From positions 372,001 to 436,000 of the forward strand of contig JAYWIR010000022.1 of NCBI GenBank assembly GCA_036172245.1: 64,000 bases of DNA. The letters are read 5' to 3'. A model generated the notes under the pieces. The model ran no database searches. It was not told the DNA's origin and was given only the letters and a program-made list of their open reading frames with translations. The translations under genes were made by a program, and so were the position numbers. Position 1 is the first letter of the stretch. Every line of letters starts with the position of its first letter. This DNA comes from Raillietiella orientalis. Lineage: Eukaryota. Of the stretch, positions 1 to 64,000 are shown piece by piece.

Positions 1-91
1 TACATCCAAAAGCTGTACTATATTTGAATGATTAAGCTCTTTGAGGACGGAAATTTCACGGATGGCAGTACTTGGCACTCCTTCAGATTCC
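1..91 (-). CDS. CDK2: CDK2-like coding exon 2 (continues beyond the window start)
   Basis: TTTCAG acceptor ends at 92, followed by G+[30 protein letters not shown]. The phase matches exon 1 (intron 92-562). Confidence 0.92.
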
Positions 92-562
92 CTGAAAGTC
101 TCAACATAACAATTGCTCTTTAATACATGCACAAATTAAAAAAATCAATAATACTCACCACTCAATATAACTTCTAGAAGACACATTCAGAAATGTAACA
201 TAGGTACTGATCACTGTGATATGAATTACACTAACATAACAGCAGTGAAGTTCCTATGTCACCTAACTGCAAAAACTATTACTGTAGGTTAGATGCTAAA
301 ATGTAAGCTGAATCCCATGGTGCTATGATCTCTTAAAATAGGAACATAACCTCCACAGAATAAAGCTAACATTTTTAACATAAAATGAAACATACATCAT
401 GTACCTTGCACTAGTAGATCACAGATAAGAACATGTAGGTACTTGATCTGTGATATGTGTGATTAGCATACCACAGATGTAGTTCCTACAAAATCCTGCC
501 AAATTTTAAAATACGCTTTAATCTAGCATGAAAATGCAAAAACAATTATTATAGATACCCAC

Positions 563-678
563 GCATCCAAACGAATTCTTTTTAACGCAATAATTCGTCC
601 ATTAATTCTATCTACGGCTTTGTACACCACACCATATGTTCCTTCACCAATTTTCTCGATTTTCTGAAAACTTTCCAT
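563..678 (-). CDS. CDK2: Cyclin-dependent kinase 2-like (PSTAIRE CDK), coding exon 1
   Basis: Reverse strand reads [38 protein letters not shown]+GC (116 nt, phase 2), then a GT donor at 562-561. It contains the GEGTYG loop and ALK motif. The MExFQK start resembles CDK2 more than CDK1. Confidence 0.9.
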
Positions 679-973
679 TTGACTGTTCAGCTTTGGTTAT
701 TTTTACTGCTTCTCATGGCAACTAAAAATACACAATACTATAACACAAGATAAAAGACATTAAAGTAATTTTTTGATAACATTATTAAATTACATACTTT
801 TATAAGCAGGATTTCAATTTCCTTAGGACAGGGTGTCTGTTTGATTACCATACAAAAATAACATCAAAAAATTTACAACTAGTCACAACACGCTCACATA
901 AACAAATCTGACCATAGCTTCACAATTTTTATAATTACCATGGGTTTAAACAATTTCCTAACCATTTTATCAG

Positions 974-1010
974 AGCGCGTTCCCGCGCTTATCTCTGAGA
1001 GATTATTGGT
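974..1010. promoter_or_regulatory. Candidate CDK2 promoter: E2F-like site plus inverted CCAAT
   Basis: An isolated CpG patch, AGCGCGTTCCCGCGCT (TTCCCGCG at 980-987), lies in AT-rich DNA about 300 bp upstream of the ATG, with ATTGG near 1005. Motif inference only. Confidence 0.4.
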
Positions 1011-4000
1011 TCCAGTATGACGCATCAGTGTATTGATTCTACAGAATAATTTAAAATAATTTGGTTTTTATCGAATCTCATTAAAGCCAATAAATAGCAT
1101 TTTTTAAAAATTAGCAGCAGTTATTTAATCAGGATTACTGAACACATCCATCAATACGAATTCACAAATCAAAAGATGGCTGTTTGTTCTGTACATGTTT
1201 GTTATTAATTCGTGTAAATTGTTAGTATTTGTCCTTAACATCCTCATTTGCTTTCTTTCGAGTAGCGGAAATTGTGTGTAAAAACAAGTAGACTTGAAAT
1301 TCAGAAAAAAAGCTGAAAAGCAAATCATATATGCTGCGATATAAAATACTACATACCGAACAGTTTTTAGCAAATACTCTACAATATAATAGAAAAGCAT
1401 TATTATTATTATTATTCAAAAAAAAAACAGAATTATTCTGATAACTATGAAACGGGGAAAGAATCACATGTTTAAAAGAATCCTACATCATCAGTTACCA
1501 TAAATGTATAAAAAACAAAATCCAGTTCATCACCAATGAAAACTGTCTTGTGATATTTTCACTAATTAGCACCTCCGTCGTCTAATTAGTAGTAGGAGAA
1601 ATAGTGATCTGAAGTGCGGATTCTTCGTAGGAATCGTATTTTTTTTCCTTCTTCTTCTCTGCTCCGTACACTACGAGAGTAAAATAACGAGGCTATACAA
1701 CTCGTCACCTAGGAAACTCGATGGAATTTTTTTTGAAAATTTCAGGGCGCTTTTATCGAAGAAATCAGATTTTAATATTTCAAGCAATTATTCCATAGAT
1801 TTTCAGTGAATTAATTTTCAAGTACATCTCCCCATTTCCCATTAACGAAGTACTTCCGATAGTCCATTTTTTGACCAATACATGAGGAACATTCATGAAT
1901 AGATTAACCATGAATAAAATGCTGTCAGCTCACTTAACAGGGACTAAGAATAAAATTCTGATACGAGCCGTCACATGGTTTGAATCTCATTCAAAAGCCC
2001 TACAAACTGTAAAAGTAAACTGGTTCATGCAGCTGGATTCAAATTCATGACTTCATGTGCAAATAAATACCTGCAATCACGTGGGGATTTGTGTGTAATT
2101 AAACGGTGAATTATGTAAGAGGCACCTCTTACATAATTCCGTTGGTGACTTTTCGTGGCACCATTAACGTGTCAAATTGTGTGAAATTTCAGCTATCTTT
2201 TGCACCGGCTGACTCCTTTGCAACCCTTCCCCTCGCCAGGCTCTTAGCTTTTCATTCAGGAGCGAACTTTCCCAAACCGTGGTGCGCTGCACATGGATTC
2301 CCTACGGACGTTTCCCGTGGTTACGCCGACTGACTTCGTGGTCGAATGCAGGAAAACCTTTGTTGCATCTTTGTTCCTCGCAGCCACCTCACGGTCGGAA
2401 GTGCCGAGCTACTACGCAACAATACAGCAAAGGGTGCCACAAGCACGGCGCGGTTTTCCTAAACCCAAACAGCTTGAGATTTCCACTTTCGAAAAACGGT
2501 TCGAATTGCAATTCGGAAGTTACACGTGAATCCACGCGAACTCTCGCCTGCAGTGTTTCAAACGCACTTCGAATTGATGATGACTTTCTCTTTTCTGTAG
2601 GTTGGGATGAGAAGTGTTTGGAAACTGACGATGTGTGGATTTTACCTTTTTTCGAAAATTGCTCGTTGACGAATGAAGAACAATTTGCTCTGTTTCACTG
2701 TTACTGCCACGAGAACTTTCTTTCAAAAGTTCGAGCAACAGGTCATAGAGCATGCGGCCTTGTTAGCATCTTAATCATGACCGATCGTATCAGCACGCTG
2801 TATAAGAGGTGTGTTAAATGAATTAATTACAGGATCTCGTTATAGGGTCAAATAGTTACATTGTTATAGTGAATTGGTGAAACGGAAATTTGATCGGCAC
2901 CGATTATATCCAAAGTACAGTGTAACGAGGATTTCTGAAAATCCTTTTATAAAGTGCAACGCTGTACGAAAAATGACGGAACAACACAGTGACTGCAATG
3001 ATTGATTCTGTAGTTTGCATTTTCCGTTTTCGGGCACCCACTCCTCTCCAGGTCAGAAATTATGATTTCCTCTGGAAATTATGATTTCATCAGCATCTTT
3101 GATTAGCATGATTATCACGAAGTTCCACCAATAATGGAGGATTCCAGAAGTACACCGTCAGGGTACATTATTAATGATTGATTTACGTGTGTGCCTACAT
3201 ATGCTTGAGCGAGGTGAAGTGGACTGGCCGACCAGTGGAAAATCATCAACGTAATTCGAAAATTAATAATCCATACAATCCTTTTCGGAGTGTACTTCTG
3301 AAATCGACGAATGATTCTTTCACAAGTACTTCGTTCCCACCTACTGCGTGAAAAATGGAATCGGGGCTTGTGTTTGGCCTTTCTCACGTTTGCTGTGCCC
3401 AAGTGCCATCTTGTCGAAATAACCTTTCGATACAAACATTCGTTTCGTTATGCTTCTCTTCCTCTTCTTCTTCCCCCCCCACCCCCGCCCCCCTCTTGCT
3501 CTCGTTTAAAAAAAAAGAATGCGTGGCTTTAAAACACAACTGATGAGCAAATGGCAAACCTTTGCAACTTTGGCACAGCCTCCGTAGGGCACGACTGTTT
3601 ATTCGTTAGTGAGTAAAGTGTCTTTGTGATTCCCGAAAAGCTTCCAGAAAAAACGTGGTTGGCATTATTTGATGTGTGTCACCGGTGGGAAACAGACCTT
3701 CGGTCTATTCTACAAAACCTACGTCCTGATTCTCGATCTATCACAGAGTTCACTGTAGCTAGTTGGCAGATGGATGAGTGAATGTCCGTAATTTGTAGCA
3801 ACAAACCTGTTTGTATTACCGTCTCTAATGAAGCAGAATCAGATAACGTGATTCCATTCTACTGCATTCTGGCGTTTTGGTGAGAACCTCACCACGGCAG
3901 TCAAACTAGCAGCCCTTTGGTGACGAAAAGAGCTGGGGACGCGTTCCTAAGTCGGGTTTGCAAATCAGCGTGGTTACCAAGTGTGCCTAATGTACTGCAC

Positions 4001-5499
4001 CTATTTTTCAGCCGATCCAAATGTTTTCCTGGTTCTGAGGAAACAAAAACATCCAATGAAAATACACACACAAAAAAATCGAAATATGTGGTTATTTCGA
4101 AATCGGCTCTATAGATGTGCATGGAATACACGGGCAGATCTGACTACTCATCATTATTTGCTATGCACCTATTGGGAACTACACGGCCATTGCCTGTTAG
4201 GAAACCCAAACCAAATTCCAAGCATAACAAGGAAAGCAATCTTGCAGAAGATACGTTGCTAAGACAACCGTGCATCCGATGCTGCGAAACATAATGTGTG
4301 AAAGAGTGAGCATTTCTGGAAACTTGAAGGAGATACAGTGGACGCAATTCAATTAGCTTCCTGAACCTGCAGGCCTACCAACCAAAACTAGCAATCGGAT
4401 TTTAGGAAAGACGATTCGGAGGCAGGAGCAAAAACGCCTGTGGAAAATGCGAAGCCCACTTGACCTGTGTTCACCTGAACACGGATCAGGTTTGCCCGTT
4501 GGTCAGATTGGTTCAAACTCCCGTGTTCATTTAAGCTCTGAAAGGTTCCAACCGGAACCGCGTACGTAATCCTTCCTCAGCTTCCAATGAACAAAGGTAT
4601 CCCCAACAGGGGACGTTAGGAGGTTAGATCCACCCTAAAGATCTCAAGACAGAAGATGAAGTCAATTTGTTTGTAAATTTGCTCGTTATGTATGACAAGG
4701 AAAGAAAGCAAGGACTCCAGCATTGGTGTTAATGACTAGTAAAAAGACCTCCCACCGAAAGAGAAATCGGAATCCGATAGCAGCGATGGGACCTTGAGGG
4801 CTGATAAGCTATTTTACAACTGGTAAGATAAAGATGCTGAGAGATGGATATATCCTGACAAAGAAAAAAAGGAGATAAAAGGATTGCGAGGATGTTATTT
4901 AGTTCCACTCATATGAACGAACATAAAGGAACCATCAGAATTATTGTGATAAGTTACCTATAAGAGCTCATATTTACCTATAGAGGAATCACCTACAAGG
5001 GATTCGGGAACCTTCGGAAGATGTTGAAAAGCGTCAATTCCTCTTTAATTTGAGCTTCCACTTCAAAGAATGCTCCAGTATAGTTTTCCGGAGGACATTA
5101 TTTTTCCATCACGGGAGTTTTCCGTTTTCAAAGCGGCGAGGTCTCCAGTCTGGTCTCTTTCAAAAGATTCATCGTCTGCATCATCTGCTGTAGTATGGCA
5201 CTGCGTGGAGTAGCAGGAATGAAACGCGGAATGATTACGAAGGCAGGTCCTTGCCAAACACGAAGGTGCTCGCCACCGAACTCCTTGTATTAGGCGGAAG
5301 CTTTCTTACGTGTTACTTAGAGACGTAAGAAAAGGATAGAGGGGGGATAGAGGGGTCTGGGAGATAGAAATAAACTATAAATAATGCAGCTGTAAGGTAT
5401 TTGTTTAGCAAAGACGCCAAAAGGCTAGAGGCTGCTTTTGTAGATTGCGGGTTACGTTGAAGCCAAAGACTCGAGAAGCAAGCACCCAGCATGATCGTG

Positions 5500-6500
5500 A
5501 TCTCTTGCAGCTGTCCAGCTCGGAGACTTCAGCAGTGAAAAACTGCCTCAACGTTCCCTACTAGGCAGCTGGATTCGGTAGATGCCGCACTGCACATGGG
5601 TTCTTTACTGAAGTCTGGAAAGATTCCAGGATTTGAATTTGAGAGAGAATGGCTCGAGGTGGCACCGTTTGACACAGAGCCTTCAGATCTCTCATCAGAG
5701 GGCGTGCGAAGACCGGGGAATCTTGAAATTAGGAATACAGAGTCCCCGTGAGAAGAAAAGCAGCTTTTGCAATGGCATGCCGAAAAATGTGAGAAATCCA
5801 TTTTAAAATCCGTCTTGAACCAGTCAAAACAGTCCAGCCGATGCCCAGCTTGCATTCCCGTTTGAATGCACCTGTTTAAGATGTACAAAAATTTGGTTAG
5901 CGTTCTTATTCGGTCACTCGTTTGTGCTGTTGGAGCAGGCTTTGAGGTCTAATAACTACTGACGAGCACCTTCACTTTCCCCGATTTCTCACATTTTATC
6001 TCCTATTTTATAAAGATCAAGTCCAGTTTTTCGAAACAATACACACACACACACGAAGACGTGTAAGTTTTCATCTGTTTCTTCATCTTCGGCTGTAGAC
6101 GCTTTAGTTCCCTTGCTTGCAACAAACCGCGCAAGAAGGTCCACGACTTACCATCCCTGTTTCTTCTCTCTTAAATCGGATGGGGAGAGTGGTTGTTTGA
6201 GCCTTTGCTCAACAGACCGCATTCTTTTGGTTCAAGAGAGTGTGTGCCACCTTCTCGCCCCCTGCACCCACGCCAAAGGCAAAGAAGTTCGCTCCTCTGC
6301 CAGTTCACCGTGTGGCGCGACTTTTGATCACTTTCGTGAGTTCCAGCGGGAATTCGCACGGGAATTCCTCACCAGCAAACCCAGGTGAAGTACTTGCAGC
6401 TCTCTCCTGTCAAGCTCAAGCCGATATTTCAAAGCTTTCAAATTCGGCATTTTTTCAGCTTCTTCGAAGTTAGCAGGTTCGAGCTCAATAAGCCCCACTG
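5500..6500 (-). mobile_element. Degraded LINE ORF1-like remnant
   Basis: NRCIQTGMQAGHRLDC resembles a decayed zinc knuckle, preceded by GEVKV. Heavily disrupted. Confidence 0.25.
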
Positions 6501-6549
6501 GGGAGCTGTTATTTCTTTATAACAGATTGGGGGTTTGTAGAAGTCTCCT

Positions 6550-7800
6550 TCAGCGGAAAGACGGAAAGTTGAGTACCAATAAATACACTTTCGATTGGTT
6601 TCGAGGTAAATGGGCCTCCAGGAAACTCAAGCGATCGTTCAAGCACCTAGATTGGTGATCCAGGAAATCTTTTAATGGGAACATTCCGCCTTCCTAATTC
6701 TCGGGGCTATCCTTTGAGGCTTCCGAATTTCAAAACTGTGCATGAAAAAAAAAAAACACAAAAAATCGCTGAATCCATTCGCCCAAGAAGGCGAATAAGA
6801 GAAACCTCATGAGGTCGACAGCAAGGATCTTATGCTTTTGATTTTTTTTTAAAAAAAAAACGTTAGATTTTTGCTCTCCAGCAAACTGCCTCGTTTTCTT
6901 CTTTGAAGAGTGATAACTGTTTAGGCGATAAAAAGATACATCCAGTCCCCGGTTCCCATAAATAAGTATCGTTCACGGCCTCTACCAGCGGGTGCATCTT
7001 CTGCAGCAACTGCCGATCGAGAACATTCCCCAAAAACCAAATTTCGCGCTTTTCTATCAGGGAAGCTGGTGCTTCGCAGATGAAAAAGGATCCCAATTCG
7101 GTCAGGGATGCTTCGTGTTCTGGAAGCAACAAACGCAGAACAGTGGTTAAAGGAATGGGGTTTGGGAGGGGAATGGCCGAGTCTGTTCTGTGGAAACGAA
7201 AGTATCGTTGCATGTTCCCCTGTAGGGACGTGCTCTTTTATTTTTGATAATTACGCTTCTGGATGTGGAAAATGGATGTGCAGTTCCGTCTGCAAGCACT
7301 CCTTCGTGCGTCTTCGTGTTAATTTCTTGAGCCTTCGACCGGGACTCGCAGCATGAGAAAGAGTTCCAGCACCACCAGCCAAGCCGGGATCGCATTTCTT
7401 CCTTCAGATCTCCAAGACAAGAATGTTGCATGGAATTTCCCTACGTCCGCAAGGAGTTTACACGATCTTCGACCTATTTTGCAACTTTCCACAAACGAAG
7501 GGAACCTTGAATGGGGAAATCATTCCTACGCGTGTAGCTGCGATTCCCTGCGCTTGTGATGAAATGCATGCGCCCCTATATAATGATGCACAAAGCTGTA
7601 AATCGGGTGCAACTGCATATTTTAATTACTCGGGATGTGTCTGAAGTTTGCGTGCGGTCACGTGGGTCCTCTCGCTTTGAATTCCATCCTTTTCGGTCAA
7701 AGAGAATGGAAGGAAGGATAAGGTAGGAGGAAGGACCTTGTGTGAGCACAGAAGAGGCACAGAAGATCTCTTGATTGCATTTCCCGGATATCCTTGTTTT
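6550..7800 (-). mobile_element. Degraded L1/Tx1 reverse transcriptase remnant
   Basis: LLADVGKFHATFL near 7430-7460 resembles LLNxDYKILAKIL. Downstream decayed RT-like segments occur in the expected order, with many frameshifts. Confidence 0.35.
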
Positions 7801-10475
7801 CGGTCTCGCCGATCGATAGCGCGAACGAATGGCCTAGTCGTGGATGTTTTATCCAACGTTTCTAAGACAATAAAATGCGGAATCTGCCTCGCCGTTTACA
7901 ATGGAAAAAGGATCACGTTCCCGTTAGGAAGCCTTATTTCTCATGTTGCACGTTCGCAAGGGTTTTTCTTTCTTTTTTCCCCCCTTCGAATACAAACACA
8001 CAGTGGGAAGGAAAGTACCCGTGTTCAACCCTACCTGCTGTTGCCCAGGGCGACACGCATCGGACTGCACGTTGGAACTGCGAACTCCACCCGAGCTCCG
8101 GCTCGACGATGCCCCCGAGTGACGGGGTGTATTTTTAAGGTTTCCCCCGTCGAGCGAGCAACAATGGAGGATAAAAATATTGTAAATGTATGCCCATTGT
8201 TGTATAGGCATGCGCGGGACGCTTCGGTCCGTCGGTGAGGCTGCTTCTGCCTGTCACTCCCGCGCTGTCGTGGAAACGGAAAAATAAAGGGTGAAGAGGG
8301 CAGGACGGCGGATCCTTTTTTTTTTTTTTTTGTTCTTCTTTTCCTGCCCAGATGGCGAAACACACGCACGCTGCATCCCTTTTTGCACAGGTCACCCCCG
8401 TGGCCTCGCGGCTGCTTTCCGAAAATCGGAAACCTCTGGCGTACAAGAAGCCGTTGCTAGGGCGCCCTTGACTGGGTTGTCTCAGGAAACGGGCGCGAAA
8501 TCCGCCCCCGCTTCTCCCATAACGCTTCACTGTAGCGGGAAAAGGCCTTTGCCGCATGTCCAGGACACGTGTGTGATTCCCGCGTCTCCCGAGAGGGAGG
8601 TTTTTGTTCTTCCTTCCTTACCCCGCCCCCCCTCCCCCTTTTTTTTCCTTTAGGAAGTCTTGATTCGTGTTGGGCCCTTCTGTCCGGTTCAGGAATCTCA
8701 CTGAGGCTAATAGAAGGCTGAAGCACTGCCAGTGTTGAGCCACAAGGCGAAGGTTCGGGTTAGCAGTGAGATGAATCGAACGCCATCGCCTTTAAATAGA
8801 ACCCATTGGCTCATCCCGTAAGCAGCGGTTCTGGCAGCTGATTCGATTACTGTGTGCTATTTTGAATTACATTAGTTTGCTTCGAATCTGTGCAGCACAC
8901 TCTCGACTGCTGCAGCTTTCGCAATGCGGAGATGGAAGAATAGACGGGCAAAGCATTTTTTTTCTTCCTTCTTCCGGGCGCGCAGTCTGCGACGAGTTGC
9001 TTCTTCTCATGGAGAAGCAATCGATCCAGTCAGCAGTTGGCCTTTTTGCATGGAGCGCCTGAACAGCCCCCCCCCCCCCCCCATGGACAGCAACTGACAT
9101 GCCAGTAGCCAATACTGACTGACACTCATCGGAAGCAGGGAAGATCCAACAGAACACTTCAAGTGCACGTGCACGGGCTGCAGCCCTCACATGCGGACGT
9201 GAAGGCGAGAAAAAGTATTTGGGAAGAAGCAAATTCGGATCGATAACGAGGATAACGAAAAAAAGAGAAAAAAAAACTTTTTCTGAAACGATATCAGATC
9301 GATCACTCGGGTAAGAGCAAACTGCGTGAGCATTACCACTGGTCCAGCCGAACGGACTCTCCCACCACGAGCCTGGTCAATGACAGATTTCCTCGAGATC
9401 TCGCGAGCAATGCAGCAGCGATGCAGGAGCTCCGTGCCCCACGCCCCCGAAAACTGTGGGGTTTTCTTTCCATTAGGACAGATTTTTCCGTAGTTCGGAC
9501 GCACCATCAAGCAGAGCACTTGGGGCGATGATGAGTTCCTTCGCCACCCCCTCGCAAGAGCGTCGACCCAGCACGGCGTGCAGCAGCAGGAGGAGGAGGC
9601 TTCCCGCATTTTCCCTGTTTCGGAGGGAACTTCGCCCCGGCGGATGGGATCAGGCTCCACGTGAGCCCGTGCCCTCCGTTTCCAGAGCGAACGCACGTCG
9701 CTCCCCGACCACGGAGGGGGTCGGTTGCCGCAGCGCGGATCGCAGAACTCTTCGAGTCGCTGGCAACGGGGTCATCTCGGCCGCTCGCGGACTCGACACC
9801 GATCTGCTGCGAGGAGGAGTTCCGTGGACCGTGATCGCCCCATCTGCATGGGAAGGGGAGCTTTTGGTTCTGAACCTGATGAGAGAGATGCTGCGGTTCC
9901 GAGACGCAACGGCAGAAGCTAACAATGGGGTGTACAATTAGGATCTGGGAAAGGGGAGAGGTGTGGGGGAGGGGGGAGATATGGACTGCAGTTTTGCTTC
10001 CATTCAGTGTGTTTAGGATTCGTACACTCTTTTCGATCATGGAGCGATTTTTTTTTCCAACTGCGCGAGCTGCTCGACCTGCGGGGCAGTGTGCACCGTG
10101 GATGGTCGCTCCGGTGTTCCCCACGCGTGAAAGTTCATCAGGTCCTCCCCGAAGAATTGCGGAGTTGCTCCGGAACCGAAGTGGCTGGCCCCACGCTGAA
10201 AGGAGGACGTGTGCACAAACACGAAAGACACCTTACTTTCGAAGGGGACTTCGAGACTCGAGCTACGTGTGAAGGTGGTGTGCACACGGACATTCCACGG
10301 ACGATATCAGCCTGTTACCACGTGATGGGGGTTCAGTATGTCATGAAAAAAAAAAAAAATACCTGATTAGCCTAGCAAAACAAGCGCTGAAGTACGGCGA
10401 TCGTAAGCTTAACCGAAAATACATTGCCTTGGGCTTTTGCAGTAACTGCAGTAAGATTTTGCGTTCAATCGGCAG

Positions 10476-10539
10476 CCAATCATCGGCACGCAAAAGTCCT
10501 GCTTTTTTAAAACAAATCAAAGCATGGTCCCTATAAAAG
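10476..10539 (+). promoter_or_regulatory. Candidate core promoter of the CPEB1-like gene
   Basis: CCAAT at 10476-10480 and TATAAAAG at 10532-10539, about 185 bp upstream of the candidate ATG at 10723. Confidence 0.5.
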
Positions 10540-10722
10540 ACGGCTTGTCTAAACGCGGGTAGAGAACATCGTTAATTACTGGAGAACCATCTCCGGAGAA
10601 AAAGGAAAAATAATGCGTGTAAGTACTGTGATTGCCTACGTTTGACGACGATGGTGAGCCCGCGGCTCTCCGGCGTCTTGTGCTTACGCGACTGATGCCA
10701 CTGTGAGAGACCTGTCTCCGTG

Positions 10723-10873
10723 ATGACCGACTTTCGCGACGAGGAAACGGATCCTGGCTCTGTCAGAAGCCTGCTGTGCCCCGTCGTCGGCAGGACTGGC
10801 ACCATGGAGAGATGGTGCATCGAAGAGGACGACTACGTGACGATGGTCGAGGCCATCCTCTGCGGAGACGAAA
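10723..10873 (+). CDS. CPEB1: Candidate first coding exon of the CPEB1-like gene
   Basis: MTDFRDEE...DYVTMVEAILCGDE followed by a GTAAAT donor at 10874. The segment weakly recalls the N-terminal IFRRINAILD motif of CPEB1. Splicing between 10874 and 11587 is unresolved (candidate acceptors end at 11027 and 11323). Confidence 0.4.
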
Positions 10874-11587
10874 GTAAATTGCTTGCTCCTTTCCCCCCTT
10901 TCTCTTGGCCACTCCTCTCTTATGCGCGCGCTCCCGCGGCTCGAGCGGACCACCGCTTCCTTCTCGCGCAAAAATCCTGCGTCCGGGGGTCCTGACGCTC
11001 CCCTCCTCAACCTGCGGGTTTCTGCAGAGACGGGCACAACGATGCACTCCCGGTCGCTCCCTTGCCTCGGAGGACCTCGGAGGTTACGGTAGGCGTGAGC
11101 AGCGAGGGGAGTGCCTTAGACAGGACCGAAAAGGGAGGAGTGCCCTGTTCTTCGTCTGCAGGCCTCGCCCGCCTCCTCCTGTTATGCCCGCGTGCCCTTT
11201 CCCTCTTCTCGCGACCCACTGTGATTCTCCCGTTTGCGGAGGGAGAGACGCCCTGCGAGCTTTCCGTGTCAGAAGAGCGTTCCTTTCCTCCTGCCAATTT
11301 TCTTTTGCTTTTCCTTGCTGTAGCTTACCGCAAGCACTGCGACCGGAGCCCGGAAGCAGCCCGTCGCGCGTCGCCTGCCGGCACGTTGGACTCCGACTCG
11401 GACGCGGGGGCGGAGGTCTTCTTTGACGACCCAGAGGGCAGGGTCTTGTCGCCCTCCCCAGCGCGACTGGCGCTGGAAGGTTTCGGCGCAGGCGCCAGCG
11501 ATGACTCTGGGTCGCGGGAGGATGCCGCCTGCTTGAATGCGACTCGCCCCAGGCAGCGGATGGTCTTTGCCGCTGACCGTCCCGTAG

Positions 11588-11905
11588 GCTTTTCGACTGG
11601 AAGACTCATCAGGGGGTGTGGCGGCGGCGGCTACGCTCCGTCCATCAGGTACAGGTCTACCGGGTGGCTCGCGAAGCTGCGTGCTGTCCTCCATGGGCTC
11701 CTTGACTACGGGGTGCCCCAGCGGCAACGATCCTTTCGGCTCGCTCGCGGAGCAGCTTCCCCCAAAAGGGTGCGTAGTGCCCCTGCTTCCCGGAGGCAGA
11801 GACAGCCCTTCACCGAACAGCAGATCCCAGTCGTTCTTCGAGAATTCCTGCGAACCCGGCTCGCCGACGGCGGTGGCCCACAGCAGGGGGCTCAGCGCGC
11901 TCATG
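11588..11905 (+). CDS. CPEB1: CPEB1-like internal exon (Ser/Pro-rich regulatory region)
   Basis: Follows a CCCGTAG acceptor; open frame ...DSPSPNSRSQS...GLSALM; GTAAAC donor at 11906. The 50-nt intron 11906-11955 joins the next exon in phase 0. The 5' boundary is less certain. Confidence 0.55.
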
Positions 11906-11955
11906 GTAAACAAGGATGGGGTTCGCCCTGAGGACACAGGTCATGCATCCCGCAG

Positions 11956-12190
11956 GGCGAAATGACCATCGACTGCTGCAAGGAAGGCTCGTCTCCCTGC
12001 AGCAGCAGGTTGCGACTCCTCCCGCACTCCGCGCCGCCGCTGCCACCCAGGGCCGCCCAGGGCAGGAAGGGCTACGCGTCCTCGTCCTCGTCGTCGTCGT
12101 CACCTTTCGACGGCTGCGGCGATCAGGCTGCTGGAGCGGCTACCACCGCTGCCGCCGCCGCCGAGGCGGCGGCGCAGCGTGACGCCTCCG
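11956..12190 (+). CDS. CPEB1: CPEB1-like exon preceding the RRMs
   Basis: CCGCAG acceptor; GEMTID...poly-Ser/poly-Ala...AQRDAS; GTACGC donor at 12191 (phase 1). Same frame as the RRM exons. Confidence 0.7.
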
Positions 12191-12253
12191 GTACGCCGCG
12201 CCTCCTCTCCCTCTCCCGACCCCTTCCTCGCTGCCTACACATCCCGCGGGCAG

Positions 12254-12576
12254 TTCTGTTCCAGCCCATCTGCACGTGGAAGGGGACTCTGAACTTCAAG
12301 AAGAGCAAGATGTCGCGGTACTCGTGCAAGGTGTTCCTGGGAGGGTTGCCCTGGGAGATCTCCGAGCAGGCCCTCGTGGCGGTCTTCCGCCCCTTTGGGC
12401 CTCTGCGCATCGAGTGGCCCGGCAAAGAGAACCTCCTGCAGCTGTGCGGGTATGCCTACGCCGTGTTCCAGTCCGAGCAGCAGGTGCATGAGCTCGTCCA
12501 GGTCTGCACACACGACTACAGCCACGGGGGCAAGCTCTTCTACAAGGTGCCCACGCGGAGGGGCCACCTAAAAGAG
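12254..12576 (+). CDS. CPEB1: CPEB1-like RRM1 exon
   Basis: CTWKG...[14 protein letters not shown]...EWPGK...GYAYAVF...ELVQVCTHD...LKE matches CPEB1/orb RRM1. GTAAGC donor at 12577. Confidence 0.93.
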
Positions 12577-12675
12577 GTAAGCGGGACGAGGCGCGCGCCC
12601 GCTCTTTCCCCGCCGCCCCCAACACACCTCACCCCCTTTTTCGTCGGCCCCCTCCTCAAGGCTGTACCCGGCCAG

Positions 12676-12969
12676 ATTCAGGTCATCCCCTGGGCCATCA
12701 GCGACAGCAACTACTCGCTGCGGTCAGCGCAGAAGTTGGACCCGAAGAAGACGGTCTTCGTGGGCGCCCTGCACGGCATGCTGACCGCCGAGGCGCTCTC
12801 CGTCATCATGAACGACCTGTTCGGAGGCGTCGTCTACGTCGGCATCGACACCGACAAGCACAAATACCCCACCGGCTCCGGGAGGGTGACCTTCAACAAC
12901 CAGAGGTCGTACGTGATGGCCGTGGCCGTCGGCTTCGTCGAGATCTGCACGCCCCGCTTCACGAAGAAG
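12676..12969 (+). CDS. CPEB1: CPEB1-like RRM2 exon
   Basis: IQVIPW...[21 protein letters not shown]...[33 protein letters not shown]...FTKK is diagnostic of the CPEB1/orb subfamily rather than CPEB2-4. Confidence 0.95.
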
Positions 12970-13091
12970 GCACGGTGATGTTCCGTCCCCTTTTTCCCAC
13001 CCCAAGTCCCCTTCCTCTTTGCTCCAGCCTCCACCTCCGCCCACCCCCCTTTGCCCGCGCGGTCGTGTGGACAGTGTCCCTTCTCTTGCAG

Positions 13092-13325
13092 GTGCAGATC
13101 GATCCCTTCCTGGAGGACTCCCTGTGCTCCTTCTGCGGCCTCGTCTCAGGGCCTTACTTCTGTAGGGAGCTGACCTGCCTCAAGTACTTCTGCCGCAACT
13201 GCTGGCACTGGCAGCACTCGCTGAGCGCCCTCTGCCACCACAGACCCCCCATGACCAGGAACGGAAAACTCCGGTCCCTCTGCAGCAGCAGCAGCAGCAG
13301 CTCCTTGCCCTACCTTTCCTTCTGA
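13092..13325 (+). CDS. CPEB1: CPEB1-like terminal exon (ZZ-type zinc finger)
   Basis: TTGCAG acceptor; [15 protein letters not shown]...[23 protein letters not shown]...HHRPPM; TGA at 13323-13325. Confidence 0.93.
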
Positions 13326-13676
13326 GGAAAAACGCTGAGTGGACCGCGGCGGAAGCTCAGGAGGTCCTTGACGGCCGGTCTTCGCCGGAAAGGCGGGGTC
13401 TATCGCCTTCCCCTACTCTTAGTCACCTCTGCGAGGTGGCGCTTCCCTCCCCCTTCCTTGGAGCCTTATTCTCCCCTCCCTCCGAAGTCGTGTTCTCTCC
13501 TTCCAGAAAGTCCGCAGCTGACGGCTTTCTTTTGGTCTTCTTTGTTCCCTTTTTTTCAATTTTTCAATTTTTTTTTTTTTTTTTAAAAAAAAAGACTGGA
13601 CAACTCTCTGGGGTGTCCTTGCGCCACTCACAAGGAAGCCCCGAGGACTCCCCTGCGACCACGCCTTACTGCTGTG

Positions 13677-13836
13677 TTTTTATTGGTGAATGATAATTTT
13701 AGATTTTGCCCGGAACCCCCGGGCCTCCCGTAGTTCCCCTCTTTCTGTATTTTTTTTTATACGGAAGCGCGTGCGCTGTCTTTTACGGTAGCGAGGAGAG
13801 GCGTCCGCTGGCAGCACCTCGCGGCCAAGAAATAAA
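13677..13836 (+). promoter_or_regulatory. CPE-like elements and poly(A) hexamer in the CPEB1 3' UTR
   Basis: TTTTTATT at 13677-13684, TTTTTTTTTAT at 13750-13760 and AATAAA at 13831-13836. Confidence 0.55.
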
Positions 13837-13899
13837 ACATGAAAGCTGCAGCCACGCCTGCGTGCTTTTCCGGGAGGGCAGGGTGGCCGGGCACTGTGC

Positions 13900-14350
13900 T
13901 CTTCTCAGAGTAGCATAATACTCGCTGCCGGTTGTCGGCCTCTGCTCCTACAGCGCGGCGCAGGGTGGCCTTGGCTAAGGGTCATCCTCAGGGGAGAGGC
14001 TTTGGACTCCAGCCATCCCACTGGGAAGGTTCCTCTGTGTGGCGGGGATGCGTCCCTGGTTGCGGCCTCAACTTGTCAAGGGCTGGCGGCACTGCGAACG
14101 CGTGGAGTCGCTCGCTGGACGCCCGTTGACCTGCACAACCCAAGAGATCGACCGGCAGGGTACCCTCCAGGCGGGAGGCGTTCGGGTGCCTCGTCAAGCC
14201 GCGCTCCAGCGCGGCGGTCGGAACCAACGGAGCATCCTGCGAGCCAGCATGCGACTTCCTGTCTCCATCCGGGTAGACGTGGGGCTGGCAACGAATTTTA
14301 AATTCCGATTTCCGGTTTTCGAGCGAGGTTGTCCAACCGAACGCGCGCGA
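13900..14350 (-). mobile_element. Short degraded non-LTR RT fragment
   Basis: GSQDAPLVPTAALE resembles the GxRQGxPLSP motif, followed by decayed thumb-proximal sequence. Confidence 0.3.
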
Positions 14351-14379
14351 AGCGCCATCCAGACGCTCGCTAAGCCCGG

Positions 14380-14500
14380 CCAATCACGCTGCACGTCGTG
14401 GCGCACGTCGCTCGTTTCACGTGCACGCGGTGTAGGCCTGCCTCTCATGCCTACGCCAACGGAAGCCGCCATCTTGATGCAACCGAGGTTTCTAGGGTTA
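14380..14500. promoter_or_regulatory. Promoter-like motif cluster with no assigned gene
   Basis: CCAAT 14380-14384, E-box CACGTG 14418-14423, ETS-like CGGAAG overlapping YY1-like GCCGCCATCTT 14460-14475, and TAGGGTTA 14493-14500. Confidence 0.35.
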
Positions 14501-15499
14501 CGCCGTGCGACATGCCCGATCATCGTCCGAACCACCTTAGCAAGCTCATATTCCTCACGCAGTACGATCACAGGATCGTGCATCATATTGTACATGAAAT
14601 GTTGTATTGCCGTTTCTCGAAAGAACGTACCATATAGTCTGCTGTACTATTGTTTGTGAATACTACACACGCTGTACGCCGCATGTTGTGAAGAACGTTA
14701 CAATTGGCACCCATTGCATTGCATGCCATATGTGCGATAGTATACGTTACGTATTGCTTGTTATCACCGGTTGCGCGTGCACTTAAGGGGCGATGCGATG
14801 CCTTACGTGGCGGTAGCACACGACGCTCCAGGCACGCCGCAGGCAGGGCGCCCTTCCCTCATCCGGTGATTGCATCTGCGCCGCCTAATGCGGGGCGCGT
14901 CCTCCTGGAGTGCGGCCGGGCTGGGGGTCGAAGAGGTGCAATCACAGGAAAGGGCCCGTTTCCCTTCGGTGCTTCTCCGGTGATTGCAACTCGCCCCCCC
15001 GCCTTGCAACTGCCCGCAGCCGTGACCCTACCCCGGCGCGGCTCCGGGTTCCAGCGAGCCTCCCTGCTCTCCCCACGTTTGCATTCGCGCGCCCCGCGAG
15101 GTTCCCTCTGTTCGCTTTCCGGCTGCACTCGGCTCCCGGTGGACCAATGTCCCGGGAGCTGCGCTCGGCGCAGCGATGCAGGCCAGACTACATTTCTCCC
15201 TTGCCAACACTACGAGGCCCCACCACCCTGACGTCTAAATCGAAAATGGTGTTCGAGTAGTCGCAGGATGTCTAAGGGGACACTCCTCTTTTCGAAAGTG
15301 CGCCCTGGGCAGCGAAGCAGATTCGGGAGTACCTCGACTGCCGGAGGTCAAGGAAGTGATGCCGGATGCCGGTGGCAGTCGCTTTACCAGGATCGGAAGC
15401 TCCCCCCGGGTTGGCGACTCGCGTCTTCACGGCGCGCGAACCACAGGATATCGCCATCTTGGTTCCGGGAGCAGCCGACCTCAGGCGCGCGGGTGGCGT

Positions 15500-18400
15500 T
15501 TCCCGATGTCAGAGTGCCATCAAACTGCGGGCCTTCGTTTTCGCGGACGCAGACAGAACGCGCACGCGCAGTGGCAGGTTGACCGGCCCAGCAGCAGCGC
15601 GTATCGACGCTCATTCGCCTGCTATGGGCCTGAACCTCCAGCCAGCACCGTCGCGCGCCTCCTTGCTTTGGCCACTCCGTTGTCTGGCGACCCTTTGTGC
15701 AGCTGGCAGCACTGCTCGGCTCTCCCTGGTGCCAATAGCCGGCATCGAGGACCCGGAAATGCCTCTGGCCTCCATCGGTCGTTTCCCTACGATCGCTGCC
15801 GCGGTGAGTGAGGCAGGGAGCGCGGCGTGTGGCGCCCTCGCGGTAGCGCGCCAGACCGAACGAAAAGCGGATGTGCGTGCGGCATCGCCAAACGTGAGTT
15901 CCGGTAGGGAAGGAAAGCAGGGGAAGTGACCCCTTGCTCTCACACGCCGTAGCCGTAAGTAAACGAACGGATAGCCTCGGGCTACTTTTGTGGCGACGGC
16001 CGTCGATCGACCGACCACGGATCTCGTGCGGCTGCTCCTGCTGTCACTGCTTGTTGCGTACCCGTTTTGCTTGGGATGGTGTGCTTTTTGCGAAGAATTG
16101 CCAAAGTACAAGCTCTGCGATGAGGTTACATCTCGCTCAGGAGAAAAAAAGCCGTGGTGCCAAGCGTCGCGGGTTCGAATCCCTTCCAGGGAAGCATGGA
16201 CGCAGAGAAATGGCGGGGGTGCGTTGTCGTGGGTTTTGATTTCCCCCCCCCACACACACACACACCGTAGGATGACTCTGGTTGGCCGATTCCGGTGCAG
16301 CACTGGGGCCCGGGAACCCCTGACAATCCCCTGTTGACTGGCCGGGATTAGAAGTCTTTCCTCCGGGGTCCTTTCAGGATTCGAGAGGCCGGTTCCTTTC
16401 GGGATTCAACTCCAGCGTTGGACCCTTTCCAGGTTCAACTCCCTCTCGGGTTGGGAGAAGGAAGCCGTCCGTCGCGTTCCATGGAGCTGCCCCTTGATAC
16501 CCCCCTCAGGGCATGTCCCTCCAGAGTGCAAGAAGGGCGTGAACCGCGAGTGTCGATACGAGTCACGGATCGCCAACGACCGACTGGCGCGTTGATGACT
16601 CATCCGGGTACTTTGGTGTGGCAGAGAGCTCCAGAGCACTGGACGGTCTTCCTCCTCTTCCCAGAATCTCCCTCCTGCCTCCAGGGCCGCTGCAGTGCCA
16701 TTGAAGTGGATTTTCGCGAGGCGCAGTGCCGAAAGTCCCCTCGGGCAAACGGCGAGGGACCTTTGCCTTGCGGCACAACCCCCTGCGATCCCTCAGAGGA
16801 AAGGCCACAGCGATACAGCTGATACGGAGCGCCTCTCCTTCTCTCGAGGTGAGGTGCTCTCTCTGGAGACTCTTTCCGTCGCAAGGTGCTCCCTCCTAGC
16901 TCCGAGCAGCGCAAATGTGGGCAAAGGAAAGCAGCCGTTCCTCACATCAGCAGGACGAACAGGGTCGGAGGATCGGATCCCTGGAGGCGACGTCAGCAGC
17001 AGCCCCGGAAGGAGGGTACTTTCCGCCCGAGGGACGAGCAAAGGAATGGCCCCGCGGCCGGAAAGAAGGGAGCCTGCGCTCCAGCAGGAACCTCCAGGAG
17101 GAACTCTCGGAGTCTGCGCGGGAGAACAAAGTCTCAGCAGCTCCAGAAAGCTTCGCCGACCTCTCCGGCTGCTCCCCGGGAACTCACTCCTCTGAGTAGG
17201 GGCCGTTGGAGGGTGCTGCCTTTGGAGTCCTTCTTCCTGCCCAGTCTGAAGGTCACCTTGAAGCGTGCACGCGACCATCGGCAGGTGACTTTGTGGCAAG
17301 GAATGTCCGGAACGTCCTGGCACTTCGCTCGCCCACGGACGCTTCCGGTACTTCTGGAAGCGCGGGACTCAGCTGGGCACAGGCGCGGAGCTCCGACGAG
17401 TTTCCCTGTTCCCCGCGTTGGAGGCGCTGACGTATCAGCTCCGACCGCCGCGCGCCCTTCCGTGTTGCGCGCGCCAAACGCCGCCAAGGTGAGCAGCTCC
17501 CATGCTCCCACCAGGGCGTCCGCGCCGTTTGGGAAGCGGCACGCCTGGGCGACTCCGCAACAGCAGGCGGCGCTCACGTCGCCGGATCCTGCCGCACGCG
17601 ACTTGGCCTTCCAGGCATCGCAGTCGGCACCCCGGAAGTGCCTGTGGGAGTCACGGTCTCGAGAGGACCTGGGGCAATCCAGGTCGGGTGTAAGCGAGAG
17701 AACCGGCACGCGGGAACGCCCTCTGGCGGCAGGAAGACGTGCGGACGAGAAGATCCCATGCGCCCTTTAAGGGACGAAGGCGGGGACCGTGCTTGGGACC
17801 TGCGCCCCACCGACGGACACACGAAGGATGGAGGTCATCCGCCCACGAGCGATGCAGCATAGGCGGGCGCGGGAATGGCAGCCACCCGCGCGGATGGTGA
17901 TAGTGATGCCCGGAGGGATGCATCTCCTGCTCACGGAAAGTACCGTATGTCCATGGTTCGTGCTGGTCTCCTACCTGGCCTGCAGGTGCATCGCTCACCA
18001 GGAATGGGGCTGGGCAGGTATGGGGGAGGAGCGGTGGTGGAATGGGCGGTGAGGGCGGCGGAAGGAATGCCTGCGTCCCGCGGTCGACCACTAAGGTCCT
18101 CGGGGTTCAGGAAGGACGGATGCCCTCTCCCCTCCTTCCTGCGCGCGCCCGCAGCAGCGCCAAGGCAGAGATCCCCGAGGTGCGGCCCTCGCGCATCTGG
18201 ATGCTGGGGGAGGCGCAGTCCAGGCGGGACCTCCCTGCCTTCGCCTCCCTGCCTCGGGAGGGCTCCTTGTTTACCCGACGGGGCTGGCGACCATTCGGTC
18301 AGCAGCTACTGCAGGTCTTCCTGGATTCCCCTTCCTCATAGCAAGATCTGATCACGGAGGGCGTTGAGCGCACTGCTGGTGGTAGGGAGGCTGTGGGCGC

Positions 18401-18900
18401 GACCAACGGATGCTCCGGACACCGTCAGTAGAGTGGAGCGATCCCGACCGGAGACCAAAAGTCAGGTGTCCGGCCGGTCACGGGGTGGTGTGAACGTTTC
18501 GTTGAGGAGCTCATGAGGTTGGGTGACTACGCTTTCGACGAAGAGACTCGCCTCCGTCCCGCTAGCGGTTCAGCGCGAGTTGGTGTGGACATCCCCTGCG
18601 CCGAAGCGCTCGGATTCAGGGAGAGGACCGCCTCTGCTTCCTGCGGCTTTTTTCCTCCTGGTCACGCCGAAAAGGAGAGGACATTTTAAAGAGAACCCAC
18701 GAGTCGGGAACGCGGTTCCCGAGAAAGAACGAAGAAATTTATCGGGAATGACCAGGCCGACTTTCACGGAAGTCCGGAACGGAAGGGAAAGGTCGTCAAA
18801 AGAATAGAAAAAAAAAAAAAAGAGTAGGGGAAGGAGGAAGGTAGGGATCGCAGTCTGGCTTAAATCACGCTTTGCTTCCTAGAAACGTGACTTCTTGACA
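15500..18900 (-). mobile_element. Old L1/Tx1 element: ORF1, APE endonuclease and start of RT (pseudogenised)
   Basis: Decayed motifs occur in the correct order on the minus strand: YEEGESRKTCSSC (ORF1 knuckle), REQEMH (LQETH-like), FRGADCDA (GGDFN-like), FKVTFRLG...RPLL (end of the endonuclease) and IPKGTGL (RT). Confidence 0.5.
16131..16192 (+). pseudogene. tRNA-derived fragment or SINE head
   Basis: Perfect B box GGTTCGAATCC at 16172-16182 within GTCGCGGGTTCGAATCCC, and a weak A-box-like TCGCTCAG about 40 nt upstream. No complete cloverleaf. Confidence 0.35.
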
Positions 18901-18915
18901 GCTTTTTCATCCAGG

Positions 18916-20500
18916 TTTTTCACTCGGATTTTCCGAGGCACGTATTAAAATAACAATGAAAGTCATACCATTAACAAAAGAGTGGTTCTACCACGTGAGT
19001 AAAACTTTTCATGACCGGTACGTAGACCGGTGAGGTCCGTTTTCGCAGAGACGCGAAAGGAAGAACCGGAAAAAAATAAACATAAAACACGAGACGTCCT
19101 CTGCATCTTGTCCAGGATACTGACAAGTGGTGTTCTCATGTTGCACAGGTGGAGCCATCTGGAGGCAGTCTTCAAGCAGAACCGTTTCCAGTGGACGGCG
19201 TCCCTTCCTTGGTAGCCTCTTCTTTCCGCGTTCCAGGCTGCTGCCACGATTCCGCGGACACAGAAGAGAATCACTAGGGACGCGGATGACGGCAGAGCAG
19301 CACGCACGAAGAGGCGTCGAAAGATGTCCCTGGGGCCGCCTACCAAGATTTCAAGGATCGTCGAGAGACGCTCCCAAAGGGGTAGGAGGGAGGCGCAGTT
19401 CAGTAGAAGGTGCGGGAAGGTCTCCTTCTTCCTGCATCTGTCGCAATTGGCATCCACACTCTCCTGTGTCCAATGGCGCGGGCGCGCTTTGCCTCTGCTT
19501 GTCATCCTTGCGCAGGGACCATGCTAATCTTCTCTGTATCGTTCTAATTTTAGTGTATGCACAACCAAAGCGTGTGTCAGGCTGGAGGTGAGGCGAGTGA
19601 GTTCTTTTCCTCCAGCCACGAGCCTTCTTCGAGCAGGATCTCACGACGTTTCTTCGGCTGAGCTGCAGCGGAAGGCGAACCCACGACTGTCGCGAGCGAC
19701 CTCACGGGAATCACGCGGAAGATGGCGCCGATGGACTCGTTCGTCGGCGTCATCTTTTCTTCCTTGCACGCCTCAGGTGATGGGAATGCTCCCCCGCACG
19801 CCCTCGATTCTGCCGCTTCTCCTTGCTCGTAGAGAGCTCGTCTCTGCCCTTGACCTCAGAGGGTCTCACTGCAGAGGTCGTGGACACGGCTCTCGACTGA
19901 AGGTGTCCAAGGCTGCCTGCCCATTCCTTTTGGACGTGAGAAGCAGAGTTCTTATTGCTCCACAGGTTTCCAGCTAGTTTTGGGCATCGGATCCTTCTCT
20001 CATCTTTCTGGAAATCTTGGACCCATTCCTTAGCTCCCACGTCACGTTCCGGAGAGGGTCGAGGGAACCCAAAACGGCCAGCCGTGCTGGGACCCCAAGC
20101 ACTCTTGCTGTTGCCGTTGGTCGCTTTGCTCCCCCGGGACGTCCTCTCTCGGCTCATACGCAGAATCGGATAAGAAGGTGCCAGCTCACTTTGATACAGG
20201 TGGGAAACTGACGGTGGGAACATGCAGGAAGAAGCCATCATCCATTTTGCTTTTTTCTGAAGAAGGCGAGAGGGTCCCCGGGATCTCAGGATGCTGAGTT
20301 TCCGAAAGCCGCGCTTGGGATGGAGGACCATCTGGAGCGAGTGGAGCACCGATTGCGCATATCGGAAGCGAGCAGTCTCTCTGATGAGCATGGAAGGCAG
20401 GAAAGGGCGTGGCGACTACCGGGACCCGCAACGAAGTGCGCGAGAGGAGTCGCCGGCGATGGCCGACAGAGAGCCGATTCTCCTGGTCTTTCCTAGTTGA
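18916..20500 (-). mobile_element. Tx1-clade LINE: 3' part of ORF2 and 3' UTR
   Basis: CDRCRKKETFPHLLLNC is a zf-RVT-type CCHC motif. The VRGIVAAAW...RWLHL tail and 3' UTR motifs are shared with other copies in the window. Confidence 0.75.
19494..19571 (-). pseudogene. U6: U6 snRNA-derived fragment (both ends missing)
   Basis: CATACACTAAAATTAGAACGATACAGAGAAGATTAGCATGGTCCCTGCGCAAGGATGACAAGCAGA (19559-19494) differs at 5 of 66 positions from the metazoan U6 core as recalled. The ACAGAGA box and AGC triad are intact; there is no 3' stem or T-run. Confidence 0.9.
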
Positions 20501-20899
20501 AGAATTGCCTACAGAAAGGTGGCGCCATTGAAAGCTCCCCTATTGATCGAGAGGTGGAGTTTTCACGCGCTACCTTACTGGAGGGCTTCCATCTCGAAAC
20601 TTTACCTATGACGGAACACTTCACAAATCCCGAAATTCTAACGGGATACCTTGGCCGTTTTATAGGTTAGGTAGCTATTCACAATAAATAAATTAAGCAA
20701 TGAATAAAATAAGAGTGGAGAAAGCAAAACAGATATTTTAATTATGTAAAACAAAAACACATGAAAATAGTAAAATTAACTTAACAACCTTTAAAACATA
20801 TTAATTTTTATAATTTTTCACGGAACACTTTCTGTGAAGAATTATGAAAATTATGCAAACATAGCTCGGGAAACGCTATCTTGGGGTATTAAATTCTCA

Positions 20900-22800
20900 C
20901 GGTTGGGTTGCCACACCTTTCCTACAGGGACTAGTGGCAAGTCTGGAACATCTGGTTATTCCCCTTCCGCGGAGTACATGTGGGTGTGGCTTTGGTTAAC
21001 GAACCTCGAGGACTGCGACCCTCTTCGTGTAGCCCAGTCTCATCACCATCTCAAAATTCTGCGAAAAGAGCTCGAAAGCTCGACAAGGTGAGATAGCAGC
21101 TCTGGCTCTTGCTTTGTCTGGCGGATAATCTTCCTCGGAGTGAAGCTGTCTTCCTTGCATTGACCGTGCGATGCTCTCCTCTCTGAAGTCCGCATCCAGT
21201 GTCTGCTCCCCAGAAAGTCTTTGAAGACTCGTCTTCTGCCATCATTCTTACAGAGTGTCATCAGACGTCACTAGGTGGATGGCGCTACCTCTCGTCCACA
21301 GAACGTAAGATGAGCTGAATGAGCAGCAAATCCCCTTTAGAGATGACAACGATTCACAGCTTCCAGCCACGGTCTCAGCCCGATCGTCTGCTTAGTAAAA
21401 CCTCTCCGACAGCATGGGCCTCAAGCGACCTTCTCATTTGCAAGAGTCTTTAAGTCTTTCGGGAGAGTGGGCTTCCCGTCCCCTGAATGGCTCTCATCAT
21501 GTGTTTCTTACCGGAGACGTTGCTGTCCGCCGATCTCTTTATCTTCTCTCGTGATCCGGAGCACAGAAACGTGTGGGATACTCCGGATAGGAACCCTGAT
21601 GCGATTGGGCACGTGGGATTGTGAGATTTGCATCTTAAGGCCTCCTTCCAGACCTTTTCCCGATGGTCATGTTGAGCTGGTCCCGAGTGACCCTTATGTG
21701 CCATTGTGAGCACTGAGCCCCCCCCCCCCCCTCTTCCAAATTTCTAATCTCGGAAGCGTTGTGTCCCATTGCCAAGGATTGCTACCTTTTGACGTCCTGA
21801 ACTTCGCCTTCACAAGGAGTGACCTGTGGTCATCTTTAGTGAGGCCAAGCATCCCTCTTGATGTGCGTCTCAGATTCCTGATCTTGAAGGTCAGGATCTT
21901 GCATGCCTCCCAGTAGGCACGACAGGGGAAAAAGGAAAAAAAATCGTGCCGTGCCTACTGGGATAAGTGCCATCCCTTCTTACGTGCTTCTTGGCCTCAC
22001 AATTGTTCACCTGCTGTCTACTAGGCTGCAGATTGCTCAAATGGGAATATTATTTCGATGGTCCACTGAGATGGAGTGTGGCAAATGTAGACAACTGTGA
22101 AGCCTCGTCTGCTTTAGCTCATCCTGTTCGTCCTGTATCACTTTTGTACTGTCCCCTCGATTATCTCTGCTCTGAGCTCAGGCACCAGATCAAAGAACCA
22201 CAGCGCAATTTCCTTCCCGTGTCACGCCCGACGACAGTGACTTTTCCGTACAGCGACCTTCCTCCTTATCTTGAAGCTATCCGAAAGCGTGGGATTCGCG
22301 AACTGCGCCTGAAGAAGCTCAAGGTGCAAAATTCGCCCACGGGTTTCTCCAGCTCACGAGCTCTCTCTGTCTTCCTGCAAAAGTAGCGTTTTCTGAATCC
22401 CTGTGGAGAGGGCAGCATCAGCTTATCTTCGAATGCGACTTCCACCCGCGTAGCCAGTGTCTCCCGGACGCGTATCCTGGGTGCACTGTACAATGCCGTG
22501 GAGTCCAAGAAAAAGTTTCGATCACATACATGGAAAATCGATAAAGGCTTGCCTCCATCTCTCTCCATGAGATGAGATGGCACAAGTGTGGGCCAAGTGT
22601 GTGATGTGGTGGTTCTACGACGCAAAAGCAACAGTCTCCGACATTCTTTGGCGTTATGTTCCTCCAGTTGACACGACCACGATTTATCTTCCTGAGTCCA
22701 ATGGATGAAATGTACCTCCGTGCCCAGCTGCATGAATAAGCAACAGCGCAGGAGGCCTGGGTTCTGCCACGACCGGCGAGGTCACATGTAAGTTCGTTCA
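20900..22800 (-). mobile_element. Degraded NeSL/Utopia-type non-LTR retrotransposon (RT to zinc knuckle)
   Basis: TLATRVEVAFEDKLMLPSPQGFRKRYFC resembles LAxRL...QKGF...GC. Later ILTFK, AKFRTSKG and ELLSHLV correspond to RT and ETLxHV motifs. Confidence 0.45.
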
Positions 22801-22949
22801 CAAGACAGAGTTAGCGCTTGTACTGGCGACAAGGCGTCGTGGAGACATGACCTTAATGACCTTTCGTGCTCACGTGCAATATCATAGCCGAGGAGGGAGA
22901 CTGAGGCGTAAATATTGCTAGTTGAAAAGTTTACCGAATGTCCCGTCTG

Positions 22950-24130
22950 GGCAGCGTGAAATACCGCTGCCGCGGCCATTTTGTGTGCCCCGAGAGGAGG
23001 GCAAGCGACGTTCAAAAGTGAGTGAGCGACCAGCGCAGTACAAAGTGGAAGCACCGAGCCCTCCCGGATCGGCCCACCATCGAGATCCTCAGAAGAAGAG
23101 GAAGGAGAAAGCGACAAAGGTGGACGTGGAAGTGGGACCATCCACGCAACAAGAACGGCGGCAGCAGCAGCAGCAGCAGCGAAAGCACCCGTGGCTCCAT
23201 CGTACGCAAGCGTGGCCGCTTCCGCCCGATCCGCAAAGCCCGTGTCTTTCACGGGGAGCGACGTTATCGTCAGGAGGGTGATCAAGGAGGATTCAGGCCC
23301 CTTCAGGAATTCCGGCCCTGAGGTTCATGGGCCGATTGACAAACAACGCGGTGCGAGACATTCACCTCGCGATTCACTGCAAGCACATCAATTTCAAGTT
23401 CATCAAAACAACCGTCCCATTCGTCGAAGGATTCTCCCTGTACGCGGACAACCAGGATGTCATCGACGATCTCGTCAAGAATGGAGTTTCCATCAGCGAG
23501 AGGACTCCGAGGAAATTCGGAGCATGCGGCCACGACGGTCTACCTGTCAGACCTGCATCCGATGACGGACGTGCAAGCCGTGTTCGCCCGCTTCCGGCAG
23601 TACGGCGAGGTCGTGCAACTAGAAGAGAAGGGCTACCACGGAGATACCTTCGGGAGGGAAGCCTTCCTAAAACTCCGGATGTCGAAAGGCGCGAAAATCG
23701 CATCTCCTCGTCCGCATCGATAACCATTCGACCAGCAGCAGCGTGGTCTACCGGGAGCAGCCGGACTTCTGCCGCACCTTCACGGCCTTCAGACACAGAG
23801 CGGCGGCCTGACCCCACTGCAGGCGCAGGCCACGCGGCAAACCAAGGCACGGGGTGGCTGACCCCGGTGAGTCCCGGGCGGTGCTACTTCTACTGCAAAG
23901 CCGGTGGGGCCCACGAGAGGAAGGACTGCCGCAGACACCAAGAGTGGCTAGCTTTCCAAGAGGAGGGAGCGAGGGAAGAGGGAATACCCTGCTGAGGCAC
24001 CAGAGGAGGTGCAAAGGCCACTCCTCGGCACCCAGGTCCTCCTCGAAAGGCGCCAAATCGGTAGCCGCATCCTGGTGGATCTTCGATCCAACGCCGCCCC
24101 AGCCACTGCAACCTCCGAGAAGGAGGTAAA
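22950..24130 (+). mobile_element. L1/Tx1 ORF1 (RRM-like plus zinc knuckles), frameshifted
   Basis: TTVYLSDLHPMTDVQAVFARFRQYGEV..., YREQPDFC and CYFYCKAGGAHERKDC are spread over several frames. Confidence 0.7.
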
Positions 24131-24239
24131 ACCCTTTGTTGCCATTTAAATTACAGGGTTTCCTCCTACGGGGGGAGCTCATGTACCAATGAATAGAAGA
24201 AGGCGAAGCCGACTTCGGAGATGCAGTGTGCCTAATTTG

Positions 24240-25050
24240 TTGTTGGATGAACTCTTTATTGTTTTGATGCGTGCAATTACATAGCTTGTTGCAGGGGGCT
24301 CTGGACTATCTTTCGCGGATATTGTTTTCGTTCCTTGGGGGTACCTCGCCCCATCTTTATGGCGCTTTCTTTCTTCCGGTGGGAGAAGATGTCTGGATTC
24401 CCTGGCTGGCTATTGGTTTTCCTTTTGGCGTGGGCTGCATCTTTATCACTTGATACCGGATATATGTAGCCACCATCCGGTGCCCTATTTCCATCAACTT
24501 CTTCCTTGGTATTCCTAGATACTGTAATACTTCTTCGTTACCAGGATCCCATGCTCCCAGAGAGCCGATGATGAACACGTGTACTTTGTTTTGCTTTCCA
24601 CCTTTTCCAGTTGCATTGCTACGTTCTTGTATTTTCCTTCCGTGCTCTTCCTGGCTGTGCTGAACGCCTCCCTTCCATTTTCGTATGGGCAGCAGACGTC
24701 TGGCACGAATACCCGGTTTCCTTTTTTCAGGACCAGATCTGGTTTTAGGGTGGAAGTTGTTCCTGGAACTCTCTGGTTTCTTGATGCAGGCAAGACTCTG
24801 CTTTGTTTCATCTACTGAGGCCTTCCTGATTACTTCTTGAATCGTCTCGTGGCGTGCCATGGTCAGTGAAACGTGTTTCTTGCATCCATTTGACACGTGA
24901 GACAGCGTTTCGTCCTCTGTCCCACGACCCCGATATATGCGTTCTTCTGGTTATTTTGTTGGCTCAGAGTTGATTGCTGTATGGAGCACGGGGAAGGATC
25001 CTGCTTGTTGTAGCTGTTGGTGACTATGAATCATTGGGCATACCATGGAT
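24240..25050 (-). mobile_element. NeSL/Utopia-type retrotransposon 3' end (restriction-like endonuclease)
   Basis: ETLSHV..C, RHETIQ, LKPDLV...DVCCPYEN...ARK...KY (PD-D/ExK fold) and FIIGSLGAWDPGNEEVLQYLGI. AATAAA at 24260-24255. Confidence 0.85.
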
Positions 25051-25089
25051 ATAGCCCTGGAGGACATCCCTCCAGGGGCTTGATGACTA

Positions 25090-25715
25090 GCATTGCAGTT
25101 TGAGTTTATCAGTGTGGATCCAAACATCCAAGCCGTTCAAGGTGCGGAGAGCGAGAATCCCTCCCACACCTCTTAGAGGACTGTGTTGCCCTTTGGGGAC
25201 GCTTTGCAGCGACTCTTGTAATCCCCGGCAGAAACTCCAGGGACGCGATGCGACTCCTTTTTGTGCGGGACGCCCTGCAGCCAACCGCAGCCCTTGCAGC
25301 ACTTTGCTGCCTTCGTGGAATCGTGGCGGCAAGGAGCGATGCCAACCAAAGATCCAACGACAGAAACGGCATCCACTTTCTCTTCGTTTTTTACGGATAG
25401 CGGCCGGATGGCCCCACCTGCACATCTCCATGAAACAGGACCTTGCCGGCATCCTCCAAAGGATGCAGAGGACCGCCCCCTGTAGGGTGCGATTCCTTCC
25501 CGCATTCCCACCCTCAGAATTGTTTTATTTTTGTTTTGTTTACTTTTCTTTTTGTTTGGCCTCTTTTCTCTGCTGTCATGGTGGACCTCACCGGTCTGTG
25601 AACCGGTAACACGGCAGGGTATCTACAGAAAGGACGTGGCTGCCAACAATCCAATCACAAAAATTGTAAATGTTCATTTATTTTAAATAAACGCCCCGGC
25701 GAACCCAGATGAAAA
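25090..25715 (+). mobile_element. 5'-truncated Tx1 copy (ORF2 tail and 3' UTR)
   Basis: LFVRDALQP...LCCLRGIVAA...FLRIAAGWPHL is homologous to the 19.1-19.4 kb and 31.5-31.8 kb copies and shares their 3' UTR motifs. Confidence 0.75.
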
Positions 25716-25949
25716 CTTCAATAGGTGAGGATGAAGGCTCAGTGTTGTTATGCTGGGAAGCAGCTGATCAAGGGTGGCGTATCCTGGATTCTGCTATTTC
25801 CAGGGGGGAGGGGCCCTGCGTTAAGGGGGCCGTAGAAGGCACACGGGATCCGACACGCACTTGGGGGGGGCAAAGGGGGGTCGCTTGGCGCAGGCATGGG
25901 GTTTGCAGAAGGAGGGTTGATCGTGAACAGTCGCTTCACCCGTGGCATC

Positions 25950-26640
25950 ATCGTAGGCAATGAGGTTGTCAGCATCTGTCAGGTCATCGGGAAGATCCAC
26001 ATCAGCATGGGGTCTTGTGGGCCATGTCGGGAGGAGATGTGGTTTCGACGACGGAGGAAAATCTTTATTACTTTAAAAGATACAGGGTTGCTCCTTTGGA
26101 GGGAGCTCGTATACAAAATGGACGGAAACAAGACCGATATTGCCTGTTCACAGTATCCAATAGCATCATTCGCGAGTTGAATGTTCGAGGATTCTGGATC
26201 TCTTTTGACGGGACGTCACTCATGGTCGTGGTACGTTTCGTCCGTTGATCCGGGGGGACGCACCAGTTGTAGCACTTGAGAAGATCTCTTCGAAAAAGCT
26301 GGAGTAGGGGTTCTGCTAATCGGCGACTCCTCCATTTGCAGAGGGCCGCGGAAGGCAAACAGGAAGCGGCACGGGTCGTGGAGGTTCTCACTTTTCGAGG
26401 GGGTTCACTAATGGGTGGAAGATCGAATTCTTCAGGGCGATCGTCACTAGCTGCATCCTCGTACTAAGGTTGTCATCTTCCACAACCTTCTTTTGCACGC
26501 GGTTCAGTGTTGTCGACTCCGCTGCAAGATGTTCTGGAACATAGTGAGGGAACGGGGCTGAAAACCGCATGCGCAGGCTGCACAAGTGAAGCACTGAGCG
26601 TGGGGTTGGGATTAGGGCTAGCTGGACGGAGAGGGTCGAG
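25950..26640 (-). mobile_element. Possible Gypsy LTR integrase remnant
   Basis: LCSLRMRFSAPFPH...LAAE...VQKK...IFHPLVNPLE parallels FC...SAPYHPxSNGLAER...TPH...SPxE. Strongly decayed. Confidence 0.3.
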
Positions 26641-26679
26641 ATCTGTCGGGGGGAGGATGAGGCATCCAGAGCCTTGGTG

Positions 26680-28430
26680 AATAGTTGGTACTTGATGTGT
26701 TTCGCGTAGATGTCTCTGGATACTCTTATGACGGCCGCGATCACCCTGTCCCTAAGCGACCTTAGGGACAAGCGAGAGTGGCTTCGCGCGCGGCTCGAGT
26801 ATGCCCAGTCTGACAAGGACTTCATCGTCCCTTGGGTTCCAGGCTCGCAATGTGCCGATGATGAATGCAACCACGTAGACCGTCCTGCCGGAGTTGCGGA
26901 AACACTGGGCAACTAGAACAGACTTTTTGACTGTTTCTGCCCGCGCAACTCTGAAGGAGTTTCGACGGTTCTCATAGGGGATAGCAACATCGATAATGGC
27001 AGCCTGGGAGTCGTCATAGACAACAAGGTGGGCTCGGCGGAGGGAGGAGTTTGAATCGCCCACTTGTTGGCCGGTTTCAAGTCTGAGCCAAGCTTCGGCC
27101 AGTTCCTTGAGGACTAAGTTGTGGCTCTCAGTTATGGAACTTCCAAGGTAGTATTTGCAGTGGGCGAGTACGTAACAGAGAGATTCCTTAGTGCATCTTC
27201 TGCATCTCCCAGAGAATCCGGGGCGCTTCATGCTCCCACTGAGTGGCAGTAAGTTCAGCCGCGCTCCATGGATTGGATGAATCTCCAGTCTGAAAAACGG
27301 AGAAGCTAACATCACTGCAGAAAGCTGTAAGAGGCAGGATGCAGGGAGACACAGTCCATGATTCGACCCTGATCAGGCTTGCTGAGCAGAGTAGATGTTC
27401 TGCCCATCCGCTGCATCGAGCGAACCGTTCTGGCCATTTGCCGACGCTGGTAGCAGGTGATCCGTTCGCCAAGGATTAAAATGTCAATGGAGTCATCCTG
27501 GACGGACCAGGACAGCAGGAACCTTTTGGAGGCTTGCTGCACTGCTGACCAGAAGCTCCCGGAGTCGTCAGAAGGGACATTAAAAGGGGGGCCACAGTCA
27601 CCATTCAGGAAGCAAGCAATAATAATGTTTGTTGGGGAGAGCGGGATTTGCACCTCACCACTCACCTAAGGAACTGCGCGCGAGTTCACCACCATTGGGT
27701 CAGGTAGGACAAGAGCTTGAAAGTGGAGTCCATGCACATGATGGAGTTCTCTTCCTGGAGGACGGGACATCCTATGCTTCCAACAGGAGCAGCTATATAA
27801 AGCTACTCCGTGGAAGTGGCTTGAAGGAGAGTAAGCATTTGAGATTTCAGTGCTTTCTTAATGACGTTGTCCAGCCGCTTCCAAAAGCTGAGGGGGCTTG
27901 AGGTGCAATCGAAGAGAATGGGTGAGGGAGGAAAAAAAAAAAAGACCTTGAGAGCATCTAATTTCTGCCAAGGGGTCAGGGCAGAGTCGAGAAACCGTTC
28001 CAAGTTCCAAAGCATTTCCCCTTCCCCAACATCCGATAGCAGGGCGTCGGACTCTACTGGTTTGCCCAGATACTCGTAGGCTTCCTTGTCCAGGAGTGCG
28101 GTTGTCGATCTCTCGCCGATGTCGCGCTTCAGGCGTCCGTTGATTAAAATTTTCTGCTCGATGTGCGCGTCGATCAGCGGCTCTCACGGTGTGGATCGTG
28201 ACGCCGGTCGCGGACGGGATGGCCTATATAACGTCAAAATCGACGTTCTTCCGGTGCGGCGCATTGTGAATGTCTTTAGCATTTGCGACTCTGAGAGTTC
28301 CTTTCGCACACGTAGTGTTTGCAATGTCACCATCGGTGGGCTGGAGGGCGGTTCACTCGCTCGGCTGACATCCATGATCTTCTGGAAGATAGCTGTACAT
28401 CCAGGCAGTCCCTGCCGCATTTCCTGATTC
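26680..28430 (-). mobile_element. Utopia-like (NeSL clade) RLE retrotransposon, 3' half, pseudogenised
   Basis: YEYLG, LTPWQKLDALKVF, SKPDQG, HGARLNLLPLSG, CRRCTKESLCYVLAHC, IIDVAIPYEN, FIIGTLRAWNP and IRVSRDIYAKHI, in the motif order typical of Utopia ORFs. Confidence 0.85.
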
Positions 28431-28569
28431 CAATTTCTCGCTTTATGAGTCCTTGTAATGTGTTGATGGGGGGGGAGGGGGGGCTGTAGCTCCCATATTC
28501 CTCATCATTGCCCTTCTCATCACGACGCTCTTGACGAAGAGGACGATAATGGTCCGAAGGATGGGATTA

Positions 28570-31280
28570 TGACGCGGAGTATTTGCGTTCCCTTCGAACA
28601 ATCCCGCTAAGATGCACACTGTTGTGGTCCTCTGCCAGGCCGATCACCGCCTTCATCGTGCTCCAGCCCTGGCGCAGCGTCGGGCAGATGAGAACGTGGA
28701 GCTGGGTTTCCCTGCTGCCACGCGTTTTGCCGAGCTCGTCTTGGATGTTACCAGACCAGTGTGCTGTCCTGCTCCCACTCAGTATGTGTCCGTGGTAAAA
28801 CAGGAGGAGGTCGTCCTGAGTGCCTGGTGAAAGGTCTCTCCTGAAGACTGTGGTTCCAACCGCCTGCAGGTTCACCATGCGGGTCCCGTAGCGGTTGGCA
28901 GCGCTGTTCAGGACGTCTTCTTCCTCTGGGTAGCTGTCCTTCATTACGTCGCAGATGTTGGCTTCGGTGGTCAGGATCCAAGAGTTGGATGCCTGATGTT
29001 TCCAAAGTTCTCTCGTCTTGCAAGTGTGTCTGCCTCTCATGCATTGCGCGTAGCGAAACAGTCGCATCTCGTGGACGTTGCCACTGGTTGCAAACTGTTC
29101 GCAGTCGCGGATGGTCGTTGCTGGCCTCTGAAATATCCTCTTCCAAGTCTCCCTGGGTACCAGTACAAAGTACGGGATAACCATGGCCAGTTCTTTGTTC
29201 CACAACTCCTTGCTTCGAGGCATGATGTTGAAGCGGTGTTTGGCCACCAGTGTCTGCATCTTTTTTCACGTATGGTCAATGTTGCCCCAGTCCCCGTGTT
29301 TGCATATGAGCGCCAACATCAGGCCATTCGAGTGGTTGACCAACCTCTAATAAGCCCTGCGGGCTGCATAAGACCACTGTTCCAAATCGACAGTGAGTTG
29401 TTGCGCGTCCATGTGGTCGATGGCCCGGAGCGGCAACTTCATCCCGATTCCACCTTCCTCTTGCGAGAGGCACAGCAACTTGAGTCTGACTTGCGGCACG
29501 CCAGATTATCTTCCTTTGCAACTTCTCCACTTCCTCTCTCGTCTTCTTGTCCATTCGGCGGAAGGCGACCCCGAAGAGCACCTTGGGAAGGAGCACGACG
29601 TTTCACAAGTTGGCCCTCCGCTTCATGCAAAATCCGACTCTGGCGTACTTGGCTGCTTCTCGTGTTTTCCCCTGGGTTTCTGTCCACAGCAGCTGCGACG
29701 ACGAAGCATCTCCCATGTGGATGCCCAGGTAGTTCACTTTTTCCACCACTCGGAATCCCTCCTCTGTTAGAATGGAGAGATTCAGGATTCCGATGGGCAA
29801 CAGATGGTTTTTTGGGGCGTTGATTTTCAATCCCAATCCTCTCTTCATGGACTCGACTACACCGAAGAACGCACGCTTGTCCGTCTCGTCCTTCAAGAAG
29901 AAGACTTTTCAAGAAGAAAAGCAGATGGTCCTCATACGGCCAGGTGAGTGAATATGCTCTCGTACACGATGATTCCTTCCAGGAGGCCACTTCGCTCTAT
30001 CAAGGATGACACCACCTCCATGTACAGCACAAGCAGCATCGGTCTCAGAGTGTCTCCTTGCCGGATTCTCCTTACCATCCGAATGGTATCTGTGTCTCGT
30101 GCGTTGATCGTGATCTTGCAATGTTGTTCCTTTAATGTCAGTCCGATGTAGTCGCTGAAGTATCCTGGATAGCCCAGTTACTGCAGTATCTTCAGCAACA
30201 TGCCGTGGTCAGCGCTGTCGAAGGCCTTCTCCATATCCGTGAAACCCAGCACCAGGTCATCGCCGACGTAGTCACTGTAACCGATGATGGCCAGAGCACA
30301 CTTCACGTCGTCGGACATGTGGCGGCCGGGCACCCCGCTCGTCTGAACAGGAAGGCAACGGTCGCTGCAACGACTCGCTCAAGCGGTTGACCCAGATCTT
30401 CGTCAACCCATTGGCGTCGGTGTTTAGGATGGAAATAAGCCGCAATTGGGAGATCTGCGAAAGGTCACCTCCCTTCGGCAGCAGTCGCATCCTGCTTCTG
30501 TAGAACGAAGCCGGGAGCTTCCCTTCTCGGATGCAAAGCGTCAGCTCGTGGAACAGGCGCCGATAGTACGAGATGGGCACGCTGTCGGAGCCTGATTCCA
30601 CGTCCGTGCACATTCCGGAGAATGCTGTCTTCACTTCCTCCAGGGAAATGTCTTGTTCCATTCGCTGCTGCTGTTGCGGGGAGCGTCGTTTCTGCGGGAG
30701 CGCAGAATGACGTCCTGCCTTCGCACGATAGGTCTTCTCGCCGTCAGAAGTGGGAGGAGTGGTGTTGGTGGAAGGCCTCCACGATCCCTTCCAACATGTG
30801 ACGTATCATGTCTTATGCCCGAGTCGGAGGCCGTCTGGCTGCGGTCTCCGCTCTTGGCACCAACAAGTACTGCAGGTTCGAATACTCCGAAATGAATCGA
30901 CTCCGAGAGCGTCGTGGGTTCGAGTTCTTCCCGCAAGATGACTCTGGTTGGCCTCTATTGCTTCGGCACTGGTAGCGGTTAAAACCAGATGCTCCCGATG
31001 AGGACCGGGACAAATGGGAGTCGACCTTCGGCCCCTTCCTGGAATCAAGAAGTTGTTGCGGAGGGAGTTCTTCCCCTCCTATTGTGAAGGAGCGGACCCC
31101 ATTCCGGGGGGGCACTCCGCTCCTTACTGATGGAGTAGGTGTGTCGCCACCACCTCTCCAAACAGTGCAGAGAAGCTCACCGATCCCTTCGGAGAAGCAG
31201 CTCCCTTCTGAATTTCGGAAGTGTCCCTTCGGGATTCTCTTCAGAGGAGGAAACAGGAGTGGTTCCCTTGCGGGTTCCCT
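28570..31280 (-). mobile_element. Tx1/L1 ORF2 pseudogene (linker, RT and C-terminal region)
   Basis: ISLEEVKTA, LLPKGGDL...ISILNTDA, DMEKAFD, IRQGDTL, YED, GLKIN, VNYLGI and LLPKVLF, with stops and frameshifts. Confidence 0.88.
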
Positions 31281-33334
31281 CCCTAGTTATCACCCGGTCA
31301 TGCCGGGGTGTTTATTGATTTCAATGAACTTGCCACTTCCGTGATACGAGGCCACACTACGGCCAACCCAACAGTGGACCTTTCCGGTCGCCGATACGCA
31401 GACCTCGGGGGTCACTTCGGCAGCGGAGGGGGATGGGAGAAAACGAAAATGAAAAAAAAAAGAATAAATAAAAATAAATAAGAACAGTTGGGAGGGGCGG
31501 GAAGGGATCACTGCCCGCTGGAGGGACTCCAGGACCCGTTCCAGGATGCCGGTAAGGTCCGTCCGGATAATTCCCAGGTGGAGTCATCTTGCCGCTATCC
31601 GCAGGAAGCGAGCTGCGAACTGGGTAGTGGCCCTTTCCTTTGTTCTTCTGTCGGCTTCGCTCCATGCCGCCACAATACCGCGGATGCAGCAAAGTGCTTC
31701 TGGGGCTGCGGCTGGCTGCAGGACGTCCCGCACGAAAAGAAGGCCCTGGAGGCCGTAAAACGTCCCTGGAGGGCTGCCAACCGGCATCCGGACTGCTAGC
31801 AGGTGCAGGAGGGATTCCTGTTCCCCGCAGCTGAGACAGTCCGGGCTCTCCCTCCTCAGCTTCTAGTGGTCTCGGCGCGCGTTGCAGGGGAAGTCCAGTG
31901 CAGTAGCAGAAGCTCCGACCCCTGCCACTTCGGTTGGAATGCCGAGCAGCAGCTCGCCCCAGCGCTGTTCTCGTAGAGGGACGCTCGGGTTCGCTGCATC
32001 TGCCAGCTGTCCCGTGGTCCAACCACTTATCAATCGCTGCCTGCCTGCAATTTCGCAGTAGGCTTCCCACCGCGGTTTTTGGCTGCTGCCTAGTGCCCTC
32101 CTCAAAAAAAGCAGCCTTGCAACGAGGGAGGTCGTCTCTGCCAACATGTTCCTCCAGAACACTCCTGGACCTTCCGGAGTGAGCAGCGGGAGTAGTTGCC
32201 GAGTCGCAGGTAATTCCACCTCTCACTTTCCCTCTCATTAATCTTCGCCGATTGTTGCCTCCATCCAGGCGCTAGAGTTGGCGGGCAGCAGGTCATCTAG
32301 TCATTCTCCTTCGCCAGGGTGACGACTCAGGAGAAGACGGCATCTTCGCAACTTGGGTCGCGAGCACGAGAGGAAAGACTCGAGTCCTTCCGTCTCGACC
32401 TCACGGCTAACGAAGAGATGTACCGGAACGCACCATGAGGTGCGTTCCGGTACATGAGGTACACGCACCATGAGGTGCCATCTCAGCGAAGACAAGGGTC
32501 TTCGCTGCGATGGCCATGGTTCTCCAAAGCAGCTGTATCTTCATCTGCTTTAGCGTCAGGAGGCCGAGACCGCCGTCCCGACGCGGAGCGCGGAAGTCCG
32601 ACAGCGGGACTCAGGGCCACCCGTTTCCCCACAGAGCGATGCTCAGGAAGTGCTTTGTCCGCTTTTTCATCTCGGGAAGACAGGGCAAACAAAAAGTAGG
32701 GGGCGTAGGAGAGGAGCAGCAAGCGTGTTCCAGATCGTGGCCCGTTCTGGCAAGTGAAACTTGCCCCCAGGAACGGACCGATAGCGGCCTCTGCCTTCTA
32801 GAGGTAGCTGGACCACGCCTCCGCTAAAGAATATTCCCCTAACGGCACACCGAGGTACTTAAAGTACCAGACCGTAAAGATTCCCATGCGAATCCACTCA
32901 GACCGTCTAGCCCATGTCGCACCAGCCGCCACTGCCGACAATTTCTCCCTGTTCACCCTAAGTCCTGTCCCGCCGCTCAATAACTCAAAGAAGCGCTCGA
33001 GCGCTGATGCCGGGGCGGACATGGGGAGCAGGGGCAGAAGATCGTTGGCATACGACAACACGGCAGGCCTTTTCGGACACGAGCTCGGCAGGGTTTCCAG
33101 AGTCTTTTTGTATGCTCTCAGCACCAACTCGAAGTAGGTGCTAAAGAGCAGGGGGCTGAGGCTGTCACCCTGCCTTATGCTGCAGCGTACGCTGTACGTG
33201 TGTCGACCACTGAAAAGAAGGTTAAATAGCGCGAAGCACCCGCAGGAGTGCAAATAAGCCAGGAAGGCCGCCGGGAGTTCCATGCGTTCCAAGAGCTCCA
33301 GGAAGAGTTTATAGTCGACGCAGTCAAAAGCTTT

Positions 33335-33678
33335 CTACGCGATAAGGATGCCATTCAGGGCGCCGCGAAATTCCTGAGGAGGGCGTCGCGATGGCCCCAC
33401 CTGGATCCGCGAGAACAAGAAGAGCTTGCCGACATTCTGAGAAGGATGCAACGGCCCCAGCAGCAACAGTGATCCCTTCCTGTACCCTCCCTGTCCTGTA
33501 CCTTTTGTTTAGTTTTTCCCCCTTCCCCTGCTGCCTTGGTGGACCGTACCGGTCTGAGAACCGGTGACCTGGCAGGCTCTGTGTTTCTTCGTGCGTATGT
33601 CTTGTTCTTGTTTCTTCCACTGACGTCTTTGTTAAAGTTTATTTTTAAATAAACGCCCCGGAGAAATCCGAGTGAAAA
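33335..33678 (+). mobile_element. 344-bp 5'-truncated Tx1 copy with an 11-bp TSD
   Basis: TCAAAAGCTTT at 33324-33334 and 33679-33689. Contains the FLRRASRWPHL tail and the shared 3' UTR. Confidence 0.9.
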
Positions 33679-34130
33679 TCAAAAGCTTTGTGCAAATCGA
33701 CTGCGACCGCAAGAACTCCCGACGCGTCCATCCCTCCTTGGCCTTCCCCTCCCTGGTCAGAGGAGAATTTAGGTTTCCCTAGACCCATCTGTGCATCGCG
33801 CTGTTGCAAGTGCCACTACGTGCTGACGAAGAACAGGTTGGCGTCCATGGTCCGTCCGGGAACAGCGTAAGTCTGCTCCGGACTGGCCACGGGTTTGGCC
33901 ACCCGTCCCATTCTCTTCTCCCACAGTTTGGCAAGCAACTTTGCGCCCGCATTCACTACTGTGATGGGACACCAGTTGCCACCAGTTACTGATCGGAACC
34001 ATTCGGAAACATCCTCTCGTTCGCGGATCAGCATGCACAGTTTGTGCACCAGGAGTACCAGTTCTGCCGCGAAGCATTGGTAAAACTCCGCAGGCAGACC
34101 GTCTTCCCCTACCGTGCCGTTTTCATGGAA

Positions 34131-35687
34131 ACACTGAGACTTCAGTTCAGTGGAAGTGTGGTTGGATTGCCTTCGGAAGGCAATCTGGTTCCGTTCCGGA
34201 GCGGGCCTCCGTTTGAAACACCTTCGTTGCTCCCCTCCTCCGCCCCCTCTTTTTTCTTTGTCCGCCCCCTATTCGGCCAAGCTCCAGGCGAGACGCCTGT
34301 TGAGGAACGCTTTGTGGGGACCCGCGAGAACCAGGATACGCCTCGAAGACTTGGCGGCTCCATCTCGGGATGCCAGTTTAGGCATCCTAACGTTGGACAG
34401 GATCGGGCTGCAAGTGCAGCTCCAGATGCTGGCACTTTGTGCCAAACTATGGTCGACTCCGTGGTGTCCTCCCGCGCGCCTGCTACTGCGGCGCTGCACC
34501 GGCAGCGAAGGACTGCTACTTTCGTCGCTGCCCCATACCGAGCGCGTCACGAGAGGCTTCGGCTTCCCCCTGAGACTGCTTTACAGGCTCTGTAAGCCCA
34601 TTCTTGAATCCCCTGCTGCCCAACGAACTTTAACGCTTGGCGGCAGAAAGCGTTATGGTCCTGGGCAAGGCATCGGGTAGTGTGGCTAATTAAACTTCGT
34701 TGCGTGCACCTTTCCCCCTATCTTCCGTTGGAGGATGTGATGCGAGATCAGGGCAAGTTGGACCAGCCTGGCCGCCATACCCCTCACCGCAGCGCTGTCT
34801 GCCCTAAAGGCAAGAGACGACAGTTGCCTACAGGCAAGAAGGGAGGTCGCCTGCACGATCGCAGGAGCAGTCCGACCCATGGGCAGATGGAGAAGTAGCG
34901 AGCTGGGAGACACCGCCACGCCTCACAATTGTTCGAAGAGACTCCTTCGGTGGAGAGAACTCCTAAGTGTGCCCCCCGAAGAACTTGTGGTCCTTCCTTC
35001 GTGCATGGACACTTCTGTGTTTCCCCTTCCATAGTATCAGGGTGTGATCTTGCTGGTGCATTGGGGCTTTGATTGCAGCCAGCGTAGCAACATTGTTTCC
35101 GGGGGAGTTGCCTCCCCCAGCTGTAGAAGGTGCGGAGCAGCGGAAACGCTCCCGCATCTGCAATTCAACTGCGCTGCCCTCCAAGGACTGTGGCGGAGCC
35201 TGCCTTCAGCTCTCCTGCACCTGAGGAACACCGCAAGGATTTTTATGCGCCGCTTCTTCACGAGAGGCGTCCTCTTGTTAGGTTTGGTCATCGCGACGAC
35301 CTGTTACATCCGCGCCATCGTTACAGCCCGACGCTAGTTGGAGACTCGGGAGATCCCTCGAGAGGCCACCGCAATCGCCGACGTCAACATGACGACGGCC
35401 AGGTAGCCTCATCTTCCAGAAGACGTAAGGAAGAAGATCTCCGGCATCCAACGCCGGTTCTGAAAGAAAGGAACGGCCGAAGCCAAAGATTCCTGTCCCC
35501 TCCCCCCCCCCCATATCTTCTTGTTTTTATTTATTGTCCCCTTCCTCCCATTCCGGACTCTCAGTATGCCCGATCTACGTGTTGGGAAGTCCTCCCCTGG
35601 AACTTCTATTCCCTTTGCCTGGGAACTATGTTCCCAGATGATGTGCATTTTAAATAAACGTCCCGTCGCAACAGGGTAAGAAAGGAA
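34131..35687 (+). mobile_element. About 1.55-kb 5'-truncated Tx1 copy with a TSD of at least 14 bp
   Basis: CCGTTTTCATGGAA at 34117-34130 and 35688-35701. Encodes LAAPSRDASLG (GGLG-like) and CRRCGAAETLPHLQFNC; AATAAA at 35653. Confidence 0.88.
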
Positions 35688-36839
35688 CCGTTTTCATGGA
35701 ACTGAGTTTTGCGATTTGATCTCCTTTTTTTTCTTTTCTTTTCTGCTTCTCGCTTTTCATCTGCTGCCATCCAGCCTCCTGGCCGCTCTCCTCGCCGCTT
35801 TCAACAGTGTTTGTTTTGCTCGGAGCGGCAGCCTCTGCTGGTGCTGCAGAAGAAGCGTAGCTCGCAGCGATTTTTTTCTTTTTTCCGCGCGCTTCTTGCT
35901 TCTTTTCGCAGCCGCGATGCGGACGGTGATTTCAGAGCACACTTTTGTCGTGTGTCCCATCGTTTAAACACCTCACACTGCATTTTGGGGCACCTTTGTT
36001 TCAGGTATTCCGAAGTGTGGCAGTGCCCGCAGCATTTGGGTTTCCCCACGTACCACAGGTCCAACGGTTCTCCGGCGACTTGCAGTTTGTGGGGCAGCCC
36101 ACAAACTGCAAGACCTCGTGAGAAGTGATCCGCTCTGCAGCAAGGCCCCCCGGAAGCCCGTTGGGTTCCACGAGAGGAGAGGGTTTCGTCTACATCGCGT
36201 CTACCGTGCCGTACTTTCCTAATTCGCTACAGACGGCCTCCTTGATCATCTGCAGCGTTATTTCTAGAAGATGGACCACCACCGAGCGGTTCAGCATGAT
36301 CAGGAGCAGCTTCCTGCTCCCCGTCACAACGTGGGTCCTTAGCCGTCGTTGAGCAAGGTCTGCCTCCTTGCAGACTACCTCAATATACTCAACCCCACTG
36401 CGGATGATCATCACAAGAAGCTCCTTTTGTTTGATGCAGTGAGCGTACATTACATTCGAGGAGGCGCGCGCTTTCCGGACTATATAAATTGCTTACCTTG
36501 TAGGGGAGGATTGAGTTATAGTTCTCCTCAATGTAGACTTGTTGTTCCTCCATGCCCGCCGGCAATGGGACTGCGGCCACGGCGTTCCATGCCCTCGATG
36601 GCACGAGGGGCGATTTCGTGGGGGAAGACTGCGAGATCCATTGACTCTGGTGGCGATTCCCATTCACTGGTGGTGAAGTCAGGCATCGCTGCTTTCGCCA
36701 CCATCGAATTCACACAGGTCACTTAAAAGTAAAAACAATCGACGCACCAGCCGCGGAGCGAAGGAAAAACATCTGAAATCGTTGACAGCTCGATGAACCC
36801 ATTGTAAAGAACGTTTTCTCATCAGCCACCCTGGAAATT

Positions 36840-38820
36840 TTCTATGGATAAGGAGGTCGCGTCTTGGACCTCAGGATGGCGTGGTCCGGTCGTGGTGGAA
36901 GTGTACGGACCACATGGAAACAAGGTTGCCTTGGTGGCTCTGTGAGATCCGCTCAAAGGCAGGGCGGCACCGAAGGACGTGATCCTCCTGCTGGGTGACC
37001 TGAACAACTACCTCGAACCGAAGCGCGACCTAGATGTGAAGGCTATCAACATGTACTGACGGAAGAGCTCCAGTGGATGCGGGTGGACTCCACTGCCATC
37101 GACTACTTCCTGCACTCTCACACCATCACGAACTACATGAACGGGCTCCGGGGCTGTCATCGACCTCTCGGATCATCCCCTTTCGTGGTTGAGGATGCAC
37201 GTTTTGTCCTCCTTTCCCGAGGTGGCTGGTACGAGCCAAGGGTAGCACAAGTCTGCTGGTACCAGGCTGGTATGAGCTCCACTCGGAATGTCAGTGCGTC
37301 GTGGAGACCATCGAATCCACGGCCGACATCCTGCGCGCGGACGACTGGGATCGTCCCCAACATGCAGCCCACCTATTCTGAGTGATGAGATACAGCAACG
37401 GGAACTTGAGAGAAGAGGCGTGCCAGAAGGTGCACGAATAACGCCCTTCGCACTGCGTGTACTGGGAACTGTACCGGAGGAGGTGCCTACACAGGGGCGC
37501 GAAGAAGTACATCGGCATGCAGGAGAAGGGAAACCTCTCCATGGACATCTTTTGCATCCACTACCGAGACGCGAACTGTAGAACCTCGGAACAGGTGGTG
37601 GTGAATGCTCTCAACCTTTCCCACTCGGAGCCGCTCGAGGTGAGGAATCTAAACGGCGGGGCCAAGGAGCAGATCCTCCGCTGTGTGGAGAAGCGAGTGG
37701 ATGTTCATCAGTCAGCAAAGATGGAAGAGGAATTCACGGACGAGGAGATCGAGACAGCGTTGCCGGAGCTACACAAGGGCGTGGTAGAGGGATCCAAGAG
37801 CGTGCCCGCCACGCACTGCCAGCAGCATGCACCTGCCTACCTGTAGTTGTTCCGTCAGCTGCTAGTCCGAATCCAGCGAGAACAGGAAAAACTGCCCGCC
37901 TCCTTCCATCGGAGATGAAGGCGATCATTCCCGAAGGGATGAGTCAGCCTCCAGTGCGTCGCCCAGTGGAGGTGGATCTCCGTTCTCGACTCCGATACGA
38001 AGTTGATAACCAAGATTTGGACCAATCGGGTGAGGAAGCGCCTCGAGCAGCTGGTTTCCCCCACGCAGTCGTGCACGGTTCCAGGAAGGCACATGTGAGA
38101 GACCTTAAAGTGTGCTCAAGATCTCCCAGGATACAATAGTATCCCGGGTAACGGCCTGGGCCTCACTGACATCGAGAAGGCCTTCGACTGAGTGGATGAC
38201 ACCATGCTGCTGAAGATTCCCGGGAAGATGGGATTCCCAGACAAGTTCCCAACGCACGTTAGAATCTGCCTGCAAGAGGCAGAATTCACCGGATGTTCGA
38301 ATGATGGAAAGAAGTCCGACAGAGACATCCCGGAATCATCATGCTGCGTTGTTGTTCACGTGGGAGGGCTTTCTCCTGCTTCCTCGATCGAAATCTTACA
38401 TTGCTACAGGGTCATCGTGGTGTCCCTGGACCACTCAGGAGGTGCTCCAGTAGGGAAGAAAGACAGCACGCCTCAATTCCTCAGTGGGAATGAGGAAGGA
38501 GGCAAAGTGGCCTGTGAAGGATGCCAAAGTCAAGGGGAACGCCGTCTGCATCGCACGCAGGTCACGGGAGAGACGCAACGGGTGTGACCCGTGACCCCTG
38601 TCCCTCCTTCCTTTTTATTCGTATATTTATAATTCCCTTCCCTACGTCCTCCCTGCCCTCCTATCTTAGCCCGGCCTACAATACGATGGTTGCTTTTTCC
38701 TTTTTCTTTTTCCCTCCCCTTCAAAATTTTCGGACCGGCTGGTGGATTTACGAACCCATGTGGCCTGATTATTTTCTTTTGGGTGAAAGAGATGCACCGG
38801 CGCAGCAGGGTGAAAGTGAT
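36840..38820 (+). mobile_element. Tx1 ORF2 pseudogene (endonuclease and RT N-half, internally deleted to the tail and 3' UTR)
   Basis: EVYGP, LLGDLN, AIDYFL, FTDEEIETAL and DIEKAFD, then a jump to the ILHCYRVIV tail and a pyrimidine-rich UTR. Confidence 0.8.
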
Positions 38821-39949
38821 ACCGGCAAGTGTTGCTTGGAAGACCCAATGCAAGAGCAGCAGTAAAGTGCCGACTGCTGCCACTTCAGGCGATCTCCAGA
38901 TTTTCCAGGGAGATTTTCAAGGTGATCTGCCCAAGAAGAGTGGTCCTCTGGCATAAGAACTTGGCATCGTTGTGTCGACAAGCTGTCGCACCATGCAGCC
39001 ATTAATCTCCATTTTGTTTTGTTTTTTCCTTTCGGGCATGCTGCAAGCAGAATACTCGGCCGCTGCAGCTTCAGTCTCTTTTTCTTTCGTAAAATTGCTT
39101 AGTGCCTTCGGGAAATCCCGAACCGAGCGCTCGTTCTAGCGCTTTTGAGAGACTCACGTGTGCATCAGACGCTCAAGGACCACGTAAAGCATATCGTGCA
39201 CCGGGACAAAACTTCGTGGTCACAGTGGAAAGGAAGGATCGTTTTCGCCGTCGCTCACCGCCACATCCTCTGGCTGAAGGTCCCGAGATGTGCGCCTAGT
39301 CGAGGAAATCATAGCTGGTCATCTCAGTTTCACTCTCAATGTTTGCGCTGCTGCCTTTTCGATAGGGCTTGGTTCTGTGAATGACATTTGCAGAAGAAAT
39401 TCATGTTGGATAATTATAACTCGTCTCTGACGTCGAAGATCGTGGTGACAGCACACAACTTCGCTTCCCAGTGCCAAAGACGAACATCTCAGTTGTCTGT
39501 GGTCACTCTATTCACTTTGCCTTTGCAAGAAGACATTTAGAAATATTAGGAATTCCCAGGAGAAATGAGGCTTGTCCTACTTCAAATATCCATAGCTTCT
39601 GAAATAACCTCTGCAAGATTTATAAGAAGCTCTGTGCAAGTTTTGAAGTCACAGGGCACTCAAAATTGCAACGCAAATCGCCCTTTACCCATTGGTTGCC
39701 CATCTGCTTTCGCAGAACTTGATCTGCGGCAGAACAACCTTGCACTCTTGTGCAGAGGATTCGGTTAAACAGTCAATGTTAGGGAAAACCTTGCGTGTGC
39801 ATGTCACTCATCATGTGCAAGAAGCAGTTGTATTTAATTCAAGTATTCAACTAGAAAACTGTTTTGGTTGAATGCCTCGTTTTTATCGGAGGGAGCGGGG
39901 GGAGGAAGAGATTGCATTTAACTGTCTAAAGAACGGAGGAAAAAACCAC

Positions 39950-41400
39950 ATCATATAAACCAAATTTTGTTCTAGTTATTGTGTTTTCCATTTGAAAAGA
40001 GACTTATAATGGAAGTTCGTTCCATCGATTCTGTTCGAGCATTCCTCGTTGATTCACAGAGAGCGGTGGTGAGTTCTGTATCGTCCGCTCTTTTGCAATT
40101 TTTGTGACATTCACCAACGTTCACTCCAACTCGTCTGGTGGATGGGATTTCAGCGGTTCCTCGGAAGCTGCTGCTCTGGTGCATTCACCGTTGCGCGATC
40201 ACTGTTCTCCTTCTGTAGCACCCTCAGTTATGAGGATGCCTGTTGTCAGTCCAAATCTCTGGATGCCGAACCGTCACTGTTGTGAACACACGTCCTTGTG
40301 AGCATGCTTGGAGCTTTTCCGGTCCACTTTGTTACTGACTCTTGAGAGAAACAGGTCCACTGTCAGTAACGCTTATGGTGTCCACGGAGATATCTCCAGA
40401 AAATAAGCCTGCTTGCCTCAAATAGTTTAAAGCAGTCGATGCAGAATCCCAGGCACTTTCCATTAAATGAATGGCACTGCATACTGACCATCCAGTCCGA
40501 ACTTTTACATCCCAATCAATTGTGACACTAAAAGCTTTTCTGAAGTGACCCTTAAAACTTTTAACCGCACCCATGAGAAGAAAGGTGCATTAGAAAGACA
40601 GGGTGCAAGATCAGTAAGATGTGAATTCTCGTTTCGAGGGTTTTGTGGCTACTCATCTATCTACAAGTGCGGTGTAATGATTTTCCTTCTCTTTTGGTCT
40701 CTGTTTTTGGCTGCTAACAGAGAGCACGGAAACCTTAATTTTCTGAAGGTCTACACGATCATATGTGCCTGCTTTTCCTCAGTGTTTTTTTTTCCCCCAG
40801 TGTTGTTCTTATATAACCACGAGTAGGAATTGACTTGCTGGATCTCGTCGAACATGCGCTGACAAAGTGCAGTGCAATGGCAGTGTACTCTGTAGCAGGG
40901 AAACCTCCCGCAGAGTGAACACTGAGGGGGATCCTCTGCAAGTAATTATTTCGCATTCTCCCTTTCTTGAAATCTGTTCTCATCACCTATCTGGTCATCA
41001 GTACAGTAAACCACCTTGGAACAGGACGTAATGCTTGGAGCATGCTTTCTTCATTCACACAAATTGATCCTCTATTGCAATATCTTCCGGATAGGACAAT
41101 CATTCTCCATTCAAAAAAGAGTCGAGGGGAGGAGTCGCTTTTATGCCTAACTTGGGACTCGACTTTTCTCTGGAGTTAATGCACCAGGAACTCAAAACTG
41201 AACGAATGTGGGATAAAAAGTCGTCCTAGACTTTTTAATGGTTTTTCTTGTTCTACGAATGTCGGTTGTCTTCCCTTATTTGTAGTAAGAGAAATTTGCA
41301 TTTTCTCCGTATTTGCGTTCGAAAGGGTTCTGACTGTGCCTTCATCGCCACAACCACGGGGCTTTAATCTGAGCAAACTACACGAGAACTCCAGAGGAAG
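39950..41400 (-). mobile_element. pogo/Tigger DDE transposase remnant
   Basis: MGAVKSFKGHFRK...AIHLMESAWD...NYLRQAG matches the DQGIIxxFKxxYRK...AWxxV...NCFRKAG end of Tigger transposases. Confidence 0.6.
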
Positions 41401-42429
41401 AACTTCAGCAAGCGAGGATTAGAAGATCCCGCAAGAAAGCTCAGCATTGTGAGAGACCCGACTGAACCAAAACCGGCGGTTATCGGAGATGAGTCAAGAG
41501 GAAGATCAGGTCTACTTTGTATGACTCAGCAGACAACAAATCGTATGTGATAGCATGCAGATGTGATATTTGCAGATAGCGTCTTTACGTGTGAATCTGT
41601 AAATCGACAAATTATCTGATCATCACTGACTCAGAAGCATTCAAGCAAGCTGCATGTCGTACCAGGTTCTGGAATACACAGCTCTGAAAACAGAAGTTTC
41701 AAGTTCAAAGACACCGGTTTCAAAAGCAAAGCACCCATGTTCCTCAAGCCGCTTCTAGCATATACACTAGAATTGTTTTCCCAAAACTTGTGCATTCTAT
41801 CTTTTAGGTAGAAAGTGCACATCAAAGACCTACTGTAGGTACAGGAGAAAGCTGGAAAGCACATGAACACGCGCATGCGGTCTGAACGCCTACCAGTAAG
41901 GAAGGTCTGTGTTTTAGCTAGTTCACTAGTTCACTATTCCAAGAGTTTCGCTTATTTTGGGAAAATGAAGCTCCAGAAATCGGAAGAGATGTAGGAAAAT
42001 CTCTTTCAACATTGTGTCTACAGCATAGGGACCCTACAGCATATGCCAATAAACTATGATCCTGGAGATCCATTGGAGTGCAATTAAGTTTGAAATCAAT
42101 AAAAATTGGAAATAGTCGATTTCCGTGTTTAATTTCACACCAGATTGTTCTCATTGCCAAACTAAAGCTTTCTTATGAATCTAGCACAAATGCAAAGCAG
42201 TGGTTCCCAAAGTGCTGGTTACCAGGTCCAGCTTGGCAAATGCTCCAACATACGTCCGATCGGTTACTCAAATTCTCACCCAATACTATAGGATGCAGCG
42301 CGACACATTTTTATGGAAGATCATGGAAAGAGTGGATGGAAAAACCGAAGGCTTCCTTCCACTTTCGGGATCGGAGAGCAGCTGCAAAAAAAAATTTTCA
42401 AAAAATTTTTTTGTAGGTAGCTTTGTGGT

Positions 42430-42650
42430 TAAGGCTTCCGCGCGTGGCACCATGCGTCCGGCAGAAACTGACGCCACTGCGACGTGGGTTCCAAGTTCCT
42501 CCTGCGAGATGACGTTGGTCGGCCTACAAACATTCGGGTGCGGCACCGGTAGCGGTTAAAACCGGAGGCCCCCGATGAAGACAGGAACAAGGGGAATCGA
42601 CTTCCGGGTCCTTCCAGGAGTTCCCCCTCCGTTGTGCAACCTTCACACTC
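42430..42650 (-). mobile_element. Tx1 ORF2 linker fragment
   Basis: Nucleotide similarity to 30900-31090 (GGCAC.GGTAGCGGTTAAAACC.GA...CCCGATGA.GAC.GG.ACAA). Confidence 0.7.
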
Positions 42651-42779
42651 TTGACTAGATAATTTGTGGTTTGCTCCCATTTTTCATTAAACATTTCGTG
42701 ACTAGACCTACTGATGCCTAGCCTCGGATGCATGAAGTGGTACTGCTGGTCTCCAAAATATGCAGGAACTTTTTGGAAA

Positions 42780-44000
42780 CGTTAGTATAATCGGATGATT
42801 ACAGCAAAAACTGAATATGTGCTTGAGAACGTAAATAAGTGCAACAAAAACCGCCAAAAGAACAAAACTAGATAGAAGATTTCAACCTAGGAATCCAAGA
42901 TTCTCTTTCAGAATCCTCAGCTGAATCTTCGAATCCACTCTTGAACAAACACAGATTACAATTCATCGGGAAAAGGAGAAAAAAGTCACACATCTTTCTC
43001 CTTCAGAGATGACACAGGCAAATGAAGGAAGCTATGATTCCACCGAGGAGGTCTTCAAGGCATTTGGACAAAAGTAGCTCTGTTCTTGGCATCTTACACG
43101 CAGGAGCCACTATGGATTCACGAAGATTAATTACCATTAGATAAAGTTAAAATGTTTGGTAAGGCTATGAAACAACTGCATGATAATCTTCCTGTTTCGA
43201 AGTATCCATAATTAGCAGATTTCTTTGAACCATCATATTCCAAGAGGTTACTTCATTCTTCCTGGTAGCTACCAAATTCCGGTAGACCTGCTCAACGACT
43301 ATCGCGAGGCAGTCTTGGAACACATACTTCGATGATTCACGTCGATGATTCTACGTGAGACCAAAAATGCACCAAGAACTGCAAGTTTGTCATACATTGC
43401 GGTGTGCACAGTGACTGATTCGTTGTAGGCCTTGAATAATGGGCTAGCAGCTGTAAACCCAGTTTTGTTTATGCAAGTAAATTTTTTGCTTGAACAATAC
43501 GGGGAGGAGGTCCTACAGCTGACGTTTTCTTATTCACGTTTCCTTATTCGCTCCCAGAGTCCTTATCTGCTCAGAGTTGTCTTCCTTGTCTGGTTGCACT
43601 CTCTTCTGGATCAAGTTGCCTTGAAGTATGCATTGAGCTGCTGATTGACCTCTCTACACCAGCACTGCGCCAGAACATGCTCTGTGGTCATTCTGACCAC
43701 TTGAAGCCAGCTCTTTCGCAACCGATGTCTCCAGAAGCTGAGATGGCATCGCTTTACATTCGTGCAAACACCAGCTGCATGCCAGCGGAATCGCACACGC
43801 TCTTTACTTTGCCAAACTGATCTCTCGTAAAGAACAAAACCTGCAGTTATGTAGGTGATGAAACGAAAATCCAAGTCAGTTTGACGAAAGGCTGTGAGAC
43901 TTCTTCAGAGGAGTCGTGTTGCTGGGCCAGCATTGTTTATCGGTACATTTGTAAGGCAATTGGGCTTTTGAACTGGAATAATCAATAGGGGCACATATTG
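42780..44000 (-). mobile_element. Possible BEL/Pao LTR retrotransposon integrase remnant
   Basis: ITAGFVLY, SPLFKAYNE, LPGRMK and FGGF occur in the order of BEL pol motifs. Very decayed. Confidence 0.3.
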
Positions 44001-47000
44001 TTCATTCCGATAGTAATGCCATCCGATAAAATCAACGAATGAAATGAGACTAGGGATGGGGGATTGGTGACTGAGATTTGAGATGGTGAATCACCCGGAC
44101 AATCCTGAAATCAACTCATTCTTTCCCACTCATAAATCAAAGCAGCTGCTTGTTAACTTTAGTGAGCTTATCTGTGTTCACCCACTTAACACAGAGTTGG
44201 TAAAGACAGAAAATAAGAATACTAACCAGAGTTCTTGTTGGCTCACTTGTAAAAGTTATGCTCATTCCCATCATTATGTACAATGATCTCAACTATGATA
44301 ATAATCACCCAACAGGTAAATTTATCCAGCTCTCCAAGCAAAGAAAACTATTATGATAGATAATACTAAGTTGCATCATCATTGTGAGCAAGCTCACACT
44401 GAGCACTGTCAGAGCCTGGACATAAGTGATCATTCTGCACCTCCAGCTTGTATCAGTTCTATAGCAGTGATAAACTGCCTTAGCAACAATATTTATTTTC
44501 CAAGAAAGAAATAAAATGTGGCTCGAACAAGTAATTCAATTTTGCAAGGTGCTTTCACTCCAAAGATGTAGCATAGATGCTACAACCTAAAAGTGAAAAA
44601 AGATTCTTGATTACTTTATCATCTTTAGCAAGTTAGGGAAAATAGTGTTGAACATTCACCGAGATCCCCTCCTGCATGTTTGCACACAGTTGCTATGATT
44701 GTTAGATGAAAATACTTGTGTAGACTAATTTCTATAGCTCTAGCACTGTGGAAACCATGTCCCATGCAAACATGCAAACCTAGTCCACATTATGGAGCTA
44801 ACACAATATATGAATGCTAGGACAAAGAATGAAGTCATGACATCGCATTCATTGATGGGCACTGGAAAAATTCACTTTAAGACATTTCACCTACCTCATG
44901 ACATGATTTTACAGCCAAACGTGCAAACACAAACTGAAAATGAGATTGGACAAAATGCACAGAAATTGGCCATGCAGAGAACCAAAAGAAATACGCACAA
45001 ATGTTTTGAAGAACTCAAATACAAAGGCAACTAACTCTTCTACAAACTAAGGTGCATATGTTTACAATGAACAGAAGGAAGCTGTAAGAAAACAACTTAT
45101 TAACCGACATGCTGCACAATATTCAAACCAAGGAGAAAAAAAATTTCATCAAGGCATTCAGTTCTCAAAAAGGAAAAGCTGTGATGAGAAAAGACTGCAC
45201 AGAAGTAGGACATTTTTTGGTCATAGCTTCTGACTCTTTTGATAGTAGACAAACCCAAAATAAAAAAAAAATTAATCTAATTTCCAGCTCCTTTCTTCAT
45301 GAGGATACTAAAAGTGTAGTGGATATCAGAATAAGGAAGCAAATCGTACAAGCAAAGAAAACAAAAACAGAAAGGAATAACACAGAACAGGCATCATATT
45401 GGATCTGTTGCTGAATATCATCACACAACCAGCTCTTTCTTCCAGGGCTTACAAAACCTGTATTTATGGTACTTATGGTGCCTGTACTTTATAATCTATC
45501 TGGATAAAATTTGACTCAGATATGCTCTCAATACTTCTCTTATTTCCAGATGCATCCAATGTACTTGTGATTCCATGTATGATCATTATCGATTAAATTG
45601 CACATTTCTTCAATTTATCCACTGTTGATTTTCTGATGTGGAGAATAATTTTAATGCATTCTCATGCATTATGCGATTTCGGATTTAGTGGGCATACTAG
45701 AATCAGCTTTACATTCCATGACTTGTTAAACCAGGAGTTTTCCAGATCTTCTTTCCCATTAATATTACAATCTCCCATGCATGCTCTTTTCATACTTTCT
45801 TTCATCACTACATTGCCTGATGACCTAACCTGTCCCACTTCCATCAAGAATTAATTTTGTTACCTATTCCAGTGAATGTTCAGACTGCAACACAAAAACA
45901 TGCCTCTAAACTAGGGAACCCTACCTGAAAAACAAAAATAGGTCACGCACAAATTCTGCTGAGATAGAGTGTGGTATCAGCTACATAAAGATTTCAGTTT
46001 AACTTCGCAAAGCATGGTAGTGTCAAAACAAAAAATGACCTCCAATACATACACATATCCAGAGTTTTCTGAAACATGGCAAAAAGCATTCCATCAGCAC
46101 CTGAACTGAAAATATTGACTGGTAAACAAAACTTCAGATCTGAGCAATTCTTTTCTTTTCTTTTTTGTCCCATATTGTCTGATGACTACTGTTGAATTAT
46201 TAAGGTCCTTTCCCCTCAAAAGCAATGGGACATGCTTACAAGACCTCTGTATTTTCAACTTGTTTTATGTTAAAATTGCAATCACCCATATTAGTGAATC
46301 ATTCCCCCCCCCCCCCCCCCCCATCTTTTCATTCTTTTCCATTATTTTCATTTGCATGCTTTTTTGCAAACCATTATCCATTCGATACTGCAGGCATCGC
46401 ATCATAGAGATAGAACAGGTGAGAAGGAACTAATTTTTTGCAAGAAACAAATGAAAAAGAGCAAGGGCAGTGAATTAATGCTATTATAAATATGTGCTGC
46501 TTGATCCTGCGGCTATTATTGCAATTATACTGGAGTAGCTTGAACCTAGGATTGACAAAATTATGAATTCGACTATGGATGTCTCTAGTTTAAATGATTT
46601 ATATGGATCCTGTACTCTTTAAGGAGCTACTCATCTGCTTGCTATTGAGTGGCTCAAGTACTAATGAAGACCATAGTACGAACTATTGCTTAAGTAAGCA
46701 GTGGACTCTACTAGTAGAGTAAGGCTTCTATTTAAAGACCAAGAAGGCTCGAGTGATATTTCTAATATTTTGCTGCTACCTTACATAAATTTCTTCCTAT
46801 ACTTCACATTACTTAGTAATTCGCACATAGCTAATGGATCGGTTATGTTTGCCATCCTGTTGTGAAAACATGCTGTTGTTTCCTTAAGACTTTGAAATGC
46901 ACAAAATTAAAACACATATCTTTTTCCTCCGCAGCTCCCAGTAACTTGATGGTACCCCTTTTTGTTTTTGTTTTTGTTTTTAATTAAGTCATTTTCATTA

Positions 47001-47039
47001 TGGAACTGGCAGAGAATCAAATATTGTTCCACTTTAATA

Positions 47040-47640
47040 CATGTGGAACTCCTCTGGGATGGTGGAAAATTCCATTACTGATGTGTCTCGAGACTTACCC
47101 TCCAACCTGTGCGAGAGGCACACACGAGACGGTTGGCTGATCGCCTGCGCAGAAGGCAAGGAGGATGCAAGAATCTCCAGGATACATCCTCAACGGATGC
47201 ATCAGCAAACCAGACAGCCCGTAGTACCGGAGAGGTACGACGAACTGGTCGCCCGTATCAGGAGGGCTACCCTGAAACTCCGGAAGTTGGTCACTACCTG
47301 CGAGAATATCTCGGAAACTGATCCAAATCGGATCCAGCGCTCCAGGATGAAGGGAAGGTAGCCACAATGGGTGTCTCTCGCCCTAGAGGGTGTGCGTCCA
47401 CGGGGCTAGAAGAAGAAGGAAGAAGATCCAGGATCGAGGATTAACTCCGAACTTTGCCTCTTTCTGTGAGGGACTGCCCGCTGTTGGGGAGAGGGCAGTC
47501 CCGTATGGGATCCCTGTAACCTTGGGATCCAGGAAACGAAGGAGTTTTGAGGGCTCTGAACATCCCCAATAAATAAGCGGGGGGGGGGGGGGGAACACAT
47601 TGAACGCACAGTTTTCCCGTGATTCTATGAACCACATCGG
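47040..47640 (+). mobile_element. NeSL/Utopia-type RLE fragment
   Basis: RYDELVARIRRA and GSL*PWDPGNEGVLRALNIP closely parallel the 24.5 kb copy. Confidence 0.7.
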
Positions 47641-50600
47641 AAGGTTCACCTCCTGTAATTGAAGAACCTCGGAAAATCACAGGAAGAGTTGAAGAGAAGA
47701 GACAGAGGAAAAGTTGGTGGAAACTCCTTCTCTTTCATTTCTTGATATCCCCCTGTTTTACATTATTGTATCTATAAAATCCGGATAACTCGTGCTTTCC
47801 CTACGCATGCCTCCTTTGTATTATACGAAAACGTGTTTCTCTTGAGCAGCTGAAAGCAACTGAGCACTACCTCATAGAGCAGTTGGACTTGGAATCAACA
47901 AATTCAATTGCAATACAAAACTCATCCATGATCACGAATCATTCGGACACTCTGCAAGATGGAATCCCAACAAAAGTAAATTCGCTGAACAGTCTCGAAC
48001 GCAATGTCGGCTCATCACGAAATTTCTCTCAGACTTTTTTGTTTGATTGTCCCTCACAGCTTTCTTCAGGTTTAACAAATTGGCTTATCTCTGCCTTATT
48101 CATGAATTGCAAAGAAAATCAAGCTCAGTGTGCATATTTGGCTTAATGTACTCAAAGATACAATGTTTACCTTGGAAATACAACCCTGAACACTTGACAA
48201 CAATACAGTATCACTTCAGTGTTTAATAAACGCTGAATAGTGATGTAATTTATAAGCTTATATTCCAGTCAACTGCTGCTTAGTATTCCGTCCTATACCT
48301 AAGCTCCCTTTCTTTCACTAAGGAGGGTCAAACTAACGTGATTAGGGCAACTGTTTGCATCACGCGCTGTTTTGTTTTGTTTTTTTGGTGGCTGCTTTCT
48401 TGAATCTTTCCAGCGTCCCACTGCGTGCCCAATAATTAATTCAACACCAGCATCATTTGGAGTATCGTTAGAGCAAACCCGTTTTATCGTTTATGGTCTC
48501 GGCCAAATGGTATGTGCCTCTTCAGGTTGTTGCATCCCTTGGTAAAGTGTGCTCTTACATCTATTTCTCAGACACAGTTTCGAGACTCATCAAAAAAAAT
48601 GCAGGGCTCATTGTTCCCTCATTTTTCCGAGGAGCTATTCCCGAAATCTCCGCTGATTTCCGTCATTTATATCCTTCACTTCCTGAATTCTGCTGATCTG
48701 ATTGAAATACGAGATCATATCAGGTCTGAGAAACAGTGTACGCTTGTAGCTGTTTGTACGATTCACTAAGCAAGAGTTCCATTTAAAATGGGGGAGGGGA
48801 GGTGGGGGGCAACTCAGCACACGTTTCCAGCTCACGCACTACGCTGCGTGTACATGGAGCAGGTATGTATATCTTTGCGTATACGTTGCGTATGTCGTGC
48901 AACGGTTGTTCAAACACCGTACATTCGTGTTTTCCGAGTTCGTGCAATCGTTTACCACGTGCTTGCAAACGTTTGCTACTGAGACGTTGGTGTTCACTGA
49001 AGTATGTGCTCGGTGGCACTCTTCCTTTGCTGACGGTCTCTGGATGTTGAGGGAGGCCTCGCAGGGGACTTTATGCCGTCGGTTCCGTCGTCGTGCAGAA
49101 ACGCGTGATGCGTTTTGCACTTTGGTTTGCAAATCCAGCATCCGAGGACTTCACCTACCACACACTAGCATCGGTCCGTGTTCCATTCAGCTTGAGATTT
49201 CACTTGGCGGGATTTCTTGATTCGTGTGCGTTTGGGCGCCTTGGAATTAAGAACTTCGTGGAATGGGAAGTCGCGCTTCCTCGCCAGCTCCTAGCTCGAT
49301 GCCCTAAGGTTTCCTTCTCCGGATTGTCCGCGGAGTTGTCCAGTGGATTATTGGCATTAGGAAATCCACAAACAGAATCCAAGAGGATTTCCACATTTTT
49401 AGCCGTGTACGTGACGTAAGGATCGCAAGAGATGCAAAGTGAAAGAACGAGCGCCCCGGGAGTTGATGTGAGCGTTGCCGCCAGTTTCAAGTGGAACTTC
49501 ATAAAACAAATCGTAAATTACGCATTTCCAGCGCCATAATTCTTTTATATGATGATCTGCACAAATTATGACCTTTACTGGAAAACAGGAAAGTCCGCCG
49601 GATGAAGAATTCGCTCCTCTGAATCTGTAAAACAGGGGAAAAAAATAAATAAATATTCGGGAGTAGTTGGGGAAAATGATGATGACCTTAACGATATCTC
49701 GAAGATGAAGATCAATAAAATTACGTGATTTCTGTAACTTGAGATTTTTTCACCCAAACCAGCGCTTTCCATAAAACCTGAAAATGTGGTTCACCAGCAT
49801 GAATTTCAGCAGGGAAAGTGTCTGAATGGCAAAAAAAAAAAAAAAAAGCTTGTAAGAGAGAGCGATTGGTAGAATGCAGGTTGGGTCCATAAAATCTCCT
49901 CACTTCCTTCAGTGCTAACACGCAATGCTCCATTAATGTAATTACTGTTTCTGGAAGATCTGGCGTAGAGAACTCTTTCATTAATAAGAAAATTTTAAAA
50001 TGCTACAGAAATAGCAAATTAGACTTTATGAAAGTATTTTTTTCAGCATTAGGAGCGCCCCTAATGATGGAAAACACTTAGTGCGGCACTCGGGGCGGCC
50101 TCCAAAATAATTCCTCAAACTAGCAGGCTAAATTTTGTGGGCTCATTTGTGGTAAATTCATTAAAACACGTGGAGACTGTGTCAGATGCACAGAGTACAT
50201 AAATAATGATGGAACATGCAATCTTTTGTACTAGGTAGTGGAAGAATGTCATTGTAAGAAATTACGAGTACCTACCTAGAAAACTGAAGTTGGTGATGAG
50301 ATTTGGAGCTGCAGGAACATCACCTTGAATTCTACCTGCCGCTGTTTTCGAAAAAAAAAAAAAAAAAATCCAGTACAGAAGCGATCATATCATCTAACAG
50401 CAGCTACCATCTTGTGCAAGCAGGTAGGTTTTCCGGAAAAGCTGAAGACGGAAGAGCCGGAAGTCTTGCCGTTTTCCAGTTTCCAGGCTGACGAGGAGGC
50501 TCTCCATGCGTTTCCTACGTACGGTTGAATGGTGGCTCCCGATGGCGCGGTTCGGAAAATCAGACATAATAAATAGCTCGAATCGTTCTTATAACGGTTT

Positions 50601-52749
50601 TTAAAATTTCAGGGAAATTCCACGGAATTATTGGAAATGTCCACAAGCAAATAACCGAGAATAAATGAAAAAATCAGTAGGCAACGAGGCTCGAGTTTCG
50701 GTGCAGCCCACAAGTTGCCATTAAGAGCAGGAGCAAAGCAAAGGTTCGATTTCATGCAATACTCGAATGGTTTATATGAGTCGATGCGGCCGACGGAGTA
50801 TCAGAATAAGAAAACTCTTTCCCCGATCAAGCATATTTTTTTTCTTCAAGTTCAGAGAGGAAGCAAGAGCAGAAACCGTATTACATGAAATGGCGTGGAG
50901 AATTTCCTTGTAAACGAATGCTAATCAAGAGAGGAAGTCACTCTTAGTTGAGTTATCACAAATGTCTGCAGTTTAGAGATGGAATAAATTGGGGTCAGAG
51001 CAGAGAGAGGTACCTGATAGTTACGGAGTCCGATAATGGTCAGTTTCCCTGGACAAAGATCCTCGTTTTTTATCGTTCATTCACTGAATTCACTGAATCA
51101 CCATGTGATGGCGGTTTGCAGACTCACGGTTGGTATCTTGGAGCAGAGGTGAGCTTGGATCGTTCCCAAGAGCAGTCCTTTCCGTACATCATAAGTTGTA
51201 ACCGCAGGGGCTACAAATTCACATTCATGTGAATCCTTCAACGATCACATCAATTTGCAGGTATGGCACAAGGAGCTGAAGATCAGAAAATTCATAGGTT
51301 CGATGTGCTGATTGCTGTCGCACTCTGAATGGAAAAACGATGAGGACAATTGGACATTTACTGAGATGATCATAGTCTTAGCAAAGGAATTCCCGCAGTG
51401 ATCTTCGGAAAAAAAAAAATAGAAAGCCGCCGTTTGTACTTTTCGTGCCGGACTGATTCGAAGAAACAAAGCGCTCTAACCCGCTGGATATCGCACAAAA
51501 CAAAGTACATGTCCACGAAATTTAGAAGATGAATGAAACTTGCTAAAGAGTTGTTTCAGGGATTCCTGAACGACACCAACAACCTCTTACCATGCAAATG
51601 AAAGTAGCTGGAAGACTTGAAACTCGTTGGCTTGTAGGACGAACACAAAAGCTGCACTGCCTCTACTGCGATGTTTGCTATGGAACAATTCTGCAACCCT
51701 TGAGGGCGGAATTGCCAACTTGCGGCATAAATGCCAAAAATTTAACAAAATAGAAAAAACGATTTTTTTTTTTCCACATCATCGGAAGGCAGTGAAGAAC
51801 AACCATACTTTGACAAGAGGGGGCACGTATAAGAATTCCTTGGAAACAAGCTCCAGAAACTGCAAGATTATGACGATCATCTCTGCGTAGAAGAAGGAGA
51901 GCGAAATCGTCGGGAGGCTTCGAAGGGATTTAAAAATCATCTCATCTTTAGGTATTAAAATCTCTTCTTCCAGGACCACAGTAGTGAGAAAATCAGAGGT
52001 TGCGGCAGAATCGGACAAAATAACTGTAATGATTTGCGAGTCCGACTGTTGACAGCATAATTTTAATTCGAAGGATAGCTGTCAGTTTCTCTCAGGTGTC
52101 ATCCTCATTGAGTTTATTTTGTCAGTCCTTTTCATTAAACCAACCCATTGACACGAATGCACTTCGCCTAGAGATCTTAACTGCTCCACGGGAGTGCAAC
52201 TATATCTACGCATAACCAACAACTTCTCCCATTTCGGTTCCCACTGCGGTCACAAGCAGGATTTCATCTGCTTGATGTCACCCTGCAAATGGTGATAAAA
52301 AACTGAATGACATACTAATGAAGCCCCCTGGGTAACAAATAAATCGATTCTTAGAGATCAACGAATTTTGGGACATTTCGGAGGATTTTTTCCCCCCCCC
52401 AGAACCCTCGGAAATCGTCGGTCTTGCCTCGTTGGAAGCTCTCCGGTAAGATTAGAAGTGAAAACTTGGGGTCTTTTTGTGGGAAGCGGAAAGACTGTTT
52501 CGCAAAGAGGAAGGAAAGTGTTTAATGGAAGGAAACTACGAAAACTCTCAAAAACCAGCAGAGTGACAGTGTTGCTTCTGCTTGAGGGTGGCCTTCGATG
52601 GCCTTCGATTTAGAACGGAAAAGATTTTGAGTTCGAGGTACTCACGAAAGAATTGAAACTTTCACGTACTGATAGAGTTCGCCTTTGGTTTTTCAATGAG
52701 CATCTCCGGGCCGCGTGAAACTATCCCCCTTAATATTATTGTAATTAAG

Positions 52750-55700
52750 AGCTTAATTGGCATTTCCCTGGGCAGAGGGAAGACGGCAAACCGGAAAAAT
52801 GGATAGATTTTATTGTCAACTTCTGCAGACAAGGTCTCAGTCATGTGGAACACGCCTATTTTTTTTTTTTTTTTTACATAAAATGAAGATCAGCAACACG
52901 CTAGACTGGAGACCTGCACACGTAATTATGTTGATGAGTACATTCCCTGTTGATGCTCCCGTAAGCAAGTTAGTGCAAGTTCCGCTTTGCCTCTCAGCAT
53001 TCCTGACCAAGTCCATCACAAATGGAACTTCCTTGAACAATTGATCAGAAGTCTCACGATCGGCCATTAGATCAGTTAGCGATTCTGTGAAAGAATTTCT
53101 AAATGGACCAGAGAACTCGACTCGCTTCCATGAGTTCCACATTCCTCCATGCCCAAGGATGAGCCTCGAACCTCACTCCAGTAAGATTTATACTCCTTAG
53201 TGTTCTGGAATATCGTTCCTGAAACAACTTTCTTCAGAACTCTGCAGCAGAGCGTTTGCCTTCCTCTTGTAAATTGCCTGTCCCTCTTTTCGCTCTTAAC
53301 AGGGTCCTTTACTCCACTCTCAATGTGGCTGTGATTCCGTAGCTCACAAGAGAGGTTCCATTCGTTTGTCTCTTCGAATAGAGCGCGGCTTCTGTGTGAA
53401 CTCTGGAAACACGGAAACACAATAAGATCTTGTGGAAGCTGCCACTCCATCTGCATTTCGTTTTCCCTCTTGCCGACACTCTGAGTCCTCAAGCTGTGAT
53501 GTTGACCCGGAGGTGAGGTGCAGGGGAGTTTGATGAGATCAGGAAGAGTGGTTGCTGGCGAAATGGAGTCAGGACCGAACATGAGATCTGTCGCCCGGTA
53601 CATCAAAAAACCCGCACCCTCATCCGAAGGTGATCAAGAACGGAAAGCAGAGGATAGCAAAAGCCATCTCTGGAACCACGGTAAAAGCCTTTCTGTGGGG
53701 AGGGGAGGGATACACTTCCCTAGAGGGACGGTCCCCAGGTAATTATTTCCACAGCCAACGAGGCAATGTCTCCTGCCCCCGCTCCCTGTAGTCGACTTCT
53801 CTCATCCACCTACTTACTCAGGGGCGCGCCGTTAGTCACAATGCCAAGCATTGCTTGAGTTGCTGGATCAGACGTGACGATCCTGGGAAACAAGCATCGG
53901 CTGAAGAGAAATGCTCTTCGCTGATGTGGCACCCATTTCTCGATAGGGTGCGGCACCATTCATCAGTTGAAGATAAACTGTCGACCAGAGCTGTTGCCCT
54001 TGCTGTGAGAAAAGAAACCGAGGCTGTGAGCTTTCACAAGCCAAGAGACATATGGAACGGTCTCGGGGCTTTCGGCATTTTCCGAAATTGGTGAACGATT
54101 CTTCGAGAGGAAGAGACCGAGCAGTGGGGAAGAGGCGTGGAAGGTGGTTAACAAGTCCACCGAGATGCTTTCTATTCTCTCTCGCTATCTGCAGAGCCAA
54201 CTCCACGAAGGATCCAGATCAGACAGAAGCAACCAGCCGCTCCCCTAAGTCGAGTGGACGGAGGTATCGTTGGATATTCGGTTTTCAGCCTCTGATACCC
54301 GGGAGCGGCCAACAGTTGGCAGTTTCTGGAGAGCAGTCAGCATAAGAAGCAACCTTGCTCGTTCGGGTGAGGCTGGGTTAAGAGGGAACTCCGCCTTGCT
54401 GAGCAGCGCGTGCGGCGCCTCCGCCACATGAGGTTGCGACCCTGATCTCTTTGAGCAGCAGGCGCCGAGCACATCGCCCAGCCGACCGATGACGAAACGG
54501 GAACTCACGGATGGTTGGTGGCGCAGAACAGTCGTGAGAAATAGAGGCGTTTTGATCACCCAGCTGGGAAAAGAGTCACACGGAAATCACATCCACTCCT
54601 CGAGGGAAATCTGCGGAGGCTGGAGGGATGGCAGTCGCGTTGGTGGAACTGTCCAGCAACAGTCTCTTCTTAATGGGATGCCCCCATTAAGGAGAGGCTC
54701 TTGCTTCGAGCGTGCAGAGCTCGGCGCATGTCCGCTCAGGGGACGGGGCGAGACACGACGGGATGAATTTTCCTGATAGGGGATCGTCCACTGCGCTGGG
54801 ATGGAAACTGACGATGTCTCGATCCTCCTGGTAGCTTCGGAAGGGAGTATGCTTAACGAGGTTTCTCCAAAAGCCTCCTTGGTTTTCCAGGAGAAAAAAA
54901 AAAAAAGAGGAAGGAATTTCGCGAGCGCGGAGATGGCATTGGGTTCCGCTTATTTTCCGAAAGGTCAAGGTCATGCGGGAAGATGCGAAGGCAAAACGTG
55001 GGAATAGAACCCACGAAGCATCCCTTTCATCTCTGTTGCCTTTGCTCAGCATGTCATCGCTCTGCCCATTAAAATAAGCGGGCCCGATTGTTGAGTGAAC
55101 AGTCTGCATGCCTGAAGATCTGGAGCCTTCATCCGTTGTTGGCTGTTGCTTTGAAGGAATGAGCAGATGCTCACGGGAGCTCTTACGGATTCTCTGGGGC
55201 TTCCATATGGAGACTTGGCGAATCCCATTCATCTAGGACCTGGATCCCGATTACTCCTCCTTGTCCTCAGCACTTTCATCGGCCTTTGAACGGGAGGCGT
55301 TTCTGCATGCAAAACTTTAAGGAGCACAAAAGGCATCCCTCCGGGACTGCGCAGGCGATCCTGATGGAAATCAGGTTGCGTGATGAAGGTCGGTAACCAA
55401 GGAGGAAAGGCGCTCCTCTGCGGAATCTTCCGTAAGCTAGGTGAACGCAATCCTTGATTTTCGGTGCCACTTTCGCCGACAGTCCAACCGAACTGGTGGC
55501 GGCGCAGGAGGAGCTCCGCAGGGAAGTTGAGGACCGCCATTTGTCACAGCCGCACCCTCGACCTTGTGCTCCTTGACTTGTGCGACTCGCGCTGAGGGGC
55601 GCTCCCTCATGGGAACCTCCGGGAAAGGAAGGATGAGGCTCCAATTCCCGGTGTGCGTGAGAGTTGACCTGGATAGTATCCGACTGGATTCGCCGCCACG

Positions 55701-55900
55701 AGAGCGCTCTCTTCCTTCTGCCTTGTCTCCCAGGGAAACACCAGCTTGTCGGTTCACTGGGTACAAACCGAACGCCAGATCAAGTACTCTGGGGGCGATG
55801 CAGATGCTGTGACGGTCGCAAAGGCTTCAGGGCAAACCCTTCGGATGGACGGTGTCTCGAGGCTGCGGGACACTGAGGCCGTTGCCTAGGGAGGAGTCCT
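52750..55900 (-). mobile_element. Old L1/Tx1 ORF2 remnant
   Basis: KWRSSTSL (WRLNxSLL-like), KAPDLQ...GPLIL (KAPGxDG-like) and a decayed C-terminal Cys motif near 52.9 kb, in the expected order. Confidence 0.4.
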
Positions 55901-58900
55901 CATCGGCAGTTTCTTTTAAGAGCGCTTTCATGGGTGGAGACCTCTGTGAAGGTGCAGCGCAACCTTAGGGTTTTCCCTGAGGACTGAAATCCTGCGGAAA
56001 TCCCTAGATCTTCGAATCCCGTTCTCATCTCCCTGTTCTTAGCAGCGTGCACTCGTCGACATCGAATGCTGGTTCAAGGAGCACGCACTAATCTCCCTAG
56101 AGGGGTCAGTAGTATTGTCGCTCGATCCGTATTGGGTGCAGAACTTGGATGAGGGGTTAGATGACCTCTGGTATCGGGATGGGCCCGCGAGGGTGCGGCA
56201 CCGACGCGTAGGTCCAGTCCCCCTGGGCTGACGACCTCCCCATCGGAAAGACGTGGCACACGCTCTTTCTGCCCAGCCCCACGCGGAACGGGACGGCACC
56301 CCCTATCCCTTTGGCTACTCAGGACCACGGCAGGGACACTGTCCGTTCGGGCTGCGACGACGGCGGTTTCGTGGGGGCAGGAGACCCGCCCACCGAACAC
56401 CCAACCGATGGCGCCAGGGCCGCACACTCTTCTGCCGGCAGGCACCCCTTCACCCCCCTTCTACCCCCGCCGAAGGGTAGAGCCTTGCGTGCTTGTCCTC
56501 GGTGGAACCGGCAGCAGCCACGTCTCGGTGCAGAACGGGACTGACGTCCCCCTCCCCTCTCCCCTTCCTCTTCCCCGCGTCCCGAGAGGCGCGTGGCGAT
56601 GGGAAAGGACGTTCCCGCGTGACCACGAATGCGATGACCTGCCCCTACCTTCTGGGTCGGAGGCGAGGAAGGATGGCAGGAGCGTTCCTTGTCCGCGACC
56701 CTGCAGGGCGGTCCGCCTCCCGGGCGCTGTTCCTGAGTATCCTCCAGTCGGCCGCGGTCCCGACCGTTCCCCTAGAGGGGGCGCGCAGTGCCGCGTCGCA
56801 CGGCGGGCGAAAGGTGCGCACCAGGCTGCGGTGCGGCGAGCAGCCCGAGCAGGATCGTCTGCAACCTCTCTGGTGCGCGCGCCGCTGAACCCATTCTCTG
56901 CGGGATGAAGGTCAGTGCATCAGGCTGATCACGTGGAACCTTTCGCTGTGAAATTTTATGCCTTTTGGGAGGAGATGCTGTTCCTCTTGGGGAGCTGCCT
57001 TTGAAGGGACAGATAAAATGCTGCTGATTTGTTGTCCAGCATTAAAAGGGATGCTTTTCCTGCTTCTTTTTTTTTTTTTTTTTGCCCCTCCCCATCTTTT
57101 CGCCATCATCCGGCGTGATGTTCCCTCCGCAACTCTGCTCCGTGAGAGCCCATTGACCAACGTCGGTCCGAACGGGTTGCCTGTCGACGCGAGGCACGAG
57201 GGGAGGGCGGCGCGGCGGTGCGTTTCGCTCTCTCTCGTCGCGAGAGTGCTCCAGCACAGGCAAACGCCGCCCTCACGCACACTCCCTTCCAGAACGCGTG
57301 CTGAAAGGACACGCGCGCATGCTTGGCAGCCGGGTTCCGCCGGTATTTGAAGCGCGTCCCCCTCCCCTGCCCCCTCCGATCTCTTCCCGGTCCGCGCGTC
57401 CCGTCGCGTCGTCCGTCACTTCTCCAGCCCACGCCGCGTCCGGGGCGATCATCAATTACGAATGCTTCTCCCCGCACCTCGGATGTCATGTTGAGCGCGC
57501 GCGGATGAGGGAACTTTCTCTCCGGAGGACCCGAGTTTCCCCTGAGCGCTTCATCTGCCGCGCGTCGTCCGCCTTGCCCATGCCGCGCGCGGTCCCGTCC
57601 GGCTCACGCTGCCCGATCTGCCCCCCCCCGGCCAGTTTCGCTCCCTGGACTCGCGCGAGCCCATTCACCTGGGACTCGCTCGCGGAGACGGGATAGTAGT
57701 TCCGAGCACTTGGAGCTGCTCTCCGGGAGAGGGCGTCGGTTCTCTGCTTCCCCTTTTCGGCCTCATTAGTTCGACAGGCGGCCACAGCGTGTGAAAAGGA
57801 CGGAAACCACAGCAACCGGCCTCCGTGAGTAAAAAGCGGGAAGGGTTCCTTCCTCCATTATTTATTCATGGGGCGCGAACGTGAATCTCGGAACCGGGCC
57901 AGGTGATCGCCGTAGGGTCTTCATCAATGGTATCGGGAACGTCCCGAACCGTGCGCGGCGATTTCATGTGTGCTGCGAGCCGCTCGCGGATGTTATTCCC
58001 ACCCCTACCCCACCTTGCAGCTTCGACGGTAGTCAGCCCTGATGAAAGGCATCGGTCCGTGGTGCGTGGTCCCGGGGCGGACGCGGCGAAGCTTGACGTC
58101 CACCTCGTCCCGGAAGCAGAGCGCCTCAGGGCAGCGCACCTCGGTCGCCGCCGTTGGCTCTGCGCTTCGGATCGCGGTCCCTTCGCTCGACGTCCCCTTG
58201 GTCGCGGCTTCTTCGCCTTGATAACCAGATTCCCACTCCTCCCTCGCTCTCTGTGTATTCCCAGAGGGCGTCTTCCTGCGGGGGCACGGACCTCGGACGC
58301 ATCAGCGCTGCTCGCAGGGGATAAACCACAAGGCAGAGACACTTGGAAACTCCCGTCAGAAGAGGGCGGGACGATCGGCCGCCGTCTCCCGTGGCGAATT
58401 TCGTCTCCAGCAGAGGGCGGATCGTCTCTCCTTGACGGGAGCGATGACGCCGGGGTATCGTAGGAAGCAAACGGTGGAACTCTTTGCTCCCGTCCGCGGG
58501 GAGGGGCCGTCTCCGATCCGAACGTATTTCCTCCTTCCTCTACGGCTGGATTCGGGCGTGGCAGCGGCGCGCGAACCTTCCCGTCTCCGACTCGATCCCT
58601 CGATTGTCCCTGAGTCGTTCGAAACAAACCCACGGACTCTCCGGCCTGTGGGTCGCAGGGCTGGCAGGGAGGGTGGAGCTGGTTCCTGGAGCCGCTCCCG
58701 CGAAGAAGTCCGCTCCCCGGAACCGCGCCGGGGTAAAACGGAAGGACGGGGAGCGACCGAGCCGTTCGCGCTGGTGCCCCGCCGGAAAATTCCCGGAGCG
58801 TCCCTCGGCGGCGCACGGGAGGCATCTCTCGCGCAAGCCGTAGCCGCGGCCGCTCGCGGGGAGCGGGCAAGGCGACTTCGGGAGGCGGGGCATTCGGCCA

Positions 58901-60649
58901 CCCGTCCTTCCAAGACACGCCGTTTGTTCGTCTTCCTGATTAGTGCCGCCGGGACGCAGATAACAAGTGCGCCGGCTGGGGACTTCGCGTGTGTCTCTGA
59001 GAGGCCTCTCTCGTGCGGCGGACATTTCCTACACGATAACTTCGCCATTGTGGTTGCAGATCTGTGCAGCAGCAGAGCCGTCACTTGGAGCCAGCAGATA
59101 CGTGTACATCGGACTTGTGGTCCGGCGCTGTAGTCCCGAATTCGTCGAAAGTGCTGTCCAGGAGGACAGAGGGAGACGCCATGCCGCCGTGGATGATCCT
59201 CTTCCTGATACCAGGTCAGCGTTCTTCTTCCCCTCCCTTACTCCCCTCCCCTTCCCCTTCCTCGCCCCCGAGCTCCTGGAGGCGTACGCCGAGTCTCTGC
59301 GCTGCAGCACACGCGCCCCTCTTGCACTTGGACGAGGTGGCGTCGGCAGGGAGCGCTCCGTCTCGGGCCGGAAGGGGAGCGTTCAATCCGGCCGGCCGGC
59401 CGGCCGCGCCGTGCCGACGACGGAGGGGGAATCGCAGAGGTGGACGAGCGAACGGTGGAACTGGGGCGGGGAGCGCACCGCTCGGAAAGCGAGAGAGAAG
59501 AGGCGGTCTCCTTTCGGCGCAACGCCACTCCGCGTGTCACAGCAGCAGCCAGGGGAGGGGGACCTCCTCGCCGTTTCAAGGACGTGGATTCATGGCGAAG
59601 AGTCGCCCGCGGACGCGTTACGTCAGCCTCCCTGGAGACTCTGGGCCGCGACCCCAGCACGAAGCGGCCAGGCAAAATGCACACGACACCCCGAGGGCGT
59701 CCGCAGCCACGAACCAAAGCGCCCACTTCTCTCTGCGCCCGTCGGGGACCTCCCCTACTTCTCCGGGGAACGAGGCTCGCTGGAGCGCGCGCTCGCCTCC
59801 ACGAGCGATTAATCAGGGATCGCACCGTCGCGACCGAGCGAAATGGCCGGGAGCGGGGATTCCGGCGGAGATGCTGTTCGTGCCAATGCGGCATTAGCTC
59901 CCGAGCGCCTGCACCGCCTCCCCTTTCCTCCCTGCACCTGAAAAACGCTTGATGATGACGGCCGAAAAAATGATCCCGCGGATGCCAGATGCCCTCGCGG
60001 GGAACCTCGTTCTTTCTCTTCGGTACGCGTTATCGAGAGAGAAAGAGAGAGCGGGAGAGGAAGGGGGGGCGCAGAGCGCCGCGCTCGCCAACCGCGCGCC
60101 AGCGGCGCGAAAAACAATAAAAAGGGGACCTACAAGGGAGGGGGCGCTCTCTCCGGGGATGGAGATGTCGACCAGTAACTTCTCTTGTAATTATCATTTC
60201 ATTCTTCGCGATGTGTTTCCGTTTCATCTTCTGCGGATGATGGATTTCCCTTCACCGCATGGACAAATTAATAAATCATTCAATTAAAGGCAAATTGGGG
60301 AGTTTTTTTTTTTTTTCCTTTTCCTTCTTCTTCCCCTTCCTCTCCCGCTCGCAATCTGGTGGATGGCACCAGCAATCATTCTCAGGCGCTTATCACGTGC
60401 GCTTGCTAATAATGGTACCCATTATTGCGAGTAGGGCATGGATGCGTCCGGGACGAGAGCTCCCATTCTCTGCGGCGCGCGGGACGCCGGCAAGGACGGA
60501 TGCTCTGAGGTGCGCGCGCTCCGCTTCTCCGAGGCGACTCCTCACCGGCCGCCAAGGGAGGGGGAGGGAGCGTCCTCGTCCTGGACTGCCGCTCGAACCG
60601 AGGGCGTCCTCGGTTCCCTCTTTTCGGGGGAAAAAATACCGAGGGTATC

Positions 60650-62200
60650 CCGATTCCTAGGAGCACTGGGGGTCAACTGCCGCCACGCTTCCGGGGGAAG
60701 AAGGAGGGCTGGCTGCGTCCCGGTTCTCGCGTTTCCCTTCTTCCCCGTGGACGACTTCTCGCCCTTTCGCACCGCGCGCAGCACCCTTGCCGCAGGAGCA
60801 GAGCCGGCAGCGTCAGGAGTCTGAGGCAAGGTCGCGAGGCACCCCGGTCCGGCTGCTGACTCTTCAGGTTAAGTGGCACCTCTGGAGGGTCCCTACGGAT
60901 TCAAGAAGGCTCCGGACGAAAAAGTTCGTTGTTCTCTCACTCCTGGGAGGGAACCCCGAAGGGACGCTTCCCGATTTCTCTGAAGGGCCTCTCCCCAAAG
61001 GGAGCAGAGCTCTCCTGGCACTCTGGAGAATCAACCCCCGAGGGGGGCAACAACCGGCTCCACAAGACGCGATGGAGGAGGGGGAGACTGCTCCATCTTC
61101 ACAACCGGAAGGTCGAACCCCTCGTGATTCCTGGAAGGACCCCGCAGCAGTCCCGGCCAGTCGCCTAGCTTCCACCAGCACTGCACCCGAAGCCCACAGG
61201 AGAACCAGAGTATCATCCTGCGAAGGGAGGGCGACGCACCCTCTTCCCCCCCGCCCATTTCTTGGCGTCGATCCTTCCCTGAGCGGGATGCGAACCCGCG
61301 ACGCTTAGCTCCACGCGCGGTGCCGCCGACACGGGGCATCGCTTCTCGGCCGTTTGTACGAGGTCAAAGTGGGAGGCGGGATCCACTGAAGGACTGAAGC
61401 AGACCCGAGGGCAGACCCCGGACCACGAGCGCAGCCGGGAATTCAATGCCGCTTAAGAAAGTTTCGACAACGTGGTGCGTCCTCCAGGACGCGGCGAAAG
61501 ACCCGAGGTCTTCATCATCCGGAAGGTTCTTCGGGTGACGAACCGACCGAATGCACCTGGATGGAAGCTCTGCTTCTTCGGAAGGAATGATGGAATCGTC
61601 CCTCCCCGACCGCATGGGAGAGCGGCCGCCCCAGTCCGGATGCACCCATCTTGCTTGCTCGGCGGTTCCGTGAGACGGATCCAGTGGGAGCGAAGTCCGC
61701 TCCGCGTCACAGACAGGCACGCGTGGCTCCCGATGGGCACAGCAGGGGAGGAAGGGGAAAGGGGAGGGAGGATATGCGAATCCGCGGTGGCGCGAGCGGG
61801 CGGGCGAACGTCCCCGTCCGTCTCAGGAGCGACGGGACGGGGACGAACGCGGAGGCGAGACCATGCGCCTCCCTGCCATGAGATGCGGCCGACCTGCGCC
61901 TCCAAGGACCACGAAGCAACACGCGGGCGGGTGCTTCCGGCTGACGCCAGGGTTAGGAGCAGGAAACGTCGGATTGAATCCGGCCCGCGGATCGGTGGCG
62001 GCCGTCTCTTCGGGGCACTTCGTGGAGAATTCCGAGGCAGCGTCTCCCTGATCGGGAGGGGGGGGGGAGTCCCATTCTGTTGCCAGACTCGTCTACCTAG
62101 GTCGCGACCCCCGAACCGAAGAGCCAGGAAAAAGGGAAGAAAAGGAAGCGCTCGTTCTCGAGTCTGCCAGAGTCCCTCGACGGATGCCTCCCGAAAGCGG
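60650..62200 (+). mobile_element. Old Tx1 ORF2 remnant
   Basis: 60940-61230 is homologous to the reverse complement of 30930-31285 (GGGAGGGAACCC, CCCGAAGGGAC.CTTCC, GATTCC.GGAAGG, AACCAGAGT). MHPSCLL resembles WRPISLL. Confidence 0.55.
61338..61371 (+). pseudogene. U2: U2 snRNA 5' fragment (about nt 1-34)
   Basis: ATCGCTTCTCGGCCGTTTGTACGAGGTCAAAGTG versus recalled invertebrate U2 ATCGCTTCTCGGCCTT(A/T)TGGCTAAGATCAAAGTG: 27-28 of 34 identical, ungapped, starting at U2 nt 1. Confidence 0.6.
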
Positions 62201-63049
62201 CGGCCGCATCCCCGGGTTTTCGGGGAGCGAGGTCCATCCCGACGCAACGGGACGAACGATTTGCATCGCTGAATGCAAGAAGTAGTTAACGAGGTCCTTT
62301 GATTGGCAGATACCCGAGAAGGGACGTGCCTCCCGTGGTCGATACGATCGACTTTCCGGTTCCGCGCCGGAGTTCGGCAAGGCTAATTCGATTTGCTAAT
62401 GAGAGAGCAGCGCAAAGATCACGGCGGCAGCGACAGTTGCCCAGTTGCTCTCCTCCCGCGCGGCGAAGCCTTCCGCAGCCTCACCGGCGAGGGCCGCTTT
62501 CGCCAATGAGCAACCAGCACCGGAGGCACGGTTGCCCGGTGACGGGATGGCGGCTGCAGAGGCAGCAGCACTCGCGCGACTCGAGCGTGAGACCCGAACC
62601 GCAAGACCCGCGGGCTGCAGTCTCAGCCTCTGCAGGGTGGTGGCCGTCCAGTTCGTGCGTCCCCCGGACCGCAGGAGACGAAGCGGCTGGCGGGGGGATC
62701 GCGCGAGCCGAGTCTTCCCTCTTCCACCTGGAGCGACGGAAGCGTGAAAAACAAAAGGAAACGAAGTCTGAGGGGAAATCTCGGCCGAACCCGTTGGACC
62801 CGCACGTGCCTCGTCGGCCAGGGGCTCCCTCCTTACAGCGCGACCGCACGGCGCCGACGGCTGCGTAGTGCGCTCAGGCACCCCACCCTCACCCACCCCG
62901 GCAGACATGGCGGCGCTGGCTACGCGGGCGGTGGCAGAGCTCGGCTTCCTCGCGAGCCGCAGCACCAATGTTGAGCGCCACCATCCGTCTTCCTCACCTA
63001 CCCCGGACTCATCCCTCTCGCAAGCGTTTCCTGCACCTCCTTCCTCCCT

Positions 63050-63930
63050 GTACGTTCTATAAGCACGAGACCATGGGACCATTAAGGCTTACCCGTTCGC
63101 AGCACGCGTGAGTTCGCGAGCGACGCGATGTCTCCCACCCCTTGGGGTGGACTGCTATTCGACTAGCACCACGGCTCGCCACAAGCCTTCCGCCATGCCC
63201 TCGTGTTGCCCGGATGAAAGGACCGGGCCAAGAGCTCAGGAAGAATCGAGGCCGAGGAGCTGCCGGTCCCGAATTTCCCCCGACGTCCCTCCAGCTCCTT
63301 CGATCCAGCCCTCCCTTAGCTCAAAGTCCCCCGGTAGGCAGGTCATTCGTCCCGGGTCACGTTCAGGTGCTCTGTCGCACGCTCCAGCGTCGATGAACGC
63401 GGAGTCGGCGTTGCCCTGCCGTCTCATGTTAACACACACACCTCTCCCGCAGCACCTCCTCTCGGGGAAGGCGCGAGTGCTTCTCCGAGATGGTTCTCGG
63501 GATCGGTTGGGCAGCTCAGGGAGGCGGCGGATCCCCGCTGTGAGTCTGACCTCGTCCCTCGCACAGTCCGCTCCTGGGGAGGCAGACGAGACATGGGAGA
63601 AGAGGAAAGTCGGTCTGGGAGCTCCGGGTCCCAGGAACGGAAGTGTTCCCGGACGGATCTGGTGGTAGCCCGTAGGACCCGATGGCACCTCAGAGGCCGG
63701 CTGAGTGGTAGGGGAAGCTCCTGTCTCCCAATAGAGATCCGAGAGACGGCTGCCTCCGTTTCAGAGAGGACGTTCTCTGGTCATCCCAGCTCAGCACGGG
63801 GAATCCAGCCACGGAGAGCGGGAGAGTTTCACGGGTGCGCCCTGCTGCGCCTGGGGTCGCCAAGGGGGGAAGGTCGACTTCCCGGGCGTAGTGCCACGGC
63901 TGGAAGTGCGGTGGCATCCGCGGATGCACA
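63050..63930 (-). mobile_element. L1/Tx1 APE endonuclease remnant
   Basis: CIRG (NVRG-like), QE, VCVN, CLPGDFE (GGDFN-like) and ASRIA (SRID-like), in order. Confidence 0.45.
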
Positions 63931-64000
63931 GTTCTCCCCTCCCTTCTTCCCTACCGAGGGGACCGCGGCCTCTCAGCACAGGCATTTCCTCGGCGTTGTT

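Follow-up and report, generated by a model that had tools for sequence, protein, structure and literature searches.

Decayed L1-group LINEs of Raillietiella orientalis carry a structured 3′ untranslated region (3′ UTR) in which one hairpin, hairpin A, has a stem that is selected for pairing. Further downstream, a terminal module (AAUAAA, a second hairpin C and a fixed element end) is a better candidate than hairpin A for positioning reverse transcription. Textbooks treat L1-type reverse transcriptases (RTs) as the relaxed class, which reads poly(A). The window, that is, the whole 64,000-nucleotide stretch that was analysed, comprises positions 372,001 to 436,000 of the forward strand of contig JAYWIR010000022.1 (GCA_036172245.1).

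LINE tails in the window

A preliminary description presented six hairpins as one motif. All six strings occur at the positions and on the strands it reported, and each sits in the 3′ UTR of an L1-group LINE that has decayed (Table 1). Sites 1-5 are sense-downstream of ORF2 remnants (tblastn), and site 6 is preceded by remains of an RT (37754-38296) and by a C-terminal segment common to a dispersed repeat family. The grouping holds for five hairpins, which are homologous copies of hairpin A, but the sixth (38743-38758) is a separate, downstream hairpin B, identified as such by alignment with 12 relatives. A covariance model from 23 other copies returned five of the six sites as its top five window matches (E 2.5e-11 to 3e-4, with the next match at E 0.14), and it did not recover site 38743-38758 in the window at E ≤ 5.

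Table 1. LINE tails and associated features, in window coordinates.
Feature	Position	Strand	Evidence or remark
Element 1 end: decayed AAUAAA, terminal hairpin C, 5-nt end	18917..18947	-	
Hairpin A, site 1, loop CUACGU (decayed CUGCGN)	19014..19031	-	covariance model E 3e-4
Element 1 ORF2 C-terminal remnant	19092..19490	-	tblastn E 1e-31
U6 snRNA copy, 3′-truncated, fused directly to element 1 5′ end (U6-LINE chimera)	19497..19577	-	Rfam RF00026
Element 2 ORF2 C-terminal remnant	25116..25465	+	tblastn
Hairpin A, site 2, with outer stem and asymmetric internal loop	25570..25617 (inner stem-loop 25590-25607)	+	E 2.3e-9
Element 2 end: AAUAAA, terminal hairpin C, end	25686..25715	+	
Element 3 end: AAUAAA, terminal hairpin C, end	31287..31316	-	
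Hairpin A, site 3, stem decayed, loop CUGCGU	31391..31408	-	covariance model E 2.7e-4
Element 3 broken ORF2, RT to C-terminus, split by element 4	31533..34109	-	Pfam RVT_1
Element 4, 5′-truncated copy, 344 nt	33335..33678	+	11-bp target-site duplication 33324-33334 / 33679-33689
Element 4 hairpin A (site 4)	33548-33565	+	covariance model E 2.5e-11
Element 4 terminal module	33648-33678	+	
Element 5 ORF2 C-terminal remnant	34138..35328	+	Pfam zf-RVT, weak match; tblastn
Hairpin A, site 5; family stem has A-U second pair, C-G closing pair	35569..35586	+	E 9.7e-5
Element 5 end: AAUAAA, terminal hairpin C, end	35652..35681	+	
Element 6 hairpin A, decayed remnant, absent from the preliminary description	38670..38687	+	alignment with 12 relatives
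Hairpin B of element 6 (site 6), non-homologous to hairpin A	38743..38758	+	
Element 6 decayed terminal module; family carries AAGAAA where others have AAUAAA	38787..38816	+	

By domain content, 5′ truncation and target-site duplications, the elements are L1-group non-LTR retrotransposons. Among five ORF2s, Pfam matches were RVT_1 in all five, Exo_endo_phos in four and zf-RVT in four, the last below the curated cut-off. The best solved relative of ORF2 is human L1 ORF2p (E 2e-44, with R2 at 3e-15). 5′ truncation occurs, elements being between 38 nt and about 5.5 kb long, and target-site duplications are mostly 11-14 bp. Two of three ORF1s scanned have a zf-CCHC match scoring about at the cut-off, and a CCHC ORF1 is not exclusive to Tx1 (PMC5203782). 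Tx1-clade elements (Tx1L, Keno, Kibi, Koshi, Tx1-Mar) likewise combine an L1-group ORF2 with a CCHC ORF1, have family-specific targets that include other transposons, and occasionally have snRNA-derived 5′ ends (PMC4494074). Each Raillietiella family has its own 3′-flank consensus, derived with no shuffle control (for example F1, with 18 distinct flanks, and G0, with 16), to which tandem arrays contribute in some families. This family-specific target preference is Tx1-like; the Tx1 clade itself is defined by RT phylogeny.

The closest relatives in named databases are at most 31% identical, and no named Tx1 reference appeared among the protein database matches. A search of 1.84 billion representatives yielded just P0122, a close protein relative with 64% identity, and one short fragment. 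In other organisms, a protein-guided metagenome scan gave no confirmed relative, and the 15 stretches that matched the terminal pattern all lack similarity to ORF2. We lean slightly towards regarding the lineage as isolated, many-family L1-group LINEs that work like a stringent-type LINE.

Rfam matches in the window are U6 and U4 only, with U5 found in 16 LINE loci. Neither a known ribozyme nor any other Rfam family for the tail reached the gathering score in the window or the 16 loci, and hairpin A has no Rfam match. A U6-headed LINE family was rejected, as none of 20 other U6 copies is fused in sense to a LINE tail. U6 retrocopies with target-site duplications and without a LINE tail exist in the genome, and their existence implies that some RT in this genome copies RNA that has no such hairpin. 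In a sample of 270 ends, which is rich in LINE clusters and represents about a tenth of the 2538 terminal pattern matches, 32 ends were without an ORF2 match, and none of these proved to be a SINE with the same tail. A tRNA scan at relaxed threshold over ORF2-less ends gave scattered odd types, taken as noise.

Conservation and covariation of hairpin A

Hairpin A consists of a 5-6 bp stem and a sequence-conserved CUGCGN loop. The pattern CCGRNCTGCGNNYCGG has 2339 exact matches genome-wide, compared to 35 for the reversed control, and hairpin A occurs within 330 nt of 97 of 111 ORF2 C-termini at loci picked by RT similarity. It lies 67-120 nt from AAUAAA, and its distance to the 3′ end is about 100-150 nt. 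The YTRHGW loop previously suggested gives way to CUGCGN across 25 families, and GGAC(C/T) or TGACC directly before the stem is not universal, the bulge region having a mean identity of just 0.44. The loop is more conserved than the adjacent spacer, with identities across families of 0.83 and 0.23, respectively. Positions C1 and G5 are retained, with no compensatory change, in 22 of 22 hexaloop families that keep the loop; in two families the loop differs in sequence and is 5 nt long.

Pairing was evaluated over six stem pairs in each of the 25 families, which are defined by ORF2 and average only 62% identity in ORF2 DNA. Of the resulting 150 cells, 137 are paired, against a mean of 107 and a maximum of 133 in 2000 draws of a tree-based null. 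The closing pair (U-A in 11 families, C-G in 10 and G-C in 2) switches on both sides five times along the ORF2 tree and ranks first among 1275 column pairs. Its covariation is significant in the tree-aware test (family-wise p = 0.004), and no other pair passes; the second stem pair (E 8.3) fails family-wise correction. The inner helix shows 88% pairing in actual copies, with two-sided changes seen in all six pairs, and slid-partner controls are 17-41% paired vs 77.5%. The earlier proposal that stem sequence varies while pairing is kept survives as selected pairing across families, but some of the variation cited for it is post-insertion decay: in the copy at 35569, the family stem CCCGAC/GTCGGG has become CCCGAT/GTTGGG. 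In single-sequence folding, only 12 of the 25 families give hairpin A a mean pair probability above 0.5, and one family (F10, four copies with differing flanks) is without it.

The terminal module

The 3′ UTR is ~190 nt long and comprises, in order, a U/C-rich tract, hairpin A, variable hairpin B, AAUAAA, hairpin C and a fixed end. Hairpin C is a near-invariant CCCGG-N5-6-CCGGG, and the element ends 5 nt later in 2-3 A, with no poly(A); of 252 ends, 230 have a terminal run of 2-3 A, and no run exceeds 4. The AAUAAA and hairpin C part, about 75-120 nt downstream of hairpin A, is the more conserved and was missed in the preliminary description. The terminal pattern has 2538 genome matches (none for the control), and the motif is present in 100 of the 111 ORF2 C-termini. 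Where an exact duplication of at least 11 bp defines the end (60 ends), it starts 4-5 nt past hairpin C in 43. Hairpin C has no covariation across families, so its pairing is argued from the invariant stem and variable loop; mean pair probability exceeds 0.5 in 8 of 25 families by single-sequence folding.

Other tail interactions were rejected. Long-range pairing of the hairpin A 5′ side with the extreme 3′ end is striking in family F0, but native sequences do no better than shuffled ones over 25 families (p = 0.25). Kissing of loops A and C gave p = 0.14. A universal outer stem is only 67% paired, being present in some clades and formed otherwise in others; native vs shuffled gave p = 5e-5, uncorrected for the tree.

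Known 3′ hairpins and possible roles of the tail

The monocot 1a L1 lineage (LINE1-1_ZM; ZmSINE2/3) has a conserved 3′-end hairpin, for which stringent recognition was inferred (Ohshima 2012, PMC3472496). Like the Raillietiella lineage, it falls in the L1 clade, and its 3′ hairpin is likewise conserved, with loop letters that stay the same and a stem that varies through compensatory changes. The monocot loop is UCU with a CGAG flank, lies in the last 45-50 nt and is shared with SINE partners (PMC3472496), whereas Raillietiella has a CUGCGN loop, three hairpins, a poly(A)-less end and no SINE partner seen. Because such a hairpin has been published with compensatory changes, the principle of a stringent-type 3′ hairpin in the L1 clade is already known, and the contrast previously drawn with poly(A)-recognising L1 overstates novelty.

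The stringent L2 elements ZfL2-1, ZfL2-2 and UnaL2, of another clade than the Raillietiella lineage, also have a short tail stem-loop. There, binding by ORF2p, through the region between EN and RT, is experimental, and ZfL2-1 tolerates exchange of the stem but needs its specific loop (PMC4176376). The ZfL2/UnaL2 type ends in repeats, unlike the 2-3 A that follow a separate terminal hairpin here. A further resemblance, with no homology claimed, is to pseudo-triloop hairpins with a C-NNN-G-N hexaloop (foamy virus, HBV epsilon, IRE). In a foamy virus construct, a C-G cross-loop pair closes a UGC triloop, as consensus CUGCGN would form, but the study found that a pyrimidine bulge and closure by G-C were needed, and a C-G closer abolished the signal (PMC3884659); here G-C closes in only 2 of 25 families and C-G in 10.

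So, what might the tail do? Of the structured RT-recognition element first proposed, a selected stem-loop in an L1-group 3′ UTR stands, while the RT-recognition role is only plausible. The explanation we hold with somewhat more belief than doubt is a stringent-type tail in which hairpin C sets the start and hairpin A is a second handle. The transcript would be cleaved about 24 nt past AAUAAA, and ORF2p would bind hairpin C and start target-primed reverse transcription there, so that the poly(A) tail would not be copied. Hairpin A would be a loop-specific protein handle (for ORF2p or ORF1p) that aids own-RNA selection, helpful and not strictly required. Both hairpins are probably handles by which an element recognises its own RNA. 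The conserved loop on a variable stem, the same pattern as in ZfL2-1 (PMC4176376), counts for this explanation; the lack of hairpin A in F10, the two families with other loops, the single significant pair, the absence of covariation in hairpin C, the weak single-sequence folding, the tail-less U6 retrocopies and the lack of a SINE partner among the ends sampled count against it.

Hairpin A could itself be the main RT-recognition element, with the terminal module serving 3′-end formation only. Its presence in most RT-selected tails and the ZfL2-1 logic, in which the loop is conserved and the stem can be exchanged (PMC4176376), fit this role, but its distance from the 3′ end and its absence from F10 do not, and a variable-distance hairpin does not explain a fixed start 5 nt past hairpin C; we consider this quite improbable. 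Binding of hairpin A by a host protein for RNA stability, export, translation or poly(A)-site use, with RT ignoring it, is doubtful: a constant loop over such diverged families suits a slowly evolving host partner, retention of C1 and G5 fits a protein-bound pseudo-triloop (PMC3884659), and hairpin A is placed between the U-rich tract and AAUAAA, yet there is no Rfam match and no candidate host factor. It also seems unlikely that a CUGCG pseudo-triloop of the foamy virus/HBV epsilon type loads the element's own RT, with the invariant hairpin C beside AAUAAA as a ruler, so that reverse transcription begins exactly at the poly(A) junction and no more than two A's are copied; if true, an L1-type ORF2p would make a poly(A)-independent, structure-positioned start. 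Finally, the tail could be ordinary conserved sequence, paired through a self-complementary CCGG core, shared ancestry and decay. Four of the six stem pairs, with few independent changes, are non-significant, and within-family changes are mostly one-sided (61 broken and 26 wobble vs 7 two-sided Watson-Crick). However, the closing-pair switches, the slid-partner controls and the continued pairing of stems that break the CCGG palindrome oppose this, and the covariation results have already largely refuted it; we give it very little credence.

In the open literature, a scope that does not extend to Repbase, Dfam, subscription journals and supplements, no description of the motif was found. A specialist is unlikely to be surprised by the principle itself. 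In the literature compared, the evidence for stringent L1-clade cases is confined to sequence. The Raillietiella lineage comprises ~25 natural families and provides ORF2 copies that are intact, a covarying hairpin, one hairpin-less family and a nucleotide-precise end, and a swap test of template choice by an L1-type ORF2p is therefore straightforward to design.

Hairpin A and selection for pairing

The preliminary description reported one hairpin shared by six LINE tails in the window (sites 1-6), and all six strings match the sequence exactly as given. ORF2 remnants in sense orientation precede sites 1-5. A covariance model of this hairpin (hairpin A), trained on 23 copies from elsewhere in the genome, returned these five sites as its best window matches (E 2.5e-11 to 3e-4; next match E 0.14), and site 6 was not recovered in the same search at E ≤ 5. 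Alignment of the site-6 element with twelve relatives shows that site 6 is a separate hairpin further downstream, the element's own hexaloop hairpin being a decayed remnant. Because site 6 is another hairpin and the model finds the rest, the observation is valid for five of the six. The loop, given earlier as YTRHGW, has the family consensus CUGCGN; YTRHGW blends decayed copies with the non-homologous site 6.

A fuzzy terminal motif was used to choose 270 distinct 3′ ends, 238 with ORF2 similarity upstream. Clustering the 206 ends with UTRs of 150-260 nt by coding sequence alone gave 25 families of at least three copies (mean between-family coding identity 62%), a set without singletons, clusters below that size, 8 outliers and families with longer UTRs. 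Across these families the first five loop positions are C in 23, U in 24, G in 21, C in 22 and G in 22. Stem positions pair in 137 of 150 cells; simulating 2000 times on the ORF2 tree gave 107 on average and 133 at most. The closing pair (U-A in 11 families, C-G in 10, G-C in 2) made five two-sided switches on that tree and ranks first among 1275 column pairs; under a custom, R-scape-like null it alone survives family-wise correction (p = 0.004), with the second pair at E 8.3 and the others weak. In fetched loci, 88 of 91 pattern matches have it paired, with all four Watson-Crick types present. In a purely sequence-based alignment of real copies, pairing reached 88% in the inner helix, with two-sided change at all six pairs, compared with 17-41% for slid controls and only 67% for the outer helix. 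The RNAalifold prediction consists of precisely these six inner pairs. Between-family identity is 0.83 in the loop, 0.60-0.66 in the stems and 0.23 in the adjacent spacer.

The pairing, covariation and loop conservation therefore spare the hairpin the refutation set out for it beforehand, by absent covariation or by conservation no greater than in the neighbouring UTR. Several results count against a selected structure: folded as single sequences, only 12 of 25 families favour hairpin A and 8 of 25 the terminal hairpin C, changes within families are mostly one-sided decay, two families have loops of 5 nt, and hairpin A is absent from family F10 (four differently flanked copies: L106, L121, L122 and L134). 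Even so, the absence of any selected structure is very improbable, and on this comparative evidence the motif is real and well supported. The F10 copies retain its 5′ arm, have lost the loop and 3′ arm, keep the terminal module (AAUAAA, hairpin C and the end), and have a common target preference.

Tail anatomy and the fixed 3′ end

In order, the tail comprises a U/C-rich tract, hairpin A, a variable hairpin B, AAUAAA and hairpin C (CCCGG, a 5-6 nt loop, CCGGG). As the 270 ends had been selected by terminal motif, we checked independently by RT similarity: within 330 nt of 111 ORF2 C-termini from 60 loci so chosen, the terminal motif occurs in 100 and hairpin A in 97, and the misses are mostly UTRs of greater length or copies that are broken up or decayed. 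Exact patterns gave 2538 genome matches for the terminal module (0 in the control) and 2339 for hairpin A (35 in the control). The signal is not fully invariant, since AAGAAA replaces AAUAAA in the site-6 family. The stem of hairpin C is invariant, and its pairing is therefore not provable by covariation; the loop, at 0.46 identity, is variable both in sequence and in length, as expected of a hairpin loop.

Exact upstream duplications of at least 11 bp occur at 60 of 270 ends and start 4-5 nt past hairpin C in 43 of the 60. Two A's close 96% of ends; of the A-runs at 252 ends, 230 are 2-3 nt long and none is longer than 4. The shortest insertion, at 38 nt, is barely longer than the terminal module. 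The duplication starts, short A-runs and 38-nt insertion thus indicate that these LINEs begin copying at a fixed point, ~24 nt past AAUAAA, and lack poly(A). Long-range pairing and kissing-loop models were also tested and are unsupported.

The LINE lineage and its neighbours

Used as a query against the 210-Mb eukaryote assembly, the RT remnant in the window gave 4881 first-look candidates, of which 150 were scored and 20 loci fetched. The CPEB-type exons near the LINE copies make an animal the probable source. Several of these carry ORF2 frames of ~1200 aa with endonuclease, RT and zf-RVT domains, and an ORF1 with CCHC is present. Human L1 ORF2p is the best solved relative of ORF2. Protein relatives in one database search reach at most 31% identity, with one separate 64% fragment lacking context; by sequence comparison, the lineage is isolated. 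Flank preference differs between families, and insertion into one another or in tandem is frequent, which is Tx1-like in habit (PMC4494074); membership of that clade is putative, and the relatives returned include no named Tx1 reference. The flanks of family F1 have a common consensus that matches a conserved RT motif in antisense. Downstream of full-length copies of ~5.5 kb (L033, L036, L038, L039, L047 and L049) lies sequence that matches the 5′ flank or 5′ end of the copy itself, a pattern consistent with head-to-tail arrays.

The genome also has U6 retrocopies that are flanked by target-site duplications and have no LINE tail, so some RT there copies other RNAs. A U6-LINE fusion like that in the window is absent from the 20 other U6 copies inspected. 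One window frame resembles the restriction-like endonuclease region at the C-terminus of R2/R4-type elements, and suggests that another non-LTR clade is present; a Pfam scan of the window gave no match for it.

Features in the window (bare coordinates) and in fetched loci
Feature	Position	Strand	Details
CPEB-like gene exons	11932-13322	+	RRM_7 and CEBP_ZZ domains
Seventh tail, heavily decayed	~18640-18860	-	directly after element 1 (LINE copy at site 1); resembles site-5 clade; model match E 1.2
3′-truncated U6 snRNA copy	19497-19577	-	abuts ORF2 3′ fragment and tail (U6-LINE chimera)
U4 snRNA match, full length, and the frame after it	22862-23992	+	frame broken, zinc-knuckle-like spacing, no match to the lineage's ORF1
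Endonuclease-like frame	24360-24950	-	
Nested insertions	31287-35681		elements 4 and 5 each flanked by target-site duplications; element 4 within RT of element 3
RT remnant	32801-33334		Pfam RVT_1 match
Decayed hairpin A, site-6 element	~38670-38687		
Site 6	38743-38758	+	
11-bp complementarity, 5′ side of hairpin A with extreme 3′ end	L034:8549-8699	-	family F0 only, not general
U5 snRNA match	L042:8323-8439	+	LINE-rich locus; no fusion to ORF1 or ORF2 sequence
U6 retrocopies	L228, L230, L232, L240		8-13 bp target-site duplications; some A-rich-tailed, some truncated without tail

Possible roles and precedents

So, what might the tail do? We lean slightly towards a lineage that works like a stringent LINE: AAUAAA would direct cleavage at the fixed end, ORF2p would bind hairpin C and begin reverse transcription there, and hairpin A may serve an element protein as an auxiliary handle. 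An exchangeable stem with a fixed loop, as in hairpin A, is also a feature of ZfL2-1 (PMC4176376). Binding of hairpin A by a host factor instead is unlikely, and that hairpin A is itself the main RT signal is less likely still. In hairpin A, the loop may fold as a C1-G5 pseudo-triloop, resembling a foamy virus construct studied by NMR (PMC3884659); that construct requires a G-C closing pair, whereas only 2 of our 25 families have one.

Rfam did not match the hairpin motif, and a literature search, with Repbase, Dfam and paper supplements outside its scope, found no description of it. An L1-clade lineage with a 3′ hairpin and compensatory changes has been published (PMC3472496), as have L1-clade families without a 3′ repeat (PMC3747384), and 3′ stem-loops have been proposed for human L1 too (PMC5135761). 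The CUGCGN motif is thus a variant, with a putative role, within the known phenomenon of 3′ hairpins in L1-clade LINEs.
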